This document shows positions 1-64,000 of a stretch of DNA of 64,000 bases, piece by piece. Each line of letters opens with the position of its first letter. The stretch's first letter is position 1. Source of the stretch: an uncultured Clostridia bacterium (GTDB taxonomy: Bacteria; Bacillota; Clostridia; Christensenellales; CAG-917); assembly GCA_947382865.1 (NCBI GenBank), contig CANDBF010000002.1:369-64368 (forward strand), read 5' to 3'. The notes beneath the pieces are model-generated. The model saw only the letters and a list, made by a program, of their open reading frames with translations, was not told the DNA's origin and searched no databases. Made by a program: the position numbers and the translations under genes.

Positions 1-1693
1 CCATATTGTTAAAATAATTACCATTGAATACATTCAGATATGAATATTCCGCATATATAACACTGTAATCACGAACAACATTGGAATACACTTCAACATC
101 ATAGATATTTAGCGTTGTATAACTTGTAGGAACACCTGCGGCATATAAAACACATGTTGCCATAATGTTGTTATAGAAATTTCCACCGAAAACATTACCT
201 TCCGCACTGACAGCGGAATTGTCCGCATAAACTCGGTAACATCTTCCTGCTTTATTGTCATGCATATCAATATCCCAAATAGTGGAAGCGCCCCTAGCTA
301 TAATCATTGAAGCGCCGTCTCCAACTTGGCAATGATCAAATTCACCGCTATAAATATATAATTGAGGAATCATTTTAGCAGCTACGGTATCTGTATTGCC
401 ATTACAAAAGTCAGCACTATTATCTTCACCAGCACCGACTAGTAACCAACCGCTACAGCTATTATAGGAAATACGTCCTCCGTCCCACATCATTTGCCCA
501 GCATATGCAACGGATACTCCATAGGATCCTCTAGTATTTCTTGTTATATTACCTCCATTAAAGAAGAATTGAGCATATCCTAATCCTGGCAATGGTGTAT
601 ACAAAGAACCAGCAGGCAACATTCCAGCTTGCAAACAAATATTTTCTCGACCTACATAAACTGAACATCCAGAGAAAGTAATATGAACATCCCTACTCCA
701 ATAGTCCTGATTCCATGCATCTCCAGGATTCTGCCAATTATGATTCTTGTCGAAAAACCTCATATCTGAAATTTCGCCATCGTTCATTATAAATACAGAG
801 CCTGCATTTGCAAAAACACCGGCACCAGTTCCAAATTTACCGGTATTTCTCATATTATTTTTCGTAAGTACGCTACCTTGTTCCAAATACAGGCATGCGC
901 TTTTTTCTAATGACTCATTATCCATCAATCTCGGAGCGGTCATCACCAGAGAATAACAAGAATAGACACCTTTATTGTCACTATTAATGAATTCGTCTCC
1001 GGAACCATTTAATTCCAAATGCTGAATAGTTAGCGTAGCACCGCTTTCTATGTAAAACATACTACCTGTAAATGATGCGTTTCTTACCGTAGTCTGAATA
1101 TTGGGATAATCTAAGGAATCAAATACGTAATCTTCTAATTGTTCAGGGTCAACAACATTGTTAGATGCATCTTTTATGACCTTTCTCCTTATGCTCTTTC
1201 TGTCTCCCGTTATGTTTGTAATGGAAGTAAGTGTAATGTTAGTACCCGTTGGAATTATGATCGTAGAATCCGCAACCAGATCTATACCGATAACATATGT
1301 AGCAGACTTGGCTAAACTATTTTCAAGGTCGGCAATCATGGTGCTCAGCTGTCCCCAGTTGTACACGCCGTAGCCGTCGTACTGTCCGTATGCGTTGAGG
1401 CTCGGCAAATGAGCTTCTCCCGCGCCAAGAACGTTATAATCCGGTTTTATCTTGTCCTCTTCTTTTAGGACAGGTTTTTCAGGAATTTCAACACTGCCGT
1501 CTGCAGATGGTAAAGATGGGTCAACAATCGGCGTCTCTTCAACTATGGGAGTATCTGTCGGCAATTCCAGCGCGGGCATATTGAACAATCCCGCCACTCC
1601 GCATGCCGTCAGCACCGCTCCTACAAGCAGCACCGCCGATACTATCATCAGCACTCTTGACATCTTCTTTGTCATCTTCCCGGTTTTAGACAT
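1..1693 (-). CDS. Secreted lipoprotein with predicted right-handed beta-helix passenger (Pmp/pectin-lyase-like); partial, 3' end runs off the window
   Basis: Absent from the supplied ORF track because there is no stop inside the window. Own translation of the minus strand from ATG 1693..1691, with AAGGAGAG 7 nt upstream. N-terminus MSKTGKMTKKMSRVLMIVSAVLLVGAVLTAC-GVAG has lipobox LTAC. The frame stays open for 564 codons down to position 2. Beta-helix-like repeats include GATLTIQHLELNG and GAGVFANAGSVFIMNDGEIS. Confidence 0.75.
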   Translation of the reverse strand, partial: MSKTGKMTKKMSRVLMIVSAVLLVGAVLTACGVAGLFNMPALELPTDTPIVEETPIVDPSLPSADGSVEIPEKPVLKEEDKIKPDYNVLGAGEAHLPSLNAYGQYDGYGVYNWGQLSTMIADLENSLAKSATYVIGIDLVADSTIIIPTGTNITLTSITNITGDRKSIRRKVIKDASNNVVDPEQLEDYVFDSLDYPNIQTTVRNASFTGSMFYIESGATLTIQHLELNGSGDEFINSDNKGVYSCYSLVMTAPRLMDNESLEKSACLYLEQGSVLTKNNMRNTGKFGTGAGVFANAGSVFIMNDGEISDMRFFDKNHNWQNPGDAWNQDYWSRDVHITFSGCSVYVGRENICLQAGMLPAGSLYTPLPGLGYAQFFFNGGNITRNTRGSYGVSVAYAGQMMWDGGRISYNSCSGWLLVGAGEDNSADFCNGNTDTVAAKMIPQLYIYSGEFDHCQVGDGASMIIARGASTIWDIDMHDNKAGRCYRVYADNSAVSAEGNVFGGNFYNNIMATCVLYAAGVPTSYTTLNIYDVEVYSNVVRDYSVIYAEYSYLNVFNGNYFNNM

Positions 1694-2316
1694 ATAGGGT
1701 CTCTCCTTTATCGTCGTTGAATGATTTCAACGTTTTTTAGCGATCCGTCTGTCTGCCTTCTTCCCGACTATTTTACCGCTGCGGTATAGTCGCCGTCCTC
1801 TTCGGACACCTCGTCGGAAAGCCGACATAACATACATCACGCTCGATAATTATGTTTATTTTCTGCTACCAACCTATAAAATTGGATAGCAAAATATGCG
1901 GACATATTCCGCTATTTGTCATTTTATCACCTTAACAAACAATATGCAACATAAAATCCAAACAAATTTGAGGAAATTTTTAGCAAATACGCCTTTTGAC
2001 CGCCTGTTTTGAGGATTATATACAGTATTTTCCTCGGTCAAAATTCCCTCTATCCCTTGACATTGCGCAGAGTTTTCACTCCGTTCGGGGCGATTTGTAC
2101 GCGTTGGGATACAATTCATTCGGCATGGTTTTGTTGCATTATCCATCATTTTTCGACACGTTTCGACACGCTTCCACTATTCTCTTATGCTAAGGCGCGC
2201 ATTTTAGTGCTCTCATATTCGAGTATGCAAATATGAATATATATGCATATATCATACTCGATAACTATATTACTCTAATATATTAAAAGTATATTAAATT
2301 AACAACTATTCTTTAA

Positions 2317-2357
2317 GTGTGAGCACGACGAGTCGTCGTATAAGAAACTGCACTGCG
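2317..2357. repeat. 41-nt direct repeat, copy 1 (gtgtgagcacgacgagtcgtcgtataagaaactgcactgcg)
   Basis: 39/41 identical to 2481-2521. Contains the internal palindrome ACGACGA-G-TCGTCGT. A third degenerate copy starts near 2391 (ctgagcacgacg...ctgcg). Copies 2 and 3 are preceded by gcttgata(a)gg. Confidence 0.9.
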
Positions 2358-2480
2358 CACTTAACGCGCTTGCACTTGGCTTGATAGGAACTGAGCACGA
2401 CGTACACTCATTCAAGAGACTACCTGCGTTCGCAGAGCGAACGCCAGTGAGTGACGAGCGCAAAACAACAGCTTGATAAG

Positions 2481-2521
2481 GTGTGAACACTACGAGTCGT
2501 CGTATAAGAAACTGCACTGCG
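2481..2521. repeat. 41-nt direct repeat, copy 2 (gtgtgaacactacgagtcgtcgtataagaaactgcactgcg)
   Basis: Lies 164 bp downstream of copy 1 and differs at 2 positions. Confidence 0.9.
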
Positions 2522-2595
2522 ACGCGCAGGGCGCAAAGAGAGGCGATTAGAGGTTGTTCTTTGTACAAGCAAGGGAGCATTGTTGTTCTCGGAGT

Positions 2596-2623
2596 CCCCG
2601 CAAAACGTCCCTGTTTTGCGGGG
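2596..2623. repeat. 11-bp-stem hairpin CCCCGCAAAAC-gtccct-GTTTTGCGGGG; its core recurs at 29934-29954
   Basis: Perfect inverted repeat read directly. The reverse complement ccccgcaaaacagggacgttt matches ccccacaaaacagggacgttt at 29934-29954 in 20 of 21 positions. Confidence 0.85.
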
Positions 2624-2736
2624 TGAGCTCCCGAGCGAGCGATATTAAGAGCTCTACGGCTGTCGCCCGAGAGCGCAGGTGTCCCCAACAAAGCGCGGGT
2701 TCTGCCCGTATGGGTAGACAGCACGTATTTTCGCGT

Positions 2737-2766
2737 GAAAAAGCGGCGCATCGCGCCGCTTTCTCA
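2737..2766. terminator. GC hairpin AAGCGGCGC-atc-GCGCCGCTT, rho-independent terminator-like in both directions
   Basis: 9-bp stem at 2741-2761. On the minus strand it is followed by TTTTTC, so it is the stronger terminator for transcripts coming from the 3178..3405 gene. On the plus strand it is followed by TTCTC, which is weak. Confidence 0.55.
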
Positions 2767-3110
2767 CAGAAATTGTTTTTTCACCATCAATTTTTATTAG
2801 CTTGAAACGCAAACCGCAATTCAGCAATCGCCAGACCGTTGCTCGCATATCAACCTTTCTTTTGTAAGCGCACGCCGCTTGCTTTCGACTTTATGCGTCG
2901 CAAACCGCTTCGTATGTAAGCAATCCGCAAACTTATATCACTCAACGCTCGACAAAACGCTTCTATGATAGCGCGTGTAAGCGTTACTCAAAGCCGTCTC
3001 ACCGCGCAACGCAGCATGCTTTTCGGGCTTATAAAAGCCTCACAGCCAAGGCGCCGCAACAAACCTGCCTCAACGCAGAATTCGCGCGAATACCTTATTT
3101 CCCTTTATCC

Positions 3111-3206
3111 CGAAGACCAATCCTTCGAGCTGTTTTGTCTCGAAGACCAATCCTTCGAGCTGTTTTGTCTCGAAGGATTACACCAATCCTTCGAGCTGTT
3201 TTGTCA
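3111..3206. repeat. Tandem 30-bp repeat x2 plus a 36-bp variant overlapping the stop codon of CDS 3178..3405
   Basis: cgaagaccaatccttcgagctgttttgtct occurs at 3111-3140 and identically at 3141-3170. The third copy (3171-3206) carries a 6-nt insertion that contains the TAA stop. Each unit forms a hairpin: CTCGAAG/CTTCGAG in the two plain copies, and an 11-bp stem CTCGAAGGATT/AATCCTTCGAG in the gene-proximal copy. Confidence 0.95.
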
Positions 3207-3405
3207 ACTTCTGCAACTGCTCACGCTTGATTTCGATGTCGGCAGTGAACGTTCTGAAAAACTGCATATCAGTCTCGTCGGGAGTGCCCTTGCTTATCAG
3301 AGCTTCGATAAGCGAAGCCTGTGAACGGGAACGCTTTATCTCCAAAAGTCTGATTTCCTCTTCAAGAGCATGGATTTCTTTTGCAATTGAGTTTCTCTTT
3401 GACAT
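3178..3405 (-). CDS. Small coiled-coil protein, 75 aa, unknown function
   Basis: ATG preceded by AAGGAGA. Heptad-like sequence EIHALEEEIRLLEIKR...REQLQKLTKQLEGLV. Lies 67 nt downstream of the giant adhesin gene on the same strand. Confidence 0.65.
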   Translation of the reverse strand: MSKRNSIAKEIHALEEEIRLLEIKRSRSQASLIEALISKGTPDETDMQFFRTFTADIEIKREQLQKLTKQLEGLV

Positions 3406-3472
3406 AATAGTGAGTCTCCTTTTTATTTTATATCAGCCGCCAAAAGACCTCCGCTTTTGACCGTATGCCATG

Positions 3473-6400
3473 TTATTGCTCGACGTCGGCTTTCTCTGCT
3501 TCCGCCTTTTCGCGCGCCTCGGCTTCCGCAAGCGACCTCTTTGCCGCTTCCGCTATCTTGTTTGCTCTTACTGCCGCTATGGTCGCGTCGACCGTAGCCT
3601 TTGTACGCATTGCGATGATTGCCTTGCCCGTGAGCATTTGCAGTATGCCTTTTTCATGCAGGATGTACAGCACCGCCGCAACTACGCCCAAGGAGCCTAT
3701 TACTATAAGCAGTATCGCCCACCACGGCAGACCCGGCTTCTCGAAGACCTCGAAGATGAGGAAATCGGAAAGCGCCATATAATCTTCCGTCTCGCCGACG
3801 GTGACCGTAATCATATACTTGCCGACAGCAAGGTCGCCAAGCACATTCACGCCCGTCGCGGAATCATAATACACTTCGTTCTTGTCGAGGTCGGTGACAA
3901 CGATATGAGCTTCGCCCCAGCGCGACGTTGCGGTAGGCAGATTCTCCTCCGCGTTGAACTTGCCCTGCACCCACGTCTGCACTTTAAGCGCGTCGACAAA
4001 TGTGTTCACGCCCTGCAATACTCTGAAACCTACCGTCGCGGGAACCATTTCGTCATAGTTCTGGCTCGCGTCGACAGTGGAAATCAGATAATAGTTGCCG
4101 TAACCCAGCTTGGAAAGGATTTCGGATACCTCCGCCGATACGCGGCCGTCTTCGAGATAAATATGGTCAAGCCCCTCGCAAACGTCAAGCCCCTGCTCGT
4201 CCCTTGCAACCTTAAACCACATATCGCGCGGATTTGCAAGATATCTGGGCGTCGCCACTATGACGTTTATCGTAGAGTCGAAATCGCCGTACTTCCAAGA
4301 CTGAATGCTAGGCACGCGCTCCCAATAGTTCTGCGCCTTCAAAATAGAGAATTCGCCGACCAGCGTCCTCGTACCCGAGAAGTTGCCTATACCCGTTATC
4401 GTCAAATCCGCAGAGCCCGTAACGACGACGCTCGCGCTCGTAAGCAGATAGTCTACGCCTTGAACAAGCGTTTTGCCCTTGTATGCAAGCGTGATTGTAG
4501 GAGTGTTGTTCGCCTCGCCGTTGTAGGTAACCGCGTGCGAGTGCGCGTTGTAGATTATATCCGAAGCCCACGCCGTGTTGCCAGCGTTCGTAAGCGCAGC
4601 CACCTTGACCGTCAGAGGCACTTCCTTGGCGACGGTCGCATACACGATGCCGTGGTCGTTTACGACATTGTCGTTCCACCAATGCGAATGCTCTTCGTCC
4701 GACTGGAAGTCGGGAGCTTCAACTTTGAGAGTATAATTGCCTGCGGACAGCTCGTACAGATAGCCGTAAAGGTTGTATATGCCAGTGGTCGCCTCTTCCG
4801 AAACTTCGCCGCTCGCAAGGTCTACGTCATAGAACATCAGACCGTTTGAAGCAAATTCTACTTTGAATTTGTCAATCGTATTGCCTTCCTTGTCAAGGAA
4901 AGTGTAATACGCCCAGTCGCCGTGCTCGGGACGGTACGCGTACGCGGTGGAGATGAAATTCTTGTCCGCGTAGGTCCATTCCAACTCAGCTCTTTCCGTC
5001 TCGGTGGTACGCACCGCGTTGTGCGCGGTCACGACGTACCACGTTTTGTTCAGCACCATCGTGTTTTCGCCGCTTACCGTCGTAAAATTGCCGCCGAACG
5101 AAATCGTAACGGAGGTCTGTACGGTGTTGATTTTGCCGATTTCCGCGTCCAAAATCAAATTATGGCTATAAGTGATAGTTGAGTTGTTAAGGTATGCGCC
5201 CAGATTGCCGAGATTGCCCACCGCAAAGTCTCTGTCAAGACGCAGGTTCAGCGCATTGTTGCCGCGATAGTACGCGTATGCGTCGTATATCGACGCGTCT
5301 CCGTTGGTCAGGACGCCGTCCACAAGGAAGCTGACGTTTGCGCCGTCCAGAAGCGAAACCTTATCCTCGCCGAAGTACAGCGACCAAAGTCCTGCCGCCG
5401 CGCCCGATTCGAGATCCGCCGCGTCAATGTCTATCGTGATAGGCAGAATGGATACCTGAGAAACCTTATCCTTATTATGAAGAACTGCGTTGCCTTCTCC
5501 GTCGATGCGGACGGTATAATTAAGCGCGTTTACAAAATCCAAGGTCGTCCCGTTGGCGTCGCTGAAAACGAGAGTCAGATGTTCGCTGCGGTCGGGGACG
5601 TCATAACCGTAACCTTCCGCATACACGTACTCTACGTAATCCAGACGGTCTCCGTTCTGATTTCTGATGCTAAGCTTCGCGCGGATATTTGCGCTCTGGT
5701 CGGCGCCGTTGTACAGGAAGCCCGTCGTTGACGACACAAAACCGTTCTCTGCCGCGTTGTAGTATTCCCACTCGACTACGTACGTCAAATCATACGTAAG
5801 CGTAATGGCGAAACCCAACTCCACCGTGCCGGCGTAGTTGCCGATACCGCTTATTACGGCGGAAGCGCCGTCGCCTATATTTACGTTGTTCTTGTATTCA
5901 ACCGAATAGTCGTTGCCAAGGCTCAGACCCGCGTCAGTACCGCTGGGCAAAGTCGCCTTTACCGTCGGCTTTACCTCCTGACCGGAGAAGCCGAAAGACG
6001 TGCAGTTGTTTCCATCGGCGTTGATGAGGTTGAAAATGAAATTCTCTTCAATCGAAGCGGGCGCGACGTAAACTCCGAACGCAACGGTCGCGGAGCCGAC
6101 GGTGAAATCAACGCTATGGATAGAAACGTCCTGTCCGTCATATTTAACGTCGCCGTACTCGTTGGCTTCGTTTACTTCATCGTTCAATTTTATACCGACT
6201 ACCTTTTTCTCGCCGTAGGTAAACGATACGCCGTAGTCCGAAACGGTCACGTAATCGTCTTCGCCTTCGTATTTAACCGACCATTGCAGCGGCGACGTAT
6301 TTTCAAGCGCTATTACGCTGCCGTCGTTTGCAAGCGCTACGCTGTCAGAGACGGAAGTAACGCCGATAGATTTTTGGAAAACCACATTTCTAATTGGGTT

Positions 6401-8281
6401 GATTGCATATCCGTCGGGAGAATTGTACTTGGCATAATCCGAAATCAAAGCTGCGCCGCATGTTCCGTAGACCGTTACGCGCGCCGCATCGTCGAATGCC
6501 TGTACGGCTTTGACTTTAACGCCCGATACGCAGTCGATAACGTTTACGATCGCTTTGCCGCCGACGTTAACGAAGCTTTCGCTACCCTCGCCGTAAATCT
6601 TGCCGTCAACGGTAGCGTTCTTTATAGTCGCGGAAGCAAAGTTTCCGCCGAAGCTCTTGATGTATATGGCTTCGCCGTCTGTTTCGTCGATAACGGCATT
6701 ATTGTCAAAAGAAATCTGACCGTTATTTACGTAAACTGCAACTTTGACCGAGCCGCCGACCACACTGTTTGTCAACGTTCCGCCTGCAACCTCGACTTTT
6801 GCGCCCGATTCCACATAGTACGCAGTGCCCGTTTCGGCTTTGTTATCGCTCATATCCGCGCCGCTGAAACGCGCTCCGGTGTCCATTCCTGTTTGTACAA
6901 CGCCGCCCTGAACAGCGCTGTTATCGGTAAAGACGCTGTCTGAAACGATAAGAGCCTCGGGACGGAACCATGTGCTTTCGCCCGATACGTACAACGCGCC
7001 GCCGTTTCCTTCGGTTTCATTGCCCTCAAAGTTGCATCCGCTTATTTCCGTCAAGCTGTACACGGTTACCGTAGCGCCGTCGCCTGCGGAAACGTTATCC
7101 TCGCTGAACACCGCGCCGCCCGCCGTTTTGGCATAGTTGTTGGTAAATACCGAGTTATCGATTTTTGCGGTCTGGCAACCCGAAATAAATATCGCGCCGC
7201 CTCTTGCGTCTGCACCGGTTGCATTATTGTCGGAAACAGTAACATTTGAAACGTTTACGGTCGCTTTCTGCGCATAAATTGCGCCGCCGTTGCCCGTAGC
7301 CGAGTTATTGGCGATAAGACCGCCGTTTATAACGATATTCGCATTTGTATTGGAGTCGGTGGGAGTGGTAGCGATAGCGCCGCCGTTGCCCGCCGTTTGT
7401 CTCTCTTCCGTTTCCACAGGGGCAGGATCGGGCGTTTCTTCGCCGTCGCCGCCTATGTCGGGAATTTCGGGCTCTCCGACAGTCACGGTATAGGTCAGCG
7501 ATTTGCTTTCGTTGCCGATAATCGCCGCGCCGTCGTTCATTGTAAACGTCTTGACGTTGGGCGTTACGTAAACCGCGCCGCCGTACTCAGAGGCGCTGTT
7601 CCCGAACAGCGTTCCGCCGCTGAGGGTCACGTTGCCGCCCGAAAGAATCGCTCCGCCCTGAGAGGATTTTCCACCCGTGATGATTCCGCCATTTACGGGG
7701 ACGATATTCCCATCCGAGTCCGTATACTGATATTTTTCATCGGCATGCGTCGCAGTAGGATTACTGTCTACGATTTCGACGTTTCCGTGCAGATACATAA
7801 CGGAGCCGACGGGTCCTGTGGGATTGTTTGTCCAATTATCCTCGGGAATATTGCGGTTGATAATATGACCGTTCAAATCCAAAATGATATTCGCTTTGGT
7901 AGGCACCATCAGTCCGCCGTTGTTGAAAGCTCTTTGCGAACCGGTTTCATTCCCGAATACGCCGCCGGCAGCAGTCCAGTTATCCGCAAGCAAAACCTTG
8001 ACAAGTCTGTTGTCGGCCTTTTTGTCAGTGAGCTCGACCGCTTTTCTGATTGCCTCTTTCCATCCGTCGGCAGCCTGTTTGGTTCTGTAATAGAAAGTAG
8101 TCTCAGTATTTACGCCTATCTCGCCCAAAACATATGTATATGCCGGAACAACTTCCGCCGACGGCTGCGCGCTGCTGGCGTCCGCGACCGAAGTCGTGAT
8201 ACCTACGAACAGACATGCAACAAGCAACGCGGCGAGAATTACTGCCATACCGTTACGCACTATCAGAGATTTGGATTTCAT
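3473..8281 (-). CDS. Giant surface protein (1602 aa): signal/TM, Pmp-type beta-helix repeats, Ig-like repeat region, C-terminal TM anchor and charged tail
   Basis: Start moved from the track's 8368 to ATG 8281 (AAGGAGAA upstream; N-terminus MKSKSLIVRNGMAVILAALLVACLFVG). GGA[ILV][YF]-type motifs recur (GGAVYV, GGAIYAQ, GGAIFISG, GGAVFSE, GGALYVSG), as in polymorphic-membrane-protein repeats. C-terminus is LPWWAILLIVIGSLGVVAAVLYIL followed by a K/E/A-rich tail. Confidence 0.85.
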   Translation of the reverse strand: MKSKSLIVRNGMAVILAALLVACLFVGITTSVADASSAQPSAEVVPAYTYVLGEIGVNTETTFYYRTKQAADGWKEAIRKAVELTDKKADNRLVKVLLADNWTAAGGVFGNETGSQRAFNNGGLMVPTKANIILDLNGHIINRNIPEDNWTNNPTGPVGSVMYLHGNVEIVDSNPTATHADEKYQYTDSDGNIVPVNGGIITGGKSSQGGAILSGGNVTLSGGTLFGNSASEYGGAVYVTPNVKTFTMNDGAAIIGNESKSLTYTVTVGEPEIPDIGGDGEETPDPAPVETEERQTAGNGGAIATTPTDSNTNANIVINGGLIANNSATGNGGAIYAQKATVNVSNVTVSDNNATGADARGGAIFISGCQTAKIDNSVFTNNYAKTAGGAVFSEDNVSAGDGATVTVYSLTEISGCNFEGNETEGNGGALYVSGESTWFRPEALIVSDSVFTDNSAVQGGVVQTGMDTGARFSGADMSDNKAETGTAYYVESGAKVEVAGGTLTNSVVGGSVKVAVYVNNGQISFDNNAVIDETDGEAIYIKSFGGNFASATIKNATVDGKIYGEGSESFVNVGGKAIVNVIDCVSGVKVKAVQAFDDAARVTVYGTCGAALISDYAKYNSPDGYAINPIRNVVFQKSIGVTSVSDSVALANDGSVIALENTSPLQWSVKYEGEDDYVTVSDYGVSFTYGEKKVVGIKLNDEVNEANEYGDVKYDGQDVSIHSVDFTVGSATVAFGVYVAPASIEENFIFNLINADGNNCTSFGFSGQEVKPTVKATLPSGTDAGLSLGNDYSVEYKNNVNIGDGASAVISGIGNYAGTVELGFAITLTYDLTYVVEWEYYNAAENGFVSSTTGFLYNGADQSANIRAKLSIRNQNGDRLDYVEYVYAEGYGYDVPDRSEHLTLVFSDANGTTLDFVNALNYTVRIDGEGNAVLHNKDKVSQVSILPITIDIDAADLESGAAAGLWSLYFGEDKVSLLDGANVSFLVDGVLTNGDASIYDAYAYYRGNNALNLRLDRDFAVGNLGNLGAYLNNSTITYSHNLILDAEIGKINTVQTSVTISFGGNFTTVSGENTMVLNKTWYVVTAHNAVRTTETERAELEWTYADKNFISTAYAYRPEHGDWAYYTFLDKEGNTIDKFKVEFASNGLMFYDVDLASGEVSEEATTGIYNLYGYLYELSAGNYTLKVEAPDFQSDEEHSHWWNDNVVNDHGIVYATVAKEVPLTVKVAALTNAGNTAWASDIIYNAHSHAVTYNGEANNTPTITLAYKGKTLVQGVDYLLTSASVVVTGSADLTITGIGNFSGTRTLVGEFSILKAQNYWERVPSIQSWKYGDFDSTINVIVATPRYLANPRDMWFKVARDEQGLDVCEGLDHIYLEDGRVSAEVSEILSKLGYGNYYLISTVDASQNYDEMVPATVGFRVLQGVNTFVDALKVQTWVQGKFNAEENLPTATSRWGEAHIVVTDLDKNEVYYDSATGVNVLGDLAVGKYMITVTVGETEDYMALSDFLIFEVFEKPGLPWWAILLIVIGSLGVVAAVLYILHEKGILQMLTGKAIIAMRTKATVDATIAAVRANKIAEAAKRSLAEAEAREKAEAEKADVEQ

Positions 8282-8382
8282 CAGTTTTCTCCTTTGAAAA
8301 TCTTCTATACCTACATGAGTTAGTCTATCGACTTTTATGCCAAAAGGCATAACGATAGAACACCGCATAATACAGCGAGTTT

Positions 8383-8412
8383 ATTTTATCTTTTTTTATT
8401 GAAGCCTGTCAA
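8383..8412 (-). promoter_or_regulatory. Sigma-70-type promoter for the giant adhesin gene
   Basis: On the minus strand: TTGACA (8412..8407), 18-nt spacer, TAAAAT (8388..8383). About 100 nt upstream of the ATG. Confidence 0.5.
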
Positions 8413-8592
8413 GACTTTTGTTCCAGCAATTTTGCAAATATGATAAATTTCTCGCCTTTTCTTTGATTTTCGGTGCTCTATAATATGTTGTTTAATATAT
8501 AAAAGTAACTATTATATAATAATATTTATATGTCGGACGTCGCTTTTCGCCCTTTTCAAGGAAATATTTTACAGCGCGTCGCGGTTGCCCGA

Positions 8593-8628
8593 AATAAATA
8601 AAAACACGGATTTAACCGTGTTTTTTTT
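8593..8628 (-). terminator. Rho-independent terminator after the Hpt gene
   Basis: Stem AAAACACGG/CCGTGTTTT with loop attta(a). On the minus strand it is followed by TTTTTATTTATTT. A T-run is also present on the plus strand, so it may act bidirectionally. Confidence 0.75.
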
Positions 8629-8718
8629 CGATATCGTATGCGATTTTTCCGCGCGCCCGAAAAAGGCAACCGCCGAACGCGTTACTCTATTGCGACCGAT
8701 ATAACGACAGCGCGTATC

Positions 8719-9090
8719 TTACTGCGGCGCCATTTCGGATTTGAGAGCCGCGATACCGCTCATCGTCTGCTCGTAGTCCTTTTTCACTTGTTCGAGCAAA
8801 GGAGCGATATCGTCGCCGTATTCCTCTCTGCCTCTCAAAACCTCGGTAATCGCCACGACCGACGTATTGAGTTTTGTAAGCGACAAATTCATGCATATGC
8901 CTTTCAAGGTATGGGCGGCGCGAAACGCTTCGGCAAGATTTCTTTCCTCCAAGCAATCGCATAGCATCTTCATATTGCCGTCGTCCAATATACGGAAAAG
9001 AAATTTTGCAATTCTCTCGTCCGTTCTCAACCTGCTTGCAACGTCGTTGTAATCGCCGCCTATTGCGGCGTAGCATTCCTGTATCGTCAT
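8719..9090 (-). CDS. Histidine phosphotransfer (HPt) domain protein
   Basis: AAGGAGGA RBS. The motif AHTLKGICMNLSL matches the HPt HxxKG phospho-histidine signature. Lies 29 nt downstream of the response regulator gene. Confidence 0.8.
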   Translation of the reverse strand: MTIQECYAAIGGDYNDVASRLRTDERIAKFLFRILDDGNMKMLCDCLEERNLAEAFRAAHTLKGICMNLSLTKLNTSVVAITEVLRGREEYGDDIAPLLEQVKKDYEQTMSGIAALKSEMAPQ

Positions 9091-9119
9091 AATTTCCTCC
9101 TTAATTTCGATAATCTAAA

Positions 9120-11183
9120 TCAGTCTTTTTTCTCTTCCAACAAATCCTTCATAGAGTCGTCGTAGAAGCGGAAGGACTTTTTGCTTTCACGCTTAACCGT
9201 GTACATAGCGGCGTCGGCTCTCTTGAAAAGCTCGTCGAAATCGCCCTCGAAGCCGTCCGCATACGCTATGCCCATACTTATGCCTATATCGAAATGCTTA
9301 TATTTCTGCGTAATGCAGTCAAAAATTCTCTGAATCTGCGGCACGACGCTGTCCTTATATTCTATGAAGAACATAAACTCGTCTCCGCCCATACGGGACG
9401 CTATATCCGAACGGCGGATATTCTCCTTCAACCTCTGAGCTACAACGTCCAGCACTTCGTCTCCGAACAGGTGACCGTACACGTCGTTGGCTCCCTTGAA
9501 GTTGTCCAAATCGAATACAACAAGCGCATATTTTTTATTTCCGCCCTGCGCGAGTATGTTGGAAATGCAGCGCTTTGCGGCGGCATGGTTTAGAAGACCC
9601 GTCTTCGCGTCGCAGTTCGCCTGCTCTTCGAGGTAGTCAATCATATTCATCTCGGCGCTTATGTCCACGATTTTGCCGATAGCGCCCTCGAACTCGGGTA
9701 TCTCGCTGTCCGACCAGAGGACCTTGGCGATAACCTTATACCACTTTCTGTTTCCGCTGATGCTAAGCTGATATTTTTCGGAAACAACGGAATGCTCGGG
9801 CGTGGTTTTTTTCATCTTTTCGAGGAAATCCACAAAATTCTTTTTATTAAAGCGTCTGTTCCAAAGCTCGTTGCCGACGGGGTCCAGAATTTTCTGCGGC
9901 AAGCCAAGAGTCTCGGCGCTCCACTCCGAAAGCTGTATCATTTCGGGAACGGCGATATATTCAAATACGATTTCGCTTGAAATATCCGTCAGATATTTGA
10001 ATTTCATCCTCTCGTACTCGATGAGCTTAATCGTCCTGTTCGACATATCCGAGCCCTCGTTTTTGAGCATCTGCGTAACGGATTCGTGTATGCTGTTGGC
10101 AGTATTGACGCCGAAGGACATCACGTTGAGCTCCTGTTTGAGCTTGTCCGCCATATCTTTGAGGCATTCGAGCAAAATAGGATTGAAAGCTCCGCATTCG
10201 CCCCCGAGAATCATGCGTATTGCCTCCTCGTGGGTATATGCCGCCTTGTAGACGCGTTTGCTGGTGAGCGCGTCGTACACGTCCGCAAGCGCGACTACCT
10301 GCGCCGAAATCGGGATTTCCTCTCCCTTCAAGCCGTCCGGATAGCCTCTCCCGTCATAACGCTCATGGTGCCATCTGCAAATTTCATAGCCTATCTTGAT
10401 AAGAGCCTCGTTCCCGCGGAAAGGTATGTCGCCCAACATTTTGGCTCCCGCAACCGTGTGCTGCTTCATAATCTGAAACTCCTCGTCCGTAAAGCGGCCG
10501 GGCTTGTTGAGGATTTCGGAGGGAATTGTGATTTTTCCTACGTCGTGCAATGCCGAAGCGTTGCTTATAAGGCGGATATCCTTGAACGTAAGCGGATATT
10601 TATCCGTCTTTTTGACAAGCTCCTTCAAAATCATTTCGGTGAATGCGTGCACGTGCAGTACGTGCAAACCGCTCTCTCCGTTTCTGAACTCGACTATATG
10701 CGAGAGGATTTCAATCATAAGACTGTTGTCCTTCTCCTTTTCGTATATCTGAGCGGACAGCATCTCGGACATTTCCCTTTGCTTGACAGTCAGCATAAAG
10801 TTGCTCATCACACGGTGCTTGACCGTACGCTCGTCGAAGGGACGGCTTATGTAGTCTATCGCGCCCAAGTCGTACGCCCTGTCTATGTACGTGCCGCCCG
10901 TTTCGGCGGAAATGATTATGACGGGAATATTCTTTATCCAACCCGTCTGATTCATTTTTGCCAACACCTCGTAGCCGTCCATATTAGGCATAACTATATC
11001 GAGAAGCAAAAGCGAAATTTCCATCTCCTGATCGTGAAGTATGGAGATTGCTTCGAGTCCATCCTCTGCCTCGATGATGTCGAAATCCACCGAAAGCATG
11101 TCCGATAACAGAGCGCGGTTGATTTCGGAATCGTCTACCACAAGTATTTTCTTTTTGTTTTTATTGTCTTTGCTGTTGCTCAT
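9120..11183 (-). CDS. Response regulator with REC, HD-GYP, sensor-like linker and GGDEF domains (c-di-GMP turnover)
   Basis: REC: ILVVDDSEINR...LLLLDIVMPNMDGYEVL...PVIIISA. HD-GYP: ALHDVGKI...RWHHERYDGRGYPDGL. GGDEF: ASRMGGDEFMFF. Confidence 0.9.
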   Translation of the reverse strand: MSNSKDNKNKKKILVVDDSEINRALLSDMLSVDFDIIEAEDGLEAISILHDQEMEISLLLLDIVMPNMDGYEVLAKMNQTGWIKNIPVIIISAETGGTYIDRAYDLGAIDYISRPFDERTVKHRVMSNFMLTVKQREMSEMLSAQIYEKEKDNSLMIEILSHIVEFRNGESGLHVLHVHAFTEMILKELVKKTDKYPLTFKDIRLISNASALHDVGKITIPSEILNKPGRFTDEEFQIMKQHTVAGAKMLGDIPFRGNEALIKIGYEICRWHHERYDGRGYPDGLKGEEIPISAQVVALADVYDALTSKRVYKAAYTHEEAIRMILGGECGAFNPILLECLKDMADKLKQELNVMSFGVNTANSIHESVTQMLKNEGSDMSNRTIKLIEYERMKFKYLTDISSEIVFEYIAVPEMIQLSEWSAETLGLPQKILDPVGNELWNRRFNKKNFVDFLEKMKKTTPEHSVVSEKYQLSISGNRKWYKVIAKVLWSDSEIPEFEGAIGKIVDISAEMNMIDYLEEQANCDAKTGLLNHAAAKRCISNILAQGGNKKYALVVFDLDNFKGANDVYGHLFGDEVLDVVAQRLKENIRRSDIASRMGGDEFMFFIEYKDSVVPQIQRIFDCITQKYKHFDIGISMGIAYADGFEGDFDELFKRADAAMYTVKRESKKSFRFYDDSMKDLLEEKKD

Positions 11184-11449
11184 CAGAACCTCACATTCAT
11201 TTGATTGCAGTAAAAATTTGTTTTATCATACGCTTATAGCAAATAGCATACGTATAAATTATATATCAAGATATACGTTTTGGCAATATATTGAAACCTT
11301 TTCGACTATAAAAATTGCTTTGACGCCGAATAACGCCGAAAGCTCCGCGAGTGCATACCTTGTCTTTTGATACGAATATAATTACAACTGTTCTTTGAGA
11401 TGTTTCCGCCAAAAGCAGACTATTATAAAAAATGCGATTTTTAATATAT

Positions 11450-11683
11450 CTAATCGCTTATATCCTCAAATATAGGATCGTCGAAGAAATCTTTCAGGCT
11501 CATGCGCAGAGTCGCCGCTATCTGATAAACGGTATCCATTTTTACGGTTTTATTTTTGGCGTAAATCAAAAGACAAATCGTAGATCTCGGAATTCCGCCC
11601 AACTTTGACAGCTTATACTGAGTCATCGCCTTTTCGTCAAGCAAAGCCTCCACTCTTTTGCCGATAGCTTCAACCAATTTCAT
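11450..11683 (-). CDS. XRE-family helix-turn-helix transcriptional regulator (77 aa)
   Basis: Start moved from the track's 11746 to ATG 11683 (GAGGTGG RBS). The sequence MTQYKLSKLGGIPRSTICLLIYAKNKTVKMDTVYQIAATL is a typical HTH_XRE. Confidence 0.8.
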   Translation of the reverse strand: MKLVEAIGKRVEALLDEKAMTQYKLSKLGGIPRSTICLLIYAKNKTVKMDTVYQIAATLRMSLKDFFDDPIFEDISD

Positions 11684-11756
11684 AATCCACCTCGTTGACT
11701 GCGACAAACATACAATATAAATAATAAAATGTATTTTGTATTCCATAGTTTGTTAT

Positions 11757-11797
11757 ATTAAACTATTGACTAAACTAGTTTAATGTATTAAACTATT
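11757..11797. promoter_or_regulatory. Probable operator: two ATTAAACTATT direct repeats flanking the palindrome TAAACTAGTTTA
   Basis: Read directly: repeats at 11757-11767 and 11787-11797, palindrome at 11771-11782. About 75-115 nt upstream of the XRE gene start. Confidence 0.4.
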
Positions 11798-12049
11798 CTG
11801 GAATTATTCGCTTACGATAATTCATAACCACAAATGAAACTGGATATACGTCGTACTATACGATAAGCGAATATTTTGCATATTCGATGATGTCCGAATA
11901 CAGACGTGCGTAAATCTTGTTTTCCAAACGGATATATCTGCATTTCTTCTGTATTTTATTCCGCTGTTGTTCCGGATGAAAGCGCACTGTTTGGATGCTT
12001 ATCCCTCTTTTTTTATATGTGAGGTTCGTCGGATTCCGACAGACGATTT

Positions 12050-12091
12050 GCAAGGTATAATAAACGAACGTCGAAAACTCGGCGTTCGTTT
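12050..12091 (-). terminator. Terminator after the 460-aa lipoprotein gene
   Basis: Stem AAACGAACG/CGTTCGTTT (9 bp, 12-nt loop). On the minus strand it is followed by TTTATTATACC. Confidence 0.55.
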
Positions 12092-12169
12092 GCTTATTCG
12101 TTTCACAAGGATAAACTGTCAGATACATAACATTTTCCGTTATATAATCCCAGATGATTCCTCCCGACG

Positions 12170-13552
12170 TTAATCGTCCTCGCTCGGATTGTATTCTTCA
12201 TCGTCGCCGCCATCGCAATTATCCGATGCGTCCGACAATTCGTTATCGGAAAAAGTATCTTCTTCCACGTATTCCGGTCGAGGGACGCCCGATACATCGA
12301 AACCGCAATCATTCGGAGGCGAGCTTCCGTTCTTTGCGACTCTTTTAGCTTCTTTTTTCGCCATTCGCCGTTCTTTTTTTGTATTTCGTCTCGCCGCAAG
12401 TTTGGGCAGCTTTCCTAAACGCACCAGTATCTCGACCGTAATTACTGTTATAATAATGACAACGGCGATACATGCGACGACTATTCCCGCAATCGCCATT
12501 TCGCTTAATTTTGCTTTTACGATATCCAATCCGCTGTAATGTCTTATAAAATCATAAGGAGATTCGAGTTCTTCGGCGTTTTCCACGCTCGCGTCCTGAG
12601 CAAGCAACGCCATAATTTCGTTTTCCAGCCAAAAATACTTAAACTCGTCCTTAGGAGCGCCGCTCGCCATTCCGCTGGCTGTCCTGTCGGAATCCGAATA
12701 GAAGTATTTCGCATAGCCGTTGTCCCAGACCTGCAACGTGGCTCTGTAATAATTGTATTTTTCTATCGAATGCCCCGACACCTGCATATCCTTTTGCGCC
12801 ATCGAGTACCAATTTCTGATCAATTCGGCGTCCGCGCTCATATCCACCTCGAAGGTGACGGTATAAAACCCGTTTTCCGCGTCATACGTAATCTGCGCGC
12901 CGTCGGCGAGTATTTCCGCGCAGAATTGCATATTGTTTATCTCGTGCATGCTGTCAAGATAATGCAATTCTTCCTTAAAGTTTTCTTCGCTATATCCGAC
13001 GGGAGTCTGGGTGAGCTCGAAAGAGGCGTAAGGGAAAGTCTCCAATGAGCAATCGCAGTCCCCCGCCGAACCCGTTACGATAGAATACATATATTCGCCG
13101 CTCCCGTCTGTAAAAGCGACTTTAAGCAGACCCGCAAATTCCTTCATCAAAAAGTCTATCGGAGATATCACGTCCGTAGCAAGCTGATAATACCAGCTGT
13201 CTCCCGAACGCAGATTGAAGCTGTGCATTATCACGCTTCCCAGATATGATGGAATGCCCGCGTCGCTGTTCTGCACCATAAGCGACAGAGGCGTGGATAT
13301 ACGGCTGTAATTGGCGGTATTGTAAAGAGCGATGACGGCACGTTTTTTGGTCTGTTCGCTTGCGCCCTCCGTCATCGCCTCGTTTATAAGTGCCAAATCC
13401 TCGGGATTAAAAAGAGTATCGTAATGCGGGCGGCTTCCGTCCTCCAAATCCAGAACGCCGCTATTGTCTGCGTTTTTATTGCATGCCGCAAACAAACAAC
13501 AGGATGCGAGCGTTGCCAATATCAATATAAAAATAACAATTCGCTTTCTCAT
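12170..13552 (-). CDS. Lipoprotein with an additional C-terminal TM helix and charged/acidic tail; unknown function
   Basis: N-terminus MRKRIVIFILILATLASCCLFAAC-NKN is a signal peptide with a lipobox. The C-terminal helix is MAIAGIVVACIAVVIIITVITVEILV, followed by a K/R-rich and then a D/E-rich tail. Confidence 0.7.
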   Translation of the reverse strand: MRKRIVIFILILATLASCCLFAACNKNADNSGVLDLEDGSRPHYDTLFNPEDLALINEAMTEGASEQTKKRAVIALYNTANYSRISTPLSLMVQNSDAGIPSYLGSVIMHSFNLRSGDSWYYQLATDVISPIDFLMKEFAGLLKVAFTDGSGEYMYSIVTGSAGDCDCSLETFPYASFELTQTPVGYSEENFKEELHYLDSMHEINNMQFCAEILADGAQITYDAENGFYTVTFEVDMSADAELIRNWYSMAQKDMQVSGHSIEKYNYYRATLQVWDNGYAKYFYSDSDRTASGMASGAPKDEFKYFWLENEIMALLAQDASVENAEELESPYDFIRHYSGLDIVKAKLSEMAIAGIVVACIAVVIIITVITVEILVRLGKLPKLAARRNTKKERRMAKKEAKRVAKNGSSPPNDCGFDVSGVPRPEYVEEDTFSDNELSDASDNCDGGDDEEYNPSEDD

Positions 13553-13588
13553 AGCTTTCTTTTGCGCCGCCCACCTTTTTATACGTTA

Positions 13589-13617
13589 ATATTACAATGC
13601 AAAACGCATTTAGTCAA
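13589..13617 (-). promoter_or_regulatory. Sigma-70-type promoter for the lipoprotein gene
   Basis: On the minus strand: TTGACT (13617..13612), 17-nt spacer, TAATAT (13594..13589). Confidence 0.5.
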
Positions 13618-13634
13618 CAGGACTTATCCTTGGT

Positions 13635-14189
13635 TCAGAGCTTATAAATGAGCACGGGAATCGGAGGGTCCTTTTTCCAGTTGTAAAAGAAGGTCGCAAG
13701 CACCTGATAGCGCGCGTCGTCGAGCTGTTTGAGCCAAGGCAGCAAAGCGTCTCTTTCCTCATAACCGCTGTCGCCGCCGTAATATATGCTTACGCACATA
13801 AGTCCGCCGTGCTTCAACAGCCCCAAGCCCGCCTCTATCGCCTTTTTCGTGCTCTCGAAGCGGGTATAGACGGAATGGTCGCCGCGCGGCAGATATCCCA
13901 GATTGAACACAATCAAATCCACGCTTTCGCTGTCGGCGTACTCCGCCATATGCTCGTGAGAGGAAAGTATAAGCCTCGCCGACAGTCCCCTCTCGTCGAG
14001 CAGCTTACGAGTGCTCTCTATCGCCTCGCTCTGCACGTCGAAAGCGGTCACGCTTCCGCTCTTTCCCGCGATTTCGCAGAGAAACGCCGTATCGTATCCT
14101 CTTCCCGCCGTTGCGTCGATACACACCGCGCCCTCGCCGATATGTCTTTTTATGGTCTGATGCACATAGGTCAAAGCGTTCATATGCAT
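13635..14189 (-). CDS. mnmM: SAM-dependent methyltransferase of the YtqB / putative-rRNA-methylase family (MnmM-like)
   Basis: DATAGRGYDT SAM-binding motif, ~184 aa, and overall resemblance to B. subtilis YtqB (from memory). The real start may be the second ATG at 14183 (see findings). Confidence 0.65.
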   Translation of the reverse strand: MHMNALTYVHQTIKRHIGEGAVCIDATAGRGYDTAFLCEIAGKSGSVTAFDVQSEAIESTRKLLDERGLSARLILSSHEHMAEYADSESVDLIVFNLGYLPRGDHSVYTRFESTKKAIEAGLGLLKHGGLMCVSIYYGGDSGYEERDALLPWLKQLDDARYQVLATFFYNWKKDPPIPVLIYKL

Positions 14190-14211
14190 ATTGTAACATA
14201 TATGATTATAA

Positions 14212-14256
14212 AAATATACAAAAATAACCCATCCGCTTCACGAATGAAGAGATGGG
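14212..14256 (-). terminator. Terminator closing the phage-like cluster
   Basis: Stem CCCATC/GATGGG. On the minus strand it is followed by TTATTTTTGTATATTTTT. About 50 nt downstream of the stop at 14306. Confidence 0.5.
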
Positions 14257-14305
14257 CATTTTTGAATACGGGCAAAGACCGTCCGCCTCGGTTTGGCGTA
14301 TGCGC

Positions 14306-15334
14306 TCAGAACACTTTCTTTATTCCGCTCTGCGTGCCTTTCAGCGCATTCATGAGTTTGTCGTAATAATTGCCGAGATAGTATTTCATATTCGGCGACG
14401 CCGCGAGCGCGTCGGCGGCAATATCGGGAGACAGCGAGGAATAGAAGTCGTAAGCAATATCGTATCTTTTTGCGTAATTCTCCTGCTTGGCTCCGCTGTA
14501 TCCGTACTGACTTTCGTGCTTTGCCAGCGCTTCCTGCTCCTCTTTTTTCTTTTTCTCGGCTTTTTCGAGATAATCGGCTATGTCCGTTTCCCTCTGCTTT
14601 TCATACTGCTCGTTCTGCTTGCGCACTTTCGCGTTATACTCCTCATATTCCTTTACGGTCTTGTCTCGCTTGCTTTTCAGCTCCGAAATACGGCTGTCCA
14701 GCTCCGCCGCGTATTTGAGGTCCAGCTCGTTAAGCGCGTTTTCTCTGTCCGCCTCCAGCTCGCCGATTCTTACGTCTATATCGTTCATGGTAGCGTTGTA
14801 GGATTTTCTGAGCTCTCCCGCGCTCTGCATTCTGGCAGTATCGAGGTCGCTTAGCTGCGTGACTGCAATACTGCTCCTTGCAAGTCCGCGTTTAAGCACG
14901 TCGTTTTCCGAGCGCTTGCGCAGCTCGTCGTACAGCTCCTGAAGCTGTTTATAGCTCTCTTTCAGGTTGTCGCCCGCCTGTTGCTTGGAGCCCGAGAGCG
15001 CGGCGAGCTTGGACTCGTAGCTGTCCGCGAGCTTGTTCTGCTCCGCGGTTTTGTTATACGTGTTTTCCTTTTCCGCTCTCGCGGCGATATCCTCGTCCGA
15101 TTCCCTTGTATATTCGATTTCCTTCAATCCCGAATTTACGGGGAACAGCTTATCGAGATCGGGCTCTTCCTCCTTCGGCAGAGAATTTATATACTCCTTT
15201 TCAAGTTCGGCGAGCCTGTCGGCAATATCCTTTTCGCGTTCGAGCGCGTCGTTTATCTGCTGTTGCTTCTCCTCCGCCCTCTGCGCGTCTGTCTTAAACA
15301 AATCCTTAAACTCGTCCCAAAGACTTTTTGCCAT
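14306..15334 (-). CDS. Coiled-coil phage-cluster protein (342 aa), function unknown
   Basis: GGAGGA RBS. Long E/K/L/A-rich heptad regions. Last gene of the cluster, in the position of a tail needle or internal protein in P22-type order (inference). Confidence 0.6.
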   Translation of the reverse strand: MAKSLWDEFKDLFKTDAQRAEEKQQQINDALEREKDIADRLAELEKEYINSLPKEEEPDLDKLFPVNSGLKEIEYTRESDEDIAARAEKENTYNKTAEQNKLADSYESKLAALSGSKQQAGDNLKESYKQLQELYDELRKRSENDVLKRGLARSSIAVTQLSDLDTARMQSAGELRKSYNATMNDIDVRIGELEADRENALNELDLKYAAELDSRISELKSKRDKTVKEYEEYNAKVRKQNEQYEKQRETDIADYLEKAEKKKKEEQEALAKHESQYGYSGAKQENYAKRYDIAYDFYSSLSPDIAADALAASPNMKYYLGNYYDKLMNALKGTQSGIKKVF

Positions 15335-15349
15335 AATTCCTCCGATATT

Positions 15350-15460
15350 CTATTGGTTTCCGCTTGCGGTATTTTTTTGCAAAGCGGACAGTTTTTTTTC
15401 GAGGACGCTCACTCTGACTACGAGCTCCTCCAAAGTTGCTATAATTTCGTTTATATTCAT
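15350..15460 (-). CDS. Small 36-aa ORF in the phage-like cluster
   Basis: The track ORF 15350..15532 was shortened to ATG 15460, which is preceded by GGAGGAAAT. Sequence MNINEIIATLEELVVRVSVLEKKLSALQKNTASGNQ. It fits exactly between two cluster genes. Confidence 0.45.
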   Translation of the reverse strand: MNINEIIATLEELVVRVSVLEKKLSALQKNTASGNQ

Positions 15461-15468
15461 ATTTCCTC

Positions 15469-16908
15469 CTAAACCGACAGCGTATCTACCGCCGCAATCA
15501 AAGGAGTTACGTACGCGTCCGCGCTGTCGCAAATCAATTCAAAGCCGATTCTTCCGCCGCATTTTTCGATTGGCACTGTCTGCATAGTCTCGCTCCCGCA
15601 GACCTCATAGTCATATTGCTTGCCGTCCGCCTTTACTCGCAGCGTCAGATCCGAAGTCGTCAGCAGCGAGACGCTCCTCACAGTTTTCAGAGCGGACGAG
15701 CCGAGCGTTCCGTAAGGGCTGATATATCTTTTTTTTGTCGGCACGTTCATGACCTTTCCGCTTCCCGAAACCATTCCCAGCTTCTTTATATCGTCGCCTC
15801 GCGCAAACACGCAAAGCACCTGCGAGCCGTTGTGAACGCGCACGGATTTCAAAACCCGCACCGCATAGCCGTACAGTATGGAAATGGATTTATCTCTGAG
15901 GTTATATCTTACTACCGCATTGTTCTGATCCGAATCCTCCCATATGCAGCACGCCAGATAATAGCATCCGTCGAGATACGCTCCGCTTATAAGATGCTTT
16001 CTGTAAACTGCGGGCATTTCGACCGCTATACGCGAAACCACGTATCCGTCAAAGGCATAAAGCCCGTCCTCCGCATAGAAGATAATTTTGTCTCCGCATA
16101 CCTCAATCGAGTTTTTAACTATACGTCCCGTATCGGTAAACACCTTTTTCATCAAAAATTCGCTCTGGTCTCCGTAGGCGGTCAGTCGGAAAATGCCGTA
16201 TTCCCTGAACACGTAAAGATAGTTCAGAAAAGAAACGACCTTCAACACCTCTCCGCATTCGTCGGAGAAGTTTATGTAGCCCGCCTCGCCCGAGCTCACG
16301 TTCCAGTTCACGGGGTTGAAATCATCCGAAAACCACACCTGCGGCTTTGACCCGTTGAAGCTGCCGTACACTCTTTCGTTGTGCACGGCAAGCGACGTGA
16401 ACTTTGGAGTGTTCATACACGCCATAGGCGTCGTATCGTTGAGGACAAGCAGCATATCCCTGCCGCTCGTAAGCAGAAGCACGTCGTTTCCGTTGTAGTT
16501 GTAATTCACAGTCCACACGTCCTTTGTTATTATGATTTCGGGAATCTCGTGCCACGTATCCGTTTTGAATATCGACGTATAATAGAAATGTCCGCTCGTC
16601 GCCTGCGCGATAAGCCTGTCGTCGCGCACTCCCTCCTCGGTCAGCCGTCTGTACAGAAAAACGTCCTTGATTCCTCTTGTTCCGGGGATTTCGGGATATA
16701 AGTGCCTCGCCACTATGGGCGCGAAGTAGTATCCCTCGGCGGGGTCTATGCCGATTCCGCCCGTAAGCGCTCCGTTTTCAAATGCGAAGTTGTACGCCTT
16801 ATCCGTATACGCCATATCCAGCACGCCCTCGTCGGTAGTATTGACGATGCCCTTAAATCCTACGCGCACTCTGCTCTTTCCCACTCTGACCTCTTTCAAA
16901 CCTGCCAC
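15469..16908 (-). CDS. Phage structural protein (479 aa), beta-rich; size and position resemble P22 gp10-type tail hub protein
   Basis: GTG start at 16908; an alternative GTG at 16884 follows AAAGAGG. No motif was recognised. The call rests on gene order only. Confidence 0.5.
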   Translation of the reverse strand: MAGLKEVRVGKSRVRVGFKGIVNTTDEGVLDMAYTDKAYNFAFENGALTGGIGIDPAEGYYFAPIVARHLYPEIPGTRGIKDVFLYRRLTEEGVRDDRLIAQATSGHFYYTSIFKTDTWHEIPEIIITKDVWTVNYNYNGNDVLLLTSGRDMLLVLNDTTPMACMNTPKFTSLAVHNERVYGSFNGSKPQVWFSDDFNPVNWNVSSGEAGYINFSDECGEVLKVVSFLNYLYVFREYGIFRLTAYGDQSEFLMKKVFTDTGRIVKNSIEVCGDKIIFYAEDGLYAFDGYVVSRIAVEMPAVYRKHLISGAYLDGCYYLACCIWEDSDQNNAVVRYNLRDKSISILYGYAVRVLKSVRVHNGSQVLCVFARGDDIKKLGMVSGSGKVMNVPTKKRYISPYGTLGSSALKTVRSVSLLTTSDLTLRVKADGKQYDYEVCGSETMQTVPIEKCGGRIGFELICDSADAYVTPLIAAVDTLSV

Positions 16909-17441
16909 CTCCTCTCTTTGAGCATGAGTCTCCTGCCCTTATATCTTAGGAATCCGAGTTTCTCTCTGAATGACGAATCGAAGCTCTTGGCCAGGTCGAA
17001 AACCTTGTTTGCAAAATAGTATTCGCCGAGGGCTCCGTCGCTCAGCGCGGACTGCGTAAGTCTTAGGTTTTCAATATCGTCCGCAAGTTTCAGCTCGTCG
17101 GGCATATAGGCGTACTCCAATGCGGCGTAGCCGTCCGTTGCCGCCACGATTCTGTCCGCATATGCCTTGAATGCAACGACGCTGTCGCCCTTTGTCACCC
17201 TGATGGGATAAATTATCTTTTTTTCGAGTGGCGCTACGGCGTATTCGCCTTTCTCAAACAAGACCGTTTCGGTATGGACGAGCGGAAGATATTCGCACAC
17301 AACCTCCCTGTACGCTATATTAAGCGCGGCGAGCAAGGAATCTATGAGCTTCTGTTCGGTTTCGGTGTAGGAGGTTTTGGACGTAAAGTCCGTCTCCCCC
17401 ATTTTTATCAGGCATTCTCCGATGATTTTTTTTACTGTCAT
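16896..17441 (-). CDS. Phage head-completion/adaptor-sized protein (181 aa)
   Basis: The track ORF 16896..17771 was shortened: its N-terminal 110 aa overlap the 103-aa gene in another frame and look like junk. ATG 17441 forms an ATGA overlap with the upstream stop. Confidence 0.55.
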   Translation of the reverse strand: MTVKKIIGECLIKMGETDFTSKTSYTETEQKLIDSLLAALNIAYREVVCEYLPLVHTETVLFEKGEYAVAPLEKKIIYPIRVTKGDSVVAFKAYADRIVAATDGYAALEYAYMPDELKLADDIENLRLTQSALSDGALGEYYFANKVFDLAKSFDSSFREKLGFLRYKGRRLMLKERRWQV

Positions 17442-17749
17442 AACGCTTGTTCGACCTCCTCCATAATTCTTTCGCGCGCGGTCGCGACGTTTTGCCTGCG
17501 CAGCTTTTCGTTGTCCGAATCGATATCGCGCATAAGCCTGTCCGCGTATTCTAGCCGGGTGCTTCTTACAAGCTCCAAAGTACGCGCGTCGAGCCGTGCA
17601 AAGGGCACTACGATTTGCAGTGCCCCGTTTGCATGAATTTCGAATCTGTTCAATTTGCGATTTCTGTACAGCACGTATCTGGGATCGATCTCGCGCAGTC
17701 TGCTTGCTATATCGAACAAATCCTCGTCGATTCTCGTCAGCTCGTGCAT
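17438..17749 (-). CDS. Phage-cluster protein (103 aa), unknown
   Basis: Starts 2 nt after the capsid gene stop. Its stop overlaps the next start (ATGA). Confidence 0.55.
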   Translation of the reverse strand: MHELTRIDEDLFDIASRLREIDPRYVLYRNRKLNRFEIHANGALQIVVPFARLDARTLELVRSTRLEYADRLMRDIDSDNEKLRRQNVATARERIMEEVEQAL

Positions 17750-17751
17750 AA

Positions 17752-19185
17752 TTACACCCAGTTGGCGACAAGCGTTATGTCGGAGTGGACGGGAATGGTG
17801 TTGAAGGTGAACTTCTTGCCGTCGCAGAACCAGCCATCGAACTCGAACGTCGCCTTAGTGGGAGACATAGGCTGAACCACATAGCCGCCGGGCTTGACGA
17901 TCTGCGGTCTTACCTCCGTGCCGCCGAGTGTATCGAAGGTGACGGTGTAGTATTGCGGCTCTTCCGTCTCGCCGCCGCCCGAGTTATCGGAGCCGCCGCC
18001 CGTGACGCCGCCAGTTTTCCCCGTAAACGTAAGTTTCGCCTGACCCATGGGACGCTCGCAGAGCAAATCCGCATACTTGACGAGCGTCGCGCTGTAACAC
18101 GCCTTGCCCGGCACTTGATGAAGCACGCTTCCGCTCTCGCCTTCCAGCCAGCGCCAGTCGCAGAGCTGATGCAGCTTAAAGTCGCCGCTGTTGAGCAGAT
18201 ACATATCGCTGTCGCCCACAAATCTGTCCGCGACGAAGGGCACTCCCGAATATGACAGCGCCTTGTAGCCGCCGTCGAGCGTAAGATAGTCGATGTTGGT
18301 GCGGGTGGCGGAAAGATGGTCGACGTACTGCTTTCTCACTCCGTAGGAAGCGACGATGAAGTCGATTGCCCCTCCCGAGGTCTCTTCCACTGCGTCGATA
18401 GCGTCCTGAATCGCGCTCACCGTAACGGTACCGTCCACCGTCTGCGTATAAGGCGTGAGGAAGGAATAATCCGCTCTGTTCAAGCCGTAAATGGAAGCGG
18501 TGTCGCCGAATACGGCTTCCAGACCCGTGATTTCGTTGTTTTTGGAGCCCTGTACGTAAACCTTGCAGCCCGCGCCGCACTTTGCCGCCGCGCTCGCGCT
18601 CAAAGATACGACATTCTTGGCTCTGTCGATCGAGGTAATTCTTGCGCCTGACAGCGCCGTATCCTTCACGCCCTCTGCGGAATATACGTCAACCGTCATA
18701 CCCTCCATCAACGCCTTTATGCTGTCGACGGTAATCTGGTTGTTGTAGTCGCCGACGTTTTCGACCGTGGTCGCGATAACGCCGCTTCCGTCTCCGTAAA
18801 GCATACGTCCGAAGTTGAATTTGCTCGCTTTAAGCAAGCCGTCCATTTCGGCATTGAGCAGATTTACAAACGCGCCCGCGTTGTTCTGGGAAGCGCGTAT
18901 CGCCTTGTCGGAGAGCTCGATTTTCCCGAACAGGTTTTTGAGAGTGAGCGTAAACTGAGCGTAGTTATTGCCGCCGCTCGCGGGCAGATTGTCGCTCTCC
19001 TCTCCCGAGCCTATGCCGCCGTTTATTCCGTAGGGAGCGAGCTTTTTGACCTCCTTGCCCCATACGTCGGCGGTCGTCTGCTCGATTTTTGCAAGCAAGG
19101 GATTGACTCCCACATTGAGCTGGTCGGCGAGAACGCCGAGATAGAATGTCTTTAACGCCTTGTCGGCGTTGGAAATAGTTACCAT
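17752..19185 (-). CDS. Phage major capsid protein with C-terminal Gly-rich linker and Flg_new (Listeria-Bacteroides repeat)-like domain
   Basis: Sits directly after the scaffold and portal genes. The N-terminal ~390 aa resemble Firmicute phage capsid proteins from memory (KNLFGKIELSDKAIRASQNNAGAFVNLLNAEMDGLL). The C-terminus is GGVTGGGSDNSGGGETEEPQ followed by YTVTFDTLGGTEVRPQIVKPGGYVVQPMSPTKATFEFDGWF...ITLVANWV. Confidence 0.7.
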   Translation of the reverse strand: MVTISNADKALKTFYLGVLADQLNVGVNPLLAKIEQTTADVWGKEVKKLAPYGINGGIGSGEESDNLPASGGNNYAQFTLTLKNLFGKIELSDKAIRASQNNAGAFVNLLNAEMDGLLKASKFNFGRMLYGDGSGVIATTVENVGDYNNQITVDSIKALMEGMTVDVYSAEGVKDTALSGARITSIDRAKNVVSLSASAAAKCGAGCKVYVQGSKNNEITGLEAVFGDTASIYGLNRADYSFLTPYTQTVDGTVTVSAIQDAIDAVEETSGGAIDFIVASYGVRKQYVDHLSATRTNIDYLTLDGGYKALSYSGVPFVADRFVGDSDMYLLNSGDFKLHQLCDWRWLEGESGSVLHQVPGKACYSATLVKYADLLCERPMGQAKLTFTGKTGGVTGGGSDNSGGGETEEPQYYTVTFDTLGGTEVRPQIVKPGGYVVQPMSPTKATFEFDGWFCDGKKFTFNTIPVHSDITLVANWV

Positions 19186-19196
19186 AATCTTTTCTC

Positions 19197-19898
19197 CTAT
19201 TTATTATTTTTCAAAAACATAAATCCGGCTTCCTCTATGGTCTTCGGCTTCGCTGCGGGAGCGACGCATTGCAGTCCGCCGTTGCTCAACATGTGCGGCG
19301 GAAGTCCCGTGCGCATATCGCTGAGATACTGCGAAATTATTGCGTCTTTGACCTTGTCGGAGCGCAGCACGTAATCGTTCAGAAATTGTCCGTCCTCCAT
19401 AAGCTGCTCGGGCGTTCTGAACTTGTCGGCAAGCACGTTAAGCAGAGCGGATTTGAGGCAGTTTTCCTCTTGTCTGAGTTGCGGATTTTCAAGAAGCTGA
19501 TTTGCTATGTCCTTTGCAAACGCTCTGGCGGTGGGGATTTCCGAAAAAAACTTGTCCACCTCGCTCTTCCACTCCTCGTCGCTCCTCGGTTGCTTGCGGT
19601 TTATGCCGTTTTCAAGCTCTTTGAGCCTCTGCGAACGGCGGGTGAATTCCTTTTCCAGCTCGCCGTAAGCGCGCAGCAGTTCCTGCGGGTTTCTGAATTT
19701 GCCCAATTTATGTTTGTTGATTTCCTCATCGTTTGCGGCGTCCGCGATTTCGTTTTCGCCGCTATCCTCGCTTTCCCCTACGATTTCGGGATTGACGCCG
19801 CACGCGTCCTCCTCCGCCGCCTCGGCGGCTGCCATAAACGCCGTAACTCCGCCGTTCTGCGATTCCGTTGCCATATCGAATTTATCGTTCGCTTTCAT
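19197..19898 (-). CDS. Phage scaffolding protein (233 aa, positional call)
   Basis: Start moved from the track's 19928 to ATG 19898 (AAGGAG 6 nt upstream). Acidic, helical, low-complexity sequence between the portal and capsid genes. Confidence 0.55.
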   Translation of the reverse strand: MKANDKFDMATESQNGGVTAFMAAAEAAEEDACGVNPEIVGESEDSGENEIADAANDEEINKHKLGKFRNPQELLRAYGELEKEFTRRSQRLKELENGINRKQPRSDEEWKSEVDKFFSEIPTARAFAKDIANQLLENPQLRQEENCLKSALLNVLADKFRTPEQLMEDGQFLNDYVLRSDKVKDAIISQYLSDMRTGLPPHMLSNGGLQCVAPAAKPKTIEEAGFMFLKNNK

Positions 19899-21768
19899 TT
19901 TCGACTCCTTGTTCAAAACGTTTTTCAAGTTCGCTTATGCCGCTGTCTAGAGCGGACAGCTGCGCGTGCTTTGCAATGTGACTCGCCACTCTGTCGTGCA
20001 GCGCCTTATCCTTGCCGCACTTGGAGGATACGCACATCTTGATATGCTCCGAAATGTGCATAGAATGGTTGTCGTACACGTCGGGGGTAATCTCGCCGTT
20101 CTCGAAGTCGAGATTCTCTTTTAGAGCCTTTTTGCGGTGGATCTCCTCTTCGCTCCTGCCGTTCTCCCAGTTTCCGAAGCCGAGTATTTCAAACAGTCTG
20201 GTCTTCGTATCGGCGGGCATTCTGCCGTCGTTGTCCGTAAACAGACCCAGCTTGAGCAGGTCGTACACCATAGCCCTGCGCGCCGACAGCGTGTCCTCGA
20301 TGTCGTTGAGAGTATCGAACACTATATCCTCGCTGTCGATATTGCTTGCCGAGAACGCGGCTATTTCCACCTCTCCGTTCTCGCCCGTTATACGCTTTAC
20401 TCTGGGCACCTTTGCAAACTGGCGGTAGAGCCTAAGTATCTGCTTGCCTATACGCTTGACCGCCTCGCGCAGGCTGTCTGCGGTGAGCGATATTCTCGTA
20501 TCGTCCTGTTCGAGCAAAAGCGAGATAGCCGTGCCCGACGACACGTTGGACGGCACCTGCGAATAGGTCGTCACCTCGCTCACTCCGCTTATCATCACAA
20601 ATTCGTTGAGTAGCTTTTCCTCCTCGCGTGAAAACTCGGACGGCACCTGTGAGGGGCTCAGCATAATCGGCGGAGTGCTCCCCTGTCTGTATACGACGAT
20701 TTTTCCGGGCGGCAGTCCCTCCTCCTCCAAGAGATCGGTGTCCACCGCTCCGTCCTCCACCGCGAGCACGCCCACGGCTATGCGGTTCATAAACTCGTGC
20801 TTTCTGTTTTTGACGGCGTTGTAGGCGCGCTGTACGGGGATAATTCGCTCTACGACGGACGTTCCGAAGAAGTTAGTCAGATTGTCTATGCACACCTGTC
20901 TTGCAAAGGGATATTCCCTCTTTCCGTTTTCGCCGTTTACGTACGGCAGGTCGCCCATATGCAAGAGTCTGTCGCCCGCGACTATAATAAGTCTGCCGTT
21001 GGGGTGCTCGGCGGTAGGCATCTCGTACTTTTCTATTACGGTAACGCTGTCGTCCCTCTTCTCGCTCACCATCTTGGGTACGGTGGCGGTATAGCCGTAG
21101 CCTCCCGCGACTTGCGCGTTGTCGAAGGAAAACACGTTTACTTCGCCGCCCTTTACCTCCTTATTCCAAATTCTCTTGACCTCGGCGGCGGTGAGCACCT
21201 TCACGTGCATAATTGACGACTGCTTATCTATATCGGTTATGGCGATATCCTCGGGGAATATCTCGAAGGGCGGACAGAGCGTGATGTCCACGTCCCCCTC
21301 GCGCACCAAGCCGTCCGCGTCGAGAGCGCGGCCCTTTTCCGCGGCCCAAGTGACCTTGAAAAACGCGCTTCCCGTAATCTCGCTCCAAGTGTTTGCAAGC
21401 GACAGCTGTGCGGAAAAATCGTTCTCCTTGCAGACTGCGTCGATGAGCTTTGTCGCAAGAGACGCGGACGCGACGTCGTCGTCATCGGAGGTAGCGGGTC
21501 TCACGGTAGCCTTGGCTTTTACTCTCGACAGCTTCGCAAGACGCGTTTCGAGAATAGGCGCAATATGGTTGTACACCTCGCGCTGTTGCCAGAAATACTG
21601 CTTGCCGTCGTCCTCGATATCTCCCTTCGGCGAAATCTGCGCAAACTGGTTGCCCATCACGAAATTCATATTGAGCCGCCAGTTGAGTTCAACGGGTCGT
21701 CTCGCTTCCTGCCTTTTCTTAAAATCGGCATTCACCTCGGAAACGATTTTTTGTTCCAAATCAGACAT
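19882..21768 (-). CDS. Phage portal protein (628 aa)
   Basis: AAGGAGAA RBS. Size and position fit a portal, lying downstream of TerL and the 102-aa gene. The N-terminus NWRLNMNFVMGNQF...REVYNHIAPILETRLAKL is typical of portal families (from memory). Confidence 0.75.
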   Translation of the reverse strand: MSDLEQKIVSEVNADFKKRQEARRPVELNWRLNMNFVMGNQFAQISPKGDIEDDGKQYFWQQREVYNHIAPILETRLAKLSRVKAKATVRPATSDDDDVASASLATKLIDAVCKENDFSAQLSLANTWSEITGSAFFKVTWAAEKGRALDADGLVREGDVDITLCPPFEIFPEDIAITDIDKQSSIMHVKVLTAAEVKRIWNKEVKGGEVNVFSFDNAQVAGGYGYTATVPKMVSEKRDDSVTVIEKYEMPTAEHPNGRLIIVAGDRLLHMGDLPYVNGENGKREYPFARQVCIDNLTNFFGTSVVERIIPVQRAYNAVKNRKHEFMNRIAVGVLAVEDGAVDTDLLEEEGLPPGKIVVYRQGSTPPIMLSPSQVPSEFSREEEKLLNEFVMISGVSEVTTYSQVPSNVSSGTAISLLLEQDDTRISLTADSLREAVKRIGKQILRLYRQFAKVPRVKRITGENGEVEIAAFSASNIDSEDIVFDTLNDIEDTLSARRAMVYDLLKLGLFTDNDGRMPADTKTRLFEILGFGNWENGRSEEEIHRKKALKENLDFENGEITPDVYDNHSMHISEHIKMCVSSKCGKDKALHDRVASHIAKHAQLSALDSGISELEKRFEQGVENESER

Positions 21769-21787
21769 ATTTTTCTCCTTTCTATTT

Positions 21788-22096
21788 TTAACGCCGCTCG
21801 GACGCTATGTCCTTTGCGGCGTTTATTTTCATATTCTCTTCCTTTTCCAGCTCCTTTAACAGCCTTCGTCTTTCGCGTTCGAGCTCCTCGTCCGAGAGCT
21901 CCGAAATCCCGTCCTCCTCGCTCAGCTCCAAATAAGTTTTAAGCGCGCCGCTGTCGGGCGGGCAGTATTTTTCCGTCACCTTACGCTTTGTCAGCGCGAT
22001 TTCGCCGTCCTCCTTAACGGCATACTCCTCCTGCACCTCTTTATAGTTGTAGCCCTTAGCTCTTTTAAGCAGAGCTTTCAGAATTTCCCCGTCCAT
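21788..22096 (-). CDS. Small phage protein (102 aa); C-terminal part resembles small-terminase-type sequences
   Basis: AAGAGGGGAAG RBS. The gene overlaps the TerL end by 19 nt. The motif KGYNYKEVQEEY...TKRKVTEKYCPPDSGALKTYLE recalls the G[YF]xYEE...PPD...A segment of Firmicute phage TerS proteins (from memory, weak). Confidence 0.4.
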   Translation of the reverse strand: MDGEILKALLKRAKGYNYKEVQEEYAVKEDGEIALTKRKVTEKYCPPDSGALKTYLELSEEDGISELSDEELERERRRLLKELEKEENMKINAAKDIASERR

Positions 22097-23517
22097 TGTC
22101 TTCCCCTCTTAACGTTGCGTATCAGCTTTTCCTTATCCGCCTGAATCTCCGTCTTGGCGAGCACGGGCAGAGGCGTAGGCTTCGCCTGCGTCATAACGAA
22201 GTATCTCAGCTCGTCAAGCGAATGGTCGTCGACTTTTTTGGGTCTGTCGCCGCGCCCCCACCAATAGCTTTTGATTTCGCGTATCAGGTTTACGCAGTTT
22301 GAAAATATTCGTATTCTAGGCGGTCTTTGCTCAAATAAGGACTTTACGCGCTGTATTCCGCTGTATAAATCCTTGTTTACGTTGGTATTCACCAAAATAC
22401 CCTTTTCGCAGAACAGCTCCGCTACGCTCTTTTCCGAGGCGAGCGTGCGTTGATTCGCCGCGCTGTCGATAAGCGCGTGAAGTCTGCCCTTGCCGTCCGT
22501 AGGCCAGCCGAGAGAGTTTGCGATTCTGAATATTTCCTCCACGTGATAATCGATGTTCTGCCCCGCCTCGTAGTGCTCCGCCACCACGTAAATCACTCCG
22601 TCGTAATCCACCGCATAGAAATGACAGCTGGTCGGATTGGAAAGTCCGGGGTCTATGGAGATATTGTTATACCAGTTTTTAGGAACCGAGAATGGCTCTA
22701 TCACGTGGACGCTTGCGTCGAACTCCGGATACACCAATCCCTCTCCCGTCGAGAATTTCCCGTATCTTCTTGATAGCTGTTCGCTTTTCGGCACGACGGT
22801 TTCCATCGCCTTGACCTCCGTCGGGTCGAGATATGGATTGTCGCTCCATTGCATATATTCGCACCAGACCTCGGGGTCGTCGTTGCAATTTAGTTCGATT
22901 TCGTCATACACCCAAGTGAGACCTTTAAGAGGAGTCATTGTTCCGAATATATCTCCGCGCCTGTCGAACACCCTCATCCTGCATTCGTCGTAAATATCCT
23001 TCGGCGGCTCCTCGTCAAACCACACGAAATCCAACGATACGCCCTGAAACTTCTCTCTCCCTTGGTCGCAGGATTTGAAGCCTATTCTGCTCGTCCCGCC
23101 GAACGCGTTTCTGACGACGATATAGTCGATAACCCCGTATTCGGGCGAAGTATGCTTTCCCTCGCGCATGACTATATCCGCCATATATCTGGGCGAAAGG
23201 TATTTGAGTATTTTCGCCTGCGCCACGTCCCTCTGAACCTGCTGGGACAGACTGACCACCCACCCCGACACGTTGTCCCGATTGCGTCTGAACGGGTGTA
23301 TGCCTCTTGCAAGCCATACGCTCTCGACCGCGCCGCACTCCGTCTTTCCGGAGCGGTTGCCGCCGAACACCCAGCGGTTACGCTTTGCGCACTTATGAAA
23401 AGCCATCTGTTTTTCGTGCACCTTATCGGAGTTATATGCCGCGAGAGAGTCGCTTTTTCTGACGTCGATTTCGTGTTCGATTTTTAGAAGTTTGAAAAGC
23501 GTATCGTTGTCTTTCAT
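22078..23517 (-). CDS. Phage terminase large subunit
   Basis: Walker-A-like FGGNRSGKTECG, DFVWFDEE (Walker B) and a C-terminal nuclease-type VDDHSLDELRY. The track starts at TTG 23553; ATG 23517 was chosen. Neither start has a clear RBS. Confidence 0.85.
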   Translation of the reverse strand: MKDNDTLFKLLKIEHEIDVRKSDSLAAYNSDKVHEKQMAFHKCAKRNRWVFGGNRSGKTECGAVESVWLARGIHPFRRNRDNVSGWVVSLSQQVQRDVAQAKILKYLSPRYMADIVMREGKHTSPEYGVIDYIVVRNAFGGTSRIGFKSCDQGREKFQGVSLDFVWFDEEPPKDIYDECRMRVFDRRGDIFGTMTPLKGLTWVYDEIELNCNDDPEVWCEYMQWSDNPYLDPTEVKAMETVVPKSEQLSRRYGKFSTGEGLVYPEFDASVHVIEPFSVPKNWYNNISIDPGLSNPTSCHFYAVDYDGVIYVVAEHYEAGQNIDYHVEEIFRIANSLGWPTDGKGRLHALIDSAANQRTLASEKSVAELFCEKGILVNTNVNKDLYSGIQRVKSLFEQRPPRIRIFSNCVNLIREIKSYWWGRGDRPKKVDDHSLDELRYFVMTQAKPTPLPVLAKTEIQADKEKLIRNVKRGRQWTGKF

Positions 23518-23654
23518 AAGCCGAGAATAATATCGACGCCGCGCAAAATACAAAAAATTATGTCAATCAAATCCTAATAAATACAAAAAATTCTCTCTGA
23601 AATTGCTCGGAAAGGCTTTCAATTTACAGTTTCTTATAGTATTATATAGGCACT

Positions 23655-24665
23655 ATGGGAAAAACCTTTGCAAAAACCGTGCTCATCGTATGCGTAGCGT
23701 TGGCGATATTCGTCGCCGCTCTTTTCTGCATTCCGACGTCTTCGGTCGCGCATGCGGACGAAACTGTCACGGTCGTAAAGGCTACTGTAAGCAATCTTAC
23801 GGGCAACGCCTATGCGGGCAAATCCGCCTTAAAAATTTACAGAGACGCCGATTCTTTCTATGTACCCGAGAGTTATTTTATAAGAATAGACGCAAAAATG
23901 GGAATTTTCGGATACGCGGTCACTTACTGCGGCAACTCAAACTGCTTTATCGCCACTGACGACTTAAACAATTTCGTGCAGGAAACCATTTCAATAGGCG
24001 AAAACGAGGTCATATTTCCCGACGTACGTCTTTCTCTCAAAGACGGCGCGGAGGTCACCGTAGGAAATAGAAACTTAACGTCCGATTACACTATCAAATT
24101 CTGGGGCTACGGCAGCGATGAAAACGAGGGAAAAATCTACGTATCGGCGACTCTCAACGGCAATACTGTCTACGGCTTTATAAACTCAGAGGATTTGGAG
24201 GCTTTCAATGTAGGCTATCAGCAAAGAGCGCAGGCAGAGCGCAACGCTATACTGGAAGCTCAAAAGAAGCCCGAAATATCCGACGGCACAATTACTCCCA
24301 AAACCTCTCTCGGTCTGCGCATAGTGCTTATAATCGGCATAACAGTCCCCACTCTGATAATAATAATCCTGCTCTTCAAGCCGTCAAAAAACGAGAGACG
24401 CCGCGCAGGAAACTCCGTACGCAGAGACAGAGCGGACGATGAAATCGATTATGATGACCCACGTTCCTATCGTCGCAGAGACGACAGGCGATACGACGAT
24501 GACAGAAGATATGACGACAGGCGCGACGACAGAGACAGGCGTTCCGACCGCGACAGACGTGACGATTACGAACGCGACAGAGATTATGACAGGGATTACG
24601 ACCGCCGTTACCGTGACGATGACCGCCGCGATTATGACAGAGACGACTCCCGCCCAAGCAGATAA
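23655..24665 (+). CDS. Type-I membrane protein with signal peptide, ~200-aa ectodomain, one TM and an Arg/Asp-repeat cytoplasmic tail
   Basis: Signal peptide MGKTFAKTVLIVCVALAIFVAALFCIPTSSVAHA. TM helix LRIVLIIGITVPTLIIIILLF. Tail RRDDRRYDDDRRYDDRRDDRDRRSDRDRRDDYERDRDYDRDYDRRYRDDDRRDYDRDD. Confidence 0.7.
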   Translation: MGKTFAKTVLIVCVALAIFVAALFCIPTSSVAHADETVTVVKATVSNLTGNAYAGKSALKIYRDADSFYVPESYFIRIDAKMGIFGYAVTYCGNSNCFIATDDLNNFVQETISIGENEVIFPDVRLSLKDGAEVTVGNRNLTSDYTIKFWGYGSDENEGKIYVSATLNGNTVYGFINSEDLEAFNVGYQQRAQAERNAILEAQKKPEISDGTITPKTSLGLRIVLIIGITVPTLIIIILLFKPSKNERRRAGNSVRRDRADDEIDYDDPRSYRRRDDRRYDDDRRYDDRRDDRDRRSDRDRRDDYERDRDYDRDYDRRYRDDDRRDYDRDDSRPSR

Positions 24666-24706
24666 ATGCATACTGTCGGGATTATAAAACCTAATATTGC
24701 AAAACG

Positions 24707-24743
24707 AAAAATCAGTTGGTTAGTGAGGCTAACCAACTGATTT
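24707..24743. terminator. Bidirectional rho-independent terminator between convergent genes
   Basis: 16-bp perfect stem AAAATCAGTTGGTTAG/CTAACCAACTGATTTT with loop tgagg and A/T runs on both sides. Confidence 0.85.
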
Positions 24744-24837
24744 TATTCTTTATTGATGATCGCTTACAAGTCTGTCAACTCCTTTGGGGAAGCACGGCGA
24801 GCGTTTCGACGTACATACCCCTACGCACGAAAAGCAA

Positions 24838-26256
24838 TCAAGTTTTCTTGCATAACACGACCAGCGTCTCGACGTTTGCGGTCTGCGGGAACATATCGAA
24901 CAGCTTGATATCTTCAAGCTCATATCTGTCTGATAGGATTTTCAAATCCCTCGCGAGCGTCAGCGAATTGCAGGATATATACACAATACGATCAAAGTCC
25001 GCAATTTTAAGCAGATTGCCGTCGCACCCCTTACGCGGCGGGTCGAGTATCAGCGCGCGTTTTTTATCCTCGTCCGCAAACATATCTCCGACGTAATAAG
25101 GAGAGTTTTTTATATTCTCGTCCAAATTTCCGACATTATCGAACCTTTTACGCGCAGGCAGACTCGCAAGAAAGCGAGCCGCGTCGTCGCAGACGTTCAT
25201 CACCCTCTCGGAAAGCCCCAGCGACGACATAAGTTCTATCGCGTCCATATGCGACGACTCCTCTATCTCCACCGCGGTGATATGCGCCTCGGGCAGTCTG
25301 CGAGCTATCTGCGCTGTGAGCAGCCCTACGCCCGAATACAGCTCGATTATGTCGCCGTCGAAGCCGTCCAGAGCCATTGCCGCCCTGTCATAAAGCGCGT
25401 CCCGTATGACGGAATTGACCTGTAAAAAGGATTTTGGTGACACCTTAGCGCAGAACTTCCCTAAATTCTGTTTTCTCTCTTTGCCGTAAATGAGTCTCAC
25501 GTCGCGCAGTATGACGTTATCCGCTCTCGTATTTTCGGATACATAGAACGTAAATCTATCAAATTTTTCTTTCAGCCGTTTTATAAGCTCGTCGCAATGC
25601 GGCAGTCTGCTCCCGTTTATGACAAGCGTAACCGACAACGTATCCAGCTTGCGGGCGACCAGATGCCGTAAAAGTCCCTTTCTTGTATCCTCGTCATAAA
25701 CGGATGGTGCAAATTCGTTCGCCCAATCCGTAACGACTTCGATTAAATCCGCCGCCCACTGTCCGTGCAGGGGACAATATTTAATAGGCACGACCTTATG
25801 TGACTTTTTCTGATAGAAGCCAAGCGAAATACGCCTGCTTCTGCCGTTATATGCAAACGGCAACGCGAGCTTATTGCGGTATTCCCAATCGTTGAGTCTC
25901 ACGGGGATAGCTACGTCGGCTTCGATATCGGCAAACTTTTTCAGCGCGACCTTCACGCTGTCGCGCTTGCATGAAAGCTGAAGCGGAGTCGACATATGCT
26001 GCAAATCGCATCCTCCGCATTTGCCGAAGTAAGGGCACAGCGGTTTTATTCTGTCCCCCGACGGCTTTATGACCTCGATAAGCTCTGCGAACGCGCAGTC
26101 CTTTTTTACGTAGCTTACGCGCACGCGCACAGTTTCGCCCTTAATTGCGTACGGGACAAACACGGGCATTCCGCCGTATTTAACGACCCCCTCCCCGTCG
26201 CTGCCGAAATCCGAGACGGCGCCCTCGATTATATCTCCGACTATCAAATCCGTCAT
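24838..26256 (-). CDS. rlmD: 23S rRNA (uracil-5-)-methyltransferase, RumA/RlmD family (TRAM + 4Fe-4S Cys + SAM MTase)
   Basis: TRAM-like N-terminus GDIIEGAVSDFGSDGEGVVKY. Cys cluster CPYFGKCGGCDLQH. LDPPRKG and SCNSLTLARD motifs. The start could also be 26283. Confidence 0.8.
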   Translation of the reverse strand: MTDLIVGDIIEGAVSDFGSDGEGVVKYGGMPVFVPYAIKGETVRVRVSYVKKDCAFAELIEVIKPSGDRIKPLCPYFGKCGGCDLQHMSTPLQLSCKRDSVKVALKKFADIEADVAIPVRLNDWEYRNKLALPFAYNGRSRRISLGFYQKKSHKVVPIKYCPLHGQWAADLIEVVTDWANEFAPSVYDEDTRKGLLRHLVARKLDTLSVTLVINGSRLPHCDELIKRLKEKFDRFTFYVSENTRADNVILRDVRLIYGKERKQNLGKFCAKVSPKSFLQVNSVIRDALYDRAAMALDGFDGDIIELYSGVGLLTAQIARRLPEAHITAVEIEESSHMDAIELMSSLGLSERVMNVCDDAARFLASLPARKRFDNVGNLDENIKNSPYYVGDMFADEDKKRALILDPPRKGCDGNLLKIADFDRIVYISCNSLTLARDLKILSDRYELEDIKLFDMFPQTANVETLVVLCKKT

Positions 26257-26324
26257 ATCGCAAATCCGCCTTTCGCCGCGCACAGTATTTGTACGGCACG
26301 CTCACGCGTAACAATCTCCGGTAA

Positions 26325-26374
26325 AAACGTCAAAAAAACGGTTATGCCTCGCTATATCGTTATGGCATAACCGT
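26325..26374 (-). terminator. Terminator after the phosphofructokinase gene
   Basis: Stem ACGGTTATGCC/GGCATAACCGT. On the minus strand it is followed by TTTTTTTGACGTTTTT. Confidence 0.8.
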
Positions 26375-26381
26375 CAGCAGA

Positions 26382-27629
26382 TTACAGAGCCGCGTAAATC
26401 TTTTTGAGCTTTGCAAATCTGGGCAATCCGTCCTCGAGGGGCGCTTTCGCGTCGCCCTGAATGAGCGGCAGAGCGTATTCGATAAACTCGTCGCCTACGT
26501 ACGAGCCGTCGTTTGTTATCCATTCGAGCGGAACTTTCTTTTCCGTATTTGCGGCAAGTTCGAGGGGCATAAGCACGTTTTTGCAAACGTAATTGCCCTT
26601 CTCGTCATACTCTCTCTTGAATATGACCATTTTATCCGTCTCGCCCTCGACAGCGCTTCTGACCGCAAACGCTCCCGCATTGAACGCTTCTTCCACATCC
26701 GTCTTGGAAGCGAGGTGCGCTCCGCAGCGCTGCATAAGGCTGAGTTCTATCGGACGCACTTTCACGCCCAGTCTCTCTTTGACGATAGAGGCAAGCGTCT
26801 GGGCAAGACCGCCGAGCTGAGCGTGTCCGAAAGTATCGTTTTGCGACACCGTGCATTCCGCGACATATTTACCCTCGGCGTTTTTCAAGCCCTCGGACAC
26901 CGCAACTATGCATTTATTGTCGTTCTTCTCGCAAACGCCCTTGACGGATTCCACAAACTTATCCACGTCGAAAGGAACTTCGGGAAGATAAATCAAATCC
27001 GCGCCGAGACCCTTATATCCCGCAAGCGCGGCGGCGGCGGTGAGCCAGCCTGCGTTTCTTCCCATGATTTCGAGAATACAGACCTGTCCGAAGTTGTACA
27101 CCTTTGCGTCGAGGTTGCATTCCATAATGGTATTTGCTATATACTTCGCCGCGCTGGCGTAGCCGGGGCAGTGGTCGGTGCCGTAGAGGTCGTTGTCAAT
27201 GGTCTTGGGCACGCCGATGACGTTGCACTCGTAGCCCACGGACTGCAAATACTTGCTGACCTTGTTGCACGTATCCATACTGTCGTTTCCGCCGTTGTAG
27301 AAAAAATAGCGGATATTGTATTTTTTGAAAACCTCGAGTATGCGCCTGTAATCCGTATCGTCGACGTCGGCGTCCTTGAGCTTATATCTGGCAGAACCGA
27401 GAGCCGAAGACGGCGTGTATTTAAGGAGCTCTATTTCCTTCGGGTCCTCCTTGGACATATCGAAGAATTTCTCGTTGAGAATACCCACAATCCCATGCTC
27501 CGCGCCGTATACGGCTGTAATATTGCCCTGCTTCAAAGCCTCCGTAAAAACGCCCGCCGCGCTGCTGTTGATGACGGAGGTCGGACCTCCGCTCTGACCG
27601 AACATACACGCGCCCACCAAATTTTTCAT
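26382..27629 (-). CDS. pfp: Phosphofructokinase family, probably PPi-dependent (diphosphate--fructose-6-phosphate 1-phosphotransferase)
   Basis: AAGGAGA RBS. Motifs GQSGGPTSVIN, YNGGNDSMDT (Asp where ATP-PFKs have Gly), PKTIDNDL and MGRNAGWL. Confidence 0.8.
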   Translation of the reverse strand: MKNLVGACMFGQSGGPTSVINSSAAGVFTEALKQGNITAVYGAEHGIVGILNEKFFDMSKEDPKEIELLKYTPSSALGSARYKLKDADVDDTDYRRILEVFKKYNIRYFFYNGGNDSMDTCNKVSKYLQSVGYECNVIGVPKTIDNDLYGTDHCPGYASAAKYIANTIMECNLDAKVYNFGQVCILEIMGRNAGWLTAAAALAGYKGLGADLIYLPEVPFDVDKFVESVKGVCEKNDNKCIVAVSEGLKNAEGKYVAECTVSQNDTFGHAQLGGLAQTLASIVKERLGVKVRPIELSLMQRCGAHLASKTDVEEAFNAGAFAVRSAVEGETDKMVIFKREYDEKGNYVCKNVLMPLELAANTEKKVPLEWITNDGSYVGDEFIEYALPLIQGDAKAPLEDGLPRFAKLKKIYAAL

Positions 27630-27716
27630 ATAAAATCTCCTTTCCGCAATGCGGTAATAATGCTTTATATATTTTAGTATATTTGTTAAAAATTTTCAAG
27701 TAAAAAGATTATTACT

Positions 27717-28045
27717 TCATAATACTGTGTCTGGTTTTATTAATTTTTCAGCAATAGTTAACATAATCGCTTTATATTCTTTATCTTATTCTCCAAAACA
27801 GTTTAATAATTTTTCTTCTGCTTAATTTGTGTATAAGCAATTATTTGTTTCTACATTTCTTTGAACCAAATAGTCCATTGAACATTCAAAAAAATCCGCA
27901 ACTTTTATTTATGACATAAAATCAGGCAACCTTCCCAACTTTGTCCAACCGATTACGGTCGTATACCGAATTTTGCATCGTTCTGGAAACTGTTTTTGGT
28001 TAGTTCATTTTAATCTAATAATTCGCAGAATACATCTACAAACAT
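27717..28045 (-). pseudogene. Decayed XRE-family HTH gene
   Basis: Own minus-strand translation. It begins MFVDVFCELLD*NELTKNSFQNDAKF. After a frameshift it reads CKIRYTTVIGWTKLGRLPDFMS*IKVADFFECSMDYLVQRN...N*AEEKLLNCFGE*DKEYKAIMLTIAEKLIKPDTVL*. That gives one frameshift and four in-frame TAA stops. The region is about 25-30% GC. Confidence 0.7.
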
Positions 28046-28207
28046 AATAATCCTCTACAATAGTACTTATCCCTATTTTTAACCCAAAAACCTAATAAGA
28101 CACTTAACATACCTAAAAAGATACATGCATAATACTTATTACCCAATTAGATATTTCATGCTTAATTAGATAATAAAATGATAAATCAAGGAGACATTAT
28201 TATCAAA

Positions 28208-28393
28208 TCAAATAGTGTGATTACAGAAGCAATTTCTTGTATCGTCATCGTCGTCGGTCGAGGGCACGTTTGTAATTGTAAGCGCAAAAAGTATCGCGAG
28301 CATAACGATAGCCTCGCGGTTACTTATCTCCCCGTCCGAGAAGAACGCCAGCATAACGATGAGCAAAAACAGATACCAGTTATCGTTGAACAT
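28208..28393 (-). CDS. Small hydrophobic protein (61 aa) with poly-Asp C-terminal region; unknown, possibly a gene remnant
   Basis: ATG preceded by GGGTGGA. Two hydrophobic segments. Divergent from the ArsR gene. Normal GC content, unlike the AT-rich flank. Confidence 0.35.
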   Translation of the reverse strand: MFNDNWYLFLLIVMLAFFSDGEISNREAIVMLAILFALTITNVPSTDDDDDTRNCFCNHTI

Positions 28394-28535
28394 ATATCCA
28401 CCCGTGATTTTTTATCAAGATATGAAGTCGTATGCTCAAATGTGCAAATGCGCCGAAATTAACAATACCCAAAATCTCAAAAAAAACGACAAAAGTTTTC
28501 AAAATCGGCGAGGCGTTCCGTATTACGATACGGAT

Positions 28536-28868
28536 ATGGAAAACCTGATAGACAACGACAGCGAGGAAACCGTCATCCGCTACATACCGCGCAACGCCAC
28601 CCTGCACGCTCTTTCGGAGTTTTTTTCGGCGTGCAGCGACGTCACAAGGACAAAAATTATCTGTGCTCTTGCCATATCCGAAATGTGCGTAACGGATTTA
28701 AGCCGCATACTGGAAATCAATCAGACGACATGCTCCCACCAGCTTCGCCTGCTGCGCGCGGCGGATATAGTCAAGCAACGCCGCGACGGCAAAATCATAT
28801 ACTACTCTCTCAAAAACCGCAAAATCGAGGACGTACTGCTCGCAGGGGTCGAGTTTTTGGATTTGTAA
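28536..28868 (+). CDS. ArsR/SmtB-family metalloregulator (HTH)
   Basis: LSEFFSACSDVTRTKIICALAISEMCVTDLSRILEINQTTCSHQLRLLRAADIVKQRRDGKIIYYSL is a typical ArsR wHTH. The start is uncertain: the track starts at 28359, an alternative is ATG 28422, and no clear RBS precedes any of them. Confidence 0.75.
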   Translation: MENLIDNDSEETVIRYIPRNATLHALSEFFSACSDVTRTKIICALAISEMCVTDLSRILEINQTTCSHQLRLLRAADIVKQRRDGKIIYYSLKNRKIEDVLLAGVEFLDL

Positions 28869-29009
28869 CGAAAACTATTGGCAAATTTTTATAAAAATAT
28901 TGTATTAAATCTTAAATACTTAATGATTTCGGCATTTTAATTGAATTATATTAGAAATCATTTTAATTATTGCCCATAACGGCGCTTAGTCCGACAAACT
29001 GTATAACGA

Positions 29010-29708
29010 TTAATCCTCTGCGTCGTTTTGTTCATTTTCAATACTATTATTATCGTCTTTTTCGCTCCCGAACCTGTACTCTTCAAACGGGCTGTCTATA
29101 TCGAACGCGCTTACGTCCTCGTCATCGTCTTCGGGAAGCAGAGCGCTATCCTGCTCCTTGGACGGAACGCGCAGCGCCTTTTCGATAAGCGGAATAAGCC
29201 TCGAATATACAAGCTGCAACACGAAATCGATTGCGACAAGCGCGACAGTGCCTACGAGCGCGACCACCCAGTATGAAATCTTGTCCATAATAGCGGCGTC
29301 AATCATTATAGTGTGGCAGACGAAGTACAAAAGCGCGAGCGCGCCGTTGATATACACAATCTTGATAGGCAGGGCTATAAACCATTTCACCTTGCGATTG
29401 CGCATAATGCCGGTGATGAGAGCCATAGGACCGAAGTACGCGACGTAACCTACGACTGTGTATATATCCCCTGCAATGACAAATCCGAGCGCGGCGGAGA
29501 CGGCGTAAGCGAAAAAACCCGAAAGATAGTATTTCCTTGTGAGCGGAACCATAATCGCAACGGACGCGGCAACGTAAAAAGCGATTGTACTGAATCTCAC
29601 AATCACGCTCAACCAAACGCAGAGCAACGCAATCGCCGCCGATATGCCCGAAAGAGCCAACCTGTATATGACGTCCTGCCGACTGATTTTATTTCTTCTC
29701 TTTGCCAT
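29010..29708 (-). CDS. Small multipass membrane protein (5-6 TM) with acidic C-terminal tail; ECF-S-component-like size, function unknown
   Basis: Basic N-terminus MAKRRNKISRQ followed by consecutive hydrophobic helices and the tail EDDDEDVSAFD...NEQNDAED. No SD sequence precedes the ATG. Confidence 0.65.
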   Translation of the reverse strand: MAKRRNKISRQDVIYRLALSGISAAIALLCVWLSVIVRFSTIAFYVAASVAIMVPLTRKYYLSGFFAYAVSAALGFVIAGDIYTVVGYVAYFGPMALITGIMRNRKVKWFIALPIKIVYINGALALLYFVCHTIMIDAAIMDKISYWVVALVGTVALVAIDFVLQLVYSRLIPLIEKALRVPSKEQDSALLPEDDDEDVSAFDIDSPFEEYRFGSEKDDNNSIENEQNDAED

Positions 29709-29990
29709 AGTTTAATACTGTAATTCGCTAAAATGCAAACCGTAGTGCCACACCTCTATCAAGCTGAGGGCGACTTGCTCTGCAAAGGTGAACTGCGGGG
29801 ATTTTTATTAAATTTCCCCCTTCCTCAAGGGTACCGAGGCTTCGCGGTTTGAGAGGTAAGCCCGCTTAGGCTACGCACAATTGCCGGATTGTGCGTTTAA
29901 CGCGTCGCGCCTATTGCGGTCTCTCACTTTTAACCCCACAAAACAGGGACGTTTGATTTAGCTCACATCACACGCGGCGACATTTAGCTG
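29709..29990 (-). promoter_or_regulatory. Long structured 5' leader (candidate cis-regulatory RNA, unclassified) upstream of the membrane protein gene
   Basis: Minus-strand helices read by eye. TGAGAG (29926..29921) pairs with CTCTCA (29855..29850). AGGC (29912..29909) pairs with GCCT (29871..29868). CGCACAAT (29895..29888) pairs with ATTGTGCG (29881..29874). There is also a hairpin GGGGA-12nt-TCCCC. A conserved AT box with TATAAA lies near 29990-30000. Confidence 0.35.
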
Positions 29991-30059
29991 AAATCTATTT
30001 ATAAATTTTTAGGTTTGTTGTCGCTGTGCGTACGCAAAATGCGATACAATCGCATTTTA
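29955..30059. repeat. Dispersed intergenic element, copy A core (~105 nt)
   Basis: Aligns to the reverse complement of 47129-47234. Shared blocks are gatttagctcaca, cacacgcg, ataaatttt, tttgttgtcgctgtgc, aaaatgcg and tcgcatttt. It ends in the hairpin AAAATGCGAT-aca-ATCGCATTTT (30037-30059). Confidence 0.85.
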
Positions 30060-30102
30060 TGTTTGACATTCGGCGCAAAAGACACCCGTACCAATATTTT
30101 AT

Positions 30103-30227
30103 CTAAAACGCGATATTTGGATGCAGTGCAAGGAAGTCAAGCACGCGAGTTGCCCGGTGTACATTTCGTACACGACAATGAGCGCGCACAAGACTGACAC
30201 CGCAAGACGCCAAATAGCGCGTTTTAG
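30103..30227. repeat. 18-bp inverted repeats flanking ~90 bp (long hairpin or MITE-like unit) abutting the J-like gene stop
   Basis: CTAAAACGCGATATTTGG (30103-30120) versus CCAAATAGCGCGTTTTAG (30210-30227): 17/18 complementary. An internal hairpin GTGTAC-gaaat-GTACAC is present. The right arm contains the stop codon at 30224-30226. Confidence 0.8.
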
Positions 30228-30868
30228 CAACAACGGATAAGGTCGCCGCCCATACACTCGCAACAGCAATCCGCGCACCAAAGTGCCTGACACGCCGCAC
30301 AGCAGCCGTCGGTTGCGGAAGCCTGCTGTGAATAACTGCGCTCCGACGAGGTCGTGGTCGAGTTGTTGGAATATACGCCCTGACTACCTTCCTTATCGTA
30401 AGGACGCGAGCCGTCAATCTTCTTTTTCAGATTGTCGAGCGCGCGACGGTATTTATCGTTGTCGGGCTCCATCTGCAAGGCGATTTCCAGCTGTTTCTTG
30501 CTGTCGTTCAGCCAGTTTTTCTCATAAAAAACTATGGATTGGAAATAATGCCATTCCGCTCCGCGATAGGAAATTCTGTCAAGCTCGCGTTGCGCTCTCT
30601 CGGGGTCTTTATCGCGTATAGCCTGCTTTACGCCCTCGTAGGACGATTCGCCCTCTCCCGACACGGTAGCGTTTTCATGAGACATTTCCATCGCCTGTTG
30701 ATAGGCGCTGTCAAGCACCGCAAGCATACGCGCCGCCTCTGCGCCGCTCTCGCCCTCGTCGAACACGCGCTCCTGATAATACGCGCGCTTCTCCTTGTAC
30801 GCCTCCAAAATCTCGTTCTGCGACGCGTCTCTGTCCACGCCCAGAACTACAAACGGGTTAATTGGCAT
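30224..30868 (-). CDS. J-like domain protein lacking HPD, with TPR-like middle and Cys-rich C-terminus
   Basis: AAGGAGAAG RBS. INPFVVLGVDRDASQNEILEAYKEKRAYYQERVF aligns to the J-domain helix I-II, but HPD is replaced by QER. C-terminus is DGCCAACQALWCADCCCECMGGDLIRCC. Confidence 0.7.
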   Translation of the reverse strand: MPINPFVVLGVDRDASQNEILEAYKEKRAYYQERVFDEGESGAEAARMLAVLDSAYQQAMEMSHENATVSGEGESSYEGVKQAIRDKDPERAQRELDRISYRGAEWHYFQSIVFYEKNWLNDSKKQLEIALQMEPDNDKYRRALDNLKKKIDGSRPYDKEGSQGVYSNNSTTTSSERSYSQQASATDGCCAACQALWCADCCCECMGGDLIRCC

Positions 30869-31707
30869 TTTTCTTCTCCTTTGAGCAGACGCTCCATTTG
30901 CATTTTCAAGCCGAGATAAACGGTGTTGCTCAAAACTCCCTCGTACAGCTTGACGTCTATCATATTGTAGCTCCCGACCAGCTTATTATAGGTAGAACCT
31001 AACAAAAACGCAAGTTCATCAGCGTTTTCCGCAAGATAATCTGCCTTTTTGTCACATTTCCCGTAGTTAAGCAAAATCGGATTGTATCTGTTCTTTTTGC
31101 TGTCCTTCTCCACGTCGTCCACGGCGTCAAGCAGGTAAACCAAACGCCCAAGGTTGTACGTGAAGTCGTCGATAACGCTGTCGGTCTTTGCAAGCTCGCG
31201 GGTTATATCCCTCATCAGCGAAGCGAAACAATCCGCGACCCTGTCTATACTGTCGCACTTTTCCTTTTCCAGCGCGTTGAGCCTATGAAAGCTCTCCTTC
31301 ATAAGCGTATTTATCTTCGGTAGCCTGCGCGCCGCGGCTCGTTTTCTCATTGCAAGCCGCCATTTTATGATTATTCTTGACTTTTTACCGTCGGTCACGT
31401 CGTCCTCGGCGTTATAATAAACAAGCATCACCGCAAGGTCGGCCATCTTCAAAGAAAGCTCGTCAGGTACTGCAATAACTTTTTTCCTGCCGTTGTATAC
31501 GCACAGCTTTCTTTCAAACTTTATTTCACAATCGGTGATGCAGTGCAGCAGCACGTTGTAAAAGGTTATATCGTAATTTGTGCACAGCCTCGTAATCTGC
31601 GAGCCCGTCTTCGAGAGCGCCTTGCAAAGTCCGCAATAGAAAGCCTGAAAGACGTTGAAGTCTTTTATATACATATTGTTCTTATCAGGTATAACGTATC
31701 CGAACAT
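30847..31707 (-). CDS. Conserved hypothetical protein, DUF5685-like (from memory)
   Basis: N-terminus MFGYVIPDKNNMYIKDFNVFQAFYCGLCKAL. Its 3' end overlaps the J-like gene start by 22 nt. Confidence 0.6.
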   Translation of the reverse strand: MFGYVIPDKNNMYIKDFNVFQAFYCGLCKALSKTGSQITRLCTNYDITFYNVLLHCITDCEIKFERKLCVYNGRKKVIAVPDELSLKMADLAVMLVYYNAEDDVTDGKKSRIIIKWRLAMRKRAAARRLPKINTLMKESFHRLNALEKEKCDSIDRVADCFASLMRDITRELAKTDSVIDDFTYNLGRLVYLLDAVDDVEKDSKKNRYNPILLNYGKCDKKADYLAENADELAFLLGSTYNKLVGSYNMIDVKLYEGVLSNTVYLGLKMQMERLLKGEEKCQLTRL

Positions 31708-31829
31708 CGCTCACTCTTCTATTATTACTATACTGTCTACACATTAAACGGAAGTTAAAGCCATATTAGGCGCTTCGCCGTTTCACGTCGCGGAATCCTC
31801 CGAAACTGTCGACCAATCCCTCCATATTA

Positions 31830-32840
31830 TCAGAAGGACACCAGCCCCACTTTCTTCTTGACCTTTCTGAGCGTACGCTCCGCGAGATACGCGGCGCTTT
31901 CCGCGCCCCTCTTCGCGACGCTTGCGATATACTCCTTATCGGCGGCGTATTTCAGATACTCCTCGCGTATAGGCTTGAACTTCGCCGCGACCGCCTCGCC
32001 GACGGCTATCTTAAACGTGCCGTAGCCCTGCCCCGCAAATTCCTTTTCCACGTCGGAGACGGATTTGTTTTCTATCGCCGCGTAAATGTTTATCAGGTTG
32101 CTGATTCCGGGCTTATCCTCTCTAAGGCATATTTCGCTTCCGCTGTCTGTGACGGCGCGCTTGAAGCGACGCACTATCGTCGCCTCGTCGTCGACAATAG
32201 AAACGGTCGCGTTCTGGTCGGGATCGGATTTTGACATTTTGGAGGTCGGGTCCTGCAAAGAACAAATCTTCGCTCCCATAGTCGGGATATATCCGTCGGG
32301 CACCTTAAACGTCTCGCCATAGCGGTTGTTGAAGCGTATAGCGATATCGCGCGTAAGCTCCAGATGCTGTTTCTGGTCTATGCCTACGGGCACAAGGTCT
32401 GATTGAAACAACAATATGTCCGCCGCCATAAGCACGGGATAGTCCATAAGACCCATATTTATATTGTCCGCGTGCTTTGCGCTCTTGTCCTTAAACTGCG
32501 TCATCCTCGACGCTTCTCCGACATAGGTATTGCAATTGAGTATCCATTGAAGCTCGGCGTGCTGTCTCACGTGAGACTGAAAATACATAATCGACCTATC
32601 GGGATCTACACCGCAGGCGAGCAGCTGCGCGAAGAAGCTAAGCGCTGTTTGTCTGAACTCGGACGGTTCTCTCCTCACGGTGAGAGCGTGCATATCCGCT
32701 ATGAAAAAGATTGAATCGAACTCGGACTGCATCGTCTGCCAGTTTCTGACGGCTCCGAGATAATTTCCGAGTGTAATCGTGCCCGTGGGCTGTATGCCGC
32801 TGAGAATGATTTTTTTGCCTTGCGTCCGTTCGCTTTCCAT
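31830..32840 (-). CDS. trpS: Tryptophan--tRNA ligase
   Basis: SGIQPTGTITLGNYLG (HIGH-region equivalent) and KMSKS. 336 aa. AAGGAGG RBS. Confidence 0.93.
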   Translation of the reverse strand: MESERTQGKKIILSGIQPTGTITLGNYLGAVRNWQTMQSEFDSIFFIADMHALTVRREPSEFRQTALSFFAQLLACGVDPDRSIMYFQSHVRQHAELQWILNCNTYVGEASRMTQFKDKSAKHADNINMGLMDYPVLMAADILLFQSDLVPVGIDQKQHLELTRDIAIRFNNRYGETFKVPDGYIPTMGAKICSLQDPTSKMSKSDPDQNATVSIVDDEATIVRRFKRAVTDSGSEICLREDKPGISNLINIYAAIENKSVSDVEKEFAGQGYGTFKIAVGEAVAAKFKPIREEYLKYAADKEYIASVAKRGAESAAYLAERTLRKVKKKVGLVSF

Positions 32841-32859
32841 AGCGTTATGCCTCCTTGAT

Positions 32860-34341
32860 TTATTTCAGTTTGCCTTCCGCAAAACTCAGCACCGCTTCCT
32901 TGACGGAAGATCGGTCTATCACGTTTTTATGTATTTCGTCCGCCGCAAACAGCTCGGTCAGGCAGTAGGGACATTCCAACGCGGTGACGGATTGCAGCTT
33001 GACGATAGCCTTATAGGGGTCTTTTTCATGCCCTCCGAGCGCGGCGAACACGTCGGAAGCAAACTTAAACGGGCTTGCCGTAGACAGTATCACGGTCGGG
33101 GTATCGTCCTCCGTATCGCAGGAGTAATCGTTATAGACGCTCGCCGCCACCGCGGTATGCGTATCCATAACGTAATCGTCCAGATCGAAAAAGGTGTTTA
33201 TGGCGTCCTTTGTCTCCTCCTCGTCCGCCCAGCCCGCCTCGAAGACGTCCGCGCGAACGGTCTCGGGGTCGAGATCGAATCTGTCCTCCGTTTTCAGCTT
33301 GCCGTACAATTCTCTTATAAGAGCGTCGTCTCTTCCCGTAGTCTCGTAAATCAGTCTTTCCAGATTGCTGGAAATCAGAATATCCATAGACGGCGAAGAG
33401 GTTTTGAAAAAGTCGCGGTTTACGTCGTATTCGCCTTTATTGAAAAAGTCCGTCAGCACGTTGTTTGCGTTGGAAGCGATTATAAACCTGCCTACGGGCA
33501 AGCCCATTTTATAGGCGTAATAACCCGCGAGCACGTTCCCGAAATTGCCCGTGGGAACGGCGAAATTCACCTTGTCGCCTATTACGATTTCTCCGCTGTC
33601 CGCAAGGTCGCAATAAGCGGAAATATAATAAGCGATTTGCGGCACGAGCCTGCCCAAGTTTATGGAATTTGCGGAGCTCATCGTATATCCCAGCGCGGCA
33701 AGCTCCTGTTTAAGTTCTTCATCGTTGAAAGCGGACTTAACAGCGGTCTGCGCGTCGTCGAAATTGCCTTTTATGCCGGCGACGTGCACGTTGCCGCCCT
33801 CCTGCGTGACCATTTGCAGGCGTTGCGTCGCGCTCACTCCCTTGGACGGATAAAACACTATGACCTCCGTGCCCTCGACGTCCTTAAAGCCTTCGAGCGC
33901 GGCTTTCCCCGTATCGCCGCTCGTGGCGGTAATAACAAGAGTTTTTTCCTCTATCCCGAGATTGCGTTTCGCCGCAGTAAGCAGATAAGGCAGAAGCGTA
34001 AGCGCCATATCCTTAAACGCGCAGGTCGGACCGTGCCACAGCTCCAGCATATACAGTCCGTCCTCGACCTTGACCACGGGGCAAGGGTCTCCGTCGAAGC
34101 GTTCGTACGCTTTTTCACAGTACTCCAAAAGCTCTTCGTACTCGAAATCGTCGAAGTACATCGAAATTATCTTCGCCGCGCGTTCGGGATAACTCATCGA
34201 GATAAGCTCGCATATATCCATCTCGCTTAAAGTGGGGAAAGACGACGGCACGAAAAGTCCGCCGTCGTCCGAAATACCTTTGATAATAGCTTCGCTCGCC
34301 GATAACGCCTTATGTGCGTCGCGCGTGCTGGTAAATTTCAT
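32860..34341 (-). CDS. thrC: Threonine synthase (long form)
   Basis: MKFTSTR... N-terminus, PLP-lysine context TCAFKDMAL, 493 aa. GAGGAAG RBS. Confidence 0.9.
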   Translation of the reverse strand: MKFTSTRDAHKALSASEAIIKGISDDGGLFVPSSFPTLSEMDICELISMSYPERAAKIISMYFDDFEYEELLEYCEKAYERFDGDPCPVVKVEDGLYMLELWHGPTCAFKDMALTLLPYLLTAAKRNLGIEEKTLVITATSGDTGKAALEGFKDVEGTEVIVFYPSKGVSATQRLQMVTQEGGNVHVAGIKGNFDDAQTAVKSAFNDEELKQELAALGYTMSSANSINLGRLVPQIAYYISAYCDLADSGEIVIGDKVNFAVPTGNFGNVLAGYYAYKMGLPVGRFIIASNANNVLTDFFNKGEYDVNRDFFKTSSPSMDILISSNLERLIYETTGRDDALIRELYGKLKTEDRFDLDPETVRADVFEAGWADEEETKDAINTFFDLDDYVMDTHTAVAASVYNDYSCDTEDDTPTVILSTASPFKFASDVFAALGGHEKDPYKAIVKLQSVTALECPYCLTELFAADEIHKNVIDRSSVKEAVLSFAEGKLK

Positions 34342-34348
34342 AGCTTCC

Positions 34349-34765
34349 TCAATACTTTCTCATAAACTCGGGGAAATTCGCCTCGTCCTCGCTCACGGTA
34401 AGAACGATTTTGGTTTCCGTTTCCTTAGCTATGGAGTACATATCCTCGAAGAAATCCTTCATTTCGTTTACGGTCTTGCAAAGTATCCTGTGCGCGCCGT
34501 CTATGTAGAGAGTTTCTATATCGTGATTGCCCGCAAGCAGTCCCTTGATAAAGCCTATAAGAGCCTCTTCCGAAATGCAATCCTGTCCTCTTTTCAGACA
34601 TTTTGCGTTGACGATACGCACCTGCGGACGGATTGAAAACATATATCTGTCCGTATCCGTCAAAAATACTATATCGCCCCTTGCGCCATCAACGTTGGCG
34701 TTCGCCATATCGATAATCTGTTTAGTCTTGCCTGTTCCTTTTGCTCCGGTGATCAGTTGAATCAT
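34349..34765 (-). CDS. Small P-loop NTPase (138 aa), unknown function
   Basis: Walker A GAKGTGKT at residues 7-14. hhhD-type Walker B candidate LYIDGA. GGAGGTG RBS. Its stop lies 7 nt before the thrC start. Confidence 0.6.
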   Translation of the reverse strand: MIQLITGAKGTGKTKQIIDMANANVDGARGDIVFLTDTDRYMFSIRPQVRIVNAKCLKRGQDCISEEALIGFIKGLLAGNHDIETLYIDGAHRILCKTVNEMKDFFEDMYSIAKETETKIVLTVSEDEANFPEFMRKY

Positions 34766-34929
34766 AAAGCACCTCCGTTGATTATATTTTATAAAATATA
34801 CCGTCCGATTTCAACCCTCATTTTTATATTTTGCAAAAAATTTTGGCTGACGGTATATTTTACGGCAATATACGCCGTTTTTCGCATACACGCCCGACTT
34901 TTGAAATATACATTTCGCGCGTTTCGCGA

Positions 34930-36018
34930 TTAATCGATGTTTTCCAGCATCTTATTCTGCACGGCTATGCGCAACGCCTCTATCATCTCGTCCATTTCGC
35001 CGAGCATAAACTTGTCCAGCGAGTAAAGCGTAAGTCCGATTCTGTGGTCGGTCACGCGCCCCTGCGGGAAGTTGTAGGTACGTATACGCTCGCTTCTGTC
35101 GCCCGTTCCGACCTGCGCGCGACGGTTTTCGGCGTACTCCTTCTGAGCCTGCGACTGGTAGTAGTCGTACACTCTGGATTTAAGCACCTTCATCGCCTTT
35201 TCCCTGTTCTTAATCTGGCTGCGCTCGTCCTGACACTCGACAACTATGCCCGTAGGAAGATGCGTCATACGTATCGCGCTCTCCGTCTTGTTTACGTGCT
35301 GTCCTCCCGCGCCGCCCGAACGGTAGGTATCCACCTTTATGTCGTTCTCGTTGAGGTTGATTTCAACGTCCTGCACCTCGGGAAGCACCGCGACCGTCAC
35401 CGTAGAGGTATGCACTCTTCCCTGCGACTCCGTCTCGGGAACGCGCTGTACGCGGTGCACGCCGCTCTCGTATTTCAGCTTGCCGTACGCGCCCTTGCCC
35501 GATATCATAAACACCAGCTCCTTCGCGCCGCCGAGCTCGGTGTAGTTCATATCCACCTCCTCGACCTTCCAGTTGTTCACGTCGGCATAGTGGCGGTACA
35601 TCTTCATAAGTTCCGTTCCGAACAAAGCCGCCTCGTCTCCTCCCGCGCCCGCGCGTATTTCCATAATGACGTTGTTATCCTCGTTGGGGTCCTTTGGAAG
35701 AAGTGATATTTTTATCTCCTCGATATCCTTTTCGAGCATCGCGCGCAAGCTGTCCGCGTCCGACTTGGCAAGGCTCTTCATTTCGGAGTCCATTTCCGTA
35801 ACCATCATAACGTTGCAATCCTCGAAGTCGCGTTTATGCTTCAAAAACGTCTCGTACTTTTCCACGATAGGCGCAAGATCCGAATGCTCCTTTGACAGCG
35901 AACGGAACCGCTCCTGATCGGCGATGACCTCGGGTTTGGTGAGAAGCACGTTTATAATCTCGTTATAACGCGCCGTAATCTTGTCGAGCTTGGAAATCAA
36001 TCCGTCACTTATTTTCAT
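34930..36018 (-). CDS. prfA: Peptide chain release factor 1
   Basis: [13 protein letters not shown] (GGQ motif) and PET (PxT tripeptide). 362 aa. GAGGAGG RBS inside the prmC 3' end. Confidence 0.93.
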
Positions 36019-37873
36019 TTTTCCTCCTCACGCGGGCTATACGCTCCACGCCCTCCATATCTTTTTCTATCCGTACCTCGAACTTGTCGAAAATACCCTT
36101 TATATCCTCCGCCTGATTTATGCCGAACTCCATCAGCAGAACTCCGTCTTCCGCAAGATGAGCGTTCAGCCCCTCCGCTATGCGGCGGTAAAAATCAAGC
36201 CCGTCCCTTCCGCCGTCGAGAGCGAGCGACGGCTCGAAATTCTTCACCTTTTCGTCGAGGCTCCCGATATCCGCGGTCGGGATGTAAGGCGGATTGGTAA
36301 TTATCACGTCGTAAACGCCCTCCGCTGCGCTCCACAAATCGCCGACGGCAAATTTTATATCTGCGCCCTCGTTGAGCGCGTTCGCCTTTGCCACGTCCAA
36401 CGCCGCGCCGCTTATATCCGTCGCGAGCACATCCGCTCCCGTCTTCTTTGCGATTACGACGGCTATTGCTCCGCTTCCCGTGCACAAATCCAGCGCTTTG
36501 ACGTCTTTTCCGCTCTCCTGTCTGTCCTTAATCTCGGATATAGCCTTTTCGACGAGCTCCTCCGTCTCTGGACGGGGAATTAGCACGTTCTGATTGACGG
36601 CAATCTTAATCCCGTAAAAATCGGCGTTCCCCAGCGCGTATTGCAGAGGCTTTCCGTCCGACATACGCTTCGCTATCTCCGTCGCGCCGTCGAACTGCGC
36701 CTTTGTAAGCGTTTTAAGCTCGGGGAGCTCGCTCCGCTTTACGCCCGTAGTCTCGGCGATAATCCAATCTATATCCGCCTCGTCCGCGCCCTTAGCCAGA
36801 TCCTCCAAACGCTTTCGCGCGACACCGTAGGGCACGCTTATATCGAATTTGCGTTCGGGGAGATTGGGATTCTCGTCCATTTCCATTACGGTCTTAAACG
36901 CGGCGAGCGACACTTCCAGCATATCGTCCGTCGGCTCCTTGGTAGTCAGCTTCTGCAACGCCATCCCCGGCGCGCGCAGAATGCGCACAAACAGGCAGTC
37001 GCTCTTTGCGAGCAGTTTGAGTATCTCATACGACGTTCCCGCCACGACTGGCAGGAACAACAGCTTGAAGCCGAGCTTAATAAGCGCGTCGACGACCTTT
37101 CTGCCGTCGAGCAGATTGCACCTATCCAGCATAAAGTTTATGAGCACGAATACGATTATGCTGACCGCCACCACGAAGAAGAGAAATGTAGTTCCGCAGC
37201 GGCTGTGCTCCCGTCTCATTTTTTTCGCGTTTTCGACGGTAAGGTCGAGCCCGTGCTCGTAACAGCTTATCACCTTATGCTCCGCGCCGTGATACATAAA
37301 CACTCTGCGCACGTCCTTCATAAGCGTGACGAGCAGGATATAGCAGATAAAAATAGTCAGCATAATCCCGCCCTCGATAAGGCTGTACCAAAGGCTTTTG
37401 AGGCTACTCGCGGCTATAACCGCAATGTTGTCGCAGATAAGACTTGCGAGGAAGTTTGGCAAAAACACAAAAAGCCCCACCGCCAGCACGATGCCCAGTA
37501 TCACGGAAAACGCCATAAGCAGATTCATCGGATTGATTTTCAGCTTATCCGCCATCCACTTGTCGAGCTTGGACGGCTCCGCGTAATCCCCGTAGACCTC
37601 GGCGGAGCGCAAAATTATGCCCGTACCCTGAAAGAGCTGGGACACAAGATTGACGACGCCTCTTATAAAGGGCAAGCGGAAGAACACGTTTTTTTCCTTT
37701 GCGCTCTTGATATACTTGCTTTCAATAGTAATATCTCCGCTCGGGGCGCGCACCGCTGTCGCCATCGACCTCGCGCCCTTCATCATAACGCCTTCGAGCA
37801 CCGCCTGTCCGCCTATGGACGTACGCCTTACGGCTTTGGATTTTTGGGTTTTTTCCTTTTTACATTCTGCCAT
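36005..37873 (-). CDS. prmC: Fusion protein: DUF1385 (YqhQ-like membrane domain) + release-factor glutamine methyltransferase PrmC
   Basis: N-terminal part has [14 protein letters not shown], multiple TM helices and [10 protein letters not shown]-terminal part has [11 protein letters not shown] and NPPY. The start ATG 37873 (MAECKKEK...) was chosen over the track's 37972. The gene overlaps prfA by 14 nt. Confidence 0.8.
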
Positions 37874-37944
37874 TTTGTATCGAACCCCGTAAAAACAAGC
37901 GAAACAAAATCCGTATAACTTCGGCGCATATCGCATGAGTGCGC

Positions 37945-37987
37945 CTCGAAAAATAGCAAAATGCAGACACAAACGAGTGTCTGCATT
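37945..37987 (-). terminator. Terminator after rpmE
   Basis: Stem AATGCAGACAC/GTGTCTGCATT (11 bp). On the minus strand it is followed by TTTGCTATTTTTCG. Confidence 0.7.
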
Positions 37988-37994
37988 GGTTTTG

Positions 37995-38201
37995 CTAGTT
38001 GAGATTGTATCTCTTCTTGAACTTATCGACGCGTCCGCCCGTATCGACCAGCTTCTGCTTGCCCGTAAAATAGGGGTGGCACTTGGAGCAGATTTCGACC
38101 TTCATCTCGGTCACGTCCTTGGTGGTGCCTGTCTGAAAAGTATGTCCGCAAGCGCAAATAACGGTCACGTCGTGGTAATTAGGATGAATACCCTCTTTCA
38201 T
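37995..38201 (-). CDS. rpmE: 50S ribosomal protein L31 (Zn-ribbon type)
   Basis: [10 protein letters not shown]...CACGHTF...[13 protein letters not shown]. 68 aa. Confidence 0.95.
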
Positions 38202-38274
38202 TCTGGAACTCCTGTAATTCGTTTTTTTGCACCCACATGCGCCAGATTACGCATATATGATACAAAGTTTCTTT

Positions 38275-38303
38275 ATTATATACATAAAAAATCACATTGT
38301 CAA
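38275..38303 (-). promoter_or_regulatory. Sigma-70-type promoter for rpmE
   Basis: On the minus strand: TTGACA (38303..38298), 17-nt spacer, TATAAT (38280..38275). Confidence 0.65.
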
Positions 38304-38324
38304 GGATTTGATAAGACGGATTTT

Positions 38325-39035
38325 TTACCGGTACAACTCTTTGAGCAGACTTTCCCTCACCTGCGCAAGCGCGCCGTCGCCGAGAGCTCTTTCCTTCTGC
38401 GGCGTATCTATGCTCCCTCCGAACGAAATCCGCGCGGGGCTTCCCGAGAGCACAAAGTATTCGTCCGCAAGCAAAAGACACTCGTCGATGGCGTGGGTCA
38501 CGAAAATCACCGTCCTGTTTTCCTTTTCGTTTAGCCGTACCAGCTGTCTTATAAGCCTCGCCTTCAAAGCGGTGTCCAGAGCCTTGAACGGCTCGTCGAG
38601 CAGCAGAACGTCGCTCGGGTAAAGATACGCCCTCGCCATCGCCGCTCGCTGCGCCTGTCCGCCGCTCAGCATTGTCGGCAGCTTGTAAGCGCAATCGGAA
38701 ATTTCCAGCAAATCCAGCATATCGAGTATGCGGCGTTTGCGTTCGCTTTTGTCCTTAAAAATCGTGCGTAAAATCAAATCAAGGTTTTTATATACCGAAA
38801 TCGTAGGTATCAACCTGTCTTTCTGAAAAATATAGCTTACTCCGTCTCCGGTTTTCTCCACCGTGCCGTCAAATGGAATAAGTCCCGCGACTGCGTTGAG
38901 AAGCGTTGTTTTTCCCACTCCGCTTCCGCCGAGAATGACGCTTATTCTATGCTCGGCAAACTCCGCGGAGAAATCTTCAAGCACTGTTTCGTCGCCGTAT
39001 GAAACGCTCAGATTTTTTATAATCACGCCCGACAT
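38325..39035 (-). CDS. ABC transporter ATP-binding protein (NitT/TauT-type)
   Basis: Start moved from the track's 39272 to ATG 39035 (GGGAGGTG RBS). Motifs GGSGVGKTT, LSGGQAQR and LLLDEP. Confidence 0.88.
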   Translation of the reverse strand: MSGVIIKNLSVSYGDETVLEDFSAEFAEHRISVILGGSGVGKTTLLNAVAGLIPFDGTVEKTGDGVSYIFQKDRLIPTISVYKNLDLILRTIFKDKSERKRRILDMLDLLEISDCAYKLPTMLSGGQAQRAAMARAYLYPSDVLLLDEPFKALDTALKARLIRQLVRLNEKENRTVIFVTHAIDECLLLADEYFVLSGSPARISFGGSIDTPQKERALGDGALAQVRESLLKELYR

Positions 39036-39808
39036 CTCGACACCTCCCACAGCTTCTTGCAGCCTGCCGCAACGGCTTCGAGCACAAAACTGAATACTAT
39101 TGCAATCAGCGTCCAAGCAAGCAGATAGCTCACGTCGAAGGTCGCGTAAGCAATCTGAATATTTGCGCCGATACTGCGCGCGATACTTGTCAGTATTTCG
39201 GCGGCAACCACGACCTTCAACGTGAGCGACAGCGTCGACCTGCCGGTATCGAAAAGATTTTCGGCTATACACGGCAGATAAATAAATCTTATTCTGTCCG
39301 CGGGTCGCACCTTATACAGCCTTGCCATATTCAGCAAATCCCCGTCCACTCCCGTAATCGCGCTGTAAAATGAGGAATACATTATAGGGAACGCAATCAG
39401 AAAGCCTACGACAACGGACATCGAATCGTTGTTCATAAACGCGTAAAGTATGAGTATGACCGCAACCGTCGGCGCGGCGCGCAGCACAGATACTATCGGA
39501 GAGAGCACTCTGTGCAAAGGCTTGCAAAGCCCCGATAGAGCCGCAAGCAAAAGCGCGAGCGCAAACGACGTAAAAAAACAAATAAAAGTTCTCAGCAAGG
39601 TGGCAAGCACGTCAAGCCAGAACCCGCCCGAGGCTCCCAGTCTGAAAAAGGTCGAGAGTACGACGTCCGGCATAGGGAGCACCAGAGGATTGTTTTTTAT
39701 TTTCGCCGCGACAGCCCAAAACGCCAGCATTATCGCAAATGCCAGCAGCGGATAAAAGATATTGAGCGCAATACGCTTCGCCGTCTTTTTATCGGGCTTG
39801 AATTTCAT
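39023..39808 (-). CDS. ABC transporter permease (NitT/TauT-type)
   Basis: 261 aa with about 6 TM helices. Overlaps the ATPase gene start by 13 nt. Confidence 0.8.
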   Translation of the reverse strand: MKFKPDKKTAKRIALNIFYPLLAFAIMLAFWAVAAKIKNNPLVLPMPDVVLSTFFRLGASGGFWLDVLATLLRTFICFFTSFALALLLAALSGLCKPLHRVLSPIVSVLRAAPTVAVILILYAFMNNDSMSVVVGFLIAFPIMYSSFYSAITGVDGDLLNMARLYKVRPADRIRFIYLPCIAENLFDTGRSTLSLTLKVVVAAEILTSIARSIGANIQIAYATFDVSYLLAWTLIAIVFSFVLEAVAAGCKKLWEVSRCRA

Positions 39809-39858
39809 AGGCTTTTACTTTCAAAGGCTCGACTAAGCGCCGCGCCTCCTGTTTACAA

Positions 39859-40863
39859 TCAGAAAATCTGCTCTTTCGCAAGATCCCAGTTTATATCGTT
39901 CTGCTGGGGATCCTTGGGCATAATGTTTTTGAGGAAGGTTATAATTCTGCTCTTCGTCTGCTCGTCAAGTCTTGTCGCGTTTATCGCGCATCTGGGTATG
40001 GAAGCCGCGGGGAAAACGGCGGACTGATAAAGGTTTGCCTTTGCATATTCCGTGACCGCCGCCGCGTTTGACGTCACCCACGCCTTGCTTGCCGCAAGCG
40101 CGTCGAACAGCGAGTTCATAAAGGTTTCGTTATTTGTAAGCTCAGTGCGCACAAACAGTCCCGCCTGAGGATAGTTCTCTCCGTTTGCGGAGGGATTTAC
40201 GTTCCTGTACTCTGTCTGCAAGTTCATTTCGGCGTTAATTCCGAGTGCCTGAATGCTCTTAAACTGCGTTGCGGCAGGCTCGCCTACAACGGCGAAATCG
40301 GCATTTTTCGCCGCAAGCAATTCCTTTGCTTCCGCGCCATCCGCAACGTACTGCACGAGCGCCTGATTGCCCGTCGGCGTGCCGCTTGAAATAAGCTCTA
40401 TGCCGTTGTTTTTCATAACGTATCTGAACACCAGTCCGGGCACTCCGTTATTCCCGATACAGGCGATTCTCTTGCCCTTGATATCCGCAAAGGTTATCGT
40501 ATTTCCGCCGTCCTTTTTGCCGACCATAAACAGGCTTCCCTCGACGGCAATGCTCACTAGCTTATAAGGCGCGCCCGCCTTAATCTGCATTGCGCCTACG
40601 TTCACGGGCATTATAACGATATCCGACTTATTGGAAGCCATTTCCGCGGCGATGTTGGACGGTGACACCACGGCGTAATTTATCTTTTCGCCGCCGATAC
40701 TTCCGTTGTCCGATACAAGTCTCGCCATCGCGAGGGCGGGAGTGCCTTCGGGAGCGGTAAATCTGAGCCCCTCGTTTTTATCGCACGCAACAAAACCTAT
40801 TGCCATAGCCGCAGCTACGGCGATTACGGCTACGATAGCCATAAGTTTCGCAAATCTTTTCAT
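39859..40863 (-). CDS. ABC transporter substrate-binding lipoprotein (NMT1/THI5/SsuA-like)
   Basis: Start moved from the track's 40980 to ATG 40863 (GAGGTG RBS). N-terminus MKRFAKLMAIVAVIAVAAAMAIGFVAC-DKN carries a lipobox. Confidence 0.75.
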   Translation of the reverse strand: MKRFAKLMAIVAVIAVAAAMAIGFVACDKNEGLRFTAPEGTPALAMARLVSDNGSIGGEKINYAVVSPSNIAAEMASNKSDIVIMPVNVGAMQIKAGAPYKLVSIAVEGSLFMVGKKDGGNTITFADIKGKRIACIGNNGVPGLVFRYVMKNNGIELISSGTPTGNQALVQYVADGAEAKELLAAKNADFAVVGEPAATQFKSIQALGINAEMNLQTEYRNVNPSANGENYPQAGLFVRTELTNNETFMNSLFDALAASKAWVTSNAAAVTEYAKANLYQSAVFPAASIPRCAINATRLDEQTKSRIITFLKNIMPKDPQQNDINWDLAKEQIF

Positions 40864-40963
40864 TTTGCACCTCAATTTATTAATAATATTTATTCTATAA
40901 TTCCGCCAAAACCTCTCGCGGCTAGGCTTACGCGTATCGAGAGGACTATATTTAGCTTTGCCA

Positions 40964-41215
40964 TTAATCTTCGAGTTCAAAAGAAGTGAGCGCGGATTTC
41001 ACGCTCAAATCCCCAAACTGTCCGAGCCTTCCCGTAAGCGCGCAAATGCGCTCCTGCGCGCCCTCTACGATAAGCGCAATCGTATTCACGCCCTCTCTCG
41101 GCACACCCATACGCCCTACTATAATATCCGCAAAATCGCTAAGCACCTTTTGCATTTCTGCGACGACCGAGCGCCCGCCCTTGACAACGATTCCGACCAC
41201 GCCTATTCTTTTCAT
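40964..41215 (-). CDS. Small ACT/CopG-like protein resembling the TM1266 putative iron-only-hydrogenase-system regulator family
   Basis: GGAGG RBS. Sequence MKRIGVVGIVVKGGRSVVAEMQKVLSDFADIIVGRMGVPREGVNTIALIVEGAQERICALTGRLGQFGDLSVKSAL. Family assignment is from memory. Confidence 0.6.
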   Translation of the reverse strand: MKRIGVVGIVVKGGRSVVAEMQKVLSDFADIIVGRMGVPREGVNTIALIVEGAQERICALTGRLGQFGDLSVKSALTSFELED

Positions 41216-41408
41216 AAAGCCTCCGTATTTCCGCGCGATTAAATCCCAAAAAGGATATTAAAAACGCGCCGCCGTGCAAGACGGCAGCGCGTGATTATGC
41301 GCGTATATTTATATCCGTCTTACACTCCGAACCATGTCCCGCACACTCATCGTTTCGGTTTTCACCTCCACTCCGACTTTACTTAGGGACGTTCATCGTT
41401 TTAGATTT
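41216..41408 (-). promoter_or_regulatory. Riboswitch-like leader with intrinsic terminator and antiterminator (class not identified)
   Basis: On the minus strand the terminator is ACGCGCTGCCG-tcttgca-CGGCGGCGCGT followed by TTTTTAATATCCTTTTT (plus coordinates 41245-41292). Upstream GTAAGACGG (41323..41315) is complementary to CCGTCTTGC, which forms the terminator's 5' arm and loop (41284..41276). A closing helix GAACGTCCC/GGGACatGGTTC (41394..41329) encloses a purine-rich hairpin. Confidence 0.55.
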
Positions 41409-41415
41409 CGTCTAT

Positions 41416-41444
41416 ATAATACGTTTCTTTCGCCCGTATGTCAA
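41416..41444 (-). promoter_or_regulatory. Sigma-70-type promoter of the leader/TM1266-like/ABC operon
   Basis: On the minus strand: TTGACA (41444..41439), 17-nt spacer, TATTAT (41421..41416). Confidence 0.65.
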
Positions 41445-41466
41445 GCGAAAGCGCTCAAAAGCTATC

Positions 41467-43236
41467 TCATTCTCCCGTAACGAAGCCGAGAAGCGCCACA
41501 ATTCCGGGCAAAGCGCTTTTTATCAACTCGTCGGTATATGGCTTTGCCTCCTGCTCCGACAGTGAAACCTTGACAAACTGCCAATTCGCGACTGTAAGCA
41601 GCGAATTTCTTATTTCTCCCCCGTCCTCATAAAATTCCGAGATAAACTCGTTTATGTCGGCGGTCGCCTTTGCCATACACTCGGCAACGACAAGGTTGAC
41701 CTTGCGCAAGCCCTCGGTCATATAGTATTCATACCAGAGCGCAGTCTCTTGCACGGAATAAGGATTTCGGATATCGTAGCTCTCGAATGAACACAGATTC
41801 GCAATAAACAACAAATCCGAAAGCTCGGCTTTGCCGACCGTGTAGTCGAAATATCTCTGTTTGAGCTTTTCAAGATAAGGATTGAGGAACAGCACCGTAG
41901 AGAGAATATCCCCCAGCGACTCGTTGTCGATTATATCGGGATGAGCCGCAAGCAAGCCCGTATCCTCGTCGAAGTCGTACAGCACGGATTTTATGTTGAG
42001 CGCGATATCAAGAGCGAAAAGCGGAACGGATTTCTGAAAATCGTTCGCGCTTCTGTCTCCCGCCGCTGAAATAATCCCTTTCAGCTCCGACTGTGTATAG
42101 GTATTCATAACCTCCAACAAAATCTTTGCGGTTATAATGCTTTCGTTTATGCCATTTGAGGTTTCGTTCAGGCTCTCGCTTATATCCGCTATTTCACGCA
42201 TATCGGCGACGAAGCCGTCCGACTTGACCACGTTGCCGGCTGCGGTCACAATATCGCAAATCACGGGAATGACGTCCACAATCGAATATGCGTATTTGGC
42301 GTATCTAACAATTTGGGAATACAGCGCCGAATTTATCGTATCGTCGTCGAATTTTTTTATTATAAGATCGAGAGCCAGATTGAGTTTTGCAAGCGAGGGC
42401 GCGTCCAGCGCGTCTTTAAGGTCGGCAATGTTCAGAAGCAGAGTATCGACAAGCGTAGCAATTTCACCGTCGGTTATATTTTCCAGCGCGCCGCCTCCGC
42501 CAAACAGCGCGTCCAGCATATTATCGCTTATTCCCGTAACCGACGTATTGTACGCAAAAGCCGTAAGCTCGTTAAGCGGCTGCTTGGCATTCGTAAAAGC
42601 CGTCAGCATCTGCTCTCTTTCGCTCGCGCTCGGGATATATGTCGACTTTGCAGAGTTCAGGTTTCCTATATAAATCCCGAGATTTGAATAGGGCTTCACT
42701 CCTATACCCGCTATACCGCGTATTTCGTTCATCCTTGCAATCATAGCGTCAATCGTACTGCCGCCCTTGTCCACAAGCGCGTACATAAGCTCGTAAACGA
42801 GATTGGAAATATCGGTAGGCGTAAACCCTACCTGTCTCACAAGAGTGATCAACAGCTCCGCGTTTGCGGAAAAGTTTTTGATAAGCGACTGACCGTCCTC
42901 CGAAGACATCGCGGTCGCAAGCGCTTTCAGCTTTGCCGTCTGCAAATCCGACTCCAAAAGCGTATCGCAGACAAGCTGCGTCCAGCCCGCCGTAACCACG
43001 TATTCCCCCGCGTCGTCGAGAGCTGCGATTTGCCCGTTTTCAAAGCTCCCCTGCCATTCGGATTTTATGCCGTTGAGAAAGGCGTGCTTCACCGTCGCCA
43101 CGCTCTGCACTCGCTCCTGTCTGTCACGCTCCGCCGCGCTAGGTTTTTTATGACAGGCAAAAAGCGCGCCCGCGCAGGCGACGACGACCAAAACCGCTAG
43201 CAATGCCGATGCAATTTTTTGAAACGCGCTTTTCAT
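41467..43236 (-). CDS. Large alpha-helical lipoprotein (589 aa), unknown; last gene of the MacB-type ABC operon
   Basis: GGAGG RBS. N-terminus MKSAFQKIASALLAVLVVVACAGALFAC-HKK carries a lipobox. It starts 13 nt after the permease stop. Confidence 0.7.
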   Translation of the reverse strand: MKSAFQKIASALLAVLVVVACAGALFACHKKPSAAERDRQERVQSVATVKHAFLNGIKSEWQGSFENGQIAALDDAGEYVVTAGWTQLVCDTLLESDLQTAKLKALATAMSSEDGQSLIKNFSANAELLITLVRQVGFTPTDISNLVYELMYALVDKGGSTIDAMIARMNEIRGIAGIGVKPYSNLGIYIGNLNSAKSTYIPSASEREQMLTAFTNAKQPLNELTAFAYNTSVTGISDNMLDALFGGGGALENITDGEIATLVDTLLLNIADLKDALDAPSLAKLNLALDLIIKKFDDDTINSALYSQIVRYAKYAYSIVDVIPVICDIVTAAGNVVKSDGFVADMREIADISESLNETSNGINESIITAKILLEVMNTYTQSELKGIISAAGDRSANDFQKSVPLFALDIALNIKSVLYDFDEDTGLLAAHPDIIDNESLGDILSTVLFLNPYLEKLKQRYFDYTVGKAELSDLLFIANLCSFESYDIRNPYSVQETALWYEYYMTEGLRKVNLVVAECMAKATADINEFISEFYEDGGEIRNSLLTVANWQFVKVSLSEQEAKPYTDELIKSALPGIVALLGFVTGE

Positions 43237-43249
43237 ACAACCTCCGAAA

Positions 43250-45682
43250 TTATGCTTTTTTGATAGTATAACCTTTTTTGTAGTTTAATGCAACGGGCAT
43301 CAGAGCATACGCGCCGCCCATAGCAAGACCGACAACCGCCGCGACCCATGCTTCATACATAAATTCAAAATAGAGCCCGAACAGTCTCAATGCGTGTATC
43401 AGACAAGCCGTCAGCAGCGCCGACGCGGCAAAGGATATTACAAACGACAGCGCCGCAATAAGAGAATGCTCGAAAATTTCCGAGCGAAGCAGCGCGCGCT
43501 TGGACATACCCGCATTGAGCAGCGCGTTTCTCTGACGCCTTGCCGAGCCCCTGCCTATGAGGGTCGCTGCAACCGTGACGGCAAATATAAACAACGTCAC
43601 AACCACCGCGAGCGTGCCTATCAGATCGAATACGGCGTTTGTGCTCTGCATATCCCATTTATAAGCGGTAAGCACGTCCACGACGTAGTAATTCTTATCC
43701 GCGAATTTTTCTCTCAGCGCGCTGACTGCGCCCGCAACGTCGCCATGAACTGTGACCGCCACCGTATCCGCCCCGACGGCGAAGCTATCGCGAATGACCT
43801 TTTCCGACATAACTATATAATTGCCCGAAAACAGCCTGTGCTTCAAAAGTCCGCCCACCGTCAGCTCGCGGCTCTTGCCGTCTATCGTAAGCACGAGAGT
43901 GTCGCCTTTATCAACGCCGTACAGCTCTTTAAGCGCAATATCGACAAAAATATATGGTTTATCTTCCGAAAGCGACGGCAGAACCTCTTCTTTGGGCGTA
44001 ATAAACTCAAAGTCCACAAGGTTAAGCGCATTCTTGGAGCCGAGAATGTTCATCGTTTTATTGAAATCCCCGTTTGCCAGCTCTCCCTGCTTCCATACGA
44101 TTTTGGTCGCAAACTCAACTCCGTTCACCGTCTCGAAATCGGACGTGTCGACCGTAGACTGCACGTTGGTAACAAACACCATATTCTCGAAATCGGCAAG
44201 GTAATCCGTAAATATTCCCGTAGTCATGGACCACGCCATAAACAACAGCATCGCGACCGTCATTCCGACTCCGAGAATAGCGGCGAACCTCGCAAAACGG
44301 CCGTCTCTTACGATATTCACGCAAGCCGTTCTGACCGCGGGACTTGCGACCTTCCCTACGGGCTTAGCCGAGGCTTTCAAAGCGCAGGGAAGCCCCGTCC
44401 CGAGCGTAGCGAACGTAAGCGCGAGACTTACGACAGACATGGCCGCCGTTGCGCTCGACACTGTAAATTCTACGATGACGGATATGACAGTAAGCGCCGC
44501 AAAGATCGGGAAAAGTATTTTCAAAACGCGCGTGCGCTTGCCCGCGTCTATCTGATTTTGTCTTATCGTCCCTCTGAAAGAACGCAGTATAGGCAACAAA
44601 GAGCTTCCGACAGCCGAAATAAATCCTACCAGCGCGGCGACTATTAATCTCCAAGCGGAAATCCCGAACGCGATGCTCGGCGACAGCGTGGCTTTGAGAA
44701 TGCCGACAAACACTCCGACCGCAAGTCCGCAGCCTATAAGCGAACCCAAAAGCGCAAGAGTCGCGCTCTCCGCAATAAAGATAGCTGCAATCTGTTTCCT
44801 CGTCGCGCCTATGACGGCGTATTTGGAAATAAGCGAAATTTTCTCCTTTTCGCTCATCATAAACAACAGCACGATTACGGCTATGCCCAGCATAAAGACC
44901 GCCGCCCCCGCGAGCACGACGGGCGCGCTGAGAGAGTTTGCCTGCTCTTTTATATAACCGCCGTCGCCCGATCTTCTTACGAGCATAGACGAGTATGCGT
45001 CCATCTCGGATATTGCTTTCACAAGTCCGTCTATATCCGTTCCGTCCGCCGCTTTGACGTATATTTCGTTGCATATACGTCTGGTCGTCACGTTTGCAAG
45101 GAGATGGGATATGCCCTCGATTCTGCCGACGAAAAGAAACGGCGCGTCGCCGAGGAAATAGCCGCTCTTATCCGCGACCGCGCAAACGTAAAAATATGCG
45201 GTCTGCCTGTCCAGCTTCAACTCTATTCTCGCCCCTACGTCCAGACCGAATCTCTCTGCGGCGTCCGCGGAGATGACGATATTATCCGAATTCACGTCGA
45301 GCTCGTCTGCGTCTCCCCGCAGAATATCGAATTTCTGCAACAGCTGCGATTCGCCCTTATCGAAGCCTCTAATCTGCACGTACTCTCCGTCAAGCAGAGC
45401 GTACAGCGTAAGCGACGGGCAAACGAACTCAACTCCGCTCGCATTTTTAAGCGGCTCGGTCACCTGCGTAATGCGGTCCGACGAGGAATTTGTGGCAATG
45501 ACTATATCGCTGTTTCCCGATACGCAGGTCTCCGTAGAATAAATATACTCGTACACCGCGCCGCCGAAGGACAGCATAGCGAAAATCATGGCAACCGAAA
45601 CCGCGACGGCAAGCACCGTCGCCGCCGCTCTGAACGGCTTGGACAATATATTTCTCAGCGCCAGTTTCAACATAAGCGACAC
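43250..45682 (-). CDS. ABC transporter permease with duplicated FtsX/MacB-type domains (810 aa)
   Basis: N-terminus LKLALRNILSKPFRAAATVLAVAVSVAM is typical of the FtsX family. Two TM blocks are separated by large extracytoplasmic regions. GTG start at 45682, or ATG at 45673. Confidence 0.8.
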   Translation of the reverse strand: MSLMLKLALRNILSKPFRAAATVLAVAVSVAMIFAMLSFGGAVYEYIYSTETCVSGNSDIVIATNSSSDRITQVTEPLKNASGVEFVCPSLTLYALLDGEYVQIRGFDKGESQLLQKFDILRGDADELDVNSDNIVISADAAERFGLDVGARIELKLDRQTAYFYVCAVADKSGYFLGDAPFLFVGRIEGISHLLANVTTRRICNEIYVKAADGTDIDGLVKAISEMDAYSSMLVRRSGDGGYIKEQANSLSAPVVLAGAAVFMLGIAVIVLLFMMSEKEKISLISKYAVIGATRKQIAAIFIAESATLALLGSLIGCGLAVGVFVGILKATLSPSIAFGISAWRLIVAALVGFISAVGSSLLPILRSFRGTIRQNQIDAGKRTRVLKILFPIFAALTVISVIVEFTVSSATAAMSVVSLALTFATLGTGLPCALKASAKPVGKVASPAVRTACVNIVRDGRFARFAAILGVGMTVAMLLFMAWSMTTGIFTDYLADFENMVFVTNVQSTVDTSDFETVNGVEFATKIVWKQGELANGDFNKTMNILGSKNALNLVDFEFITPKEEVLPSLSEDKPYIFVDIALKELYGVDKGDTLVLTIDGKSRELTVGGLLKHRLFSGNYIVMSEKVIRDSFAVGADTVAVTVHGDVAGAVSALREKFADKNYYVVDVLTAYKWDMQSTNAVFDLIGTLAVVVTLFIFAVTVAATLIGRGSARRQRNALLNAGMSKRALLRSEIFEHSLIAALSFVISFAASALLTACLIHALRLFGLYFEFMYEAWVAAVVGLAMGGAYALMPVALNYKKGYTIKKA

Positions 45683-45695
45683 AAAGCTCCAAAAG

Positions 45696-46355
45696 CTATT
45701 CCATTCTCACGATTCTGCTCGCATACTGCGCGTGCGCCTCGGAGTGCGTAACCATAACGAGAGCGACTCCCTTATCCCTGTTTATATCGGCAAGCAGCTC
45801 CATGACCTGCCTCCCTCTATCCTTATCCAGACTGCCCGTGGGCTCGTCCAGAAAAATCACCTTCGGCGAGGTGACCAGCGCTCTTGCGATTGCCGCGCGC
45901 TGCTGCTCTCCTCCGCTAAGCTGTCTTGGAAAGCTCTTCTGCCTGTCGGAAAGTCCGAGATAATCCAATATCTCGGCAACCTTATCCTTATACTCGCTCT
46001 CCTTGCGCTTATCCAGCATAAGCGGAAGCGTAACGTTTTCGTATACGGTCAGATTGGGGACGAGATTGTCAAACTGATACACAAAGGAAAAATCTCTCCG
46101 CCTCATCGCCGCGAGAGCCTCGTCCGATATATCGGAAATGTTCTGTCCGAGCAATTCGACCGTACCGCCCGTAGGCTTATCGATACCCGCGAGTATATAA
46201 AGCAACGTGGATTTTCCCGAACCCGACTCGCCCAGTATCGCAACGAACTCCCCTTCGTACAATGTGAAATCAACGCCCTTCAAGACCTCGGTCGTGACCT
46301 CTCCCGTAACGAACGACTTCCTTATATTTTCCGCTTTTAGTACCGTTTTAGGCAT
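45696..46355 (-). CDS. ABC transporter ATP-binding protein (MacB/LolD-type)
   Basis: Start moved from the track's 46409 to ATG 46355. Motifs GESGSGKSTLL, LSGGEQQR and IFLDEPTGSLD. Confidence 0.88.
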   Translation of the reverse strand: MPKTVLKAENIRKSFVTGEVTTEVLKGVDFTLYEGEFVAILGESGSGKSTLLYILAGIDKPTGGTVELLGQNISDISDEALAAMRRRDFSFVYQFDNLVPNLTVYENVTLPLMLDKRKESEYKDKVAEILDYLGLSDRQKSFPRQLSGGEQQRAAIARALVTSPKVIFLDEPTGSLDKDRGRQVMELLADINRDKGVALVMVTHSEAHAQYASRIVRME

Positions 46356-46504
46356 AAACCCTCCGCACACTGCGCGTCTTAAAAGCAAAACGGCAGTCTG
46401 TATAAGCATAAATATATATAATTATAACACACGCATATTGTATATACAACATTAAAATCCTGCGCGCGATTGCTTTAACGTTGCCGATATGTTATACTCT
46501 GTAT

Positions 46505-47140
46505 ATGAAAACTCGGTTGGTAGGCACGGTTGATTATGAAATTGAAAAATCACGCGAAACGGGCGTAAAACCCCGTCTGCTACTGCACGCGTGCTGCGGT
46601 CCCTGCGCGGCGGGGACTCTATCCAATATCGCCGAGCATTTTGACATAACCGTATTCTTTTATAATCCCAACATTATGCCGAAAGATGAGTTTAACATTC
46701 GATTAGAAGCACTTAAACAGGTGATTGCGCATTTTGACGGCATAAAGCTGATAGTTCCCGAGCAAAGCGAAAACGAATATCTTCAAAGGATAACGGGGCT
46801 TGAAGACCTGCCTGAGGGCGGCGCGAGATGCGAACGTTGCTTTGCTCTGCGCCTCGACAAAACCGCCGAATATCTTGCGGCACACTCCGACGAATACGAC
46901 TTTTTTGCCACGACTCTCACCGTAAGCCCTATGAAAAACGCGCCTCTGATAAACGAAATCGGCGACCGCGTAGCGGACGGCCGCGGAGTACGCTATCTAT
47001 CCTCCGACTTCAAAAAGCGCGACGGTTATCTCCACTCCGTCACCCTCTGCAAGGAATGGGGGATTTACAGACAGCATTTTTGCGGTTGCGCATTTACGCC
47101 TATGGAATTTGCGCCGAGCGTCACACATAAAATGCGATAA
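46505..47140 (+). CDS. queH: Epoxyqueuosine reductase QueH (DUF208)
   Basis: LLLHACCGPCAAG, CERCFALRL and HFCGC Cys motifs. Start ATG 46505 chosen over the track's TTG 46481. Confidence 0.85.
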   Translation: MKTRLVGTVDYEIEKSRETGVKPRLLLHACCGPCAAGTLSNIAEHFDITVFFYNPNIMPKDEFNIRLEALKQVIAHFDGIKLIVPEQSENEYLQRITGLEDLPEGGARCERCFALRLDKTAEYLAAHSDEYDFFATTLTVSPMKNAPLINEIGDRVADGRGVRYLSSDFKKRDGYLHSVTLCKEWGIYRQHFCGCAFTPMEFAPSVTHKMR

Positions 47141-47151
47141 TAACGCATTTT
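47129..47151 (+). terminator. queH terminator hairpin overlapping its stop codon
   Basis: AAAATGCG-ataataa-CGCATTTT followed by atg. The TAA stop (47138-47140) lies in the loop. The same hairpin type occurs at 30037-30059. Confidence 0.6.
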
Positions 47152-47234
47152 ATGTATGCACAGCGACAACAAAATTGAAAATTTATATTTTATACCGTTA
47201 GCTTGCAACTGTCGCGTGTGCTGTGAGCTAAATC
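47129..47234. repeat. Dispersed intergenic element, copy B core (inverted relative to copy A)
   Basis: See 29955-30059. By-eye alignment gives roughly three quarters identity over ~105 nt, with one variable ~25-nt segment. Confidence 0.85.
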
Positions 47235-47318
47235 ACCCCATCAGACGCGGAGGTTTGACGGGAACCCCGAAACGTCTCGCAAAATTTAAGCGGAGTCTCA
47301 AATCTTGCTATAAGGCAC

Positions 47319-47347
47319 AAAAAGTGCGAAGCGAATTCGCACTTTTT
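47319..47347. terminator. Bidirectional terminator hairpin
   Basis: AAAAAGTGCGAA-gcgaa-TTCGCACTTTTT, a 12-bp stem flanked by A and T runs. Confidence 0.75.
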
Positions 47348-47404
47348 GCAAAATAATATTTAGCGCGCTTTGCGCGCAAGTGGATAAATATAAACGAAAA
47401 TCTC

Positions 47405-47450
47405 CAAAAATAAAAAACGCGCTCCGCATTGTCCGCGTAACGCGTTTTTT
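47405..47450 (-). terminator. Terminator after the NYN/LOTUS gene
   Basis: AAAAAACGCG...CGCGTTTTTT with an inner GC-rich structure. On the minus strand it is followed by TTTTTTATTTTTGG. Confidence 0.65.
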
Positions 47451-47458
47451 ATCTTATA

Positions 47459-48241
47459 TTATTGTTTCTTATTTCTGATATAAAACACCTGTCCCGACTT
47501 CGCGTCGCCCTCGCCTTCCTGAAAGGCTTTCACCTCGAAATCGAGCGCTTTAAGCAGGTTTGTCATCTTCTTATGTCCGTAGTTTCTTGTGTCGAAATCG
47601 GAATATTTGTTTTGTAGCATCAGCCCCACTAGGCTTACAAGCACCCAGCCGTCGTCGTCCGATTTTTCGTCTATAATCTTCGTTATCGCCTTTTTGATTT
47701 CATCAAGCGGAGTTTTGGAATCCTGCTCGATCTCGGTTTTCGCCGCAGTCTTACTCGCTTTCTTGGGCTTGACTTCGGGAGCTGCTGTCTCGTTTATCAA
47801 ATCCACAAACTTAAACTTATTGCACGCCGAGACAAAGGCTTTGGGAGTCTGTTGCTTTCCCATTCCTATGACGTCCTTTCCCGATTCGCGCAATCTCGAC
47901 GCGAGCTTCGTAAAATCGCTATCCGACGACACCAGACAGAAGCCGTCCACGTCGCCCGTATACAGTATGTCCATAGCGTCGATAATCATTGCGGAATCCG
48001 TCGAATTCTTTCCCTTCGTATACGAATATTGCTGAATCGGCGTAATCGAGTATTCGAGCAATATTTCCTTCATGGATTTGAGATTTGGGCTAGTCCAGTC
48101 GCCGTAAATCCTCTTATACGTGATTGTGCCCTCGTCCGTCATTTCGTCGAAAACGGTCTTGATATAGTCCTTGCTGTTGTTGTCCGCGTCAATCAAAACC
48201 GCGAATTTTTTATCTCCGTATTTTTTGTTGTAAATAATCAT
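47459..48241 (-). CDS. NYN (LabA-like) domain protein with C-terminal OST-HTH/LOTUS domain
   Basis: Start moved from the track's 48277 to ATG 48241 (GGAGG RBS). NYN part: FAVLIDADNNSKDYI...RIYGDWT...DGFCLVSSDSDF. C-terminal part: GWVLVSLVGLMLQNKYSDFDTRNYGHKKMTNLLKAL. Confidence 0.8.
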   Translation of the reverse strand: MIIYNKKYGDKKFAVLIDADNNSKDYIKTVFDEMTDEGTITYKRIYGDWTSPNLKSMKEILLEYSITPIQQYSYTKGKNSTDSAMIIDAMDILYTGDVDGFCLVSSDSDFTKLASRLRESGKDVIGMGKQQTPKAFVSACNKFKFVDLINETAAPEVKPKKASKTAAKTEIEQDSKTPLDEIKKAITKIIDEKSDDDGWVLVSLVGLMLQNKYSDFDTRNYGHKKMTNLLKALDFEVKAFQEGEGDAKSGQVFYIRNKKQ

Positions 48242-48280
48242 AATCCTCCAAAACAAAATGTCGCCATATAGCGACATTTA

Positions 48281-48916
48281 TCAATTTTCTTCCGATTGAA
48301 GCATGGATTTGACCTTCATAAGTCTCGTCGTAGCGCCTCTCTCGTTTTCGTCGAGCTTCATAGTGATATACTTTATCGTCTCTTCCAGCTGGGGTATCAT
48401 AACGTACTCCAAGGCGTTTACGCGCCTGCGGTTGCGCTCGATTTCGTCCGCCAGCATGTTGCAGGTCTTCTCCACCTCGGCAAGTTTAAGCAGCTTTGGC
48501 AGCAGAGCGGAAAGCGAAGCCACGGAACTGTCCAACTCTGCCGTGACCGCCGCGAAAGAATAGGGATAAAGCTCCTGACCGTCCCCTTTGGTTATTTCAA
48601 ACACGGGCACGTCCACGCTCATAATATTCTGCGAAGACACTTCAAGTTGCACCTTAGTGCTTGGCAACGCTATGGCTTCCTCTATGACCGCGTCCGACGA
48701 AACCGCGCGCGCAAGCATAAAGGTCTTGAGAGAAGCGGACAGCTCATCCTCGACTTCCTCTCTAAGCCTCTTGTTTTCGCGGATATAGAGCATAAATCTG
48801 CGTATCATCTCGTCCGACTTGTCTTTCAGCAGCTTATGCCCGCGAGTAGCGGTTTTAAGACGGGTTTTGAGCCGTCTCAATTCCATTCTCGTCGGATTTA
48901 CGTTGAGCTTTGCCAT
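48281..48916 (-). CDS. ntpD: V-type ATP synthase subunit D
   Basis: [33 protein letters not shown] is a typical V/A-type D subunit. Last gene in the ntpFIKECGABD order. Confidence 0.9.
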
Positions 48917-48917
48917 A

Positions 48918-50297
48918 TCAGCCCTCTTTCTTATCGAGATACTTGTCGATATACTCGTCTCTTATACGCTTCAACTCGTTTCTGGGCAGAATTCTGAGCA
49001 GATTCCAGCCTAGATCGAGGGTTTCCTCGATTGTACGGTTTGTCTCGAAGCCCTGCGAAACGTACTGTTTCTCAAACTCGTCCGCAAACTCCGCAAACTT
49101 TTTATCCGTCTCGGTAAGCGCGGCGTCGCCGAGTATGGAGCTGAGCTCCTTAGCCTCTTTCCCCTGCGCGTACGCACTGAACAGCTGGTTCATCGTATCG
49201 GCGTGGTCTTCCCTCGTCTTGCCCCTGCCTATGCCCTTATCTTTAAGTCTGGACAGAGACGGCATAACGTCGATAGGCGGCACTATTCCCTTTTTGTACA
49301 GCTCGCGAGAAATTATAATCTGTCCTTCCGTTATATAGCCCGTAAGGTCTGGGATTGGGTGCGTCTTGTCGTCCTCGGGCATTGTGAGGATAGGTATCTG
49401 CGTGATAGAGCCTTTCTTTCCGACAATTCTGCCCGCGCGCTCGTACATACTCGCGAGGTCTGTATACATATATCCGGGGTATCCTCTTCTTCCGGGCACT
49501 TCCTTTCTCGCCGCCGACACCTCGCGCAGAGCCTCCGCGTAGTTGGTAATATCGGTGGTTATGACAAGCACGTGCATATCCTTCTCAAACGCGAGATACT
49601 CCGCCGCAGTAAGCGCCATACGCGGAGTGGAAATACGCTCGACCGCGGGGTCGTTTGCAAGGTTTATGAACATAACCGCGCGCTCGATTGCGCCCGTCTT
49701 TCTGAAATCGTTGATGAAGAAATCCGCTTCCTCGAAGGTTATTCCGACCGCCGCGAACACGACCGCGAATTTTGCGTCGCTTCCGAGCACCTTTGCCTGT
49801 CTCGCAATCTGCGCGGCAAGCTCGGCGTGAGGCATTCCCGACATAGAGAACACCGGCAGCTTCTGTCCGCGCACAAGCGTATTAAGCCCGTCTATCGCGC
49901 TTATGCCCGTCTGAATAAATTCGTCGGGATAGTCTCTCGCAACGGGATTTATGGGCATTCCGTTTATGTCCATCCTTTTATCGGGGATAATCGGAGCGCC
50001 TCCGTCTCTGGGTCTGCCCATGCCGTCGAAGACTCTTCCCAGCATATCCTCGCTCACTCCGAGCTCTATTCCGTGCCCGAGGAATCTCGCCTTCGATGAA
50101 GACATTTTTATCCCCTGCGACGGCTCGAACAGCTGAACGAGCGCCTTATCCCTGTTGACCTCCAACACCTTTCCGCTGCGCACTTCTCCGTCAGCTTGTC
50201 TGATTTCGACAAGCTCGTTGTAGGTCACTCCCTCAACACCGTCTACGAGCATTAGAGGTCCGACAATTTCTCTTATGGTATTGTATTCTTTAAGCAT
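48918..50297 (-). CDS. ntpB: V-type ATP synthase subunit B
   Basis: 459 aa non-catalytic B subunit ([22 protein letters not shown]). Its start overlaps the stop of subunit A by 1 nt. Confidence 0.93.
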
Positions 50298-52063
50298 CAG
50301 AATTCCTCCCCGTCTCCGACAAGCTCGGACATTTCTTTCTTGATTTCGGCAAGAATATCGTCAAATTTCTCCGCTTCCGCCTCGGGGATATACTTAGCTC
50401 TGCCAATGCGCTCGCGCACGGGAAGTTCGAGAATATCCTCTATATCGACGTTCTTTGTAAGGGCTTCGCCCGCGAGTCTGTCGAAAGTAAGGATGAGCTT
50501 CATCATATATTGCTGTTTTGAAAGCGACGTATACGTATCCACCTCGTGGAAAGCGTTCTGGTGCAGATAGTCCTCTCTTATGGACTTTGCGGTCTCCATA
50601 GTAAGTCTGTTTGCGGGTGAAAGCGCGTCCATTCCGACAAGTCTTACGATTTCGTCGAGCTGCGCCTCCTCCTGCAAAATACGCATACACGCCTTGCGCA
50701 AAGACACCCACTCCTCGCCGACGTTGTCCGTATACCAGTCTCCGAGCCTGTCCGCATACAGCGAATAGCTTGCAATCCAGTCCACCGCGGGGAAATGACG
50801 CTTATACGCAAGCGACGCGCTGAGTCCCCAGAATACCTTGACTATGCGCAACGTAGCCTGCGCTACGGGCTCCGAGAGGTCTCCGCCGGGGGGCGACACC
50901 GCGCCGATTGCGGTAATCGAGCCCGTCGCGTCCTTGTCTCCCAGCACCTTCACTATGCCCGCTCTCTCGTAAAATTCCGCAAGACGGGAGCTTAGGTATG
51001 CGGGATATCCCTCCTCGCCGGGCATCTCTTCTAGACGTCCCGACATTTCGCGCAGCGCCTCCGCCCAGCGCGAGGTGGAGTCCGCCATAATAGCGACCGA
51101 ATATCCCATATCTCTGAAATATTCCGCAATCGTAATACCCGTATAAATGGAAGCCTCGCGCGCCGCAACGGGCATATCGGAGGTATTTGCAATAAGCACC
51201 GTCCTCTTCATTAGCGGCTGTCCGCTTCTCGGGTCGATAAGCGCGGGGAACTCGTTGAGGACGTCCGTCATCTCGTTGCCGCGCTCGCCGCAGCCCACGT
51301 ACACGATGATATCCGCGTCCGCCCATTTCGCAAGCTGATGCTGTACGACGGTCTTTCCGCTTCCGAAAGGTCCCGGCACCGCCGCCACGCCTCCCTTTGC
51401 AATCGGGAACAGCGTATCTATTACCCTTTGTCCCGTGACGAGGGGAGTAAGCGGAGACATCTTTTCCTTGTACGGTCTTCCCTTACGCACGGGCCACTTT
51501 TGAAGCATCGTGATATTTTTATCTCCGCTCTCGGTTTTCACGACCGCAACCGTATCGTCCACCGTAAACAGACCCGACTTTATATCCTTAATCACGCCGC
51601 TCACGCCGTAAGGTATCATTATTTTATGCGTAATAAGCACGTTTTCCTGCACGGTTCCTATAACGCAACCGCCCGTTACGCTCGCGCCCGTCTCCACACA
51701 GGGGACAAACTCCCACTGTTTGTCGTGGTCTACGGCGGGGAGATACACGCCTCTTTCTATGCGGTCGCCCGCCATTTCTTTCAGCTTTGCGAGCGGACGC
51801 TGTATTCCGTCGTAAATTCCCTCGATAAGACCGGGAGCAAGCTCCACCGACAGCGGTTCGCCCGTGGACACTACGTCCTCGTCGGGTCCGAGTCCGCTCG
51901 TCTCCTCATAAACCTGAATAGAAGCGCGGTCGCCTCTCAGCTCTATGATTTCGCCGATTAGCTGCTTGTCGCTGACCTTGACGACGTCGTACATTTTGCT
52001 CTCGCCCATACCTTCCGCGACGATGAGCGGTCCCGATACTTTCACGATTTTTCCGTTTTTCAT
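50297..52063 (-). CDS. ntpA: V-type ATP synthase subunit A (catalytic)
   Basis: 588 aa with Walker [10 protein letters not shown]. No intein-sized insertion. Confidence 0.93.
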
Positions 52064-52064
52064 A

Positions 52065-52400
52065 TCAATCCTCTTTGCCGAACAGCACGTCCGCGCCTAT
52101 TGCCTTTTCCACATTTGCGTTAATGCCTTTTAGACCGAGGTGCATATTGCCCTCCGCCGACGGAATAGGTACAATGACGGGATACGCGCGCGATTTATAT
52201 CTTTTTATATACGTTTCCGCCTGAATAGCCACCTTCTCTGTGACGAAAATGACGGAATACTTTCTTGCAAGGGTATGCACCGTCTCGCGCGCCTGAATTT
52301 CGCCCTCAACGGGAAACACGTCGACGCCAATAGCCTTAAACGCCAACACGGAATCCTTATCTCCGACAACCGCAACGGTACCCTCACGCATAGATTTCAC
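52065..52400 (-). CDS. ntpG: V-type ATP synthase subunit F (NtpG in E. hirae nomenclature)
   Basis: About 108-111 aa; [21 protein letters not shown] is typical. Start is GTG 52400 or ATG 52391. Confidence 0.8.
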
Positions 52401-53340
52401 GCATCCTTTCTTTTATCTGACCTTGTTCAACGCCGTTTTTGATACCCGCAACGGCGAGCTTTGCAACCCTTATCTGCGTAACCTCAGTAAGGTAAAACGA
52501 GACTATCGGCGCAACTCCGAACAGGTCGTTTTTGTTATCCTTCCACATTTTGAGCAAAGCGTTGTCCCACTCCGTCTCGAAAGCTACGAGATTGCCCTCT
52601 TCCACGGCTTTTACGACCGACTGGGCGTAAACGGAGCCCTTGCACCTCTCTTTCAGAGCCTCCGCGCCCGATTCGTATATCAGAGGCAAATCCGCAAGCG
52701 CGCCTCCCTCTATAAAGCCCTCTTCAAAATAACTCTTCGGAAGTCCGAACCCCGCGCATCTGAGATACGAACCTATATTCATAACGTCGACCTTACGCTC
52801 GAAATACTCTCGCATCGGCTTTCCGCCCTTTTTGACAGAAGCGAACACAAATTTGTACAAAGCCTTATCCGCTATCGCGTCCGCCTTATGCGGAGAAACA
52901 ACGCTCATCGCTTTAAGCTCCGTCACAGCGTCCGCAAACGTAGGGGGAATATCACGCGCCGTTTCCTGTTCCAGCCAGCCTTTTATCTCCCCCGCTTCAT
53001 AGAGTCCGTCGGGCGCAATCACGGCTTCTTTTCCCGTAATCATGCTTTTATACAGCGATTTTAGGTTGAGAAAATCGTATTGCGCAAGAAAAGCGTTAAG
53101 CGCGCCGTCCACGTTGAATTCTCTCAAAAACGCCGCGGCTTTTTCCTCTTCATAGGCAAAAAGCGCGTCGAAGTCTCCCTCTTTCACGGAAGTTCCCGCG
53201 CCGAATCCCATATCGAGCAAAGCTCTGAACGCCTGTTCCGCTTTTGTACATTCGAGCAGCCTCGCAACCGACTGCGCGGTGAACAGCGAGGCTTCCATAC
53301 ACTTGACTCTGGCGTTTTGATATACGAACTTATCGGACAT
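52384..53340 (-). CDS. ntpC: V-type ATP synthase subunit C
   Basis: 318 aa helical protein between subunits E and F, as in ntp operons. Confidence 0.8.
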   Translation of the reverse strand: MSDKFVYQNARVKCMEASLFTAQSVARLLECTKAEQAFRALLDMGFGAGTSVKEGDFDALFAYEEEKAAAFLREFNVDGALNAFLAQYDFLNLKSLYKSMITGKEAVIAPDGLYEAGEIKGWLEQETARDIPPTFADAVTELKAMSVVSPHKADAIADKALYKFVFASVKKGGKPMREYFERKVDVMNIGSYLRCAGFGLPKSYFEEGFIEGGALADLPLIYESGAEALKERCKGSVYAQSVVKAVEEGNLVAFETEWDNALLKMWKDNKNDLFGVAPIVSFYLTEVTQIRVAKLAVAGIKNGVEQGQIKERMREIYA

Positions 53341-53913
53341 TTATGCAAACAGTTCCTTTGCTATCTTTGTCTCCACTCTATCGCGGAGCAACGAGATTTC
53401 CGAGCGGAAAGTGAAATTTTTATCCACTCCCGCGCCGCTTAAAACCATACCGTCAAACTCGCCCTCCTTGTCGGAAAGAGCAAGCGCAATGCCTTTACGC
53501 TTGGCGACGGCGTTTATATCGGCGACAGTCAGGATGCCCTTCTGCCTCTTGCCGAGAGTGACCGTATCGCCGTCCTCCGCCTCGTCGAGCATTCCGATAA
53601 GCAACTTTTTAAGCTCCGCCTTATCGCAAGCGAGCAGCTTTTCGAGCGCGGCGGAAAACACGCCGTCGAGTATCTTCTGCTTTGCGGCGAGTTTAATCTT
53701 TTTCGCGTCCAGCTCCGCCACCGTTTCGGCGCGCGCCGCGATATCCGCCGCCGCCTTATCGGTCTCGTTCTTAAATGCGTAATAGTACGTCTTGCACTGC
53801 TCCGCGGCTTCGGCAATGATATCGTCCGCTTTGTCCTTCTGCTCCTCGATAAAGGAGTTCGCGCGTATTTCCGCGTCCGTAATGATTTTTTGTATGATCG
53901 CTTCCTTACTCAT
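53341..53913 (-). CDS. ntpE: V-type ATP synthase subunit E
   Basis: Start moved from the track's TTG 53937 to ATG 53913. Sequence MSKEAIIQKIITDAEIRANSFIEEQKDKA shows the coiled-coil N-terminus typical of E. Confidence 0.8.
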   Translation of the reverse strand: MSKEAIIQKIITDAEIRANSFIEEQKDKADDIIAEAAEQCKTYYYAFKNETDKAAADIAARAETVAELDAKKIKLAAKQKILDGVFSAALEKLLACDKAELKKLLIGMLDEAEDGDTVTLGKRQKGILTVADINAVAKRKGIALALSDKEGEFDGMVLSGAGVDKNFTFRSEISLLRDRVETKIAKELFA

Positions 53914-53929
53914 AGTAACATGCCACCAT

Positions 53930-54406
<477 letters not shown>

Positions 54407-56440
54407 CTACCTCCTAACATCGAGATATGTGTATTTTGTATTCGTTCCGTAGGGCATGAACACGTGTCCGCCGCCCTCGTAGAATTTCCCGTAAAATTCG
54501 ATATACTGCAATCTGCAATTATGCACGTACGCGCCGAGAGTAGATATCGCTATGTTGAAGACGTGTCCCACAAGGAAGATCGGCACGCACAGTATATAGC
54601 CTATCGCCGCAATATTCACAGGGAAGAAGCCGATTACGACCTGACAAATCTGATTTACGACGAGTGCGACGACGCTTCCCGAAAGCCCAAGCCCGAACAG
54701 ACGGGCATACGACAGTATATCCGAAATGATATTCACGCCGTCGTACAGCTTTCCGAAGCCGCCGAAAAATCCGAGGATTTTCTTCTTGCCCTTTTTGCCG
54801 CGTATTCCGGTAAGCACAAGCAAAAACGCGCCGACAACGGTCACCGCAATTCCTATATATTTCACCCAAGCGGCGTTCTTTGCAAACAGCAGACCTACGA
54901 CGAGCACGATAATACCCGCGAAGATGAGATACCATGTTCCCACCTCGCACAGCGCGTCCATAACCTTTCCGCGCTTTATCATATTGATTGCGTTAAGCAG
55001 CATTCCGACGAGAATGTGAACAAATCCGAGTCCGAAAGAAATGCCGAGCATAATAATCGGGCTGTTTCCTTTGAGCGGATTTAGCAGTTGAAGTTTTTCG
55101 AGAAATGTGCCGTCAATCGACAGTCCGAACCAGCCTCCGAAAATCACGCCCCAGATGATAGTACTTATTCCGCCCATTCCGACGATAAGCAGCAGTCTTC
55201 CCTTTCCGGGGACGGGCTTTTTGATGAAGTACGCCGCAAGCCCGCCTATCGCGAGCAGAATCCCGTACGCCGCGTCCGCCACCATCATTCCGAAAAACAG
55301 GAAATAGAAGAAGGACATGACGGGATTTGGGTCCAGATCCTTTCGGTAGTTCGGGACGCTGTACATATTCGTCACGTCCTGATAGGGCTCGACTATTTTC
55401 GAGTTTCTCACGTACGTAGGCACGATTTCCCCGTCCTCGGGGTCTCTGAACTCGTACATAAACGCGTCCGAAGTGCTGTCAAGCGTCTCTTTAAGGCTTT
55501 CCTCGAATTCCGCGGGATACCATGCTTCGAGCACGAAGCATTCCTTGGTCGCGGCAAAGCCGTCGAGCGCCGTGTTAGTCGCGATTCTCACTAGGTAATA
55601 ATCGTAAAGAGTCTTAAAATCCGCAACAAACATCTGCTTGACAAGCGCGCGCGTGATGAGCTCTGAATATTCCTCATCCAAATTCTCGATTTCGTCGCGC
55701 AAATCCTCGATTGCCTGCTTAGGCGACTTTTCGCTTTCGCACGAAATCGGCGTATAATCCGCAGATTGCAAAAAAGCGATAAGATTGTCCCTGTCTTCTG
55801 CGTGCGCTATCGCCATAAAGGGCTGAGTTTTTGCGCATTCGCCGAAAGTCTGTATGTATATAAGCTCGTTTTCCTGCGAAAATCTGTCCAACTCCGCCAC
55901 CTTTTGGGACGGTACGGAGCCTATAACGACCGAGGTTTTCTGCGTATCCTTATAAAAATTATAAGGCATTTTCAAGCTCGCGTACTGCTCGTGCAAAGCG
56001 ATTTCGCCCTGCAGTTTGGTTTTTTTTGCGGAAATTTCCTTTTCGCGGGAAGCAATCTCCTCCAAATCCTCCACGTGCGCCATAATCTCGACTTCGCGGT
56101 TTCCGACTGCCTCGAATTCGTCGTAGCCTATCGTCGCAATCGAATTTACGGCGGGGGTCTTCAAATCGGTATACAGATAAGGAGTTTCGGATTTTGCGGT
56201 CTTTTTTGCCAATGCCTGCGCGGCTCTCTTCTGCTCCTTCAAAAAATCGAACGCGAATCTGATTCTCGAAATATTAAGGTTGAGCTTTTCCGTCGAGGCG
56301 GAATTATCCAGACGCGACGTATCCTCGATATCGCGCGTCTTGCAAATCTCCACACTTTTGGTCTTGTGCAGAGCCTCGAACAGCCTTTCTCTGTTTCTGC
56401 GGTGCCCTATGAGCACCAGTTTTTTCATTTCGACAATCAT
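54407..56440 (-). CDS. ntpI: V-type ATP synthase subunit I
   Basis: 677 aa with a soluble N-terminal half (MKKLVLIGH...) and a polytopic C-terminal half. The start could be the internal ATG 12 nt downstream. Confidence 0.88.
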   Translation of the reverse strand: MIVEMKKLVLIGHRRNRERLFEALHKTKSVEICKTRDIEDTSRLDNSASTEKLNLNISRIRFAFDFLKEQKRAAQALAKKTAKSETPYLYTDLKTPAVNSIATIGYDEFEAVGNREVEIMAHVEDLEEIASREKEISAKKTKLQGEIALHEQYASLKMPYNFYKDTQKTSVVIGSVPSQKVAELDRFSQENELIYIQTFGECAKTQPFMAIAHAEDRDNLIAFLQSADYTPISCESEKSPKQAIEDLRDEIENLDEEYSELITRALVKQMFVADFKTLYDYYLVRIATNTALDGFAATKECFVLEAWYPAEFEESLKETLDSTSDAFMYEFRDPEDGEIVPTYVRNSKIVEPYQDVTNMYSVPNYRKDLDPNPVMSFFYFLFFGMMVADAAYGILLAIGGLAAYFIKKPVPGKGRLLLIVGMGGISTIIWGVIFGGWFGLSIDGTFLEKLQLLNPLKGNSPIIMLGISFGLGFVHILVGMLLNAINMIKRGKVMDALCEVGTWYLIFAGIIVLVVGLLFAKNAAWVKYIGIAVTVVGAFLLVLTGIRGKKGKKKILGFFGGFGKLYDGVNIISDILSYARLFGLGLSGSVVALVVNQICQVVIGFFPVNIAAIGYILCVPIFLVGHVFNIAISTLGAYVHNCRLQYIEFYGKFYEGGGHVFMPYGTNTKYTYLDVRR

Positions 56441-56468
56441 TTCAGAATCTAAATATAATTATGCCTTA

Positions 56469-56810
56469 TTATTGTTCTATATCCTCGCCTGCGCCGTATG
56501 CGGCAAGCAAAGCCGCGACAACGCCCTCCGCCGCGCTGTCCGCCGCTGCTTGCGTATCCTCAATCAGCTTCGCAGCCTCCTCCTCGCCCTTTGCGAGAAT
56601 TTGCGCAGACCTTTCGTCGGCTTTACGGCGCGCTTCGTCGAGCGCCGCCTTTCTCTGCTCCTTGCACTCCTGCATAGTCAGCTTTTTTTGTTTCTCGGCG
56701 TCCGCCTCTGCGTCAAGCACAATCTGCTTGCCCTGCCGGTAAGCGTCTTTCTGCATCTGCTCGGCTTTTAGCTCCGCCTCTCTTATTTCCTTTATCGCGG
56801 TCTCTATCAT
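56469..56810 (-). CDS. ntpF: V-type ATPase peripheral-stalk subunit (G/H-like; NtpF position)
   Basis: The track ORF 56469..56888 was shortened to ATG 56810, which forms an ATGA overlap with the rpiB stop. 113 aa, A/E/K-rich coiled coil (MIETAIKEIREAELKAEQMQKDA). Confidence 0.6.
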   Translation of the reverse strand: MIETAIKEIREAELKAEQMQKDAYRQGKQIVLDAEADAEKQKKLTMQECKEQRKAALDEARRKADERSAQILAKGEEEAAKLIEDTQAAADSAAEGVVAALLAAYGAGEDIEQ

Positions 56811-57256
56811 CCTCTGTCCTCTTCGATTTTCGCAATCATATCGAGTCTCCTCTGATGTCTGCCGCCTTCGTATTCGGCGGTATACCAAGCTCTCACGATA
56901 TCCTCCGCCTCGTCCCCCGATATAACTCTTCCTCCGAGCGCTATGATGTTTGCGTTATTGTGATTTTTCGTGAGCTTTGCCATGTAAGGATTGGTGACTA
57001 CTGCGGCTCTTATGCCCTTGACCTTGTTCGCGGCGATAGAAATACCTATGCCCGTTCCGCACATAATCACTCCGACGTTACACTCGCCCGAAGCGACCGC
57101 GCGCGCGACCTTTTCTCCGTACACGGGATAATCGACGGAGCTGTCGTCATAGCAGCCGAAATCGACTATTTCGGCGCCCAGAGCTTCGAGAGTTTTCACA
57201 ACTCTGTCTTTAAGTACAAATCCGCCGTGGTCGCAACCAACCGCAACTTTCGTCAT
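56807..57256 (-). CDS. rpiB: Ribose-5-phosphate isomerase B
   Basis: MTKVAVGCDHGGFVLKD...CGTGIGISIAANK...NANIIALGGR is the typical RpiB/LacAB family sequence. GGAG RBS. Confidence 0.9.
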   Translation of the reverse strand: MTKVAVGCDHGGFVLKDRVVKTLEALGAEIVDFGCYDDSSVDYPVYGEKVARAVASGECNVGVIMCGTGIGISIAANKVKGIRAAVVTNPYMAKLTKNHNNANIIALGGRVISGDEAEDIVRAWYTAEYEGGRHQRRLDMIAKIEEDRG

Positions 57257-57282
57257 ATCAGTCTCCGAAATTCTTTTTTAAG

Positions 57283-57311
57283 ATTATACACCTGTACGCT
57301 TCAAAAATCAA
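57283..57311 (-). promoter_or_regulatory. Sigma-70-type promoter for rpiB and the V-ATPase operon
   Basis: On the minus strand: TTGATT (57311..57306), 17-nt spacer, TATAAT (57288..57283). Confidence 0.6.
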
Positions 57312-57520
57312 CTTTAATTTGTTTCGGGCTTATTATTAAAACATTGTGAAATGCCGCAATATATCGAAATATAAGTATTTTCGGCATAGCAATAATCCGG
57401 CGTAACCCCCGATCAAGTATATTTCCGTCCTATACAGCCTCTTATATCGAATTTTTTCAAACGAAAAGCGCCCCTGCGCCGTTTTAGCAACGCGGGAGCG
57501 CTTAATTGCTTGGTTTGCGC

Positions 57521-60500
57521 TTACATCATCTTTTTCAGCTTGGATTTCTTGATTGCAAGACCGATAAACGTCACTGCCAGCGTTAAAACAACGGCGCAGC
57601 ATCCTACCGCAATCAGTATCACAGCCCACGTCGGCAGCGCATTTGCGTTGAGGTCGACAAACACCAGCGCGCCGAGGAAGTCCGTTTCGTATTTCAGTCT
57701 TCCGTCCTGAGTCAGCTCGTAATCGGAAAGTCGTTCGAGTCCGCCCGATGAGGTGACGGTGTAAATAGCGATTCCGTCAAGGCTCTTGATATTTTCGGGC
57801 AGGCGTACGTCAACCGTAGCGGTCGTTCCGTTGAGGCTTACTATGCTGTTGCCGTAATACAGCGACAGTCTTACGATTGCGGAAATCGACGCGTTCTGAT
57901 CGATATGCGGCATATACTTGTCGACCTTCGACCAAAGTTCCATATCGTTTGCGGTTGCGGTTTCGTCGTACACCTCGTGAGCGACAACTCTGTTTGCTAC
58001 GATGTCCTTGCTCAGTTCCAGCGTAGCATTCGACGACGAAACGTTTGTCGTCGTAAGCTCGAGCATTCCGCCTCCGCCGACTACGTTGTAGTTGCTTGCG
58101 TTTATTCCGCTCGCGGTAATAGCCACGCTAAACAGGTATCTTCCCGACGACTTGATTTCGTTTGCAAACACGAGCTTGGTATCCTGCGCCTTGATCAGTA
58201 TTGACGAGGGGGTGTCGGCGGACATCGACAGGGTGTAATTTATATTATACGTCTTTGCGCTGTCGTACACCGCGCCGAGTATGAGACTTCCGTTGGAAGC
58301 CGTAGCCACTTTATAATCCCCGCAGTCTATCTTGACGTTGACTATTGCTCTGACAATGGTAAACGTACCCGTCGCAATCTCTTTTTCATTGTAGTTGGGG
58401 TTGTTGACCTTGAAGGAATCATTAAGCGAAACTCGTACCTGATAGGTAGCCGCGTCTCTCATCTCGTCGACTTTCTCGTACTTGCCGCTTGAAATCTGTC
58501 TGAAATACTCGACGTTCGCGTCTTCCTTTCTGATGTTGAGTCCATCTCTTACGAGATAGGTAATCATACTGTCGCCGCCTGACACGGTATATTCAAATTT
58601 CTCTCCGTCATAGTACTTGGAGCTGTTTCTTACGTTAAGCTGAGGGCTTGCCTTAGCGACGTCGACGGTGACGGGCGAGGAGCTCTTCCACACAGCTTTA
58701 TAGCCGTGCGTTCCGCTCTCGATGGGTCTTTCCACGACGACGTAGCCGGTATAGACGCCTGCGTTTATCGCGCGGACGGTATTATTCTGCAAATCGAGCA
58801 TATAGATATCGTCGCCCGCCTTGACTGCGCCGATAAGCGCGCTTCCCGTAAGATTGCTTCCGTCGTATGTGACGTTAAACGTATTGTCCGACGACGGAGT
58901 GCCAAGAGCAACGTCCGCTACGCTCGGCAATACGACGTTGATTTCGGAAGCGTTCGTTCCGAGCTTAAAGCCCTCGTAGGTAGTGGTAAGCGCGCCGTCC
59001 ACGATTTCTATAACTCCGCCGAGGTGGATATTGTAGTTTGCAATCACCTCTGAATAATCGTCAACGCCGTCGGGAGTCGTGAAGTATATCACGTAAACCT
59101 CGTTTTCGTTGAGGTCGGCGGATATCGCGGGATATTGCTCGATAGGCTTTACGACTTTGGTTTCCTTATCGTACACGCCGATTTTCGCGACGGGTAAGTA
59201 GTTGCGTCCGAACACCGTAACGGGAGATTCGGAGGTTGCGATGCCGTCGTTGCCCTCGCTGTCGAGATAGCGCAGAACTATTTGCTTTTGAAGCTCCTTT
59301 TGCATCTGCTCGGCGCTTGCGTACACCTGCGTATAAACCGCTCCGTCCGTCGCGACGAACAAATCCTTGGCAACGACAGTAATGGTTGCGTTTTCGGCGC
59401 CGTCCTTATATTCGGGCAGGAAGGTGTAGTTCACCGCTGTGCCGCCCGCAAGCACAAACTTCGCAGAGGTATTCGCCGACGGCTTGGAAACCGTAAATTT
59501 CGCCTTTGCGGTCGGGAGCTCGGTTATGCTGGATAGCATTATGAAATACTCAATGTTTGCAATATCCGTGATTTCGCTGCGGATATAACCGTCACCGTCC
59601 TTGACAAACACGTTAAGATTGGGATTAGACTTGTAATCGTCGTCCTTATATCCCATCATTTCGGCGTAATTGGCAAAGGACATAAACAGACCGCCGTTCC
59701 ACAAATCGAGGTCGTATTGCTTTTCCTCGTAGACGCGCGAAGTGCTGTCGACGAGCACTCTGTTTCCAAGCACTCTGTACGTGATATCTCCCTCGACCAG
59801 ATTGGTATTTTCTCCGTACACAATCGTGCCGTCCTTGAGATTGCTTATTATCGTGCGCTTCTTGATTTTGCCTCTTATTTTCGCCGTCATAGAGGTGTCG
59901 TCGATAATATAGTTGTCGGCTTCTTCGCCGGTTATGCCCTGCGCGGTAAAGACGACGTAGTTTGCGGTGGTGTTCGCTTTATCGAATTCGCCTAGGATTT
60001 GTTGGATTTCCACCTTGCCTCTGTCTGCTTCCACTACGCCCGAAATGCTTCCCTCTTCATAATAGAAGTCCACATCCTCCTCTCCGAAGAACTTAGACGT
60101 GCCGTCGAACATCTTCTCGAACGCCTGCGAGCCGTCAATCATCTTAATACCGGCGGAAGAAATATATACCTTCTTGCGCTCTACGCGACCCTTGCCTCTG
60201 ACGTATGTCAGCGACGGCATAGTTCCGCTAACCGAGCCGTTATACGCCGAATCGACGGCATAAACCTCTTTTTCGTTCAGGACGTAACGTCCCACGACCA
60301 ATCCGCTCGTCATAGCGGCTCCGTCCGCCGCCGCAAGGGGAGAATCGATGTCGATATACTTGTTCGCCGTAGGAAGCGGATAATAATACGTCACGTTCGC
60401 GCCCGTCTTATCGCCGCCATACACCTCGTGGTAGTACATCTTGCCTTCGATGGAATACGCGATATATCCCTCTCCTGCGTAAGTATTCACGGCATTGGTG

Positions 60501-63500
60501 AGCTGATAGTTGACCATTCCTCTGTTGCTGTGGAGCGCAGGATTGTAAATCACGCCCTGCTTGTCCGTGACCACGGGTGTTTCGCCGCTCATATCGTATT
60601 CGACGTTCTTATCGAGATAATACGCCCCGCCCGATGCCAACACCGCGTAAGCGCCCTTCTCGCCGTCGAAAATACCGTCCGTGGTAATATCCGGCACGCT
60701 GCCGGGTATTCTCGCAGAGCCGTCATAGGTCTTAACTCCAAGACTCGCCGTAACGCCTACGGGTCTTGGCATAATACCTGCGATGCGCCTCTCGCTATAC
60801 TCTTCGAGCACGTAGTTTTTGATATAGGTTTGTCCGCCATCGGTGGTCGCGATAAGCGTCGCGTTTCCTATCTGAACGGTAACGTTATCGCTCACAATGC
60901 TCTTTGCAAACATACCCTCGGCGGTAACCTTTATATGCTTCTCGTGACCTTCGACTATGCCCGTACCCTGCAAATCGACGCTAATGTCCGCGTCTCTTGT
61001 GCCGTCATAAACCTTTTCCTTGACAAAAACGTTGTTGGGCAGAAGTTTGATGCTGTTCTTTCTGACCATAAACGCGCCGCGCATCTCGAAGTCGTCAATC
61101 ACGTCTTTTGCCACGCTTCCTACCCAAACGTACTCGCCGCCCGAATATCTCTCGCCGTAAATCTCGTAGTTGCTGAGATAAGAGGTAGAGCTGCCTTCCG
61201 CTATTTGCAGACCGATGACCATAACGTTATGCAGAATAACGTTTCCCTCGGCGTCGAACGCAACGTTCATATCGAGGTTTCCGTTTGAGGAAAGTTTGTA
61301 TTCGGGAGTGCCTACGATGCTGAACTGCGCCAATTCCGCGGCAAGCTCCTTTGAATATTCGAGAGTGGTAAGAGGATTTCCCTCGTTGATCTTGTACGGC
61401 ACGTCGTAGGTTCCGTCGTAAGTCTTATAATCGTGGAAGACGCCCTGCTCGTCAGTCTCGCCGAAGGTGATATTCGGAAGGAGCTTGGCTCTCGAAATAT
61501 TGACCGTCTTTGCGTTGTCCGCAAAATAATACCTGTTCAACGCTTCGATGTCGATAAAGTAGTTGTTGCTTTTCAGTTTGGTATTGGTTTTATCGTCGCC
61601 GACAGCCGCAAACGCAATCGCGTGATCGCCCGTGCCGTAGTTATTTCCCTCTATATACGCCATAAGCGTAAGACCGACGGTAGAGGCGTCCTCTCCCGCT
61701 GCCAGAGCGGAATCCGCAAACACAAATTGCGTATTGACGATCGCATTGGCGTTGTAAGCTCTGTTTACGGGAGTTATGCTCTCGAACGCATTTACCCCGA
61801 GCACTCTTTTGGTGATGGAAGCCGACACGTTTTTAAGCGTAATCTTAATTCCCTCGACGCCGTTTACAAGCGCCGCCTCCACTATCACTGTCGGGTCGTT
61901 ATAATCGGAGCCCGCGACGTTATTTATGATTTCCAGTCCGCTTGCGCCCTTAATGGGGAAGAACAGCACGATTTCTCCTATCATATGCGAATCGCTCAGC
62001 GAAGACTTGGGATAGGAAACTCCTTCGACAATCGAAACGTTTCCGTCCCTCCATATATTATAAAGCGTAGTCGTGCCGTAACCGTTATCGTCTGTGTAAT
62101 CCCTTATGGAAACCGCGCTCATTTCCAATTTCACGGTGTTGTCGTATTGCTTGGTGATAGTGAAATCCGATTTGCGCACCGCAACCGAGCCCGTATATAT
62201 TTGGATATGTACTGTATTACTTATATCGGTATTATTATTTATATAATATATAATAACGCTGACGCTGTCGGAAATCTCCGCGCGGTTGACCTTGTTCGAG
62301 CCCTCGAACAGCTCCGCGGTAGAGCTCGTATTGTTGATAAAGCCGAGCTTATAGTTGTTTTTCTGATTTCCGTCGAGCCTGATATTCGTAATAATTATAC
62401 CCACGTCGGTCGGCTGTTCGATAGAGCCCTCCTCCGTGTAATTTGCGACGATCGAAAGTCTGACGTCGTCCTGCGCGCGCGCAAGATCCGCCGAAATATC
62501 GTAAGGCACGGTCTTTCCGTAGCTTACGTTCACAAAGCCCGTATACGACCTGCTCACTCCGACGAATTTCGCGGCGTCGAGGTCGATGGATTTTTGCTGT
62601 ACGTAGAAGCGCACGTCGCCGTCTATATCGGTGACTATGGTAAAGTTGGAATTATCGCAACCGAACGCGCTCCGCTCGGCATAACCGTAATACCAGCCGT
62701 CGGTGCCGAAGATAACGCCGTTTTCATCCGTGGCGTCGCTATACTGTCCCGCAATGACGGAGAAGTTTCCGCTCTTAGCATACTGACCTCTTGCAAATTC
62801 ACCCTTAATCTGACTCAAAATAGTCTGATAGGAAATTCCCGCAAACGAGCCGTCGCCCGCGATGGGCTTGCCGCCGACGGAAACGATTTCAAATCCTATT
62901 CCGTAAATAGATTCCGCTTCGCCGTACACCTTATATTGAGTCTGGCTTGTGGGTCTGACCACAATAGGCGCCGCAGTAACGGTAATATTGAAGGACTCCA
63001 CGAGCACGGAATATCCCGACAGCGCCGCTCCGTCCTTGGACAGCTGCGCCTCCGATACGCTTATCTGATGGGATCCGACGGGAATATACGCTCCGAAATC
63101 GACGTTCCTTAAAGTAAGCGCCCAGTCGATATTATCAAACTCGACTCCGTATTCGGGTACTCCGTCCTCCGACGAAAGCTCGAATTTATCCGCAAAATCC
63201 GCAAAGTTCAGCAATCCGTCCGTCCACTGGGTGCCGAATACGAACGAAATCGTTTCGTTGCTCTTCATTCTGACGAAAATCGCGCTGCCCGAAGCGAAAC
63301 CGATTATGTAAACCACGTCGTCGCCGAGTTCAAATTCGAGATTCCGCGTGTTTGCGGAAGCGTCCAGACGCACCTCGTGCCACACCCATGAGCTGTATTT
63401 ATCGGGCATAGGCAAGGTCGGCGCGACCGTATCGGATGACAGCGACAGCTTTCCTGCGAGGCACGCGCTTATTTCGTTTTGTATTTTGTCGTTCAAAGCG

Positions 63501-64000
63501 CCGTCGTCGCCCGTAAGTCTGTATACGGGAATTATCGCCGACGGGTCGTAGGACGCGCCCGCGGGCAGGAGAGTTTCTCCTCCGCTGACGTCGAGCGTCA
63601 CCTTTCTTCTCAGAATATTGAATTTCTGCGTATTCTGCGCCGACAGGCTGAAATTATCGCTGATATTAAACAGCTTTGTGTCCACGATATAGTCGTAGCC
63701 GTCGCCCGCGGGCACGTTTTCGGTAGCGTCGCTGAGCTCGCGGCTTATTCCGCTGCCTCTGCCGATATCGAACAGATAATAAGCCTTGCCGTTGAGAGAG
63801 CCGAGCTCCTCATGCATGGAATAAGCGCCGAAAATATCCTTGACGATTTTATCCACCGTGTAGGTCGTACCCCAATCCGTAAACCATTTGAACTGGGTCG
63901 AATCCACACCGAATACATAAGACGTGGGCTCGGGGTCGCCGTAGTTCTTGGACTTCGCCCAAGTCGAGATACTCACGGGTCTCTTTGTGACGGTGTGCTT
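57521..64000 (-). CDS. Giant surface adhesin-like protein with many YDG(T)-type (MBG-like) repeat modules and a C-terminal TM anchor; partial, 5' end outside the window
   Basis: The frame is open from 64000 (the track starts at an internal GTG 63976). Repeated motifs include KVYDGTRDADISV, KTYDGTYDVPYK, KTYDGSARIPG, MFDGTSKFFG and KYYDGEKFEYTV. C-terminus LPTWAVILIAVGCCAVVLTLAVTFIGLAI followed by KKSKLKKMM. Confidence 0.85.
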   Translation of the reverse strand, partial: KHTVTKRPVSISTWAKSKNYGDPEPTSYVFGVDSTQFKWFTDWGTTYTVDKIVKDIFGAYSMHEELGSLNGKAYYLFDIGRGSGISRELSDATENVPAGDGYDYIVDTKLFNISDNFSLSAQNTQKFNILRRKVTLDVSGGETLLPAGASYDPSAIIPVYRLTGDDGALNDKIQNEISACLAGKLSLSSDTVAPTLPMPDKYSSWVWHEVRLDASANTRNLEFELGDDVVYIIGFASGSAIFVRMKSNETISFVFGTQWTDGLLNFADFADKFELSSEDGVPEYGVEFDNIDWALTLRNVDFGAYIPVGSHQISVSEAQLSKDGAALSGYSVLVESFNITVTAAPIVVRPTSQTQYKVYGEAESIYGIGFEIVSVGGKPIAGDGSFAGISYQTILSQIKGEFARGQYAKSGNFSVIAGQYSDATDENGVIFGTDGWYYGYAERSAFGCDNSNFTIVTDIDGDVRFYVQQKSIDLDAAKFVGVSRSYTGFVNVSYGKTVPYDISADLARAQDDVRLSIVANYTEEGSIEQPTDVGIIITNIRLDGNQKNNYKLGFINNTSSTAELFEGSNKVNRAEISDSVSVIIYYINNNTDISNTVHIQIYTGSVAVRKSDFTITKQYDNTVKLEMSAVSIRDYTDDNGYGTTTLYNIWRDGNVSIVEGVSYPKSSLSDSHMIGEIVLFFPIKGASGLEIINNVAGSDYNDPTVIVEAALVNGVEGIKITLKNVSASITKRVLGVNAFESITPVNRAYNANAIVNTQFVFADSALAAGEDASTVGLTLMAYIEGNNYGTGDHAIAFAAVGDDKTNTKLKSNNYFIDIEALNRYYFADNAKTVNISRAKLLPNITFGETDEQGVFHDYKTYDGTYDVPYKINEGNPLTTLEYSKELAAELAQFSIVGTPEYKLSSNGNLDMNVAFDAEGNVILHNVMVIGLQIAEGSSTSYLSNYEIYGERYSGGEYVWVGSVAKDVIDDFEMRGAFMVRKNSIKLLPNNVFVKEKVYDGTRDADISVDLQGTGIVEGHEKHIKVTAEGMFAKSIVSDNVTVQIGNATLIATTDGGQTYIKNYVLEEYSERRIAGIMPRPVGVTASLGVKTYDGSARIPGSVPDITTDGIFDGEKGAYAVLASGGAYYLDKNVEYDMSGETPVVTDKQGVIYNPALHSNRGMVNYQLTNAVNTYAGEGYIAYSIEGKMYYHEVYGGDKTGANVTYYYPLPTANKYIDIDSPLAAADGAAMTSGLVVGRYVLNEKEVYAVDSAYNGSVSGTMPSLTYVRGKGRVERKKVYISSAGIKMIDGSQAFEKMFDGTSKFFGEEDVDFYYEEGSISGVVEADRGKVEIQQILGEFDKANTTANYVVFTAQGITGEEADNYIIDDTSMTAKIRGKIKKRTIISNLKDGTIVYGENTNLVEGDITYRVLGNRVLVDSTSRVYEEKQYDLDLWNGGLFMSFANYAEMMGYKDDDYKSNPNLNVFVKDGDGYIRSEITDIANIEYFIMLSSITELPTAKAKFTVSKPSANTSAKFVLAGGTAVNYTFLPEYKDGAENATITVVAKDLFVATDGAVYTQVYASAEQMQKELQKQIVLRYLDSEGNDGIATSESPVTVFGRNYLPVAKIGVYDKETKVVKPIEQYPAISADLNENEVYVIYFTTPDGVDDYSEVIANYNIHLGGVIEIVDGALTTTYEGFKLGTNASEINVVLPSVADVALGTPSSDNTFNVTYDGSNLTGSALIGAVKAGDDIYMLDLQNNTVRAINAGVYTGYVVVERPIESGTHGYKAVWKSSSPVTVDVAKASPQLNVRNSSKYYDGEKFEYTVSGGDSMITYLVRDGLNIRKEDANVEYFRQISSGKYEKVDEMRDAATYQVRVSLNDSFKVNNPNYNEKEIATGTFTIVRAIVNVKIDCGDYKVATASNGSLILGAVYDSAKTYNINYTLSMSADTPSSILIKAQDTKLVFANEIKSSGRYLFSVAITASGINASNYNVVGGGGMLELTTTNVSSSNATLELSKDIVANRVVAHEVYDETATANDMELWSKVDKYMPHIDQNASISAIVRLSLYYGNSIVSLNGTTATVDVRLPENIKSLDGIAIYTVTSSGGLERLSDYELTQDGRLKYETDFLGALVFVDLNANALPTWAVILIAVGCCAVVLTLAVTFIGLAIKKSKLKKMM

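Follow-up and report, generated by a model that had tools for sequence, protein, structure and literature searches.

The gene-free gap of 1484 nt at 1694-3177 is a mosaic spacer that separates two minus-strand surface-protein transcription units, not a single large RNA gene. Its GC-rich core (Table 1) is a discrete and portable non-coding module, of which a second, diverged copy lies at an unrelated locus beside an rRNA operon, and which qualifies modestly as a candidate small RNA with structure of a new kind. The reading we prefer, with a probability of roughly 40%, is that the core represents an orphan structured RNA module of the plus strand that was copied into the spacer; the mosaic layout, the limits of the module, its second copy and the loss of frame between the two copies are shown, and the transcription of the module, its strand, its structure and any function are what we infer. 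In the window (the whole stretch of 64,000 nucleotides analysed), a crude gene map gives a median intergenic gap of 42 nt, and the other gaps of at least 300 nt measure 318, 318, 352, 515 and 729 nt. The claim that a gene-free region of ~1480 bp stands out here is thus borne out, as it is the largest of all. The original prediction had taken the whole 1.5 kb as a candidate large non-coding RNA, and of this the non-coding, hairpin-rich core has stood, but the 1.5 kb are not one unit: module behaviour is limited to about 2295-2717, and the gap outside it consists of the leader, promoter zone, terminator and decaying 3′ tail of the neighbouring minus-strand genes. Read along the minus strand from 5′ to 3′, the spacer begins at the end of the 75-aa gene (3178) and passes through a variable 3′ tail with a duplicated gene end, the conserved, predicted bidirectional terminator (2767-2735), the GC-rich core, a putative AT-rich promoter/operator zone and a presumably structured 5′ leader into the next gene.

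Table 1. Features of the gap and of its borders, in window coordinates.
Feature	Position	Strand	Remarks
Minus-strand surface-protein gene, downstream of the gap	ATG at 1693	-	bounds the gap on one side
Near-identical block between lineages	1573-1972	-	96-100% identity of window and L001; adjacent DNA 54-90%
5′ leader of the surface-protein gene, predicted to be structured	1694-1925	-	multi-branch domain closing just upstream of the RBS
Poorly conserved spacer	1973-2150		54-80% identity to L001
Direct repeat TTTCGACACG, 2.4 copies	2151-2174		found by TRF; unique in the window; partly kept in L001
AT-rich zone	2175-2294		33% GC; 77-90% identity to L001
Junction motif AAAAGTATATTAAATTAAC	2286-2304		left edge of the module
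Non-coding module (core)	2295-2717	+	~423 nt here; ~330 nt in the other known copy
Module, 5′ domain	2317-2521	+	two 41-nt repeats and a weak third copy (2392-2421)
Module, 3′ domain	2506-2717	+	best conserved part; long hairpin 2589-2635 and further GC-rich hairpins
17-nt junction sequence	2718-2734		absent from the other module copy and from the sister lineage
Bidirectional intrinsic-terminator hairpin	2735-2767		15-nt arms; T-runs on both strands
Conserved block past the terminator	2765-2873	-	invariant 36-mer at 2765-2800
Fast-diverging 3′ tail of the 75-aa gene	2874-3103	-	~69% identical or unalignable to the sister lineage; fold z = -2.6
30-nt tandem repeat, 3.2 copies	3104-3205	-	duplicates the last codons and stop of the 75-aa gene
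75-aa coiled-coil protein gene, upstream neighbour	3178-3405	-	bounds the gap on the other side

A phmmer search with a 150-aa open reading frame of the core, itself spurious (see below), found the protein P0135, of which P0136 is a cluster mate. The contigs carrying these two proteins (L044-L054, from the same ENA assembly series) match the window over 2295-2428 at 72-73% and over 2506-2717 at 88% identity, and an expansion confined to the window's lineage accounts for ~2429-2505. In L047 the module copy lies directly downstream of the 3′ end of the 23S rRNA (308 bits), the 5S rRNA (94 bits) and a terminator-like hairpin that was read from the sequence and not flagged by the scan; the copy is carried on the rRNA strand, which corresponds to the plus strand of the window. 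Whether the core is conserved beyond a single strain had been raised as a possible objection, and this 72-88% identical copy at an unrelated locus answers it. The difference between 88% identity in the 3′ domain and 72% in the 5′ domain (Fisher p = 2e-4) is consistent with constraint on the 3′ domain. Alternatively, such uneven divergence could stem from later gene conversion of the 3′ part.

That the gap holds no credible ORF stands with one caveat, namely the 150-aa frame on the minus strand (2299-2751), which extends across the GC-rich block and is annotated as a gene in several assemblies. In 476 nt at 52-57% GC one would rarely expect 150 codons to stay open across the whole block (a rough estimate puts the chance at ~1-2%), which, together with the annotation, would speak for an orphan protein gene. 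We nevertheless regard such a gene as very unlikely: the frame is not kept in the homologous module copy, where 1-nt and 2-nt indels in the DNA alignment break any reading frame and P0135 tracks the window's frames -0, then -1, then -0; its start codon falls inside the terminator hairpin; the two 41-nt repeats within it lie 164 nt apart and are therefore read in different frames; the composition, rich in Arg, Ser and Cys, is un-protein-like; the frame contains no Pfam domain; and its sole relative in an exhaustive phmmer search of 1.84 billion representatives is the frame-shifted DNA homologue. The annotated "hypothetical protein" should be treated as spurious. A 21-codon ORF behind AGGGAG was likewise rejected, as all changes in it are non-synonymous and a stop comes earlier in the other copy. 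Nor was the core recognisable as a fragmented pseudogene, the second objection that had been raised at the outset: a six-frame Pfam search of the region gave no match in any frame. In other species the 75-aa gene is followed by genes of which the core might have been a remnant, and tblastn with these was equally empty. The 75-aa gene itself has 137 homologues and lies in most related loci directly 3′ of a large ORF (700-1770 aa); in other species, homology ends at its stop codon.

Within the 5′ domain, the two 41-nt repeats reported to lie 164 nt apart were recovered at 2317-2357 and 2481-2521 with 39 of 41 positions identical, and 30-nt words taken from them had zero matches in shuffled sequence. 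The third, degenerate copy was seen only in part, as an exact 11-mer (TGAGCACGACG) with otherwise weak, scattered matches (local alignment p ~0.003). Fourth and fifth units at 2553-2735 were not supported. The repeats on which the original prediction relied turn out to be a duplication specific to the window's lineage, which is absent from the other module copy; the latter has only two units. An array of the CRISPR type consists of at least three regularly spaced, near-identical repeats with unrelated spacers and is usually accompanied by cas genes. The repeat GTGAGCACGACGAGTCGTCGTATAAGAAAC, a stem-loop followed by ...GAAAC and situated after an AT-rich "leader," might recall the decayed remains of an orphan mini-array like those of CRISPR, or some other repeat RNA that is processed, a reading to which we give very little credence. 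There are only two good copies and a weak one, irregularly spaced at 72 and 92 nt, the "spacers" after both good copies start with the same 9 nt (TGCACTGCG), and an hmm-based alignment relates the units over ~75 nt. The lack of the duplication in the other module copy also argues against it, as do the absence of cas families from the ~20 window ORFs scanned against Pfam and the result for a 21-mer of the repeat, which occurs in 0 of 185,579 GTDB species-representative genomes. This word is specific to the window type, and the scan could therefore not have found the other type of the module.

The RNA families in Rfam do not account for the region either. Searching the whole window with cmscan against Rfam at gathering thresholds gave 0 hits (ROOL, GOLLD, 6S, RNase P and tmRNA included), and at E<=10 positions 1500-3500 yielded only unrelated, chance-level hits with 13-22 bits against thresholds of 37-90; the sister-lineage locus described below and the second copy gave nothing but the rRNA hits in L047. 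This agrees with the earlier failure to match the region to tmRNA, RNase P, SRP, 6S, T-box or riboswitch consensus sequences, and the suggestion of a ROOL/GOLLD-type RNA found no support even at the relaxed threshold. ARAGORN detected neither a tRNA nor a tmRNA in the window, BLASTN against phage and plasmid collections gave no match, and none of six words taken from the core, from the leader and from conserved segments of the 3′ domain had an exact match in a viral collection. Phage-like genes (portal, terminase) are located 17-20 kb from the region. RNAs of the ROOL/GOLLD type are conserved across many species and often occur beside tRNAs or in prophages. Long, GC-rich, hairpin-dense non-coding DNA in a Firmicute, with phage-like genes in the same window, is what the core has in common with ROOL (RF03087) and GOLLD (RF01998), and these features could be taken to indicate a diverged member of a known large family (ROOL, GOLLD, OLE, HEARO, raiA, 6S, RNase P, tmRNA or SRP). 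However, the module measures only 330-420 nt, has two known loci within a single narrow clade, adjoins neither a tRNA nor a prophage, and has no covariance-model match at gathering thresholds in the window or in the second copy, all of which leaves this explanation extremely improbable. Whether the module is an RNA or passive DNA, a ROOL/GOLLD-like RNA of 1.5 kb need no longer be considered.

A sister lineage (L001, L002 and L011; ~84% identical to the window over 9 kb) keeps the flanks at 1400-2310 and 2733-2873, and an unrelated, AT-rich and weakly folding insert of 389 nt replaces 2311-2732 (L001 10666-11054). BLASTN found no similarity between the two segments, whereas the outer intergenic parts are homologous. 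The module is dispensable at the window locus, its place being taken by unrelated DNA in the sister lineage. In "switched" intergenic regions, as described in a Piggy analysis, lineages share a pair of genes but have non-homologous DNA between them (PMC9944727), and this is what we find for the central segment 2311-2732, with the same gene pair on either side and no significant BLASTN match. Shared flanking genes and conserved edges around a non-homologous centre (420 vs. 389 nt) are common to both situations. Different from the published cases (PMC9944727), the switch is limited here to the centre of the intergenic region, and the piece switched into the window's lineage has a homologue at an rRNA-distal locus, so that the likely kind of donor site can be named. 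The 9-nt sequence TAAATTAAC lies left of the module at both loci, and in the module-less sister lineage it stands 7 nt ahead of the terminator; it may have served as microhomology during insertion, or the match may be a coincidence in AT-rich DNA.

The core folds better than its shuffles on both strands (z = -4.2 for plus and -4.0 for minus), and the minimum free energy (MFE) of the 3′ domain is -90.1 kcal/mol on the plus strand and -77.4 on the minus strand. We assign the module to the plus strand on two grounds: its other copy runs in the same direction as the rRNA operon, and of the two strands it is the plus strand that gives the more stable fold. The hairpin with an 11-bp stem noticed earlier at 2596-2623 was confirmed as the core of the longer hairpin at 2589-2635, with the loop GTCCCT. 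In the consensus structure of the plus strand, all six fixed substitutions at paired positions are one-sided and still allow pairing via G-U, and 0 of 63 predicted pairs are changed on both sides, in a comparison of two lineages only for which shuffle controls carry no information. Based on single-sequence folds, 10 substitutions keep pairs and 11 break them on the plus strand (5 and 12, respectively, on the minus strand), and in the fold of the window sequence substitutions are not depleted in stems.

According to our preferred reading, the module would belong to an RNA family not previously described, with an ancestral form of ~330 nt whose 3′ 210 nt are under constraint. A copy would have been placed in the spacer by recombination at the AT-rich motif TAAATTAAC, a later internal duplication would have expanded the 5′ part in the window's lineage and given rise to the 41-nt repeats, and a transcript of the plus strand would end at the terminator of the locus itself, 17 nt beyond the module. 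As there is no gene on the plus strand behind the module, any function would be exerted in trans, by a regulatory or protein-binding RNA, and not as a leader. Trans-acting small and medium RNAs of bacteria have their own terminator, and most sRNAs are shorter than 330-420 nt. Like these, the module is intergenic, predicted to be structured, and non-coding, with an intrinsic terminator downstream; it differs from them in that no promoter was identified, that the terminator is the one of the locus, and that no target or partner protein can be proposed. It also counts against an RNA that both strands fold about equally well overall, and that the module sits at both loci in terminator-to-promoter DNA, where neutral insertions can persist. 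We consider a more far-reaching version rather unlikely, in which an undescribed ~330-nt plus-strand RNA family of uncultured gut Christensenellales would be native just distal to rRNA operons and copyable into other terminator-promoter gaps, the 3′ 210 nt serving as functional core and the 5′ part as a tolerant, expandable array of hairpin units.

A close rival, and a possible one, is that the core is passive DNA, a functionless sequence from an rRNA-distal spacer or from the edge of a mobile element that was copied once by illegitimate or microhomology-mediated recombination. Such a copy would persist because the position between terminator and promoter is selectively neutral, and the module is found between a terminator and the next promoter at both loci. 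An AT-rich motif common to the left junctions and an unrelated insert at the same spot in the sister lineage, as in "switched" intergenic regions (PMC9944727), are in line with this, as are the stems not spared by substitutions in the single-sequence fold and a 5′ part that tolerates duplication and 28% divergence. In consensus scans, neither locus showed a clear plus-strand promoter ahead of the module, and the second copy lacked its own terminator downstream; compensatory changes were not found either. Passive DNA agrees less well with the 3′ 210 nt, which are markedly better conserved than the 5′ part and exceed the neutral-looking non-coding flanks (54-80% and ~69%, the only available comparison), or with a fold energy 4 sd below that of shuffles. 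Moreover, the module is intact in all contigs; it is single-copy with identical context in 10 of 10 contigs carrying the window type, and fixed and nearly invariant in at least 10 assemblies. If it is a real RNA, the orphan structured RNAs would grow by one from an uncultured gut clade that has been little studied, and the link to an rRNA operon together with the ability to move among intergenic sites would justify a survey with covariance models. Should it instead be passive DNA, the locus represents ordinary intergenic "switching" beside fast-evolving surface-protein genes.

Mosaic repeats and MITEs, such as REP/BIME, the pneumococcal BOX elements and the PATEs derived from IS200/IS605, occur in tens of copies. 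The module resembles REP/BIME, BOX and PATEs in being hairpin-rich and terminator-proximal, in having a 5′ part with a variable number of units and a short left-end motif, and in lacking long terminal inverted repeats. It might thus be a small non-autonomous mobile element or an intergenic repeat mosaic of this kind (MITE, PATE, REP/BIME or BOX), directed to AT-rich targets near terminators and mobilised in trans. The sharp boundaries common to two unrelated loci and the occurrence of the same 9-nt left motif at both of these and at the module-less site would fit such an element, and the main hairpin (loop GTCCCT) recurs at window positions 29939-29956 and, with a compensated G-C to A-T pair, in another species. 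Wider homology of the core to the gap at 29709-30223 was not supported, as the two have only a 22-nt hairpin word in common. We judge a mobile element improbable, since only two loci are known, with a single copy in the 64 kb of the window and no copy across ~340 kb of related loci (the module was not found in 16 related species loci), and the context is identical in all 10 contigs of the window type. Furthermore, there are no terminal inverted repeats (8-nt seed), no target duplication around the window copy and no transposase or TnpB remnant in any frame, and the hairpins of the left and right ends are dissimilar.

The closing hairpin that had been placed at 2741-2761 is real, but longer than proposed (Table 1). 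It belongs to the locus and not to the module, as it is present in the module-less L001, from which it differs at 5 positions, 3 of them in the loop and 2 compatible with pairing. Identity to L001 over 2733-2873 amounts to 86.5%. A 64-aa ORF across the conserved block is probably spurious, because ~10 amino acids differ over 47 codons and its frame passes through the hairpin.

On the other side of the module, the 9-bp inverted repeat noted in the AT-rich zone, TCGAGTATG (2219-2227) and CATACTCGA (2253-2261), was found again, as was the 14-bp palindrome ATATATGCATATAT at 2239-2252; L001 has retained neither the palindrome nor the complete inverted repeat. A minus-strand promoter-like site (TTGTTA, 17-nt spacer, TATATT) at 2305-2277 extends 11 nt beyond the AT-rich zone into the junction motif. 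The promoter scan detected two weak promoter-like sites in divergent orientation (plus strand 2163-2191, minus strand 2166-2138); their -35 hexamers overlap the direct repeat TTTCGACACG, which could serve as a binding site for a regulator. The frame of a 76-aa ORF at 1919-2149 is closed in L001.

The near-identical block at 1573-1972 comprises the first 40 codons of the surface-protein gene, including a lipoprotein signal peptide, the RBS AAGGAGAG and a 5′ UTR of ~220 nt. It also contains a weak sigma-70-like site on the minus strand (TTGCAT at 1949-1944, 17-nt spacer, TAAAAT at 1926-1921), which, read from the sequence, is a weak candidate for the promoter; its TTGCAT fails the 4-of-6 rule of the promoter scan for the -35 hexamer. 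The predicted leader has an MFE of -74.3 kcal/mol compared to -49.7 for shuffles (z = -5.65), and its MFE structure equals the centroid. It has no Rfam match and is without sequence variation between the lineages.

At the opposite end of the gap, the short recurring words described for the tail of the 75-aa gene exist, CGCAAAC and TGTAAGC occurring three times each, but are not clearly beyond chance (P = 0.06). Each unit of the 30-nt tandem repeat forms a hairpin, and strains differ in the number of copies: L003 is one unit short, L043 carries a 6-nt insertion, and several contigs break at this point.

The gap between the two minus-strand genes that bound it (Table) spans 1484 nt and stands out because, in a crude gene map of the window, the median intergenic gap is 42 nt and only five others reach at least 300 nt, the largest of 729 nt. 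The features listed in the original prediction, which proposed a large non-coding RNA, were all found in place or a few bases off. The gap, described there as holding no credible ORF, is real, yet a 150-aa minus-strand ORF covers the whole GC-rich block and is annotated as a gene in several assemblies. Two 41-nt repeats are present, but the supposed third degenerate copy amounts to roughly one common 11-mer, and for the recurring 7-mers of the tail, also present, an excess over chance is unclear (P = 0.06). Covariance models of Rfam 15 at gathering thresholds gave no matches across the whole 64 kb, those at E ≤ 10 between 1500 and 3500 were chance-level hits to unrelated families only, and ARAGORN found nothing. 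Within the reach of covariance models, tmRNA, RNase P, SRP, 6S and the riboswitches are excluded, as are ROOL and GOLLD. A single large RNA of the ROOL/GOLLD kind was the wrong scale and the wrong family; what survives is a discrete, conserved, non-coding and hairpin-rich module of 330-420 nt.

Features of the gap and its borders in window coordinates, with identity to the sister lineage
Feature	Position	Strand	Identity to sister lineage	Remark
Lipoprotein-like surface-protein gene, at least 564 aa	start codon 1693	minus		bounds gap on one side
Downstream gene start, RBS and 5' leader	1573-1972	minus	96-100%	putative promoter, ~220-nt 5' UTR and first 40 codons of surface lipoprotein gene
Leader	1694-1925	minus		
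Spacer	1973-2172		54-80%	
10-bp direct repeat	2151-2174			
AT-rich zone	2173-2310		77-90%	
150-aa ORF	2299-2751	minus		
GC-rich core	2311-2732		no similarity	
Terminator hairpin and invariant 36-mer	2733-2873		86.5%	
Tail	2874-3136		unalignable or ~69%	
30-nt tandem repeat	3104-3205			
End of 75-aa gene	from 3137		homology resumes	
75-aa ORF	3178-3405	minus		bounds gap on other side
Surface protein, 1631 aa, beta-helix-type repeats	3473-8368			followed by 75-aa ORF

Contigs encoding the same 75-aa protein were compared and fall into two groups, one near-identical to the window (≥98% identity; L003, L004, L006, L008, L010 and L027) and a sister lineage ~84% identical over 9 kb (L001, L002 and the GTDB representative L011). 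Where the window has the core, the sister lineage carries 389 nt of unrelated, inserted DNA (38% GC, fold z = -1.1). In 16 further uncultured Christensenellales/Clostridia species the 75-aa gene comes after a large ORF at most loci. Since homology stops at its stop codon even in the closest of these other lineages, and the DNA beyond is unrelated (a nucleotidyltransferase gene, an ABC transporter, other genes), the gap as a whole is specific to one small clade. The terminator hairpin differs from that of the sister lineage at five positions, three in the loop and two compatible with pairing, a pattern that fits a functional bidirectional terminator. In minus-strand order, the gap is best read as a 3' tail followed by the putative terminator, an insert, a promoter zone and the leader.

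A second copy of the core came to light through the 150-aa ORF. Whereas a word-indexed protein search returned only the ORF itself, exhaustive phmmer against 1.84 billion representative proteins gave one additional match, the predicted protein P0135 (E = 2e-4). Because P0135 follows the minus frames of the window from 0 to 1 and back to 0, the similarity reflects homologous DNA read by way of a spurious ORF and not a protein family. The contigs encoding P0135 or its cluster mate P0136 (L044-L054) align to 2295-2428 at 72-73% and to 2506-2717 at 88%; 1-nt and 2-nt indels fall within the best-conserved part, and no reading frame is kept between the copies. Six-frame translations had no Pfam match at E ≤ 1, and tblastn found no match to the products of the genes that come after the 75-aa gene in other species. 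Searches of viral, phage and plasmid collections were all negative, and a 21-mer specific to the window-type copy had 0 matches in GTDB representative genomes. A 21-codon ORF candidate behind an AGGGAG motif was rejected, its changes being non-synonymous only and its stop lying earlier in the second copy.

In L047, one of the second-copy contigs, the module lies directly downstream of the 3' end of a 23S rRNA (RF02541, 308 bits), a 5S gene (RF00001, 94 bits) and a terminator-like hairpin, all on the strand equivalent to the plus strand of the window; the hairpin was read by eye and was not flagged by the terminator scan. Beyond the module, the next ~285 nt are unrelated, and after them come a 50-aa ORF and a divergent XRE-type HTH gene. 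In L044 (reverse complement), the last ~35 nt of the 5S rRNA and the terminator, single in L047, are duplicated just upstream of the module (1-87 and 288-374, 94% identical, 200 nt apart), which suggests that the end of the rRNA operon was rearranged or underwent an att-like duplication. Second-copy and window-type contigs come from the same ENA assembly series, the former at about half the k-mer coverage in the two shared samples, and the second copy could either be a paralogue that shares a genome with the first or come from a related organism.

The limits of homology between the copies (2295-2717) almost equal those of the segment for which the sister lineage has other DNA, and from this near-coincidence the core is a discrete module that occupies two intergenic sites unrelated to each other. 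At both sites the motif TAAATTAAC directly adjoins it on the left and, in the sister lineage, 7 nt upstream of the terminator, an apparent unoccupied site. This suggests insertion via AT-rich microhomology or at a preferred target; alternatively, the recurrence of TAAATTAAC may be a chance similarity in AT-rich DNA. The insert of the sister lineage (L001 10666-11054) is itself AT-rich, holds a 15-codon ORF (MYNHNYYETIQIYNS) after a good AAGGAG ribosome-binding site and lies between two AT-rich words that resemble each other, ATATTAAAACC and ATATTAAATTAAC, which would fit insertion at the same target here too. As the second copy has two 5' units only, without the 41-nt duplication, the 41-nt repeats arose inside the lineage of the window, where ~2429-2505 is a lineage-specific expansion. 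Identity between the copies is uneven (5' part 72%, 3' part 88%; Fisher p = 2e-4), suggesting that the 3' 210 nt are under constraint or that a conversion took place later.

The core folds ~4 sd better than shuffled sequences, on both strands alike. For the 3' domain RNAalifold predicted 63 pairs, none of them changed on both sides, and six with one-sided transitions still pair through G-U on the plus strand; with two lineages only, shuffle controls carry no information, and this structure was fitted to the same sequences it was tested on. In folds computed from the window sequence by itself, 10 pairs survive the substitutions and 11 are broken on the plus strand, against 5 and 12 on the minus strand, and stems are not depleted of substitutions. 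The lower MFE of the 3' domain on the plus strand (-90.1 against -77.4 kcal/mol), the G-U-compatible changes and the co-orientation with the rRNA operon somewhat favour the plus strand. We give a probability of about 0.4 to the reading that the module is an orphan plus-strand structured RNA, and only slightly less to its close rival, passive copying of DNA into a neutral terminator-promoter gap.

Recurrence is confined to the main hairpin, CCCCGCAAAAC-GTCCCT-GTTTTGCGGGG. A half-decayed relative lies at 29939-29956 of the window (minus strand, 2 of 18 positions mismatched), and a different species (L031-L033) has another (L031 1199-1227) behind a nucleotidyltransferase gene; this one keeps the GTCCCT loop, and one stem pair shows a compensated change from G-C to A-T. 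That the module is a low-copy mobile or repeat element is improbable: apart from this hairpin, no additional copies emerged when the window and 54 loci (~340 kb) were searched with profiles, the ends of the module are not linked by an inverted repeat, and all 10 window-type ORF contigs share one context and show almost no variation. The leftover weight is spread among minor rivals. The window relative of the hairpin sits in a second ORF-poor gap (29709-30223; 515 nt, 47% GC, fold z ~-2.6 to -3.0) with no Rfam match.

The best-folding element of the region is the minus-strand leader of the surface-protein gene (z = -5.65), which may be a cis-regulatory RNA. It belongs to a 400-nt block whose between-lineage identity contrasts with 54-90% in adjacent DNA. 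The 100% identity of the leader continues into the signal peptide, synonymous positions included, and is thus more readily explained by a recent recombination or gene-conversion event than by selection alone.

At the other border, the 75-aa protein is a coiled coil with 137 homologues at E ≤ 1e-5 and no Pfam family. In most related loci (L011-L034) its gene immediately follows a very large ORF of 700-1770 aa, L007 with a 181-aa gene upstream being an exception, and the pair looks like a conserved two-gene unit in uncultured Christensenellales. The 30-nt tandem repeat duplicates its final codons and stop codon, each unit forming a hairpin scored by the scan as a plus-strand terminator. Copy number varies among strains (3.2 units in the window, one fewer in L003, a 6-nt insertion in L043), and several metagenome contigs end in the repeat. 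The perfect 10-bp direct repeat (TTTCGACACG x2.4), partly kept in the sister lineage, overlies the -35 hexamers of two weak divergent promoter-like sites and could conceivably be a response-regulator binding site. Genes for a GGDEF/HD-GYP response regulator and an Hpt protein lie 6-8 kb from it. Some 17 kb from the module, Pfam identifies genes for a P22-like portal and a large terminase subunit (19882-23553). The genes around these are otherwise cellular, with a tRNA methyltransferase, phosphofructokinase and a class I (Trp/Tyr-type) tRNA synthetase among their products, so the phage-like genes may be what is left of a prophage or belong to a cluster resembling a gene-transfer agent.

Follow-up and report, generated by a model that had tools for sequence, protein, structure and literature searches.

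Gene content and layout of the locus

Within the window, by which we mean the whole 64-kb stretch of DNA analysed, positions 14306-23553 of the minus strand carry ten tightly packed and intact phage-type genes, as read from the open reading frames. All junctions between the genes are overlaps or gaps of at most 19 nt (calculated from the coordinates), and their GC content of 0.50-0.545 is close to that of the window as a whole (about 0.50), so that the original prediction of a co-directional, closely spaced and unbroken gene set with host-like composition is confirmed. The cluster and about 45 genes of the window were scanned against Pfam, PHROG and NCBIfam. The neighbouring genes are host-type, and include an rRNA_methylase/MnmM family member, a TRAM/U5 methyltransferase and PFK, with trpS, thrC, prfA, V-ATPase and ABC transporter genes elsewhere in the window. 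In agreement with the prediction, these family scans identified no integrase, replication or repressor genes in the 64 kb, nor any fibre, receptor-binding, holin or endolysin genes, the latter absence counting against the GTA-like reading discussed below; tailspike and ejection-protein families were also not found in the window. The features of the locus are as follows.

23655-24665, plus strand: single-pass membrane protein, 336 aa, divergent from TerL and conserved together with the cluster
23518-23654, unstranded: divergent control region of 137 nt between the membrane protein and TerL
22078-23517, minus strand: large terminase (TerL), 479 aa (Terminase_6N, 5.8e-10; Terminase_6C; phrog_2, 6.9e-28)
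21788-22096, minus strand: candidate small-terminase remnant, 102 aa, resembling the C-terminal segment of TerS
19882-21768, minus strand: portal, 628 aa (P22_portal, 1.3e-24; SU10_portal, 8.6e-11; phrog_156, 2.4e-42)
19197-19898, minus strand: putative scaffolding protein, 233 aa, between portal and capsid genes
17752-19185, minus strand: major capsid protein (MCP), 477 aa (phrog_14242, 7e-54; NF033394 capsid_maj_Podo, 263 bits)
17438-17749, minus strand: conserved protein, 103 aa
16896-17441, minus strand: predicted head-to-tail adaptor of the T7-gp11/SU10 type, 181 aa (AF2 model, Foldseek)
15469-16899 or 15469-16908, minus strand: predicted tail nozzle/hub, 476-479 aa, a beta-propeller of the P22 gp10 / T7 gp12 type
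15350-15460, minus strand: ORF of 36 aa with AGGAGG as ribosome-binding site, encoding the short, helical MNINEIIATLEELVVRVSVLEKKLSALQKNTASGNQ (sequence and site read directly)
14306-15334, minus strand: DUF7934 protein, 342 aa (Pfam PF25588, 6e-104)
14228-14248, minus strand: terminator-like hairpin followed by a T-run, 3' of the last gene (pattern scan and reading)

The DNA packaging genes lie at the upstream end of the cluster. The longest ORF of TerL spans 22078-23553 and is open to a TTG at 23553; the real start is likely to be the ATG at 23517, in agreement with the orthologues, to which TerL is 57-88% identical. Walker A (GGNRSGKT), Walker B (FVWFDEE) and the acidic motifs of the nuclease are present in its translation. 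The 102-aa protein has no match in the PDB; however, it and its 16 aligned orthologues all match the TerS family phrog_309 (17/17, best E 1.8e-9), with matches confined to approximately positions 195-243 of the 319 in the profile, that is, to the C-terminal third, as would be expected if the DNA-binding N-domain had been lost. No full-length TerS is encoded ahead of TerL, as predicted, but what appears to be a small-terminase remnant does exist, placed after it. The portal is confirmed as P22-type (PF16510 at 87 bits, with a cut-off of 26).

The 233-aa protein has no family matches in Pfam or PHROG and is putatively assigned as the scaffold, from its position between portal and MCP and its acidic, helical composition; it is kept in 67 loci, with dN/dS of 0.03-0.29. 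The MCP, judged by its sequence, belongs to the HK97-fold family. Its C-terminus carries a fused Listeria-Bacteroides repeat (Flg_new; residues 413-474, 2.4e-12, encoded at approximately 17755-17949), a domain that is missing from the ~390-aa MCP orthologues of distant lineages. The 103-aa protein, kept in at least 41 loci with dN/dS of 0.07-0.36, has no family or PDB match (Pfam, PHROG and PDB) and is possibly a head or connector accessory.

The two tail components were assigned by structure prediction. The 181-aa protein (AF2 model, pLDDT 89) is modelled as an adaptor of the T7-gp11/SU10 type, with Foldseek matches in the PDB to SU10 (7z47_A/B, TM 0.64-0.67), Pa223 (9nwi_A, TM 0.67, rmsd 3.9), GP4 (8jov_2), N4, crAss001 and T7 gp11. 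An adaptor of the P22 gp4 type was rejected, as no P22 gp4 chain is found among the top 50 Foldseek matches. The 476-479-aa protein (pLDDT 89, pTM 0.89) is likewise modelled as a gp10/gp12-type nozzle: its best Foldseek match in the PDB is Pa223 9nwi_Y (E 2e-20, TM 0.74), followed by others to VP1, GP4, SU10 and T7 gp12, with a TM of 0.65 to the P22 gp10 chains 9jg6_a and 8u10_1. Its BFVD matches carry the annotation “P22 Gp10”, and there is a profile match to SU10 7z47_G (E 4e-4). The P22-type layout originally proposed was therefore largely right for the nozzle and the presence of an adaptor, but not for the adaptor being gp4-type.

The 36-aa ORF is annotated as a gene on an identical ENA contig (L001), and in distant lineages its position holds an ORF of ~120 aa. 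The DUF7934 protein, which is charged, mostly helical and has a conserved domain rich in Tyr at its C-terminus, is kept in 60 loci (dN/dS 0.03-0.17) and is probably a virion protein. A search of its profile against the PDB found no relative, and no needle or ejection protein, and so did not confirm the analogy to the gp26 needle that had originally been drawn for it. The 103-aa, 36-aa and DUF7934 proteins are the three conserved members of the module without an assigned role.

Upstream of TerL, the membrane protein had been described as unrelated; instead it is conserved together with the cluster, with an orthologue adjoining the TerL gene in 55 loci, some of them distant, and it probably belongs to the module. 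Its signal peptide is followed by an ectodomain of ~190 aa, a TM helix and a cytoplasmic tail rich in Arg, Asp and Tyr, a topology seen across alignment A6 at a mean identity of 25%, and its dN/dS is 0.05-0.28. It has no Pfam, NCBIfam or PDB match, while motifs in the ectodomain look SH3b-like on our own reading. In a MAFFT alignment of 17 species, the 137-nt control region contains two near-invariant blocks, TATAATACTATAAT..TTGaCAAATTGAAAGTCTTT and TTGACATAATTTTTTG...cGGTCTTATTCT, which are kept although dS exceeds 1 between these species. The promoter of its own that was attributed to the cluster is this conserved region, which has a -35-like TTGACA but lacks a canonical -10 at 16-18 nt from it. 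Similarly, a terminator was predicted and a hairpin is present at 14228-14248, but it is a weak match (nine pairs, three of them G-C) from a pattern scan that overall returned no enrichment of sites over shuffled sequence.

Distribution, inheritance and selection

At least 528 genomes of uncultured Clostridia, counted at species level, encode the MCP; all are MAGs with vague taxonomy, a point that we count against the explanation favoured below. There is one module locus per genome, and the module has the same gene order in 80 of 80 loci fetched from this set. Among these relatives protein identities drop as low as 20-60%, and many pairs are saturated for dS. Most genes are complete (over 92% of those examined), with full-length copies of TerL in 66 of 69 loci, portal in 75 of 77, MCP in 74 of 74, adaptor in 64 of 65, nozzle in 59 of 64 and DUF7934 in 55 of 59. 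A few loci have insertions or splits within the module, which also speaks against the favoured explanation. Pairwise dN/dS, calculated from unsaturated pairs, is 0.01-0.36 for every gene, far from the value near 1 that the original prediction had named as evidence to the contrary. For TerL and the TerS remnant it is 0.02-0.17.

The flanks of the module are host genes (encoding a DUF1538 protein, M20 peptidase, GH2, MurG, RNase J and ComEC/HolA), and the classes of flank shift clade by clade in step with the neighbour-joining (NJ) tree of the portal, the pattern that vertical descent would produce. Across the 80 loci, genes for integrase, replication or repressors do not recur. A complete prophage of the module's lineage, of which the cluster might be a strain-specific truncation, is not seen at the site in any of the fetched relatives. 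Genes linked to the module in distant lineages encode a BhlA-family holin, a Phage_holin_1 protein and a sigma-r4-like protein.

A candidate GTA-like system and its alternatives

We consider the locus to be a domesticated, vertically inherited podovirus-derived module, most likely making GTA-like particles that package host DNA, with a probability of roughly 0.6. Among the possibilities raised originally, this host-maintained, GTA-like one is favoured by colinearity across at least 528 species, flanks that track the portal tree, low dN/dS and the lack of a complete prophage. The analysis has established which genes are present and how their products fold, that they are intact, conserved and under purifying selection, that the module is fixed in the chromosome and that mobility and replication genes are lacking; that particles form, take up random DNA, are released and deliver it to recipients is our inference. 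In the mechanism that we propose, a dedicated factor acting at the conserved non-canonical promoter would turn the operon on in a subpopulation, and procapsids would form on the portal. TerL, working without a sequence-specific TerS, would package arbitrary pieces of the chromosome into the heads by the headful route, the adaptor and nozzle would seal the portal, and particles would be released through lysis. Holins, cis-encoded in related lineages, are presumably located elsewhere in the genome in this one.

The closest precedent of the module is FpGTA of Faecalibacterium prausnitzii, a podovirus-like element with experimentally shown particles of ~40 nm that contain random host DNA of 8.5-9 kb (Nat Commun 2026, PMC12946183). 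In Christensenellaceae MAGs, GTA-type packaging of ~4-6 kb has been observed, with the gene cluster for it not found (PMC12946183). FpGTA shares with the module a chromosomal location in a gut Clostridia lineage, an operon of about ten genes in ~10 kb, podovirus-type tail parts and the absence of integrase and replication genes. It is near-ubiquitous in its host genus, and its TerS-like protein has no DNA-binding domain, which the remnant of the module seems to lack as well. Taking gene order from accessions RCH50852 to RCH50844 and functions from Supplementary Data 2 (PMC12946183), operon I of FpGTA reads TerL-portal-x-MCP-x-x-nozzle-x-coiled-coil protein, which is the order in the window. 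The tail end of the operon parallels MCP-p103-p181-p479-p36-DUF7934, its last gene being annotated “TolA” and encoding an abundant, charged coiled coil. DUF7934 has the same position as this FpGTA particle protein, RCH50844.

There are also differences. The FpGTA MCP (RCH50849) is annotated as N4-gp56 family, whereas that of the module is capsid_maj_Podo, with no N4-gp56 match at E<=0.01 in NCBIfam; given this mismatch, which we count against the GTA-like reading, homology of the two elements is unproven, and they are compared by order and annotation. The FpGTA gene in the scaffold position is annotated Prp-like, unlike that of the module, and only in the module does a TerS remnant follow TerL, a membrane protein is conserved alongside, and the MCP has a fused repeat domain. 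FpGTA has a second operon 125 kb away, encoding fibres, a receptor-binding protein, holin and endolysin (PMC12946183), while no such operon is found in the 64-kb window. Particles and packaging have been demonstrated for FpGTA, and the module is known from its genes alone. If our reading is correct, the module would be a GTA-like system of the kind demonstrated in Faecalibacterium.

It is possible, but in our view unlikely, that the module instead makes a PBSX-like defective particle, packaging host DNA or none and not delivering it. Such particles would serve for killing, lysis or a public good, for instance as a kind of bacteriocin or a means of releasing eDNA. The lack of fibre and receptor-binding genes linked to the module and the linkage of holins in several lineages would fit such a particle, and the FpGTA authors raise the same caveat of non-delivery for their own element (PMC12946183). 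However, the podovirus nozzle is not accompanied by contractile or pore-forming machinery of the tailocin type, and the strong purifying selection on both TerL and the remnant of TerS points to DNA packaging as the function that is being selected.

We think it very unlikely that the module is a capsid-forming satellite similar to the cf-PICIs, with its own heads and short tail and packaging itself, but dependent on a helper for induction, fibres and lysis. A compact head and packaging module without lysis or fibre genes is compatible with a satellite, as are the prophages found directly beside or inside the module in some genomes and the 40 related contigs listed as viral in IMG/VR. Those contigs, however, are short chromosomal fragments or carriers of unrelated inserted prophages. 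Furthermore, an integrase, primase or replication gene, regulator pair or att-like structure is found neither in the window nor recurrently in the 80 loci, there is a single locus per genome, and the flanks change along the portal tree instead of pointing to site-specific or scattered insertion.

Still less probable is that the module is one part of an autonomous temperate or chronic phage, with the genes for replication, fibres and lysis elsewhere in the genome. The distant second structural and lysis operon of FpGTA (PMC12946183) could be seen as a parallel, as could two loci, L130 and L131, where the surroundings of a related MCP are phage-like and include reverse transcriptase, ThiF and RNase H. 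Against this, there are no known split autonomous phages persisting across hundreds of species, the module is flanked in the chromosome by host housekeeping genes, and no close free-phage relative is found among 50,697 phage records, the nearest isolated phages being actinobacteriophages such as Shocker, at only 24-28% identity. Finally, despite the phage-derived content and the missing phage modules, a recently truncated or decaying prophage remnant, intact by chance in this strain, is effectively refuted, and the original view that the cluster is not such a remnant upheld, by the ten-gene order common to at least 528 species at 20-60% identity and often saturated dS, dN/dS well below 1 for every gene, the conserved promoter region and the absence of a complete same-lineage prophage from the site (0/80 fetched loci).

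Relationship to other phage-derived systems

RcGTA of the Alphaproteobacteria resembles the module, on the GTA-like reading favoured here, in that a head-tail cluster has been domesticated, is inherited vertically under purifying selection and has no replication or integration genes. The TerS of RcGTA lacks sequence specificity, as that of the module may do. We also list as shared the control by host regulators and the possibility that accessory and lysis loci are unlinked. The two differ in architecture, RcGTA being siphovirus-like (tail tube, tape measure and baseplate) with an HK97 prohead protease, and the module podovirus-like (adaptor, nozzle and scaffold); their proteins are unrelated in sequence and the hosts belong to different phyla. 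The cf-PICIs are similarly compact chromosomal islands that encode their own TerL, portal, MCP and connectors but not the complete genes for a tail or for lysis. Unlike the module, with which no integrase, regulators or replication genes were found, they carry all three, and they are mobile and site-specific, with siphovirus-type HK97 heads and helper tails, none of which is seen here.

The podovirus affinity of the module is evident in the order of its genes, which resembles the P22 late operon 2-1-8-5-4-10-26, in the family match of its portal to that of P22 (P22_portal), and in the predicted folds of its nozzle, matching those of P22, T7, Pa223, VP1 and GP4, and its adaptor, matching T7 gp11, SU10 and Pa223, although sequence identity to these podovirus tail parts is no more than 15%. 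In contrast to P22-type virions, there are no tailspikes or fibres, ejection proteins or recognisable needle, and the rest of the phage genome is absent.

PBSX of Bacillus is, like the module, a chromosomally fixed phage-like element in the Bacillota, and it packages random host DNA, as we infer for the module. It is otherwise dissimilar: a myovirus-like element of ~28 kb, it has a contractile tail as well as a repressor and lysis cassette, and it acts by killing, not by transduction. It has no gene order or homology in common with the module beyond the generic folds of TerL, portal and MCP. The sigma-like late regulator of PBSX, Xpf, may have a parallel in the sigma-r4-like gene that lies beside distant versions of the module.

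Gene content of the module and predicted products

The ten phage-derived genes at 14306-23553 are confirmed. All are encoded on the minus strand and are tightly packed, neighbouring genes either overlapping or standing no more than 19 nt apart, as recognised in the original prediction.

Genes of the module, from TerL to DUF7934, with family or fold matches
22078-23517/23553, minus: TerL, matching Terminase_6N/6C and phrog_2
21788-22096, minus: 102-aa protein, TerS remnant, matching phrog_309
19882-21768, minus: portal, matching P22_portal (1.3e-24)
19197-19898, minus: candidate scaffold, 233 aa
17752-19185, minus: capsid protein (MCP), 477 aa, matching phrog_14242 (7e-54) and NCBIfam capsid_maj_Podo (263 bits)
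17438-17749, minus: 103-aa protein
16896-17441, minus: 181-aa protein, predicted adaptor (AlphaFold2 model and PDB fold matches)
15469-16908, minus: 476-479-aa protein, nozzle (AlphaFold2 model and PDB fold matches)
15350-15460, minus: 36-aa ORF with a good ribosome-binding site
14306-15334, minus: 342-aa protein, matching Pfam DUF7934 (6e-104)

The AlphaFold2 model of the 479-aa protein (pLDDT 89, pTM 0.89) has its best nozzle match in the PDB to Pa223 (E 2e-20, TM 0.74), with further nozzle matches to VP1, GP4, SU10, P22 gp10 (TM 0.65) and T7 gp12; in BFVD it matches proteins of uncultured podoviruses annotated as “P22 Gp10”. The earlier parallel with P22 gp10 is upheld. The 181-aa protein, which had been likened to P22 gp4, is modelled (pLDDT 89) with a fold matching the adaptors of SU10, Pa223 (TM 0.67, rmsd 3.9), GP4, N4, crAss001 and T7 gp11, and so is predicted to be a head-to-tail adaptor, of the T7-gp11 rather than the P22-gp4 type. 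Given these fold matches, the module encodes portal, adaptor and nozzle, i.e. the core of a short tail. The small terminase profile phrog_309 is matched by the 102-aa protein and 16 aligned orthologues (17 sequences) across only the C-terminal third of the profile, thus indicating a TerS remnant that lacks the usual N-terminal DNA-binding domain. No full-length TerS precedes TerL, as previously noted, but the remnant is present after it. PDB profile searches with DUF7934, the 103-aa and 102-aa proteins and the neighbouring membrane protein gave nothing meaningful, and no informative relatives were found for the 103-aa protein, the 36-aa peptide or DUF7934, whose suggested likeness to the P22 needle is hypothetical.

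Residues 413-474 of the MCP (window 17755-17949) form a C-terminal Listeria-Bacteroides repeat (Flg_new) domain, a repeat typical of Bacillota surface adhesins. The domain is present in the lineage of the window, where MCPs are of about 455-477 aa; distant lineages, with MCPs of roughly 390 aa, and a few close relatives (loci L018, L032 and L038) lack it. This scattered distribution implies repeated gain or loss. A representative search with the full MCP alignment matched mainly multi-repeat Flg_new surface proteins, with about 35 true MCP representatives among the matches listed.

According to family scans, the rest of the annotated 64-kb window carries host-type genes, including those for an MnmM-family methylase, a TRAM/U5 methyltransferase, phosphofructokinase, trpS, thrC, prfA/prmC, ABC transporters, a V-ATPase operon and large surface proteins. 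The same scans found no integrase, replication, repressor, fibre, holin or endolysin genes in the window, bearing out the earlier claim that integration, regulatory, replication, lysis and fibre genes are lacking, and the GC content of the module is, as had been stated, unremarkable within the window. In the V-type ATPase operon (48281-56440, minus strand), Pfam identifies the A and I subunits, and the remaining ones are putatively assigned by the length of their ORFs. Two predicted surface proteins are giant, at 1631 aa (3473-8368, minus) and 2151 aa (57521-63976, minus), and have weak repeat matches only (Chlamydia PMP repeat, YDG domain). A response-regulator/HD-GYP/GGDEF protein (9120-11183, minus) and a small Cro/C1-type HTH protein (11450-11746, minus) are encoded 2.5-5 kb downstream of the module; neither is conserved with the module in other loci, and a 38%-identical relative of the HTH protein occurs in loci L104 and L116.

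Distribution, descent and selection

Relatives of the MCP number over 5,000 in metagenomic protein sets, on contigs of up to 1.75 Mb, and are present in at least 528 species-level genomes in a scan of one genome per species. Among the matches listed, all carriers are uncultured Clostridia or “Christensenella”-labelled MAGs from gut and rumen. The order TerL, TerS remnant, portal, scaffold, MCP, 103-aa protein, adaptor, nozzle and DUF7934 is common to all 80 of the 80 loci fetched, with orthologue protein identity ranging from about 88% down to 20-60%. Most copies are full-length (TerL 66/69, portal 75/77, MCP 74/74, adaptor 64/65, nozzle 59/64 and DUF7934 55/59), and pairwise Nei-Gojobori dN/dS for unsaturated pairs is 0.01-0.36 for all module genes, including those of unassigned function, far from a value near 1.

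In relatives the module is neighboured by genes for a DUF1538 membrane protein, M20 peptidase, GH2, MurG, RNase J, ComEC/HolA or lipoate ligase. These host neighbours vary by clade, in step with the portal tree, which argues for vertical descent with slow genome rearrangement and not for a mobile element. Conserved order, purifying dN/dS values and flanks that follow the portal tree support, with corrections, the host-maintained, GTA-like reading of the original prediction. A 460-aa protein without a Pfam match (12170-13552, minus), downstream of the MnmM-family gene, forms with it a pair that adjoins the module in the close relatives L001, L004, L006 and L027 (38-99% identity) and lies outside the widely conserved unit. 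In distant loci, the genes that follow the module were considered as fibre candidates and rejected, since they encode host proteins, namely ComEC, HolA, RNase J, an M28 peptidase and a BspA-type LRR protein.

The membrane partner, its control region and variant modules

The 336-aa membrane protein encoded divergently from TerL (23655-24665, plus strand) had been taken as unrelated to the module, a view that does not hold, as it adjoins TerL in 55 loci, very distant ones included. Its signal peptide is followed by about 190 aa of ectodomain, a single TM helix and a low-complexity tail rich in Arg, Asp and Tyr, and the protein is fast-evolving yet constrained (25% mean identity, dN/dS 0.05-0.28). 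The 137-nt intergenic region between the two genes contains two blocks that are nearly invariant across species with saturated synonymous sites, and the TerL-side block carries a perfect TTGACA. The predicted promoter region is thus substantiated as a conserved control region, but not as a canonical sigma-70 promoter, since no -10 box for TerL was found at the right spacing from TTGACA; this suggests a dedicated factor. At the other end of the membrane protein gene, where it converges with a methyltransferase gene, a perfect inverted repeat of 16-17 bp with T-runs on both strands (24708-24744) looks like a bidirectional terminator.

In distant lineages, a weakly matching sigma-70-region-4/HTH protein is encoded upstream of the membrane gene, and downstream of DUF7934 lie genes for a BhlA-family holin and a Phage_holin_1 protein; tBLASTn with these holins, the sigma-like protein and small accessory ORFs gave no matches in the window. 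A minimal variant (L123-L126, e.g. L123:2378-10485) keeps the BhlA holin and has neither DUF7934 nor the membrane partner. Its order is TerL, 81-aa protein, portal, 182-aa protein, MCP, 106-aa protein, 175-aa protein, 497-aa nozzle and BhlA holin, flanked by lipoate-protein ligase on one side and NTP-transferase/RNase J on the other. In an expanded variant (L128:935-18230), portal and MCP are separated by additional genes of 460 aa and 391 aa, the DUF7934 protein is 403 aa long, and a 457-aa protein contains a Phage_holin_1 domain.

Some relatives carry prophage-like insertions in the module (L088:3376-7263, L103:5867-10000 and L121:6249-7172). In L088, two large serine recombinases, following Mtd_N, Prophage_tail and gp58-like tail genes, adjoin a TerL reduced to residues 288-485; in L121, TerL is reduced to residues 181-486; and in L103, recombinases adjoin the start of the MCP. 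Temperate phages may use genes of the module to attach. In three further loci (L117:5986-12763, L104:8658-15290 and L116, from IMG/VR), one of whose MCPs is 82% identical to that of the window, the module is interrupted or truncated, the MCP being followed by restriction- or defence-like DNA methyltransferase and helicase genes in place of the 103-aa protein, adaptor and nozzle.

Relation to gene transfer agents and phages

To our knowledge, gene transfer agents (GTAs) are well understood only in Alphaproteobacteria, and that of Faecalibacterium prausnitzii (FpGTA) is the first podovirus-like GTA from the gut and from a Gram-positive bacterium. FpGTA, described in 2026 from a single genus, is encoded by a ten-gene operon comprising a TerS without DNA-binding domain, TerL, portal, a gene in the scaffold position, MCP, two small genes, nozzle, a small gene and an abundant coiled-coil “TolA” protein (PMC12946183). 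Its particles, of about 40 nm, contain 8.5-9 kb of random host DNA, and its fibres and lysis genes are in a second operon 125 kb distant; GTA-type packaging of about 4-6 kb was also seen for Christensenellaceae MAGs, with no gene cluster identified (PMC12946183). Our literature searches on DUF7934, FpGTA and GTAs in Christensenellaceae or Clostridia found nothing relevant beyond this paper.

FpGTA is the closest precedent for the module. Its gene order agrees with that of the module, whereas its MCP is annotated as N4-gp56 family and that of the window is capsid_maj_Podo. As the comparison is one of gene order and annotation, we class the locus by its likely mode of action with podovirus-type GTAs and not as a proven FpGTA orthologue. 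The data fit a domesticated particle-forming system, for which we infer that particles form, are filled with host DNA by a headful mechanism, are released and transfer this DNA. With a probability of 0.4 for the whole reading, the module would belong to an ancient podovirus-derived GTA family, domesticated apart from FpGTA or very deeply diverged from it, and fixed throughout an order-level radiation that comprises more than 500 species of uncultured gut and rumen Clostridia. It would stand out by a non-canonical promoter and a regulator of its own, by a fast-evolving membrane partner whose outward-facing ectodomain perhaps serves immunity, uptake or the control of release, and, in some lineages, by a capsid displaying the adhesin-type repeat domain; GTA-type packaging in Christensenellaceae viromes would also have found its missing gene cluster. 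If this is true, there is a second GTA family, conserved in hundreds of species of uncultured Clostridia from gut and rumen, much of the gut microbiota shares the capacity to transfer host DNA in capsids as a general trait, and the unexplained Christensenellaceae packaging signals gain candidate genes. The TerS remnant, DUF7934, the membrane partner and the conserved promoter are offered as parts for testing.

The main rival to the GTA reading is a particle of the PBSX kind, which would not deliver DNA. A satellite or autonomous phage is strongly argued against. No close isolated phage was found among 50,697 records, the best matches being actinobacteriophages such as Shocker (portal 24%, MCP 28% identity), which shares the order TerL, small ORFs, portal, scaffold and MCP. 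Forty related “viral” contigs in IMG/VR are chromosomal fragments of the module; since such loci are at present mis-called there as viral, the module provides a concrete marker set for virome studies. One MCP cluster is seen in many samples on near-identical minimal-variant contigs of about 15.8-16.6 kb; they were considered as a small complete phage genome and rejected, being chromosomal fragments with an eight-gene module, BhlA holin and host flanks. A decaying remnant is excluded by the data.

A related 359-aa MCP is found in a different, phage-like context in L130 (2420-9688) and L131, where small genes come next, then two genes of 182 aa and 466 aa that have the size of adaptor and nozzle, and then ThiF, reverse transcriptase (RVT_1) and RNase H; these loci may represent a free-phage relative with a diversity-generating retroelement.

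Follow-up and report, generated by a model that had tools for sequence, protein, structure and literature searches.

An uncultured Clostridia bacterium carries, in a 64,000-nucleotide stretch of DNA that we analysed as a whole (the window), an operon for a TM1266-like protein and an ABC importer, preceded by a long leader. The question that this locus raises is what the leader senses and which molecule reads it. All features of the leader and operon lie on the minus strand (Table 1). The original prediction had placed here a near-consensus promoter (TTGACA-17-TATTAT) and a genuine 5' leader of about 190 nt. The promoter was borne out, with 11 of 12 consensus matches at 41444..41416, and the leader proved to be about 195 nt long, up to the ATG at 41215, and to contain a terminator and an antiterminator that compete. 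Transcription is predicted to start near 41409; in the equivalents of this promoter at related loci, the -10 element ends 7-9 nt 5' of a conserved AAUC. Neither the gene neighbourhood nor the fold of the substrate-binding protein (SBP) gave a clue to the ligand. A PDB sequence search with the SBP retrieved only 3HN0, of unknown function, and the Foldseek neighbours of its model share 12-19% identity with it and bind mixed ligands. The upstream neighbours vary from locus to locus, and no other conserved regulator gene was found nearby.

Table 1. Features of the leader and operon in the window, in the direction of transcription
Feature	Position	Strand	Details
Sigma-70-type promoter	41416..41444	-	TTGACA 41444-41439, 17-nt spacer, TATTAT 41421-41416; 11/12 consensus matches
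Whole conserved sensor element, long form	41313..41411	-	R1 covariance model 89.8 bits, E 8e-19
5' tail AAAUC (AAUC)	41404..41408	-	Nearly invariant columns (alignments A2/A3)
Box A1, AAACGAUG	41394..41401	-	Invariant columns; partner box B2, forming P1
5' strands of P1 extension (AAC 41393-41391) and P2 (GUCCC 41390-41386)	41386..41393	-	Pair with 41332-41330 and 41340-41336, respectively
Box B1, CGGAGUG	41369..41375	-	Partner box A2; their helix, P3, is an inverted copy of P1
P4 capping hairpin, GGU-GAAA-ACC	41357..41366	-	Covariation
Box A2, AAACGAUG	41348..41355	-	Partner of box B1
3' strands of P2 (GGGAC 41340-41336) and P1 extension (GUU 41332-41330), with AUG bulge between	41330..41340	-	
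Box B2, CGGAGUG	41323..41329	-	3' strand of P1; last three bases common to the antiterminator
Antiterminator strand, GUGUAAGACGG	41315..41325	-	Pairs with CCGUCUUGCAC 41284-41274, 11 bp
Intrinsic terminator, stem ACGCGCUGCCGU / ACGGCGGCGCGU, loop CUUGC, then UUUUU	41259..41292	-	
Shine-Dalgarno GGAGG (41224-41220) and ATG (41215-41213) of the first gene	41213..41224	-	
TM1266-like gene, 83 aa, first of the operon	40964..41215	-	PF21699 75 bits, TIGR03959 74 bits
NMT1/THI5-like substrate-binding lipoprotein (SBP), about 334 aa	39859..40863	-	Start inferred from homologs
ABC permease, NitT/TauT type	39023..39808	-	
ABC ATPase, about 236 aa from MSGVIIKNL	38325..39038	-	C-terminal regulatory domain absent

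Through SBP homologs, 78 related loci were fetched from species-representative genomes; most of these genomes are MAGs that carry the label Christensenella, Christensenellales or Clostridia. In 67 of the loci, a TM1266-like gene lies immediately 5' of the SBP gene. Using the leader of the window as a query, nhmmer matched more than 30 species-level genomes at E<0.01, with matches running from about the predicted transcription start to the terminator. A covariance model of the sensor element (R1) has a single match in the 64-kb window, at 41411-41313, and about 50 in the related loci, all of them on the gene strand and in the same place 5' of the TM1266-like gene. A box-based census found the motif 5' of 89 out of 101 TM1266-like genes; those without it are mostly at contig ends, and the motif is clearly lacking only in L004, L011 and L075. 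A single metagenome scan with the RNA pattern yielded 42 matches. Three of these (L084, L110 and L113) were discarded as chance matches inside unrelated sequence, while the remaining 39 show promoter, motif, terminator and TM1266-like gene wherever enough downstream sequence is available, the longer ones continuing into SBP, permease and ATPase genes. Altogether, about 73 distinct leaders were collected from Christensenellales-type genomes and metagenomes, and no other gene context for the motif was found in about 90 instances from the loci and the metagenome scan.

The sensor element is organised around two copies each of two boxes, box A (AAACGAUG) and box B (CGGAGUG), which follow one another in the window in the order A1, B1, A2, B2. 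The complete order of the long form, that of the window, is 5' tail, box A1, P2, box B1, P4 hairpin, box A2, P2', box B2 and UAAGACGG. The boxes pair in a nested fashion, A1 with B2 to form P1 and B1 with A2 to form P3, and the layout of A box, P2 arm and B box on both strands gives the element a pseudo-two-fold symmetry. Each box helix consists of a C-G pair, tandem G.A/A.G mismatches, a U.G pair, a G-C pair and one covarying pair; in P1 of the window these read A-U, C-G, G.A, A.G, U.G and G-C. The 5' tail AAAUC would either line an internal loop on its 5' side or belong to a weak closing helix, P0, which in the window could comprise at most 3 bp (AUC 41406-41404 with GAU 41314-41312).

Covariation supports this architecture. 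In the MAFFT alignment A3, which was not fitted to the structure, 87.7% of the cells are paired, compared to 26-48% with slid partners; covariation scores 0.287 (at most 0.10 when slid), and none of 500 shuffles reached the observed value. In the model-fitted alignment A4 (53 leaders), 92.4% of the cells are paired, with compensatory changes at 11 of 18 pairs. The covarying pair of P1 is A-U in 38, U-A in nine and G-C in two sequences of A4, and that of P3 changes from U-A to C-G in nine sequences. P2, the variable helix between the box helices, shows compensatory changes at all four modelled pairs, and at the third pair of P4 U-A, A-U, G-C and C-G all occur, with 19 double changes. RNAalifold independently recovered P3, P4 and the antiterminator. 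The nested arrangement follows from L002, L046, L048, L036, L041 and L044, where the inner covarying pair is C-G and the outer one A-U, a combination that rules out a side-by-side arrangement in which A1 would pair with B1 and A2 with B2. An outer helix GAAC..GUCCC / GGGAC..GUUC had been proposed earlier; it stands, as the P1 extension plus P2, with covariation in its favour. The UCGG/CCGA pairing proposed inside it does not, as it conflicts with P3 and P4, and covariation favours other pairs, namely CGGAGU 41375-41370 with ACGAUG 41353-41348, together with the GGU/ACC hairpin at 41366-41357. The repeated AAACGAUG and CGGAGUG boxes that define the motif did not figure in the earlier description.

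The distinct leaders fall into a long form of about 97 nt, as in the window (about 41 leaders), and a short form of 41-46 nt (about 32 leaders). Short forms retain only A1, a small loop and B2, that is, a single box helix. Among them, P0 covaries when read by eye, with examples such as CGUAA/UUACG, CGUAA/UUGCG, UAAAA/UUUUA and CGUGA/UUACG, and also UGC/GCA, ACGC/GCGU, CUGC/GCAG and AGUCGU/ACGAUU. In these leaders, P0 encloses an internal loop made of an invariant (AAU)CC-N-AA(A/U) strand and a G(U/C)AAG(ACG) strand, followed by P1, and in doing so it encloses the entire antiterminator strand.

Downstream of the sensor element, the strong terminator anticipated from the sequence, with an 11-bp GC stem and a U-run, was found as a 12-bp stem (41292-41264; 9 of 12 pairs G-C) with a 5-nt loop and UUUUU. 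The predicted complementarity between GUAAGACGG and CCGUCUUGC is also real and extends to 11 bp. The antiterminator strand is made of the last three bases of box B2 followed by a conserved UAAGACG(R), and its partner, CCGUCUUGCAC, comprises the end of the terminator 5' arm, the loop and the first two bases of the 3' arm. Both competing helices keep their register across 28 leaders. In these, the antiterminator is 91.2% paired in register, compared to 28-57% when slid, and for the terminator the paired share is 83.3% in the unfitted alignment A2, where 10 of its 12 pairs show compensatory changes; slid-partner controls for the two helices together gave 26-57% pairing. A terminator is present between the motif and the start codon in 72 of the 73 distinct leaders, with a median energy of -15.8 kcal/mol. 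A shuffle test of antiterminator complementarity gave a median z of -1.2, the tested stretch having left out some of the strand for one subgroup; support for the antiterminator was drawn from the pair counts and not from this weakly controlled test. The comparison of upstream regions of homologous operons that had been suggested at the outset supports, through covariation, not only the helices of the aptamer but also both the terminator and the antiterminator.

How the sensor element is coupled to these two helices was considered through the energies computed for the window. The box helix alone amounts to -5.1 kcal/mol, the antiterminator duplex to -17.0 kcal/mol and the terminator arms to -23.5 kcal/mol. 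The two folds of the nascent transcript are nearly isoenergetic, at -40.9 kcal/mol with aptamer and a 9-bp antiterminator and -41.8 kcal/mol with the 11-bp antiterminator, and the full leader reaches -48.3 kcal/mol with aptamer and terminator and -45.7 kcal/mol with the antiterminator. By these calculations, the switch is finely balanced, and the sensor fold would need outside help to win. On paper, the aptamer fold and the 9-bp antiterminator can coexist in the window, where the overlap is only 2-3 bp, and the direction of the switch was therefore inferred from other variants. In L019, L020, L023, L066 and L072, the 5' arm of the terminator reads CUCCGA, the complement of box B2, and the minimum-energy fold of such nascent leaders pairs B2 with that arm, destroying P1. 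Because the antiterminator strand draws on the 3' box strand and its tail, because the CUCCGA arm complements B2 and because P0 of the short forms encloses the antiterminator strand, stabilisation of the motif should give termination, that is, an OFF switch.

We then asked whether the element belongs to a described family. At gathering thresholds, Rfam 15 gave no match in the whole 64-kb window, and at E<=10 the region 41150-41520 retrieved only TarB, CRISPR-DR25 and rli40 at 13-14 bits, which we regard as chance; the short form of L019 likewise gave chance matches only. This agrees with the original prediction, which had recognised no known aptamer class. The Rfam families without a match include TPP, guanidine-I/II/III/IV, NMT1/xanthine, HMP-PP thiS, the SAM classes, glycine, ZTP, Moco, cobalamin, T-box and the PyrR site. 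The T-box family (RF00230) was not matched even at E<=10, and its hallmarks, a specifier loop in Stem I and an antiterminator bulge bearing the T-box sequence, differ from the leader studied here, in which the antiterminator is an uninterrupted 11-bp helix. Full-text searches of the literature yielded no description of the motif or of TM1266-linked attenuation. A terminator/antiterminator leader with a structured sensor is a well-known kind of system; this sensor motif appears undescribed, with no entry in Rfam 15 and no mention in the literature that could be searched. To our knowledge, a family-wide connection of TM1266/ACT-fold proteins with attenuators is new as well. We are confident that the new attenuator RNA and its terminator/antiterminator logic exist.

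The constant companion of the motif is the TM1266-like protein, whose family is, as we take it, annotated only as 'putative iron-only hydrogenase system regulator'. In Pfam and NCBIfam, it was matched by PF21699 / TIGR03959 alone. Its structural model (pLDDT 90.7) adopts a ferredoxin fold like that of ACT domains and the NikR C-domain, and the nearest structures retrieved by Foldseek were 2NZC, which has four chains, the NikR C-domain, ACT domains and the PII-like SbtB. NikR C-domains, ACT domains and PII-like proteins are sensors of small molecules or metals. The charge of the protein is about neutral, counting K+R against D+E. It is the best-conserved protein of the operon in 44 out of 48 loci, with a median identity of 75.6%, compared to 64.2% for the permease, 60.5% for the ATPase and 54.7% for the SBP. 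The SBP diverges to 28% identity and is circularly permuted in many loci; the TM1266-like gene always comes first.

TM1266-family genes outside this group of loci are arranged in a similar way. In hydrogenase-type loci, found in the Thermotoga-type locus L129, Thermotoga sp., Pseudothermotoga, Marinitoga, Petrotoga, Cloacimonas and a further metagenomic lineage, the TM1266-family gene comes first and is followed by HydG, mostly also by HydE and HydF. Their leaders contain a strong terminator and an upstream strand complementary to its 5' arm, as in L121, where CACCGAGGAAGGGG pairs with CCCCUUCCUUGGUG. The core of these leaders, CUGAG-RUR-RAGG ... CUGAC-AYC-RAGG, can form a pseudo-symmetric duplex with purine-purine mismatches, in which all eight modelled pairs are 100% paired in seven sequences, with GGUG/CACC, GAUG/CAUC and GAUA/UAUC as alternatives; the 3' strand of this box duplex is again the antiterminator strand. 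The R1 model does not match hydrogenase-type leaders, and neither does any Rfam family, the PyrR family RF00515 reaching 20.5 bits against a threshold of 54. Further members precede HydG in Monoglobus, HydE-like and HydG-like genes in Acetoanaerobium, and, in Vescimonas fastidiosa MM35, an SBP 23% identical to that of the window, a permease and an ATPase. In all three, the TM1266-family gene follows a promoter-like site and a leader with an intrinsic terminator. Neither R1 nor the R2 covariance model matches their leaders; putative box-like elements of the form 'CUGA...RAAG' can be picked out in them by eye. In both operon types, the TM1266-family genes that we examined all open the operon and all follow a leader with a terminator. 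The leaders of the family fall into at least three types, whose sequence follows the lineage of the protein, not the cargo genes.

What stabilises the sensor element can be approached from two sides. The leader has the general make-up of a riboswitch, a conserved, covarying, structured aptamer in a 5' leader with a terminator/antiterminator platform. It also has that of protein-dependent attenuation, a terminator and antiterminator with repeated conserved elements and a strictly co-occurring candidate regulator gene, although the TM1266-like protein falls outside the known RNA-binding families in Pfam, NCBIfam and Foldseek comparisons. Tentatively, we lean towards a transcription attenuator bound by the TM1266-like protein, which would turn the operon off, over a direct riboswitch. 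The box helix, weak on its own, would be held by the effector in the folded element, so that the GUGUAAGACGG strand is withheld; the terminator would then form and end transcription ahead of the TM1266-like gene. With no effector bound, the same strand would pair with the 5' arm and loop of the terminator and the operon would be transcribed. The effector would most likely be the 83-aa ACT-fold protein itself, sitting as an oligomer on the repeated boxes and probably binding RNA once it carries the imported compound or a derivative of it, with negative autoregulation as the outcome, like PyrR on the pyr leader. We favour a protein-bound leader because TM1266 genes in other operons also stand first behind different terminator leaders, and because the conserved cores are repeated or pseudo-symmetric with purine mismatches while the small protein is unusually conserved. 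PyrR, HutP and BglG, too, are first-gene regulators that bind their own leaders. Repeated, pseudo-symmetric sites suit an oligomeric binder, such as the four chains of 2NZC would suggest. Moreover, metabolite aptamers are usually conserved over such distances within riboswitch classes, and here the leader sequence diverges along with the protein, which therefore suits a protein binder more than a metabolite aptamer. Several observations stand against this reading. We know of no ACT-fold protein that binds RNA, the nearest structures being all sensors of small molecules or metals, and the protein is about neutral in charge. The coupling of an orphan motif to one gene family is also seen in true riboswitches, such as yjdF and crcB, and the ACT protein could instead be a trans-acting regulatory subunit of the transporter or of HydG. 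The short forms, with one box helix, indicate that two sites are not required, and the kinship of the Monoglobus, Vescimonas and Acetoanaerobium leaders, which R1 and R2 leave unmatched, with these motifs is putative. If it is the TM1266-like protein that reads the leader, RNA binding would be a previously undescribed function of the ACT fold, and a family of no known function, for which a solved structure (2NZC) was released in 2006, would gain a testable one. This would extend to controlling the genes for [FeFe]-hydrogenase maturation, about whose regulation little is known to us. In its widest form, which we hold with more reserve, the protein-bound reading would make the TM1266 family ligand-responsive RNA-binding attenuation proteins across Thermotogae, Cloacimonadota and Clostridia, each first-gene protein binding the purine-mismatch box helices of its own leader and forcing termination, with hydG/E/F maturase operons and NMT1-type ABC importers under its control.

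A riboswitch of a new class, sensing a metabolite or an ion, is a less probable explanation, yet one that deserves serious weight. The ligand pocket would lie in the internal loop and the tandem-G.A box helix, and the ligand would withhold the GUGUAAGACGG strand to let the terminator form. The TM1266-like protein would then be a separate small-molecule sensor of the ACT type that responds to this compound or a relative of it, for instance as a trans-inhibition subunit of the ABC importer or HydG. In favour of this reading, the RNA is structured and shows dense conservation, begins at the transcription start and combines covarying helices with a classic expression platform, and in size and architecture (hairpin, conserved internal loop, helix) it resembles the xanthine/NMT1, THF-II and HMP-PP motifs. 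NMT1-like importers are often riboswitch targets, ACT domains are known solely as small-molecule sensors, and the ATPase has no regulatory domain of its own. Parallel sensing by RNA and ACT domains also has precedents, in the lysine riboswitch with the ACT-containing LysC and the SAM riboswitch with the C2 domain of MetN. However, the context of the motif is limited to the TM1266-like gene in all of the roughly 90 instances, and at least three unrelated-looking leaders, from different lineages and two operon types, would mean several independent riboswitch classes tied to one gene. The conserved core is a duplicated helix, not a multi-helix junction, and a ligand is suggested neither by the gene neighbourhood nor by the SBP fold. 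Were it a riboswitch, it would be a new class in Christensenellales, abundant and poorly studied Clostridia of the human and animal gut, and its ligand would reveal the cargo of a widespread, uncharacterised importer. Control by another trans-acting factor is unlikely, whether this is a protein from a gene elsewhere, a tRNA, an sRNA or the pausing of RNA polymerase with NusA/NusG; the boxes would then be purely structural or would act in pausing or processing. RNA-binding proteins of many kinds typically recognise conserved tandem G.A helices, but features of the T-box, PyrR, ANTAR and RAT-like kinds are absent, Rfam gives no match, no further conserved regulator gene lies nearby, and the strict linkage to the TM1266-like gene would be left without explanation. 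Ribosome-mediated attenuation through a leader peptide is highly improbable. The AUG inside box A1 does open a five-codon frame in the window (AUG AAC GUC CCU AAG UAA), but no Shine-Dalgarno sequence precedes it, the frame, its length and its codons vary, the changes in P2 are compensatory and not synonymous, and the AUG recurs in box A2 within the structure; for want of a Shine-Dalgarno sequence and a conserved frame, we rejected it. Whether protein or metabolite reads it, this small element of about 45-100 nt is well delineated by covariation and lends itself to easy testing.

Among known systems, the attenuation that we favour, by the TM1266-like protein, invites comparison with PyrR and the pyr operon of Bacillus, where a regulator encoded by the first gene behind an attenuator also exerts negative feedback. 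As in that system, the effector would stabilise an anti-antiterminator whose 3' strand overlaps the antiterminator, so that the terminator forms. PyrR differs in having a PRTase fold and a binding loop, ARUCCAGAGAGGYU, while the candidate here has an ACT fold without known RNA binding, and RF00515 is unmatched in the window. The RAT targets of LicT/BglG proteins are likewise quasi-symmetric hairpins with two similar internal loops, bound by a homodimer, and their regulator is often the first gene. However, the RAT is itself the antiterminator and its binding turns the operon ON, whereas the motif described here competes with the antiterminator, and the CAT/PRD domains are absent. The xanthine/NMT1, THF-II folE and HMP-PP thiS motifs share with it a short hairpin with a conserved internal loop on a terminator platform, and such small internal-loop riboswitches share the association with NMT1/THI5-like transport genes; they differ in that this element has no Rfam match, a duplicated tandem-G.A core and a single gene context. 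Finally, TRAP and HutP are small (75-150 aa), oligomeric, ligand-activated proteins acting on repeated short elements of leader RNA, where their binding chooses between terminator and antiterminator. They have other folds, their sites are single-stranded GAG/UAG triplet repeats, not structured box helices, and HutP promotes read-through.

A second conserved type of leader was found upstream of TM1266-family genes that are followed by the hydrogenase maturase genes hydG/hydE/hydF, in Thermotogae, Cloacimonas and one further lineage (see table). It had no match in Rfam. Its core, CUGAG-RUR-RAGG ... CUGAC-AYC-RAGG, shows covariation (GGUG/CACC, GAUG/CAUC and GAUA/UAUC) and is accompanied by a strong terminator, the 5' arm of which is complementary to the 3' strand of the core and the tail.

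Distant TM1266-family genes are present in cultured Clostridia, namely Vescimonas fastidiosa MM35, where the gene is followed by an ABC importer, and Monoglobus pectinilyticus and Acetoanaerobium noterae, where it is followed by HydG or HydE/HydG. An intrinsic terminator was detected in all three leaders, none of which matched the covariance model of either the window-type or the hydrogenase-type leader. All three strains are potential experimental systems.

Leader regions upstream of TM1266-family genes, in coordinates of the fetched loci
Locus	Position	Type	Source
L121	3907-3995	hydrogenase-type leader	
L122	3892-3998	hydrogenase-type leader	
L123	3896-3995	hydrogenase-type leader	
L125	2384-2500	hydrogenase-type leader	
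L126	2371-2500	hydrogenase-type leader	
L128	2404-2497	hydrogenase-type leader	
L129	2491-2590	hydrogenase-type leader	Thermotoga-type locus
L133	3324-3500	leader region	Vescimonas fastidiosa MM35, NZ_AP023416.1
L132	3256-3476	leader region	Monoglobus pectinilyticus
L134	about 3218-3500	leader region	Acetoanaerobium noterae

At three related loci (L004, L011 and L075), the TM1266-like gene is followed by the binding-protein gene, and no recognisable box motif (the paired A and B boxes) was found within 600 nt upstream of the TM1266-like gene; their leaders may have been rearranged or replaced.

In the window leader, a direct repeat, ACGCGC-AUAAUC-ACGCGC (41293-41306, minus strand), lies after the antiterminator strand and before the terminator, and a similar GCG-rich spacer element occurs in several relatives with the long form of the motif (e.g. 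L001 and L010). The first ACGCGC copy could pair with the 3' end of the terminator (GCGCGU); alternatively, both copies could pair with each other as a small GCGC...GCGC hairpin within the antiterminator loop.

Orthologous operons with the same upstream RNA motif encode the NMT1-like binding protein in two circularly permuted forms, as seen by comparing metagenome loci L080, L081, L085 and L087 with the window protein (39859-40863) and those of L106 and L111. In one form, the '...YVADGAAA..VDF.VVGEPAAT...' half is N-terminal to the other half, while in the second the 'APEGTPALA...VIMPVNAGANLI' half leads.

Elsewhere on the minus strand of the window, a single 655-aa ORF (36005-37972), with prfA (34930-36018) directly downstream, joins DUF1385 (residues 100-364) to PrmC, the release-factor methyltransferase (residues ~385-650). 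Either two usually separate genes are fused here, or the ORF is an artefact of choosing the longest frame from a TTG start. Immediately upstream of the leader's promoter, a 589-aa minus-strand ORF (41467-43236), which matched nothing in Pfam or NCBIfam at E<=0.001, is preceded by an 810-aa MacB/FtsX-like permease (43250-45682).
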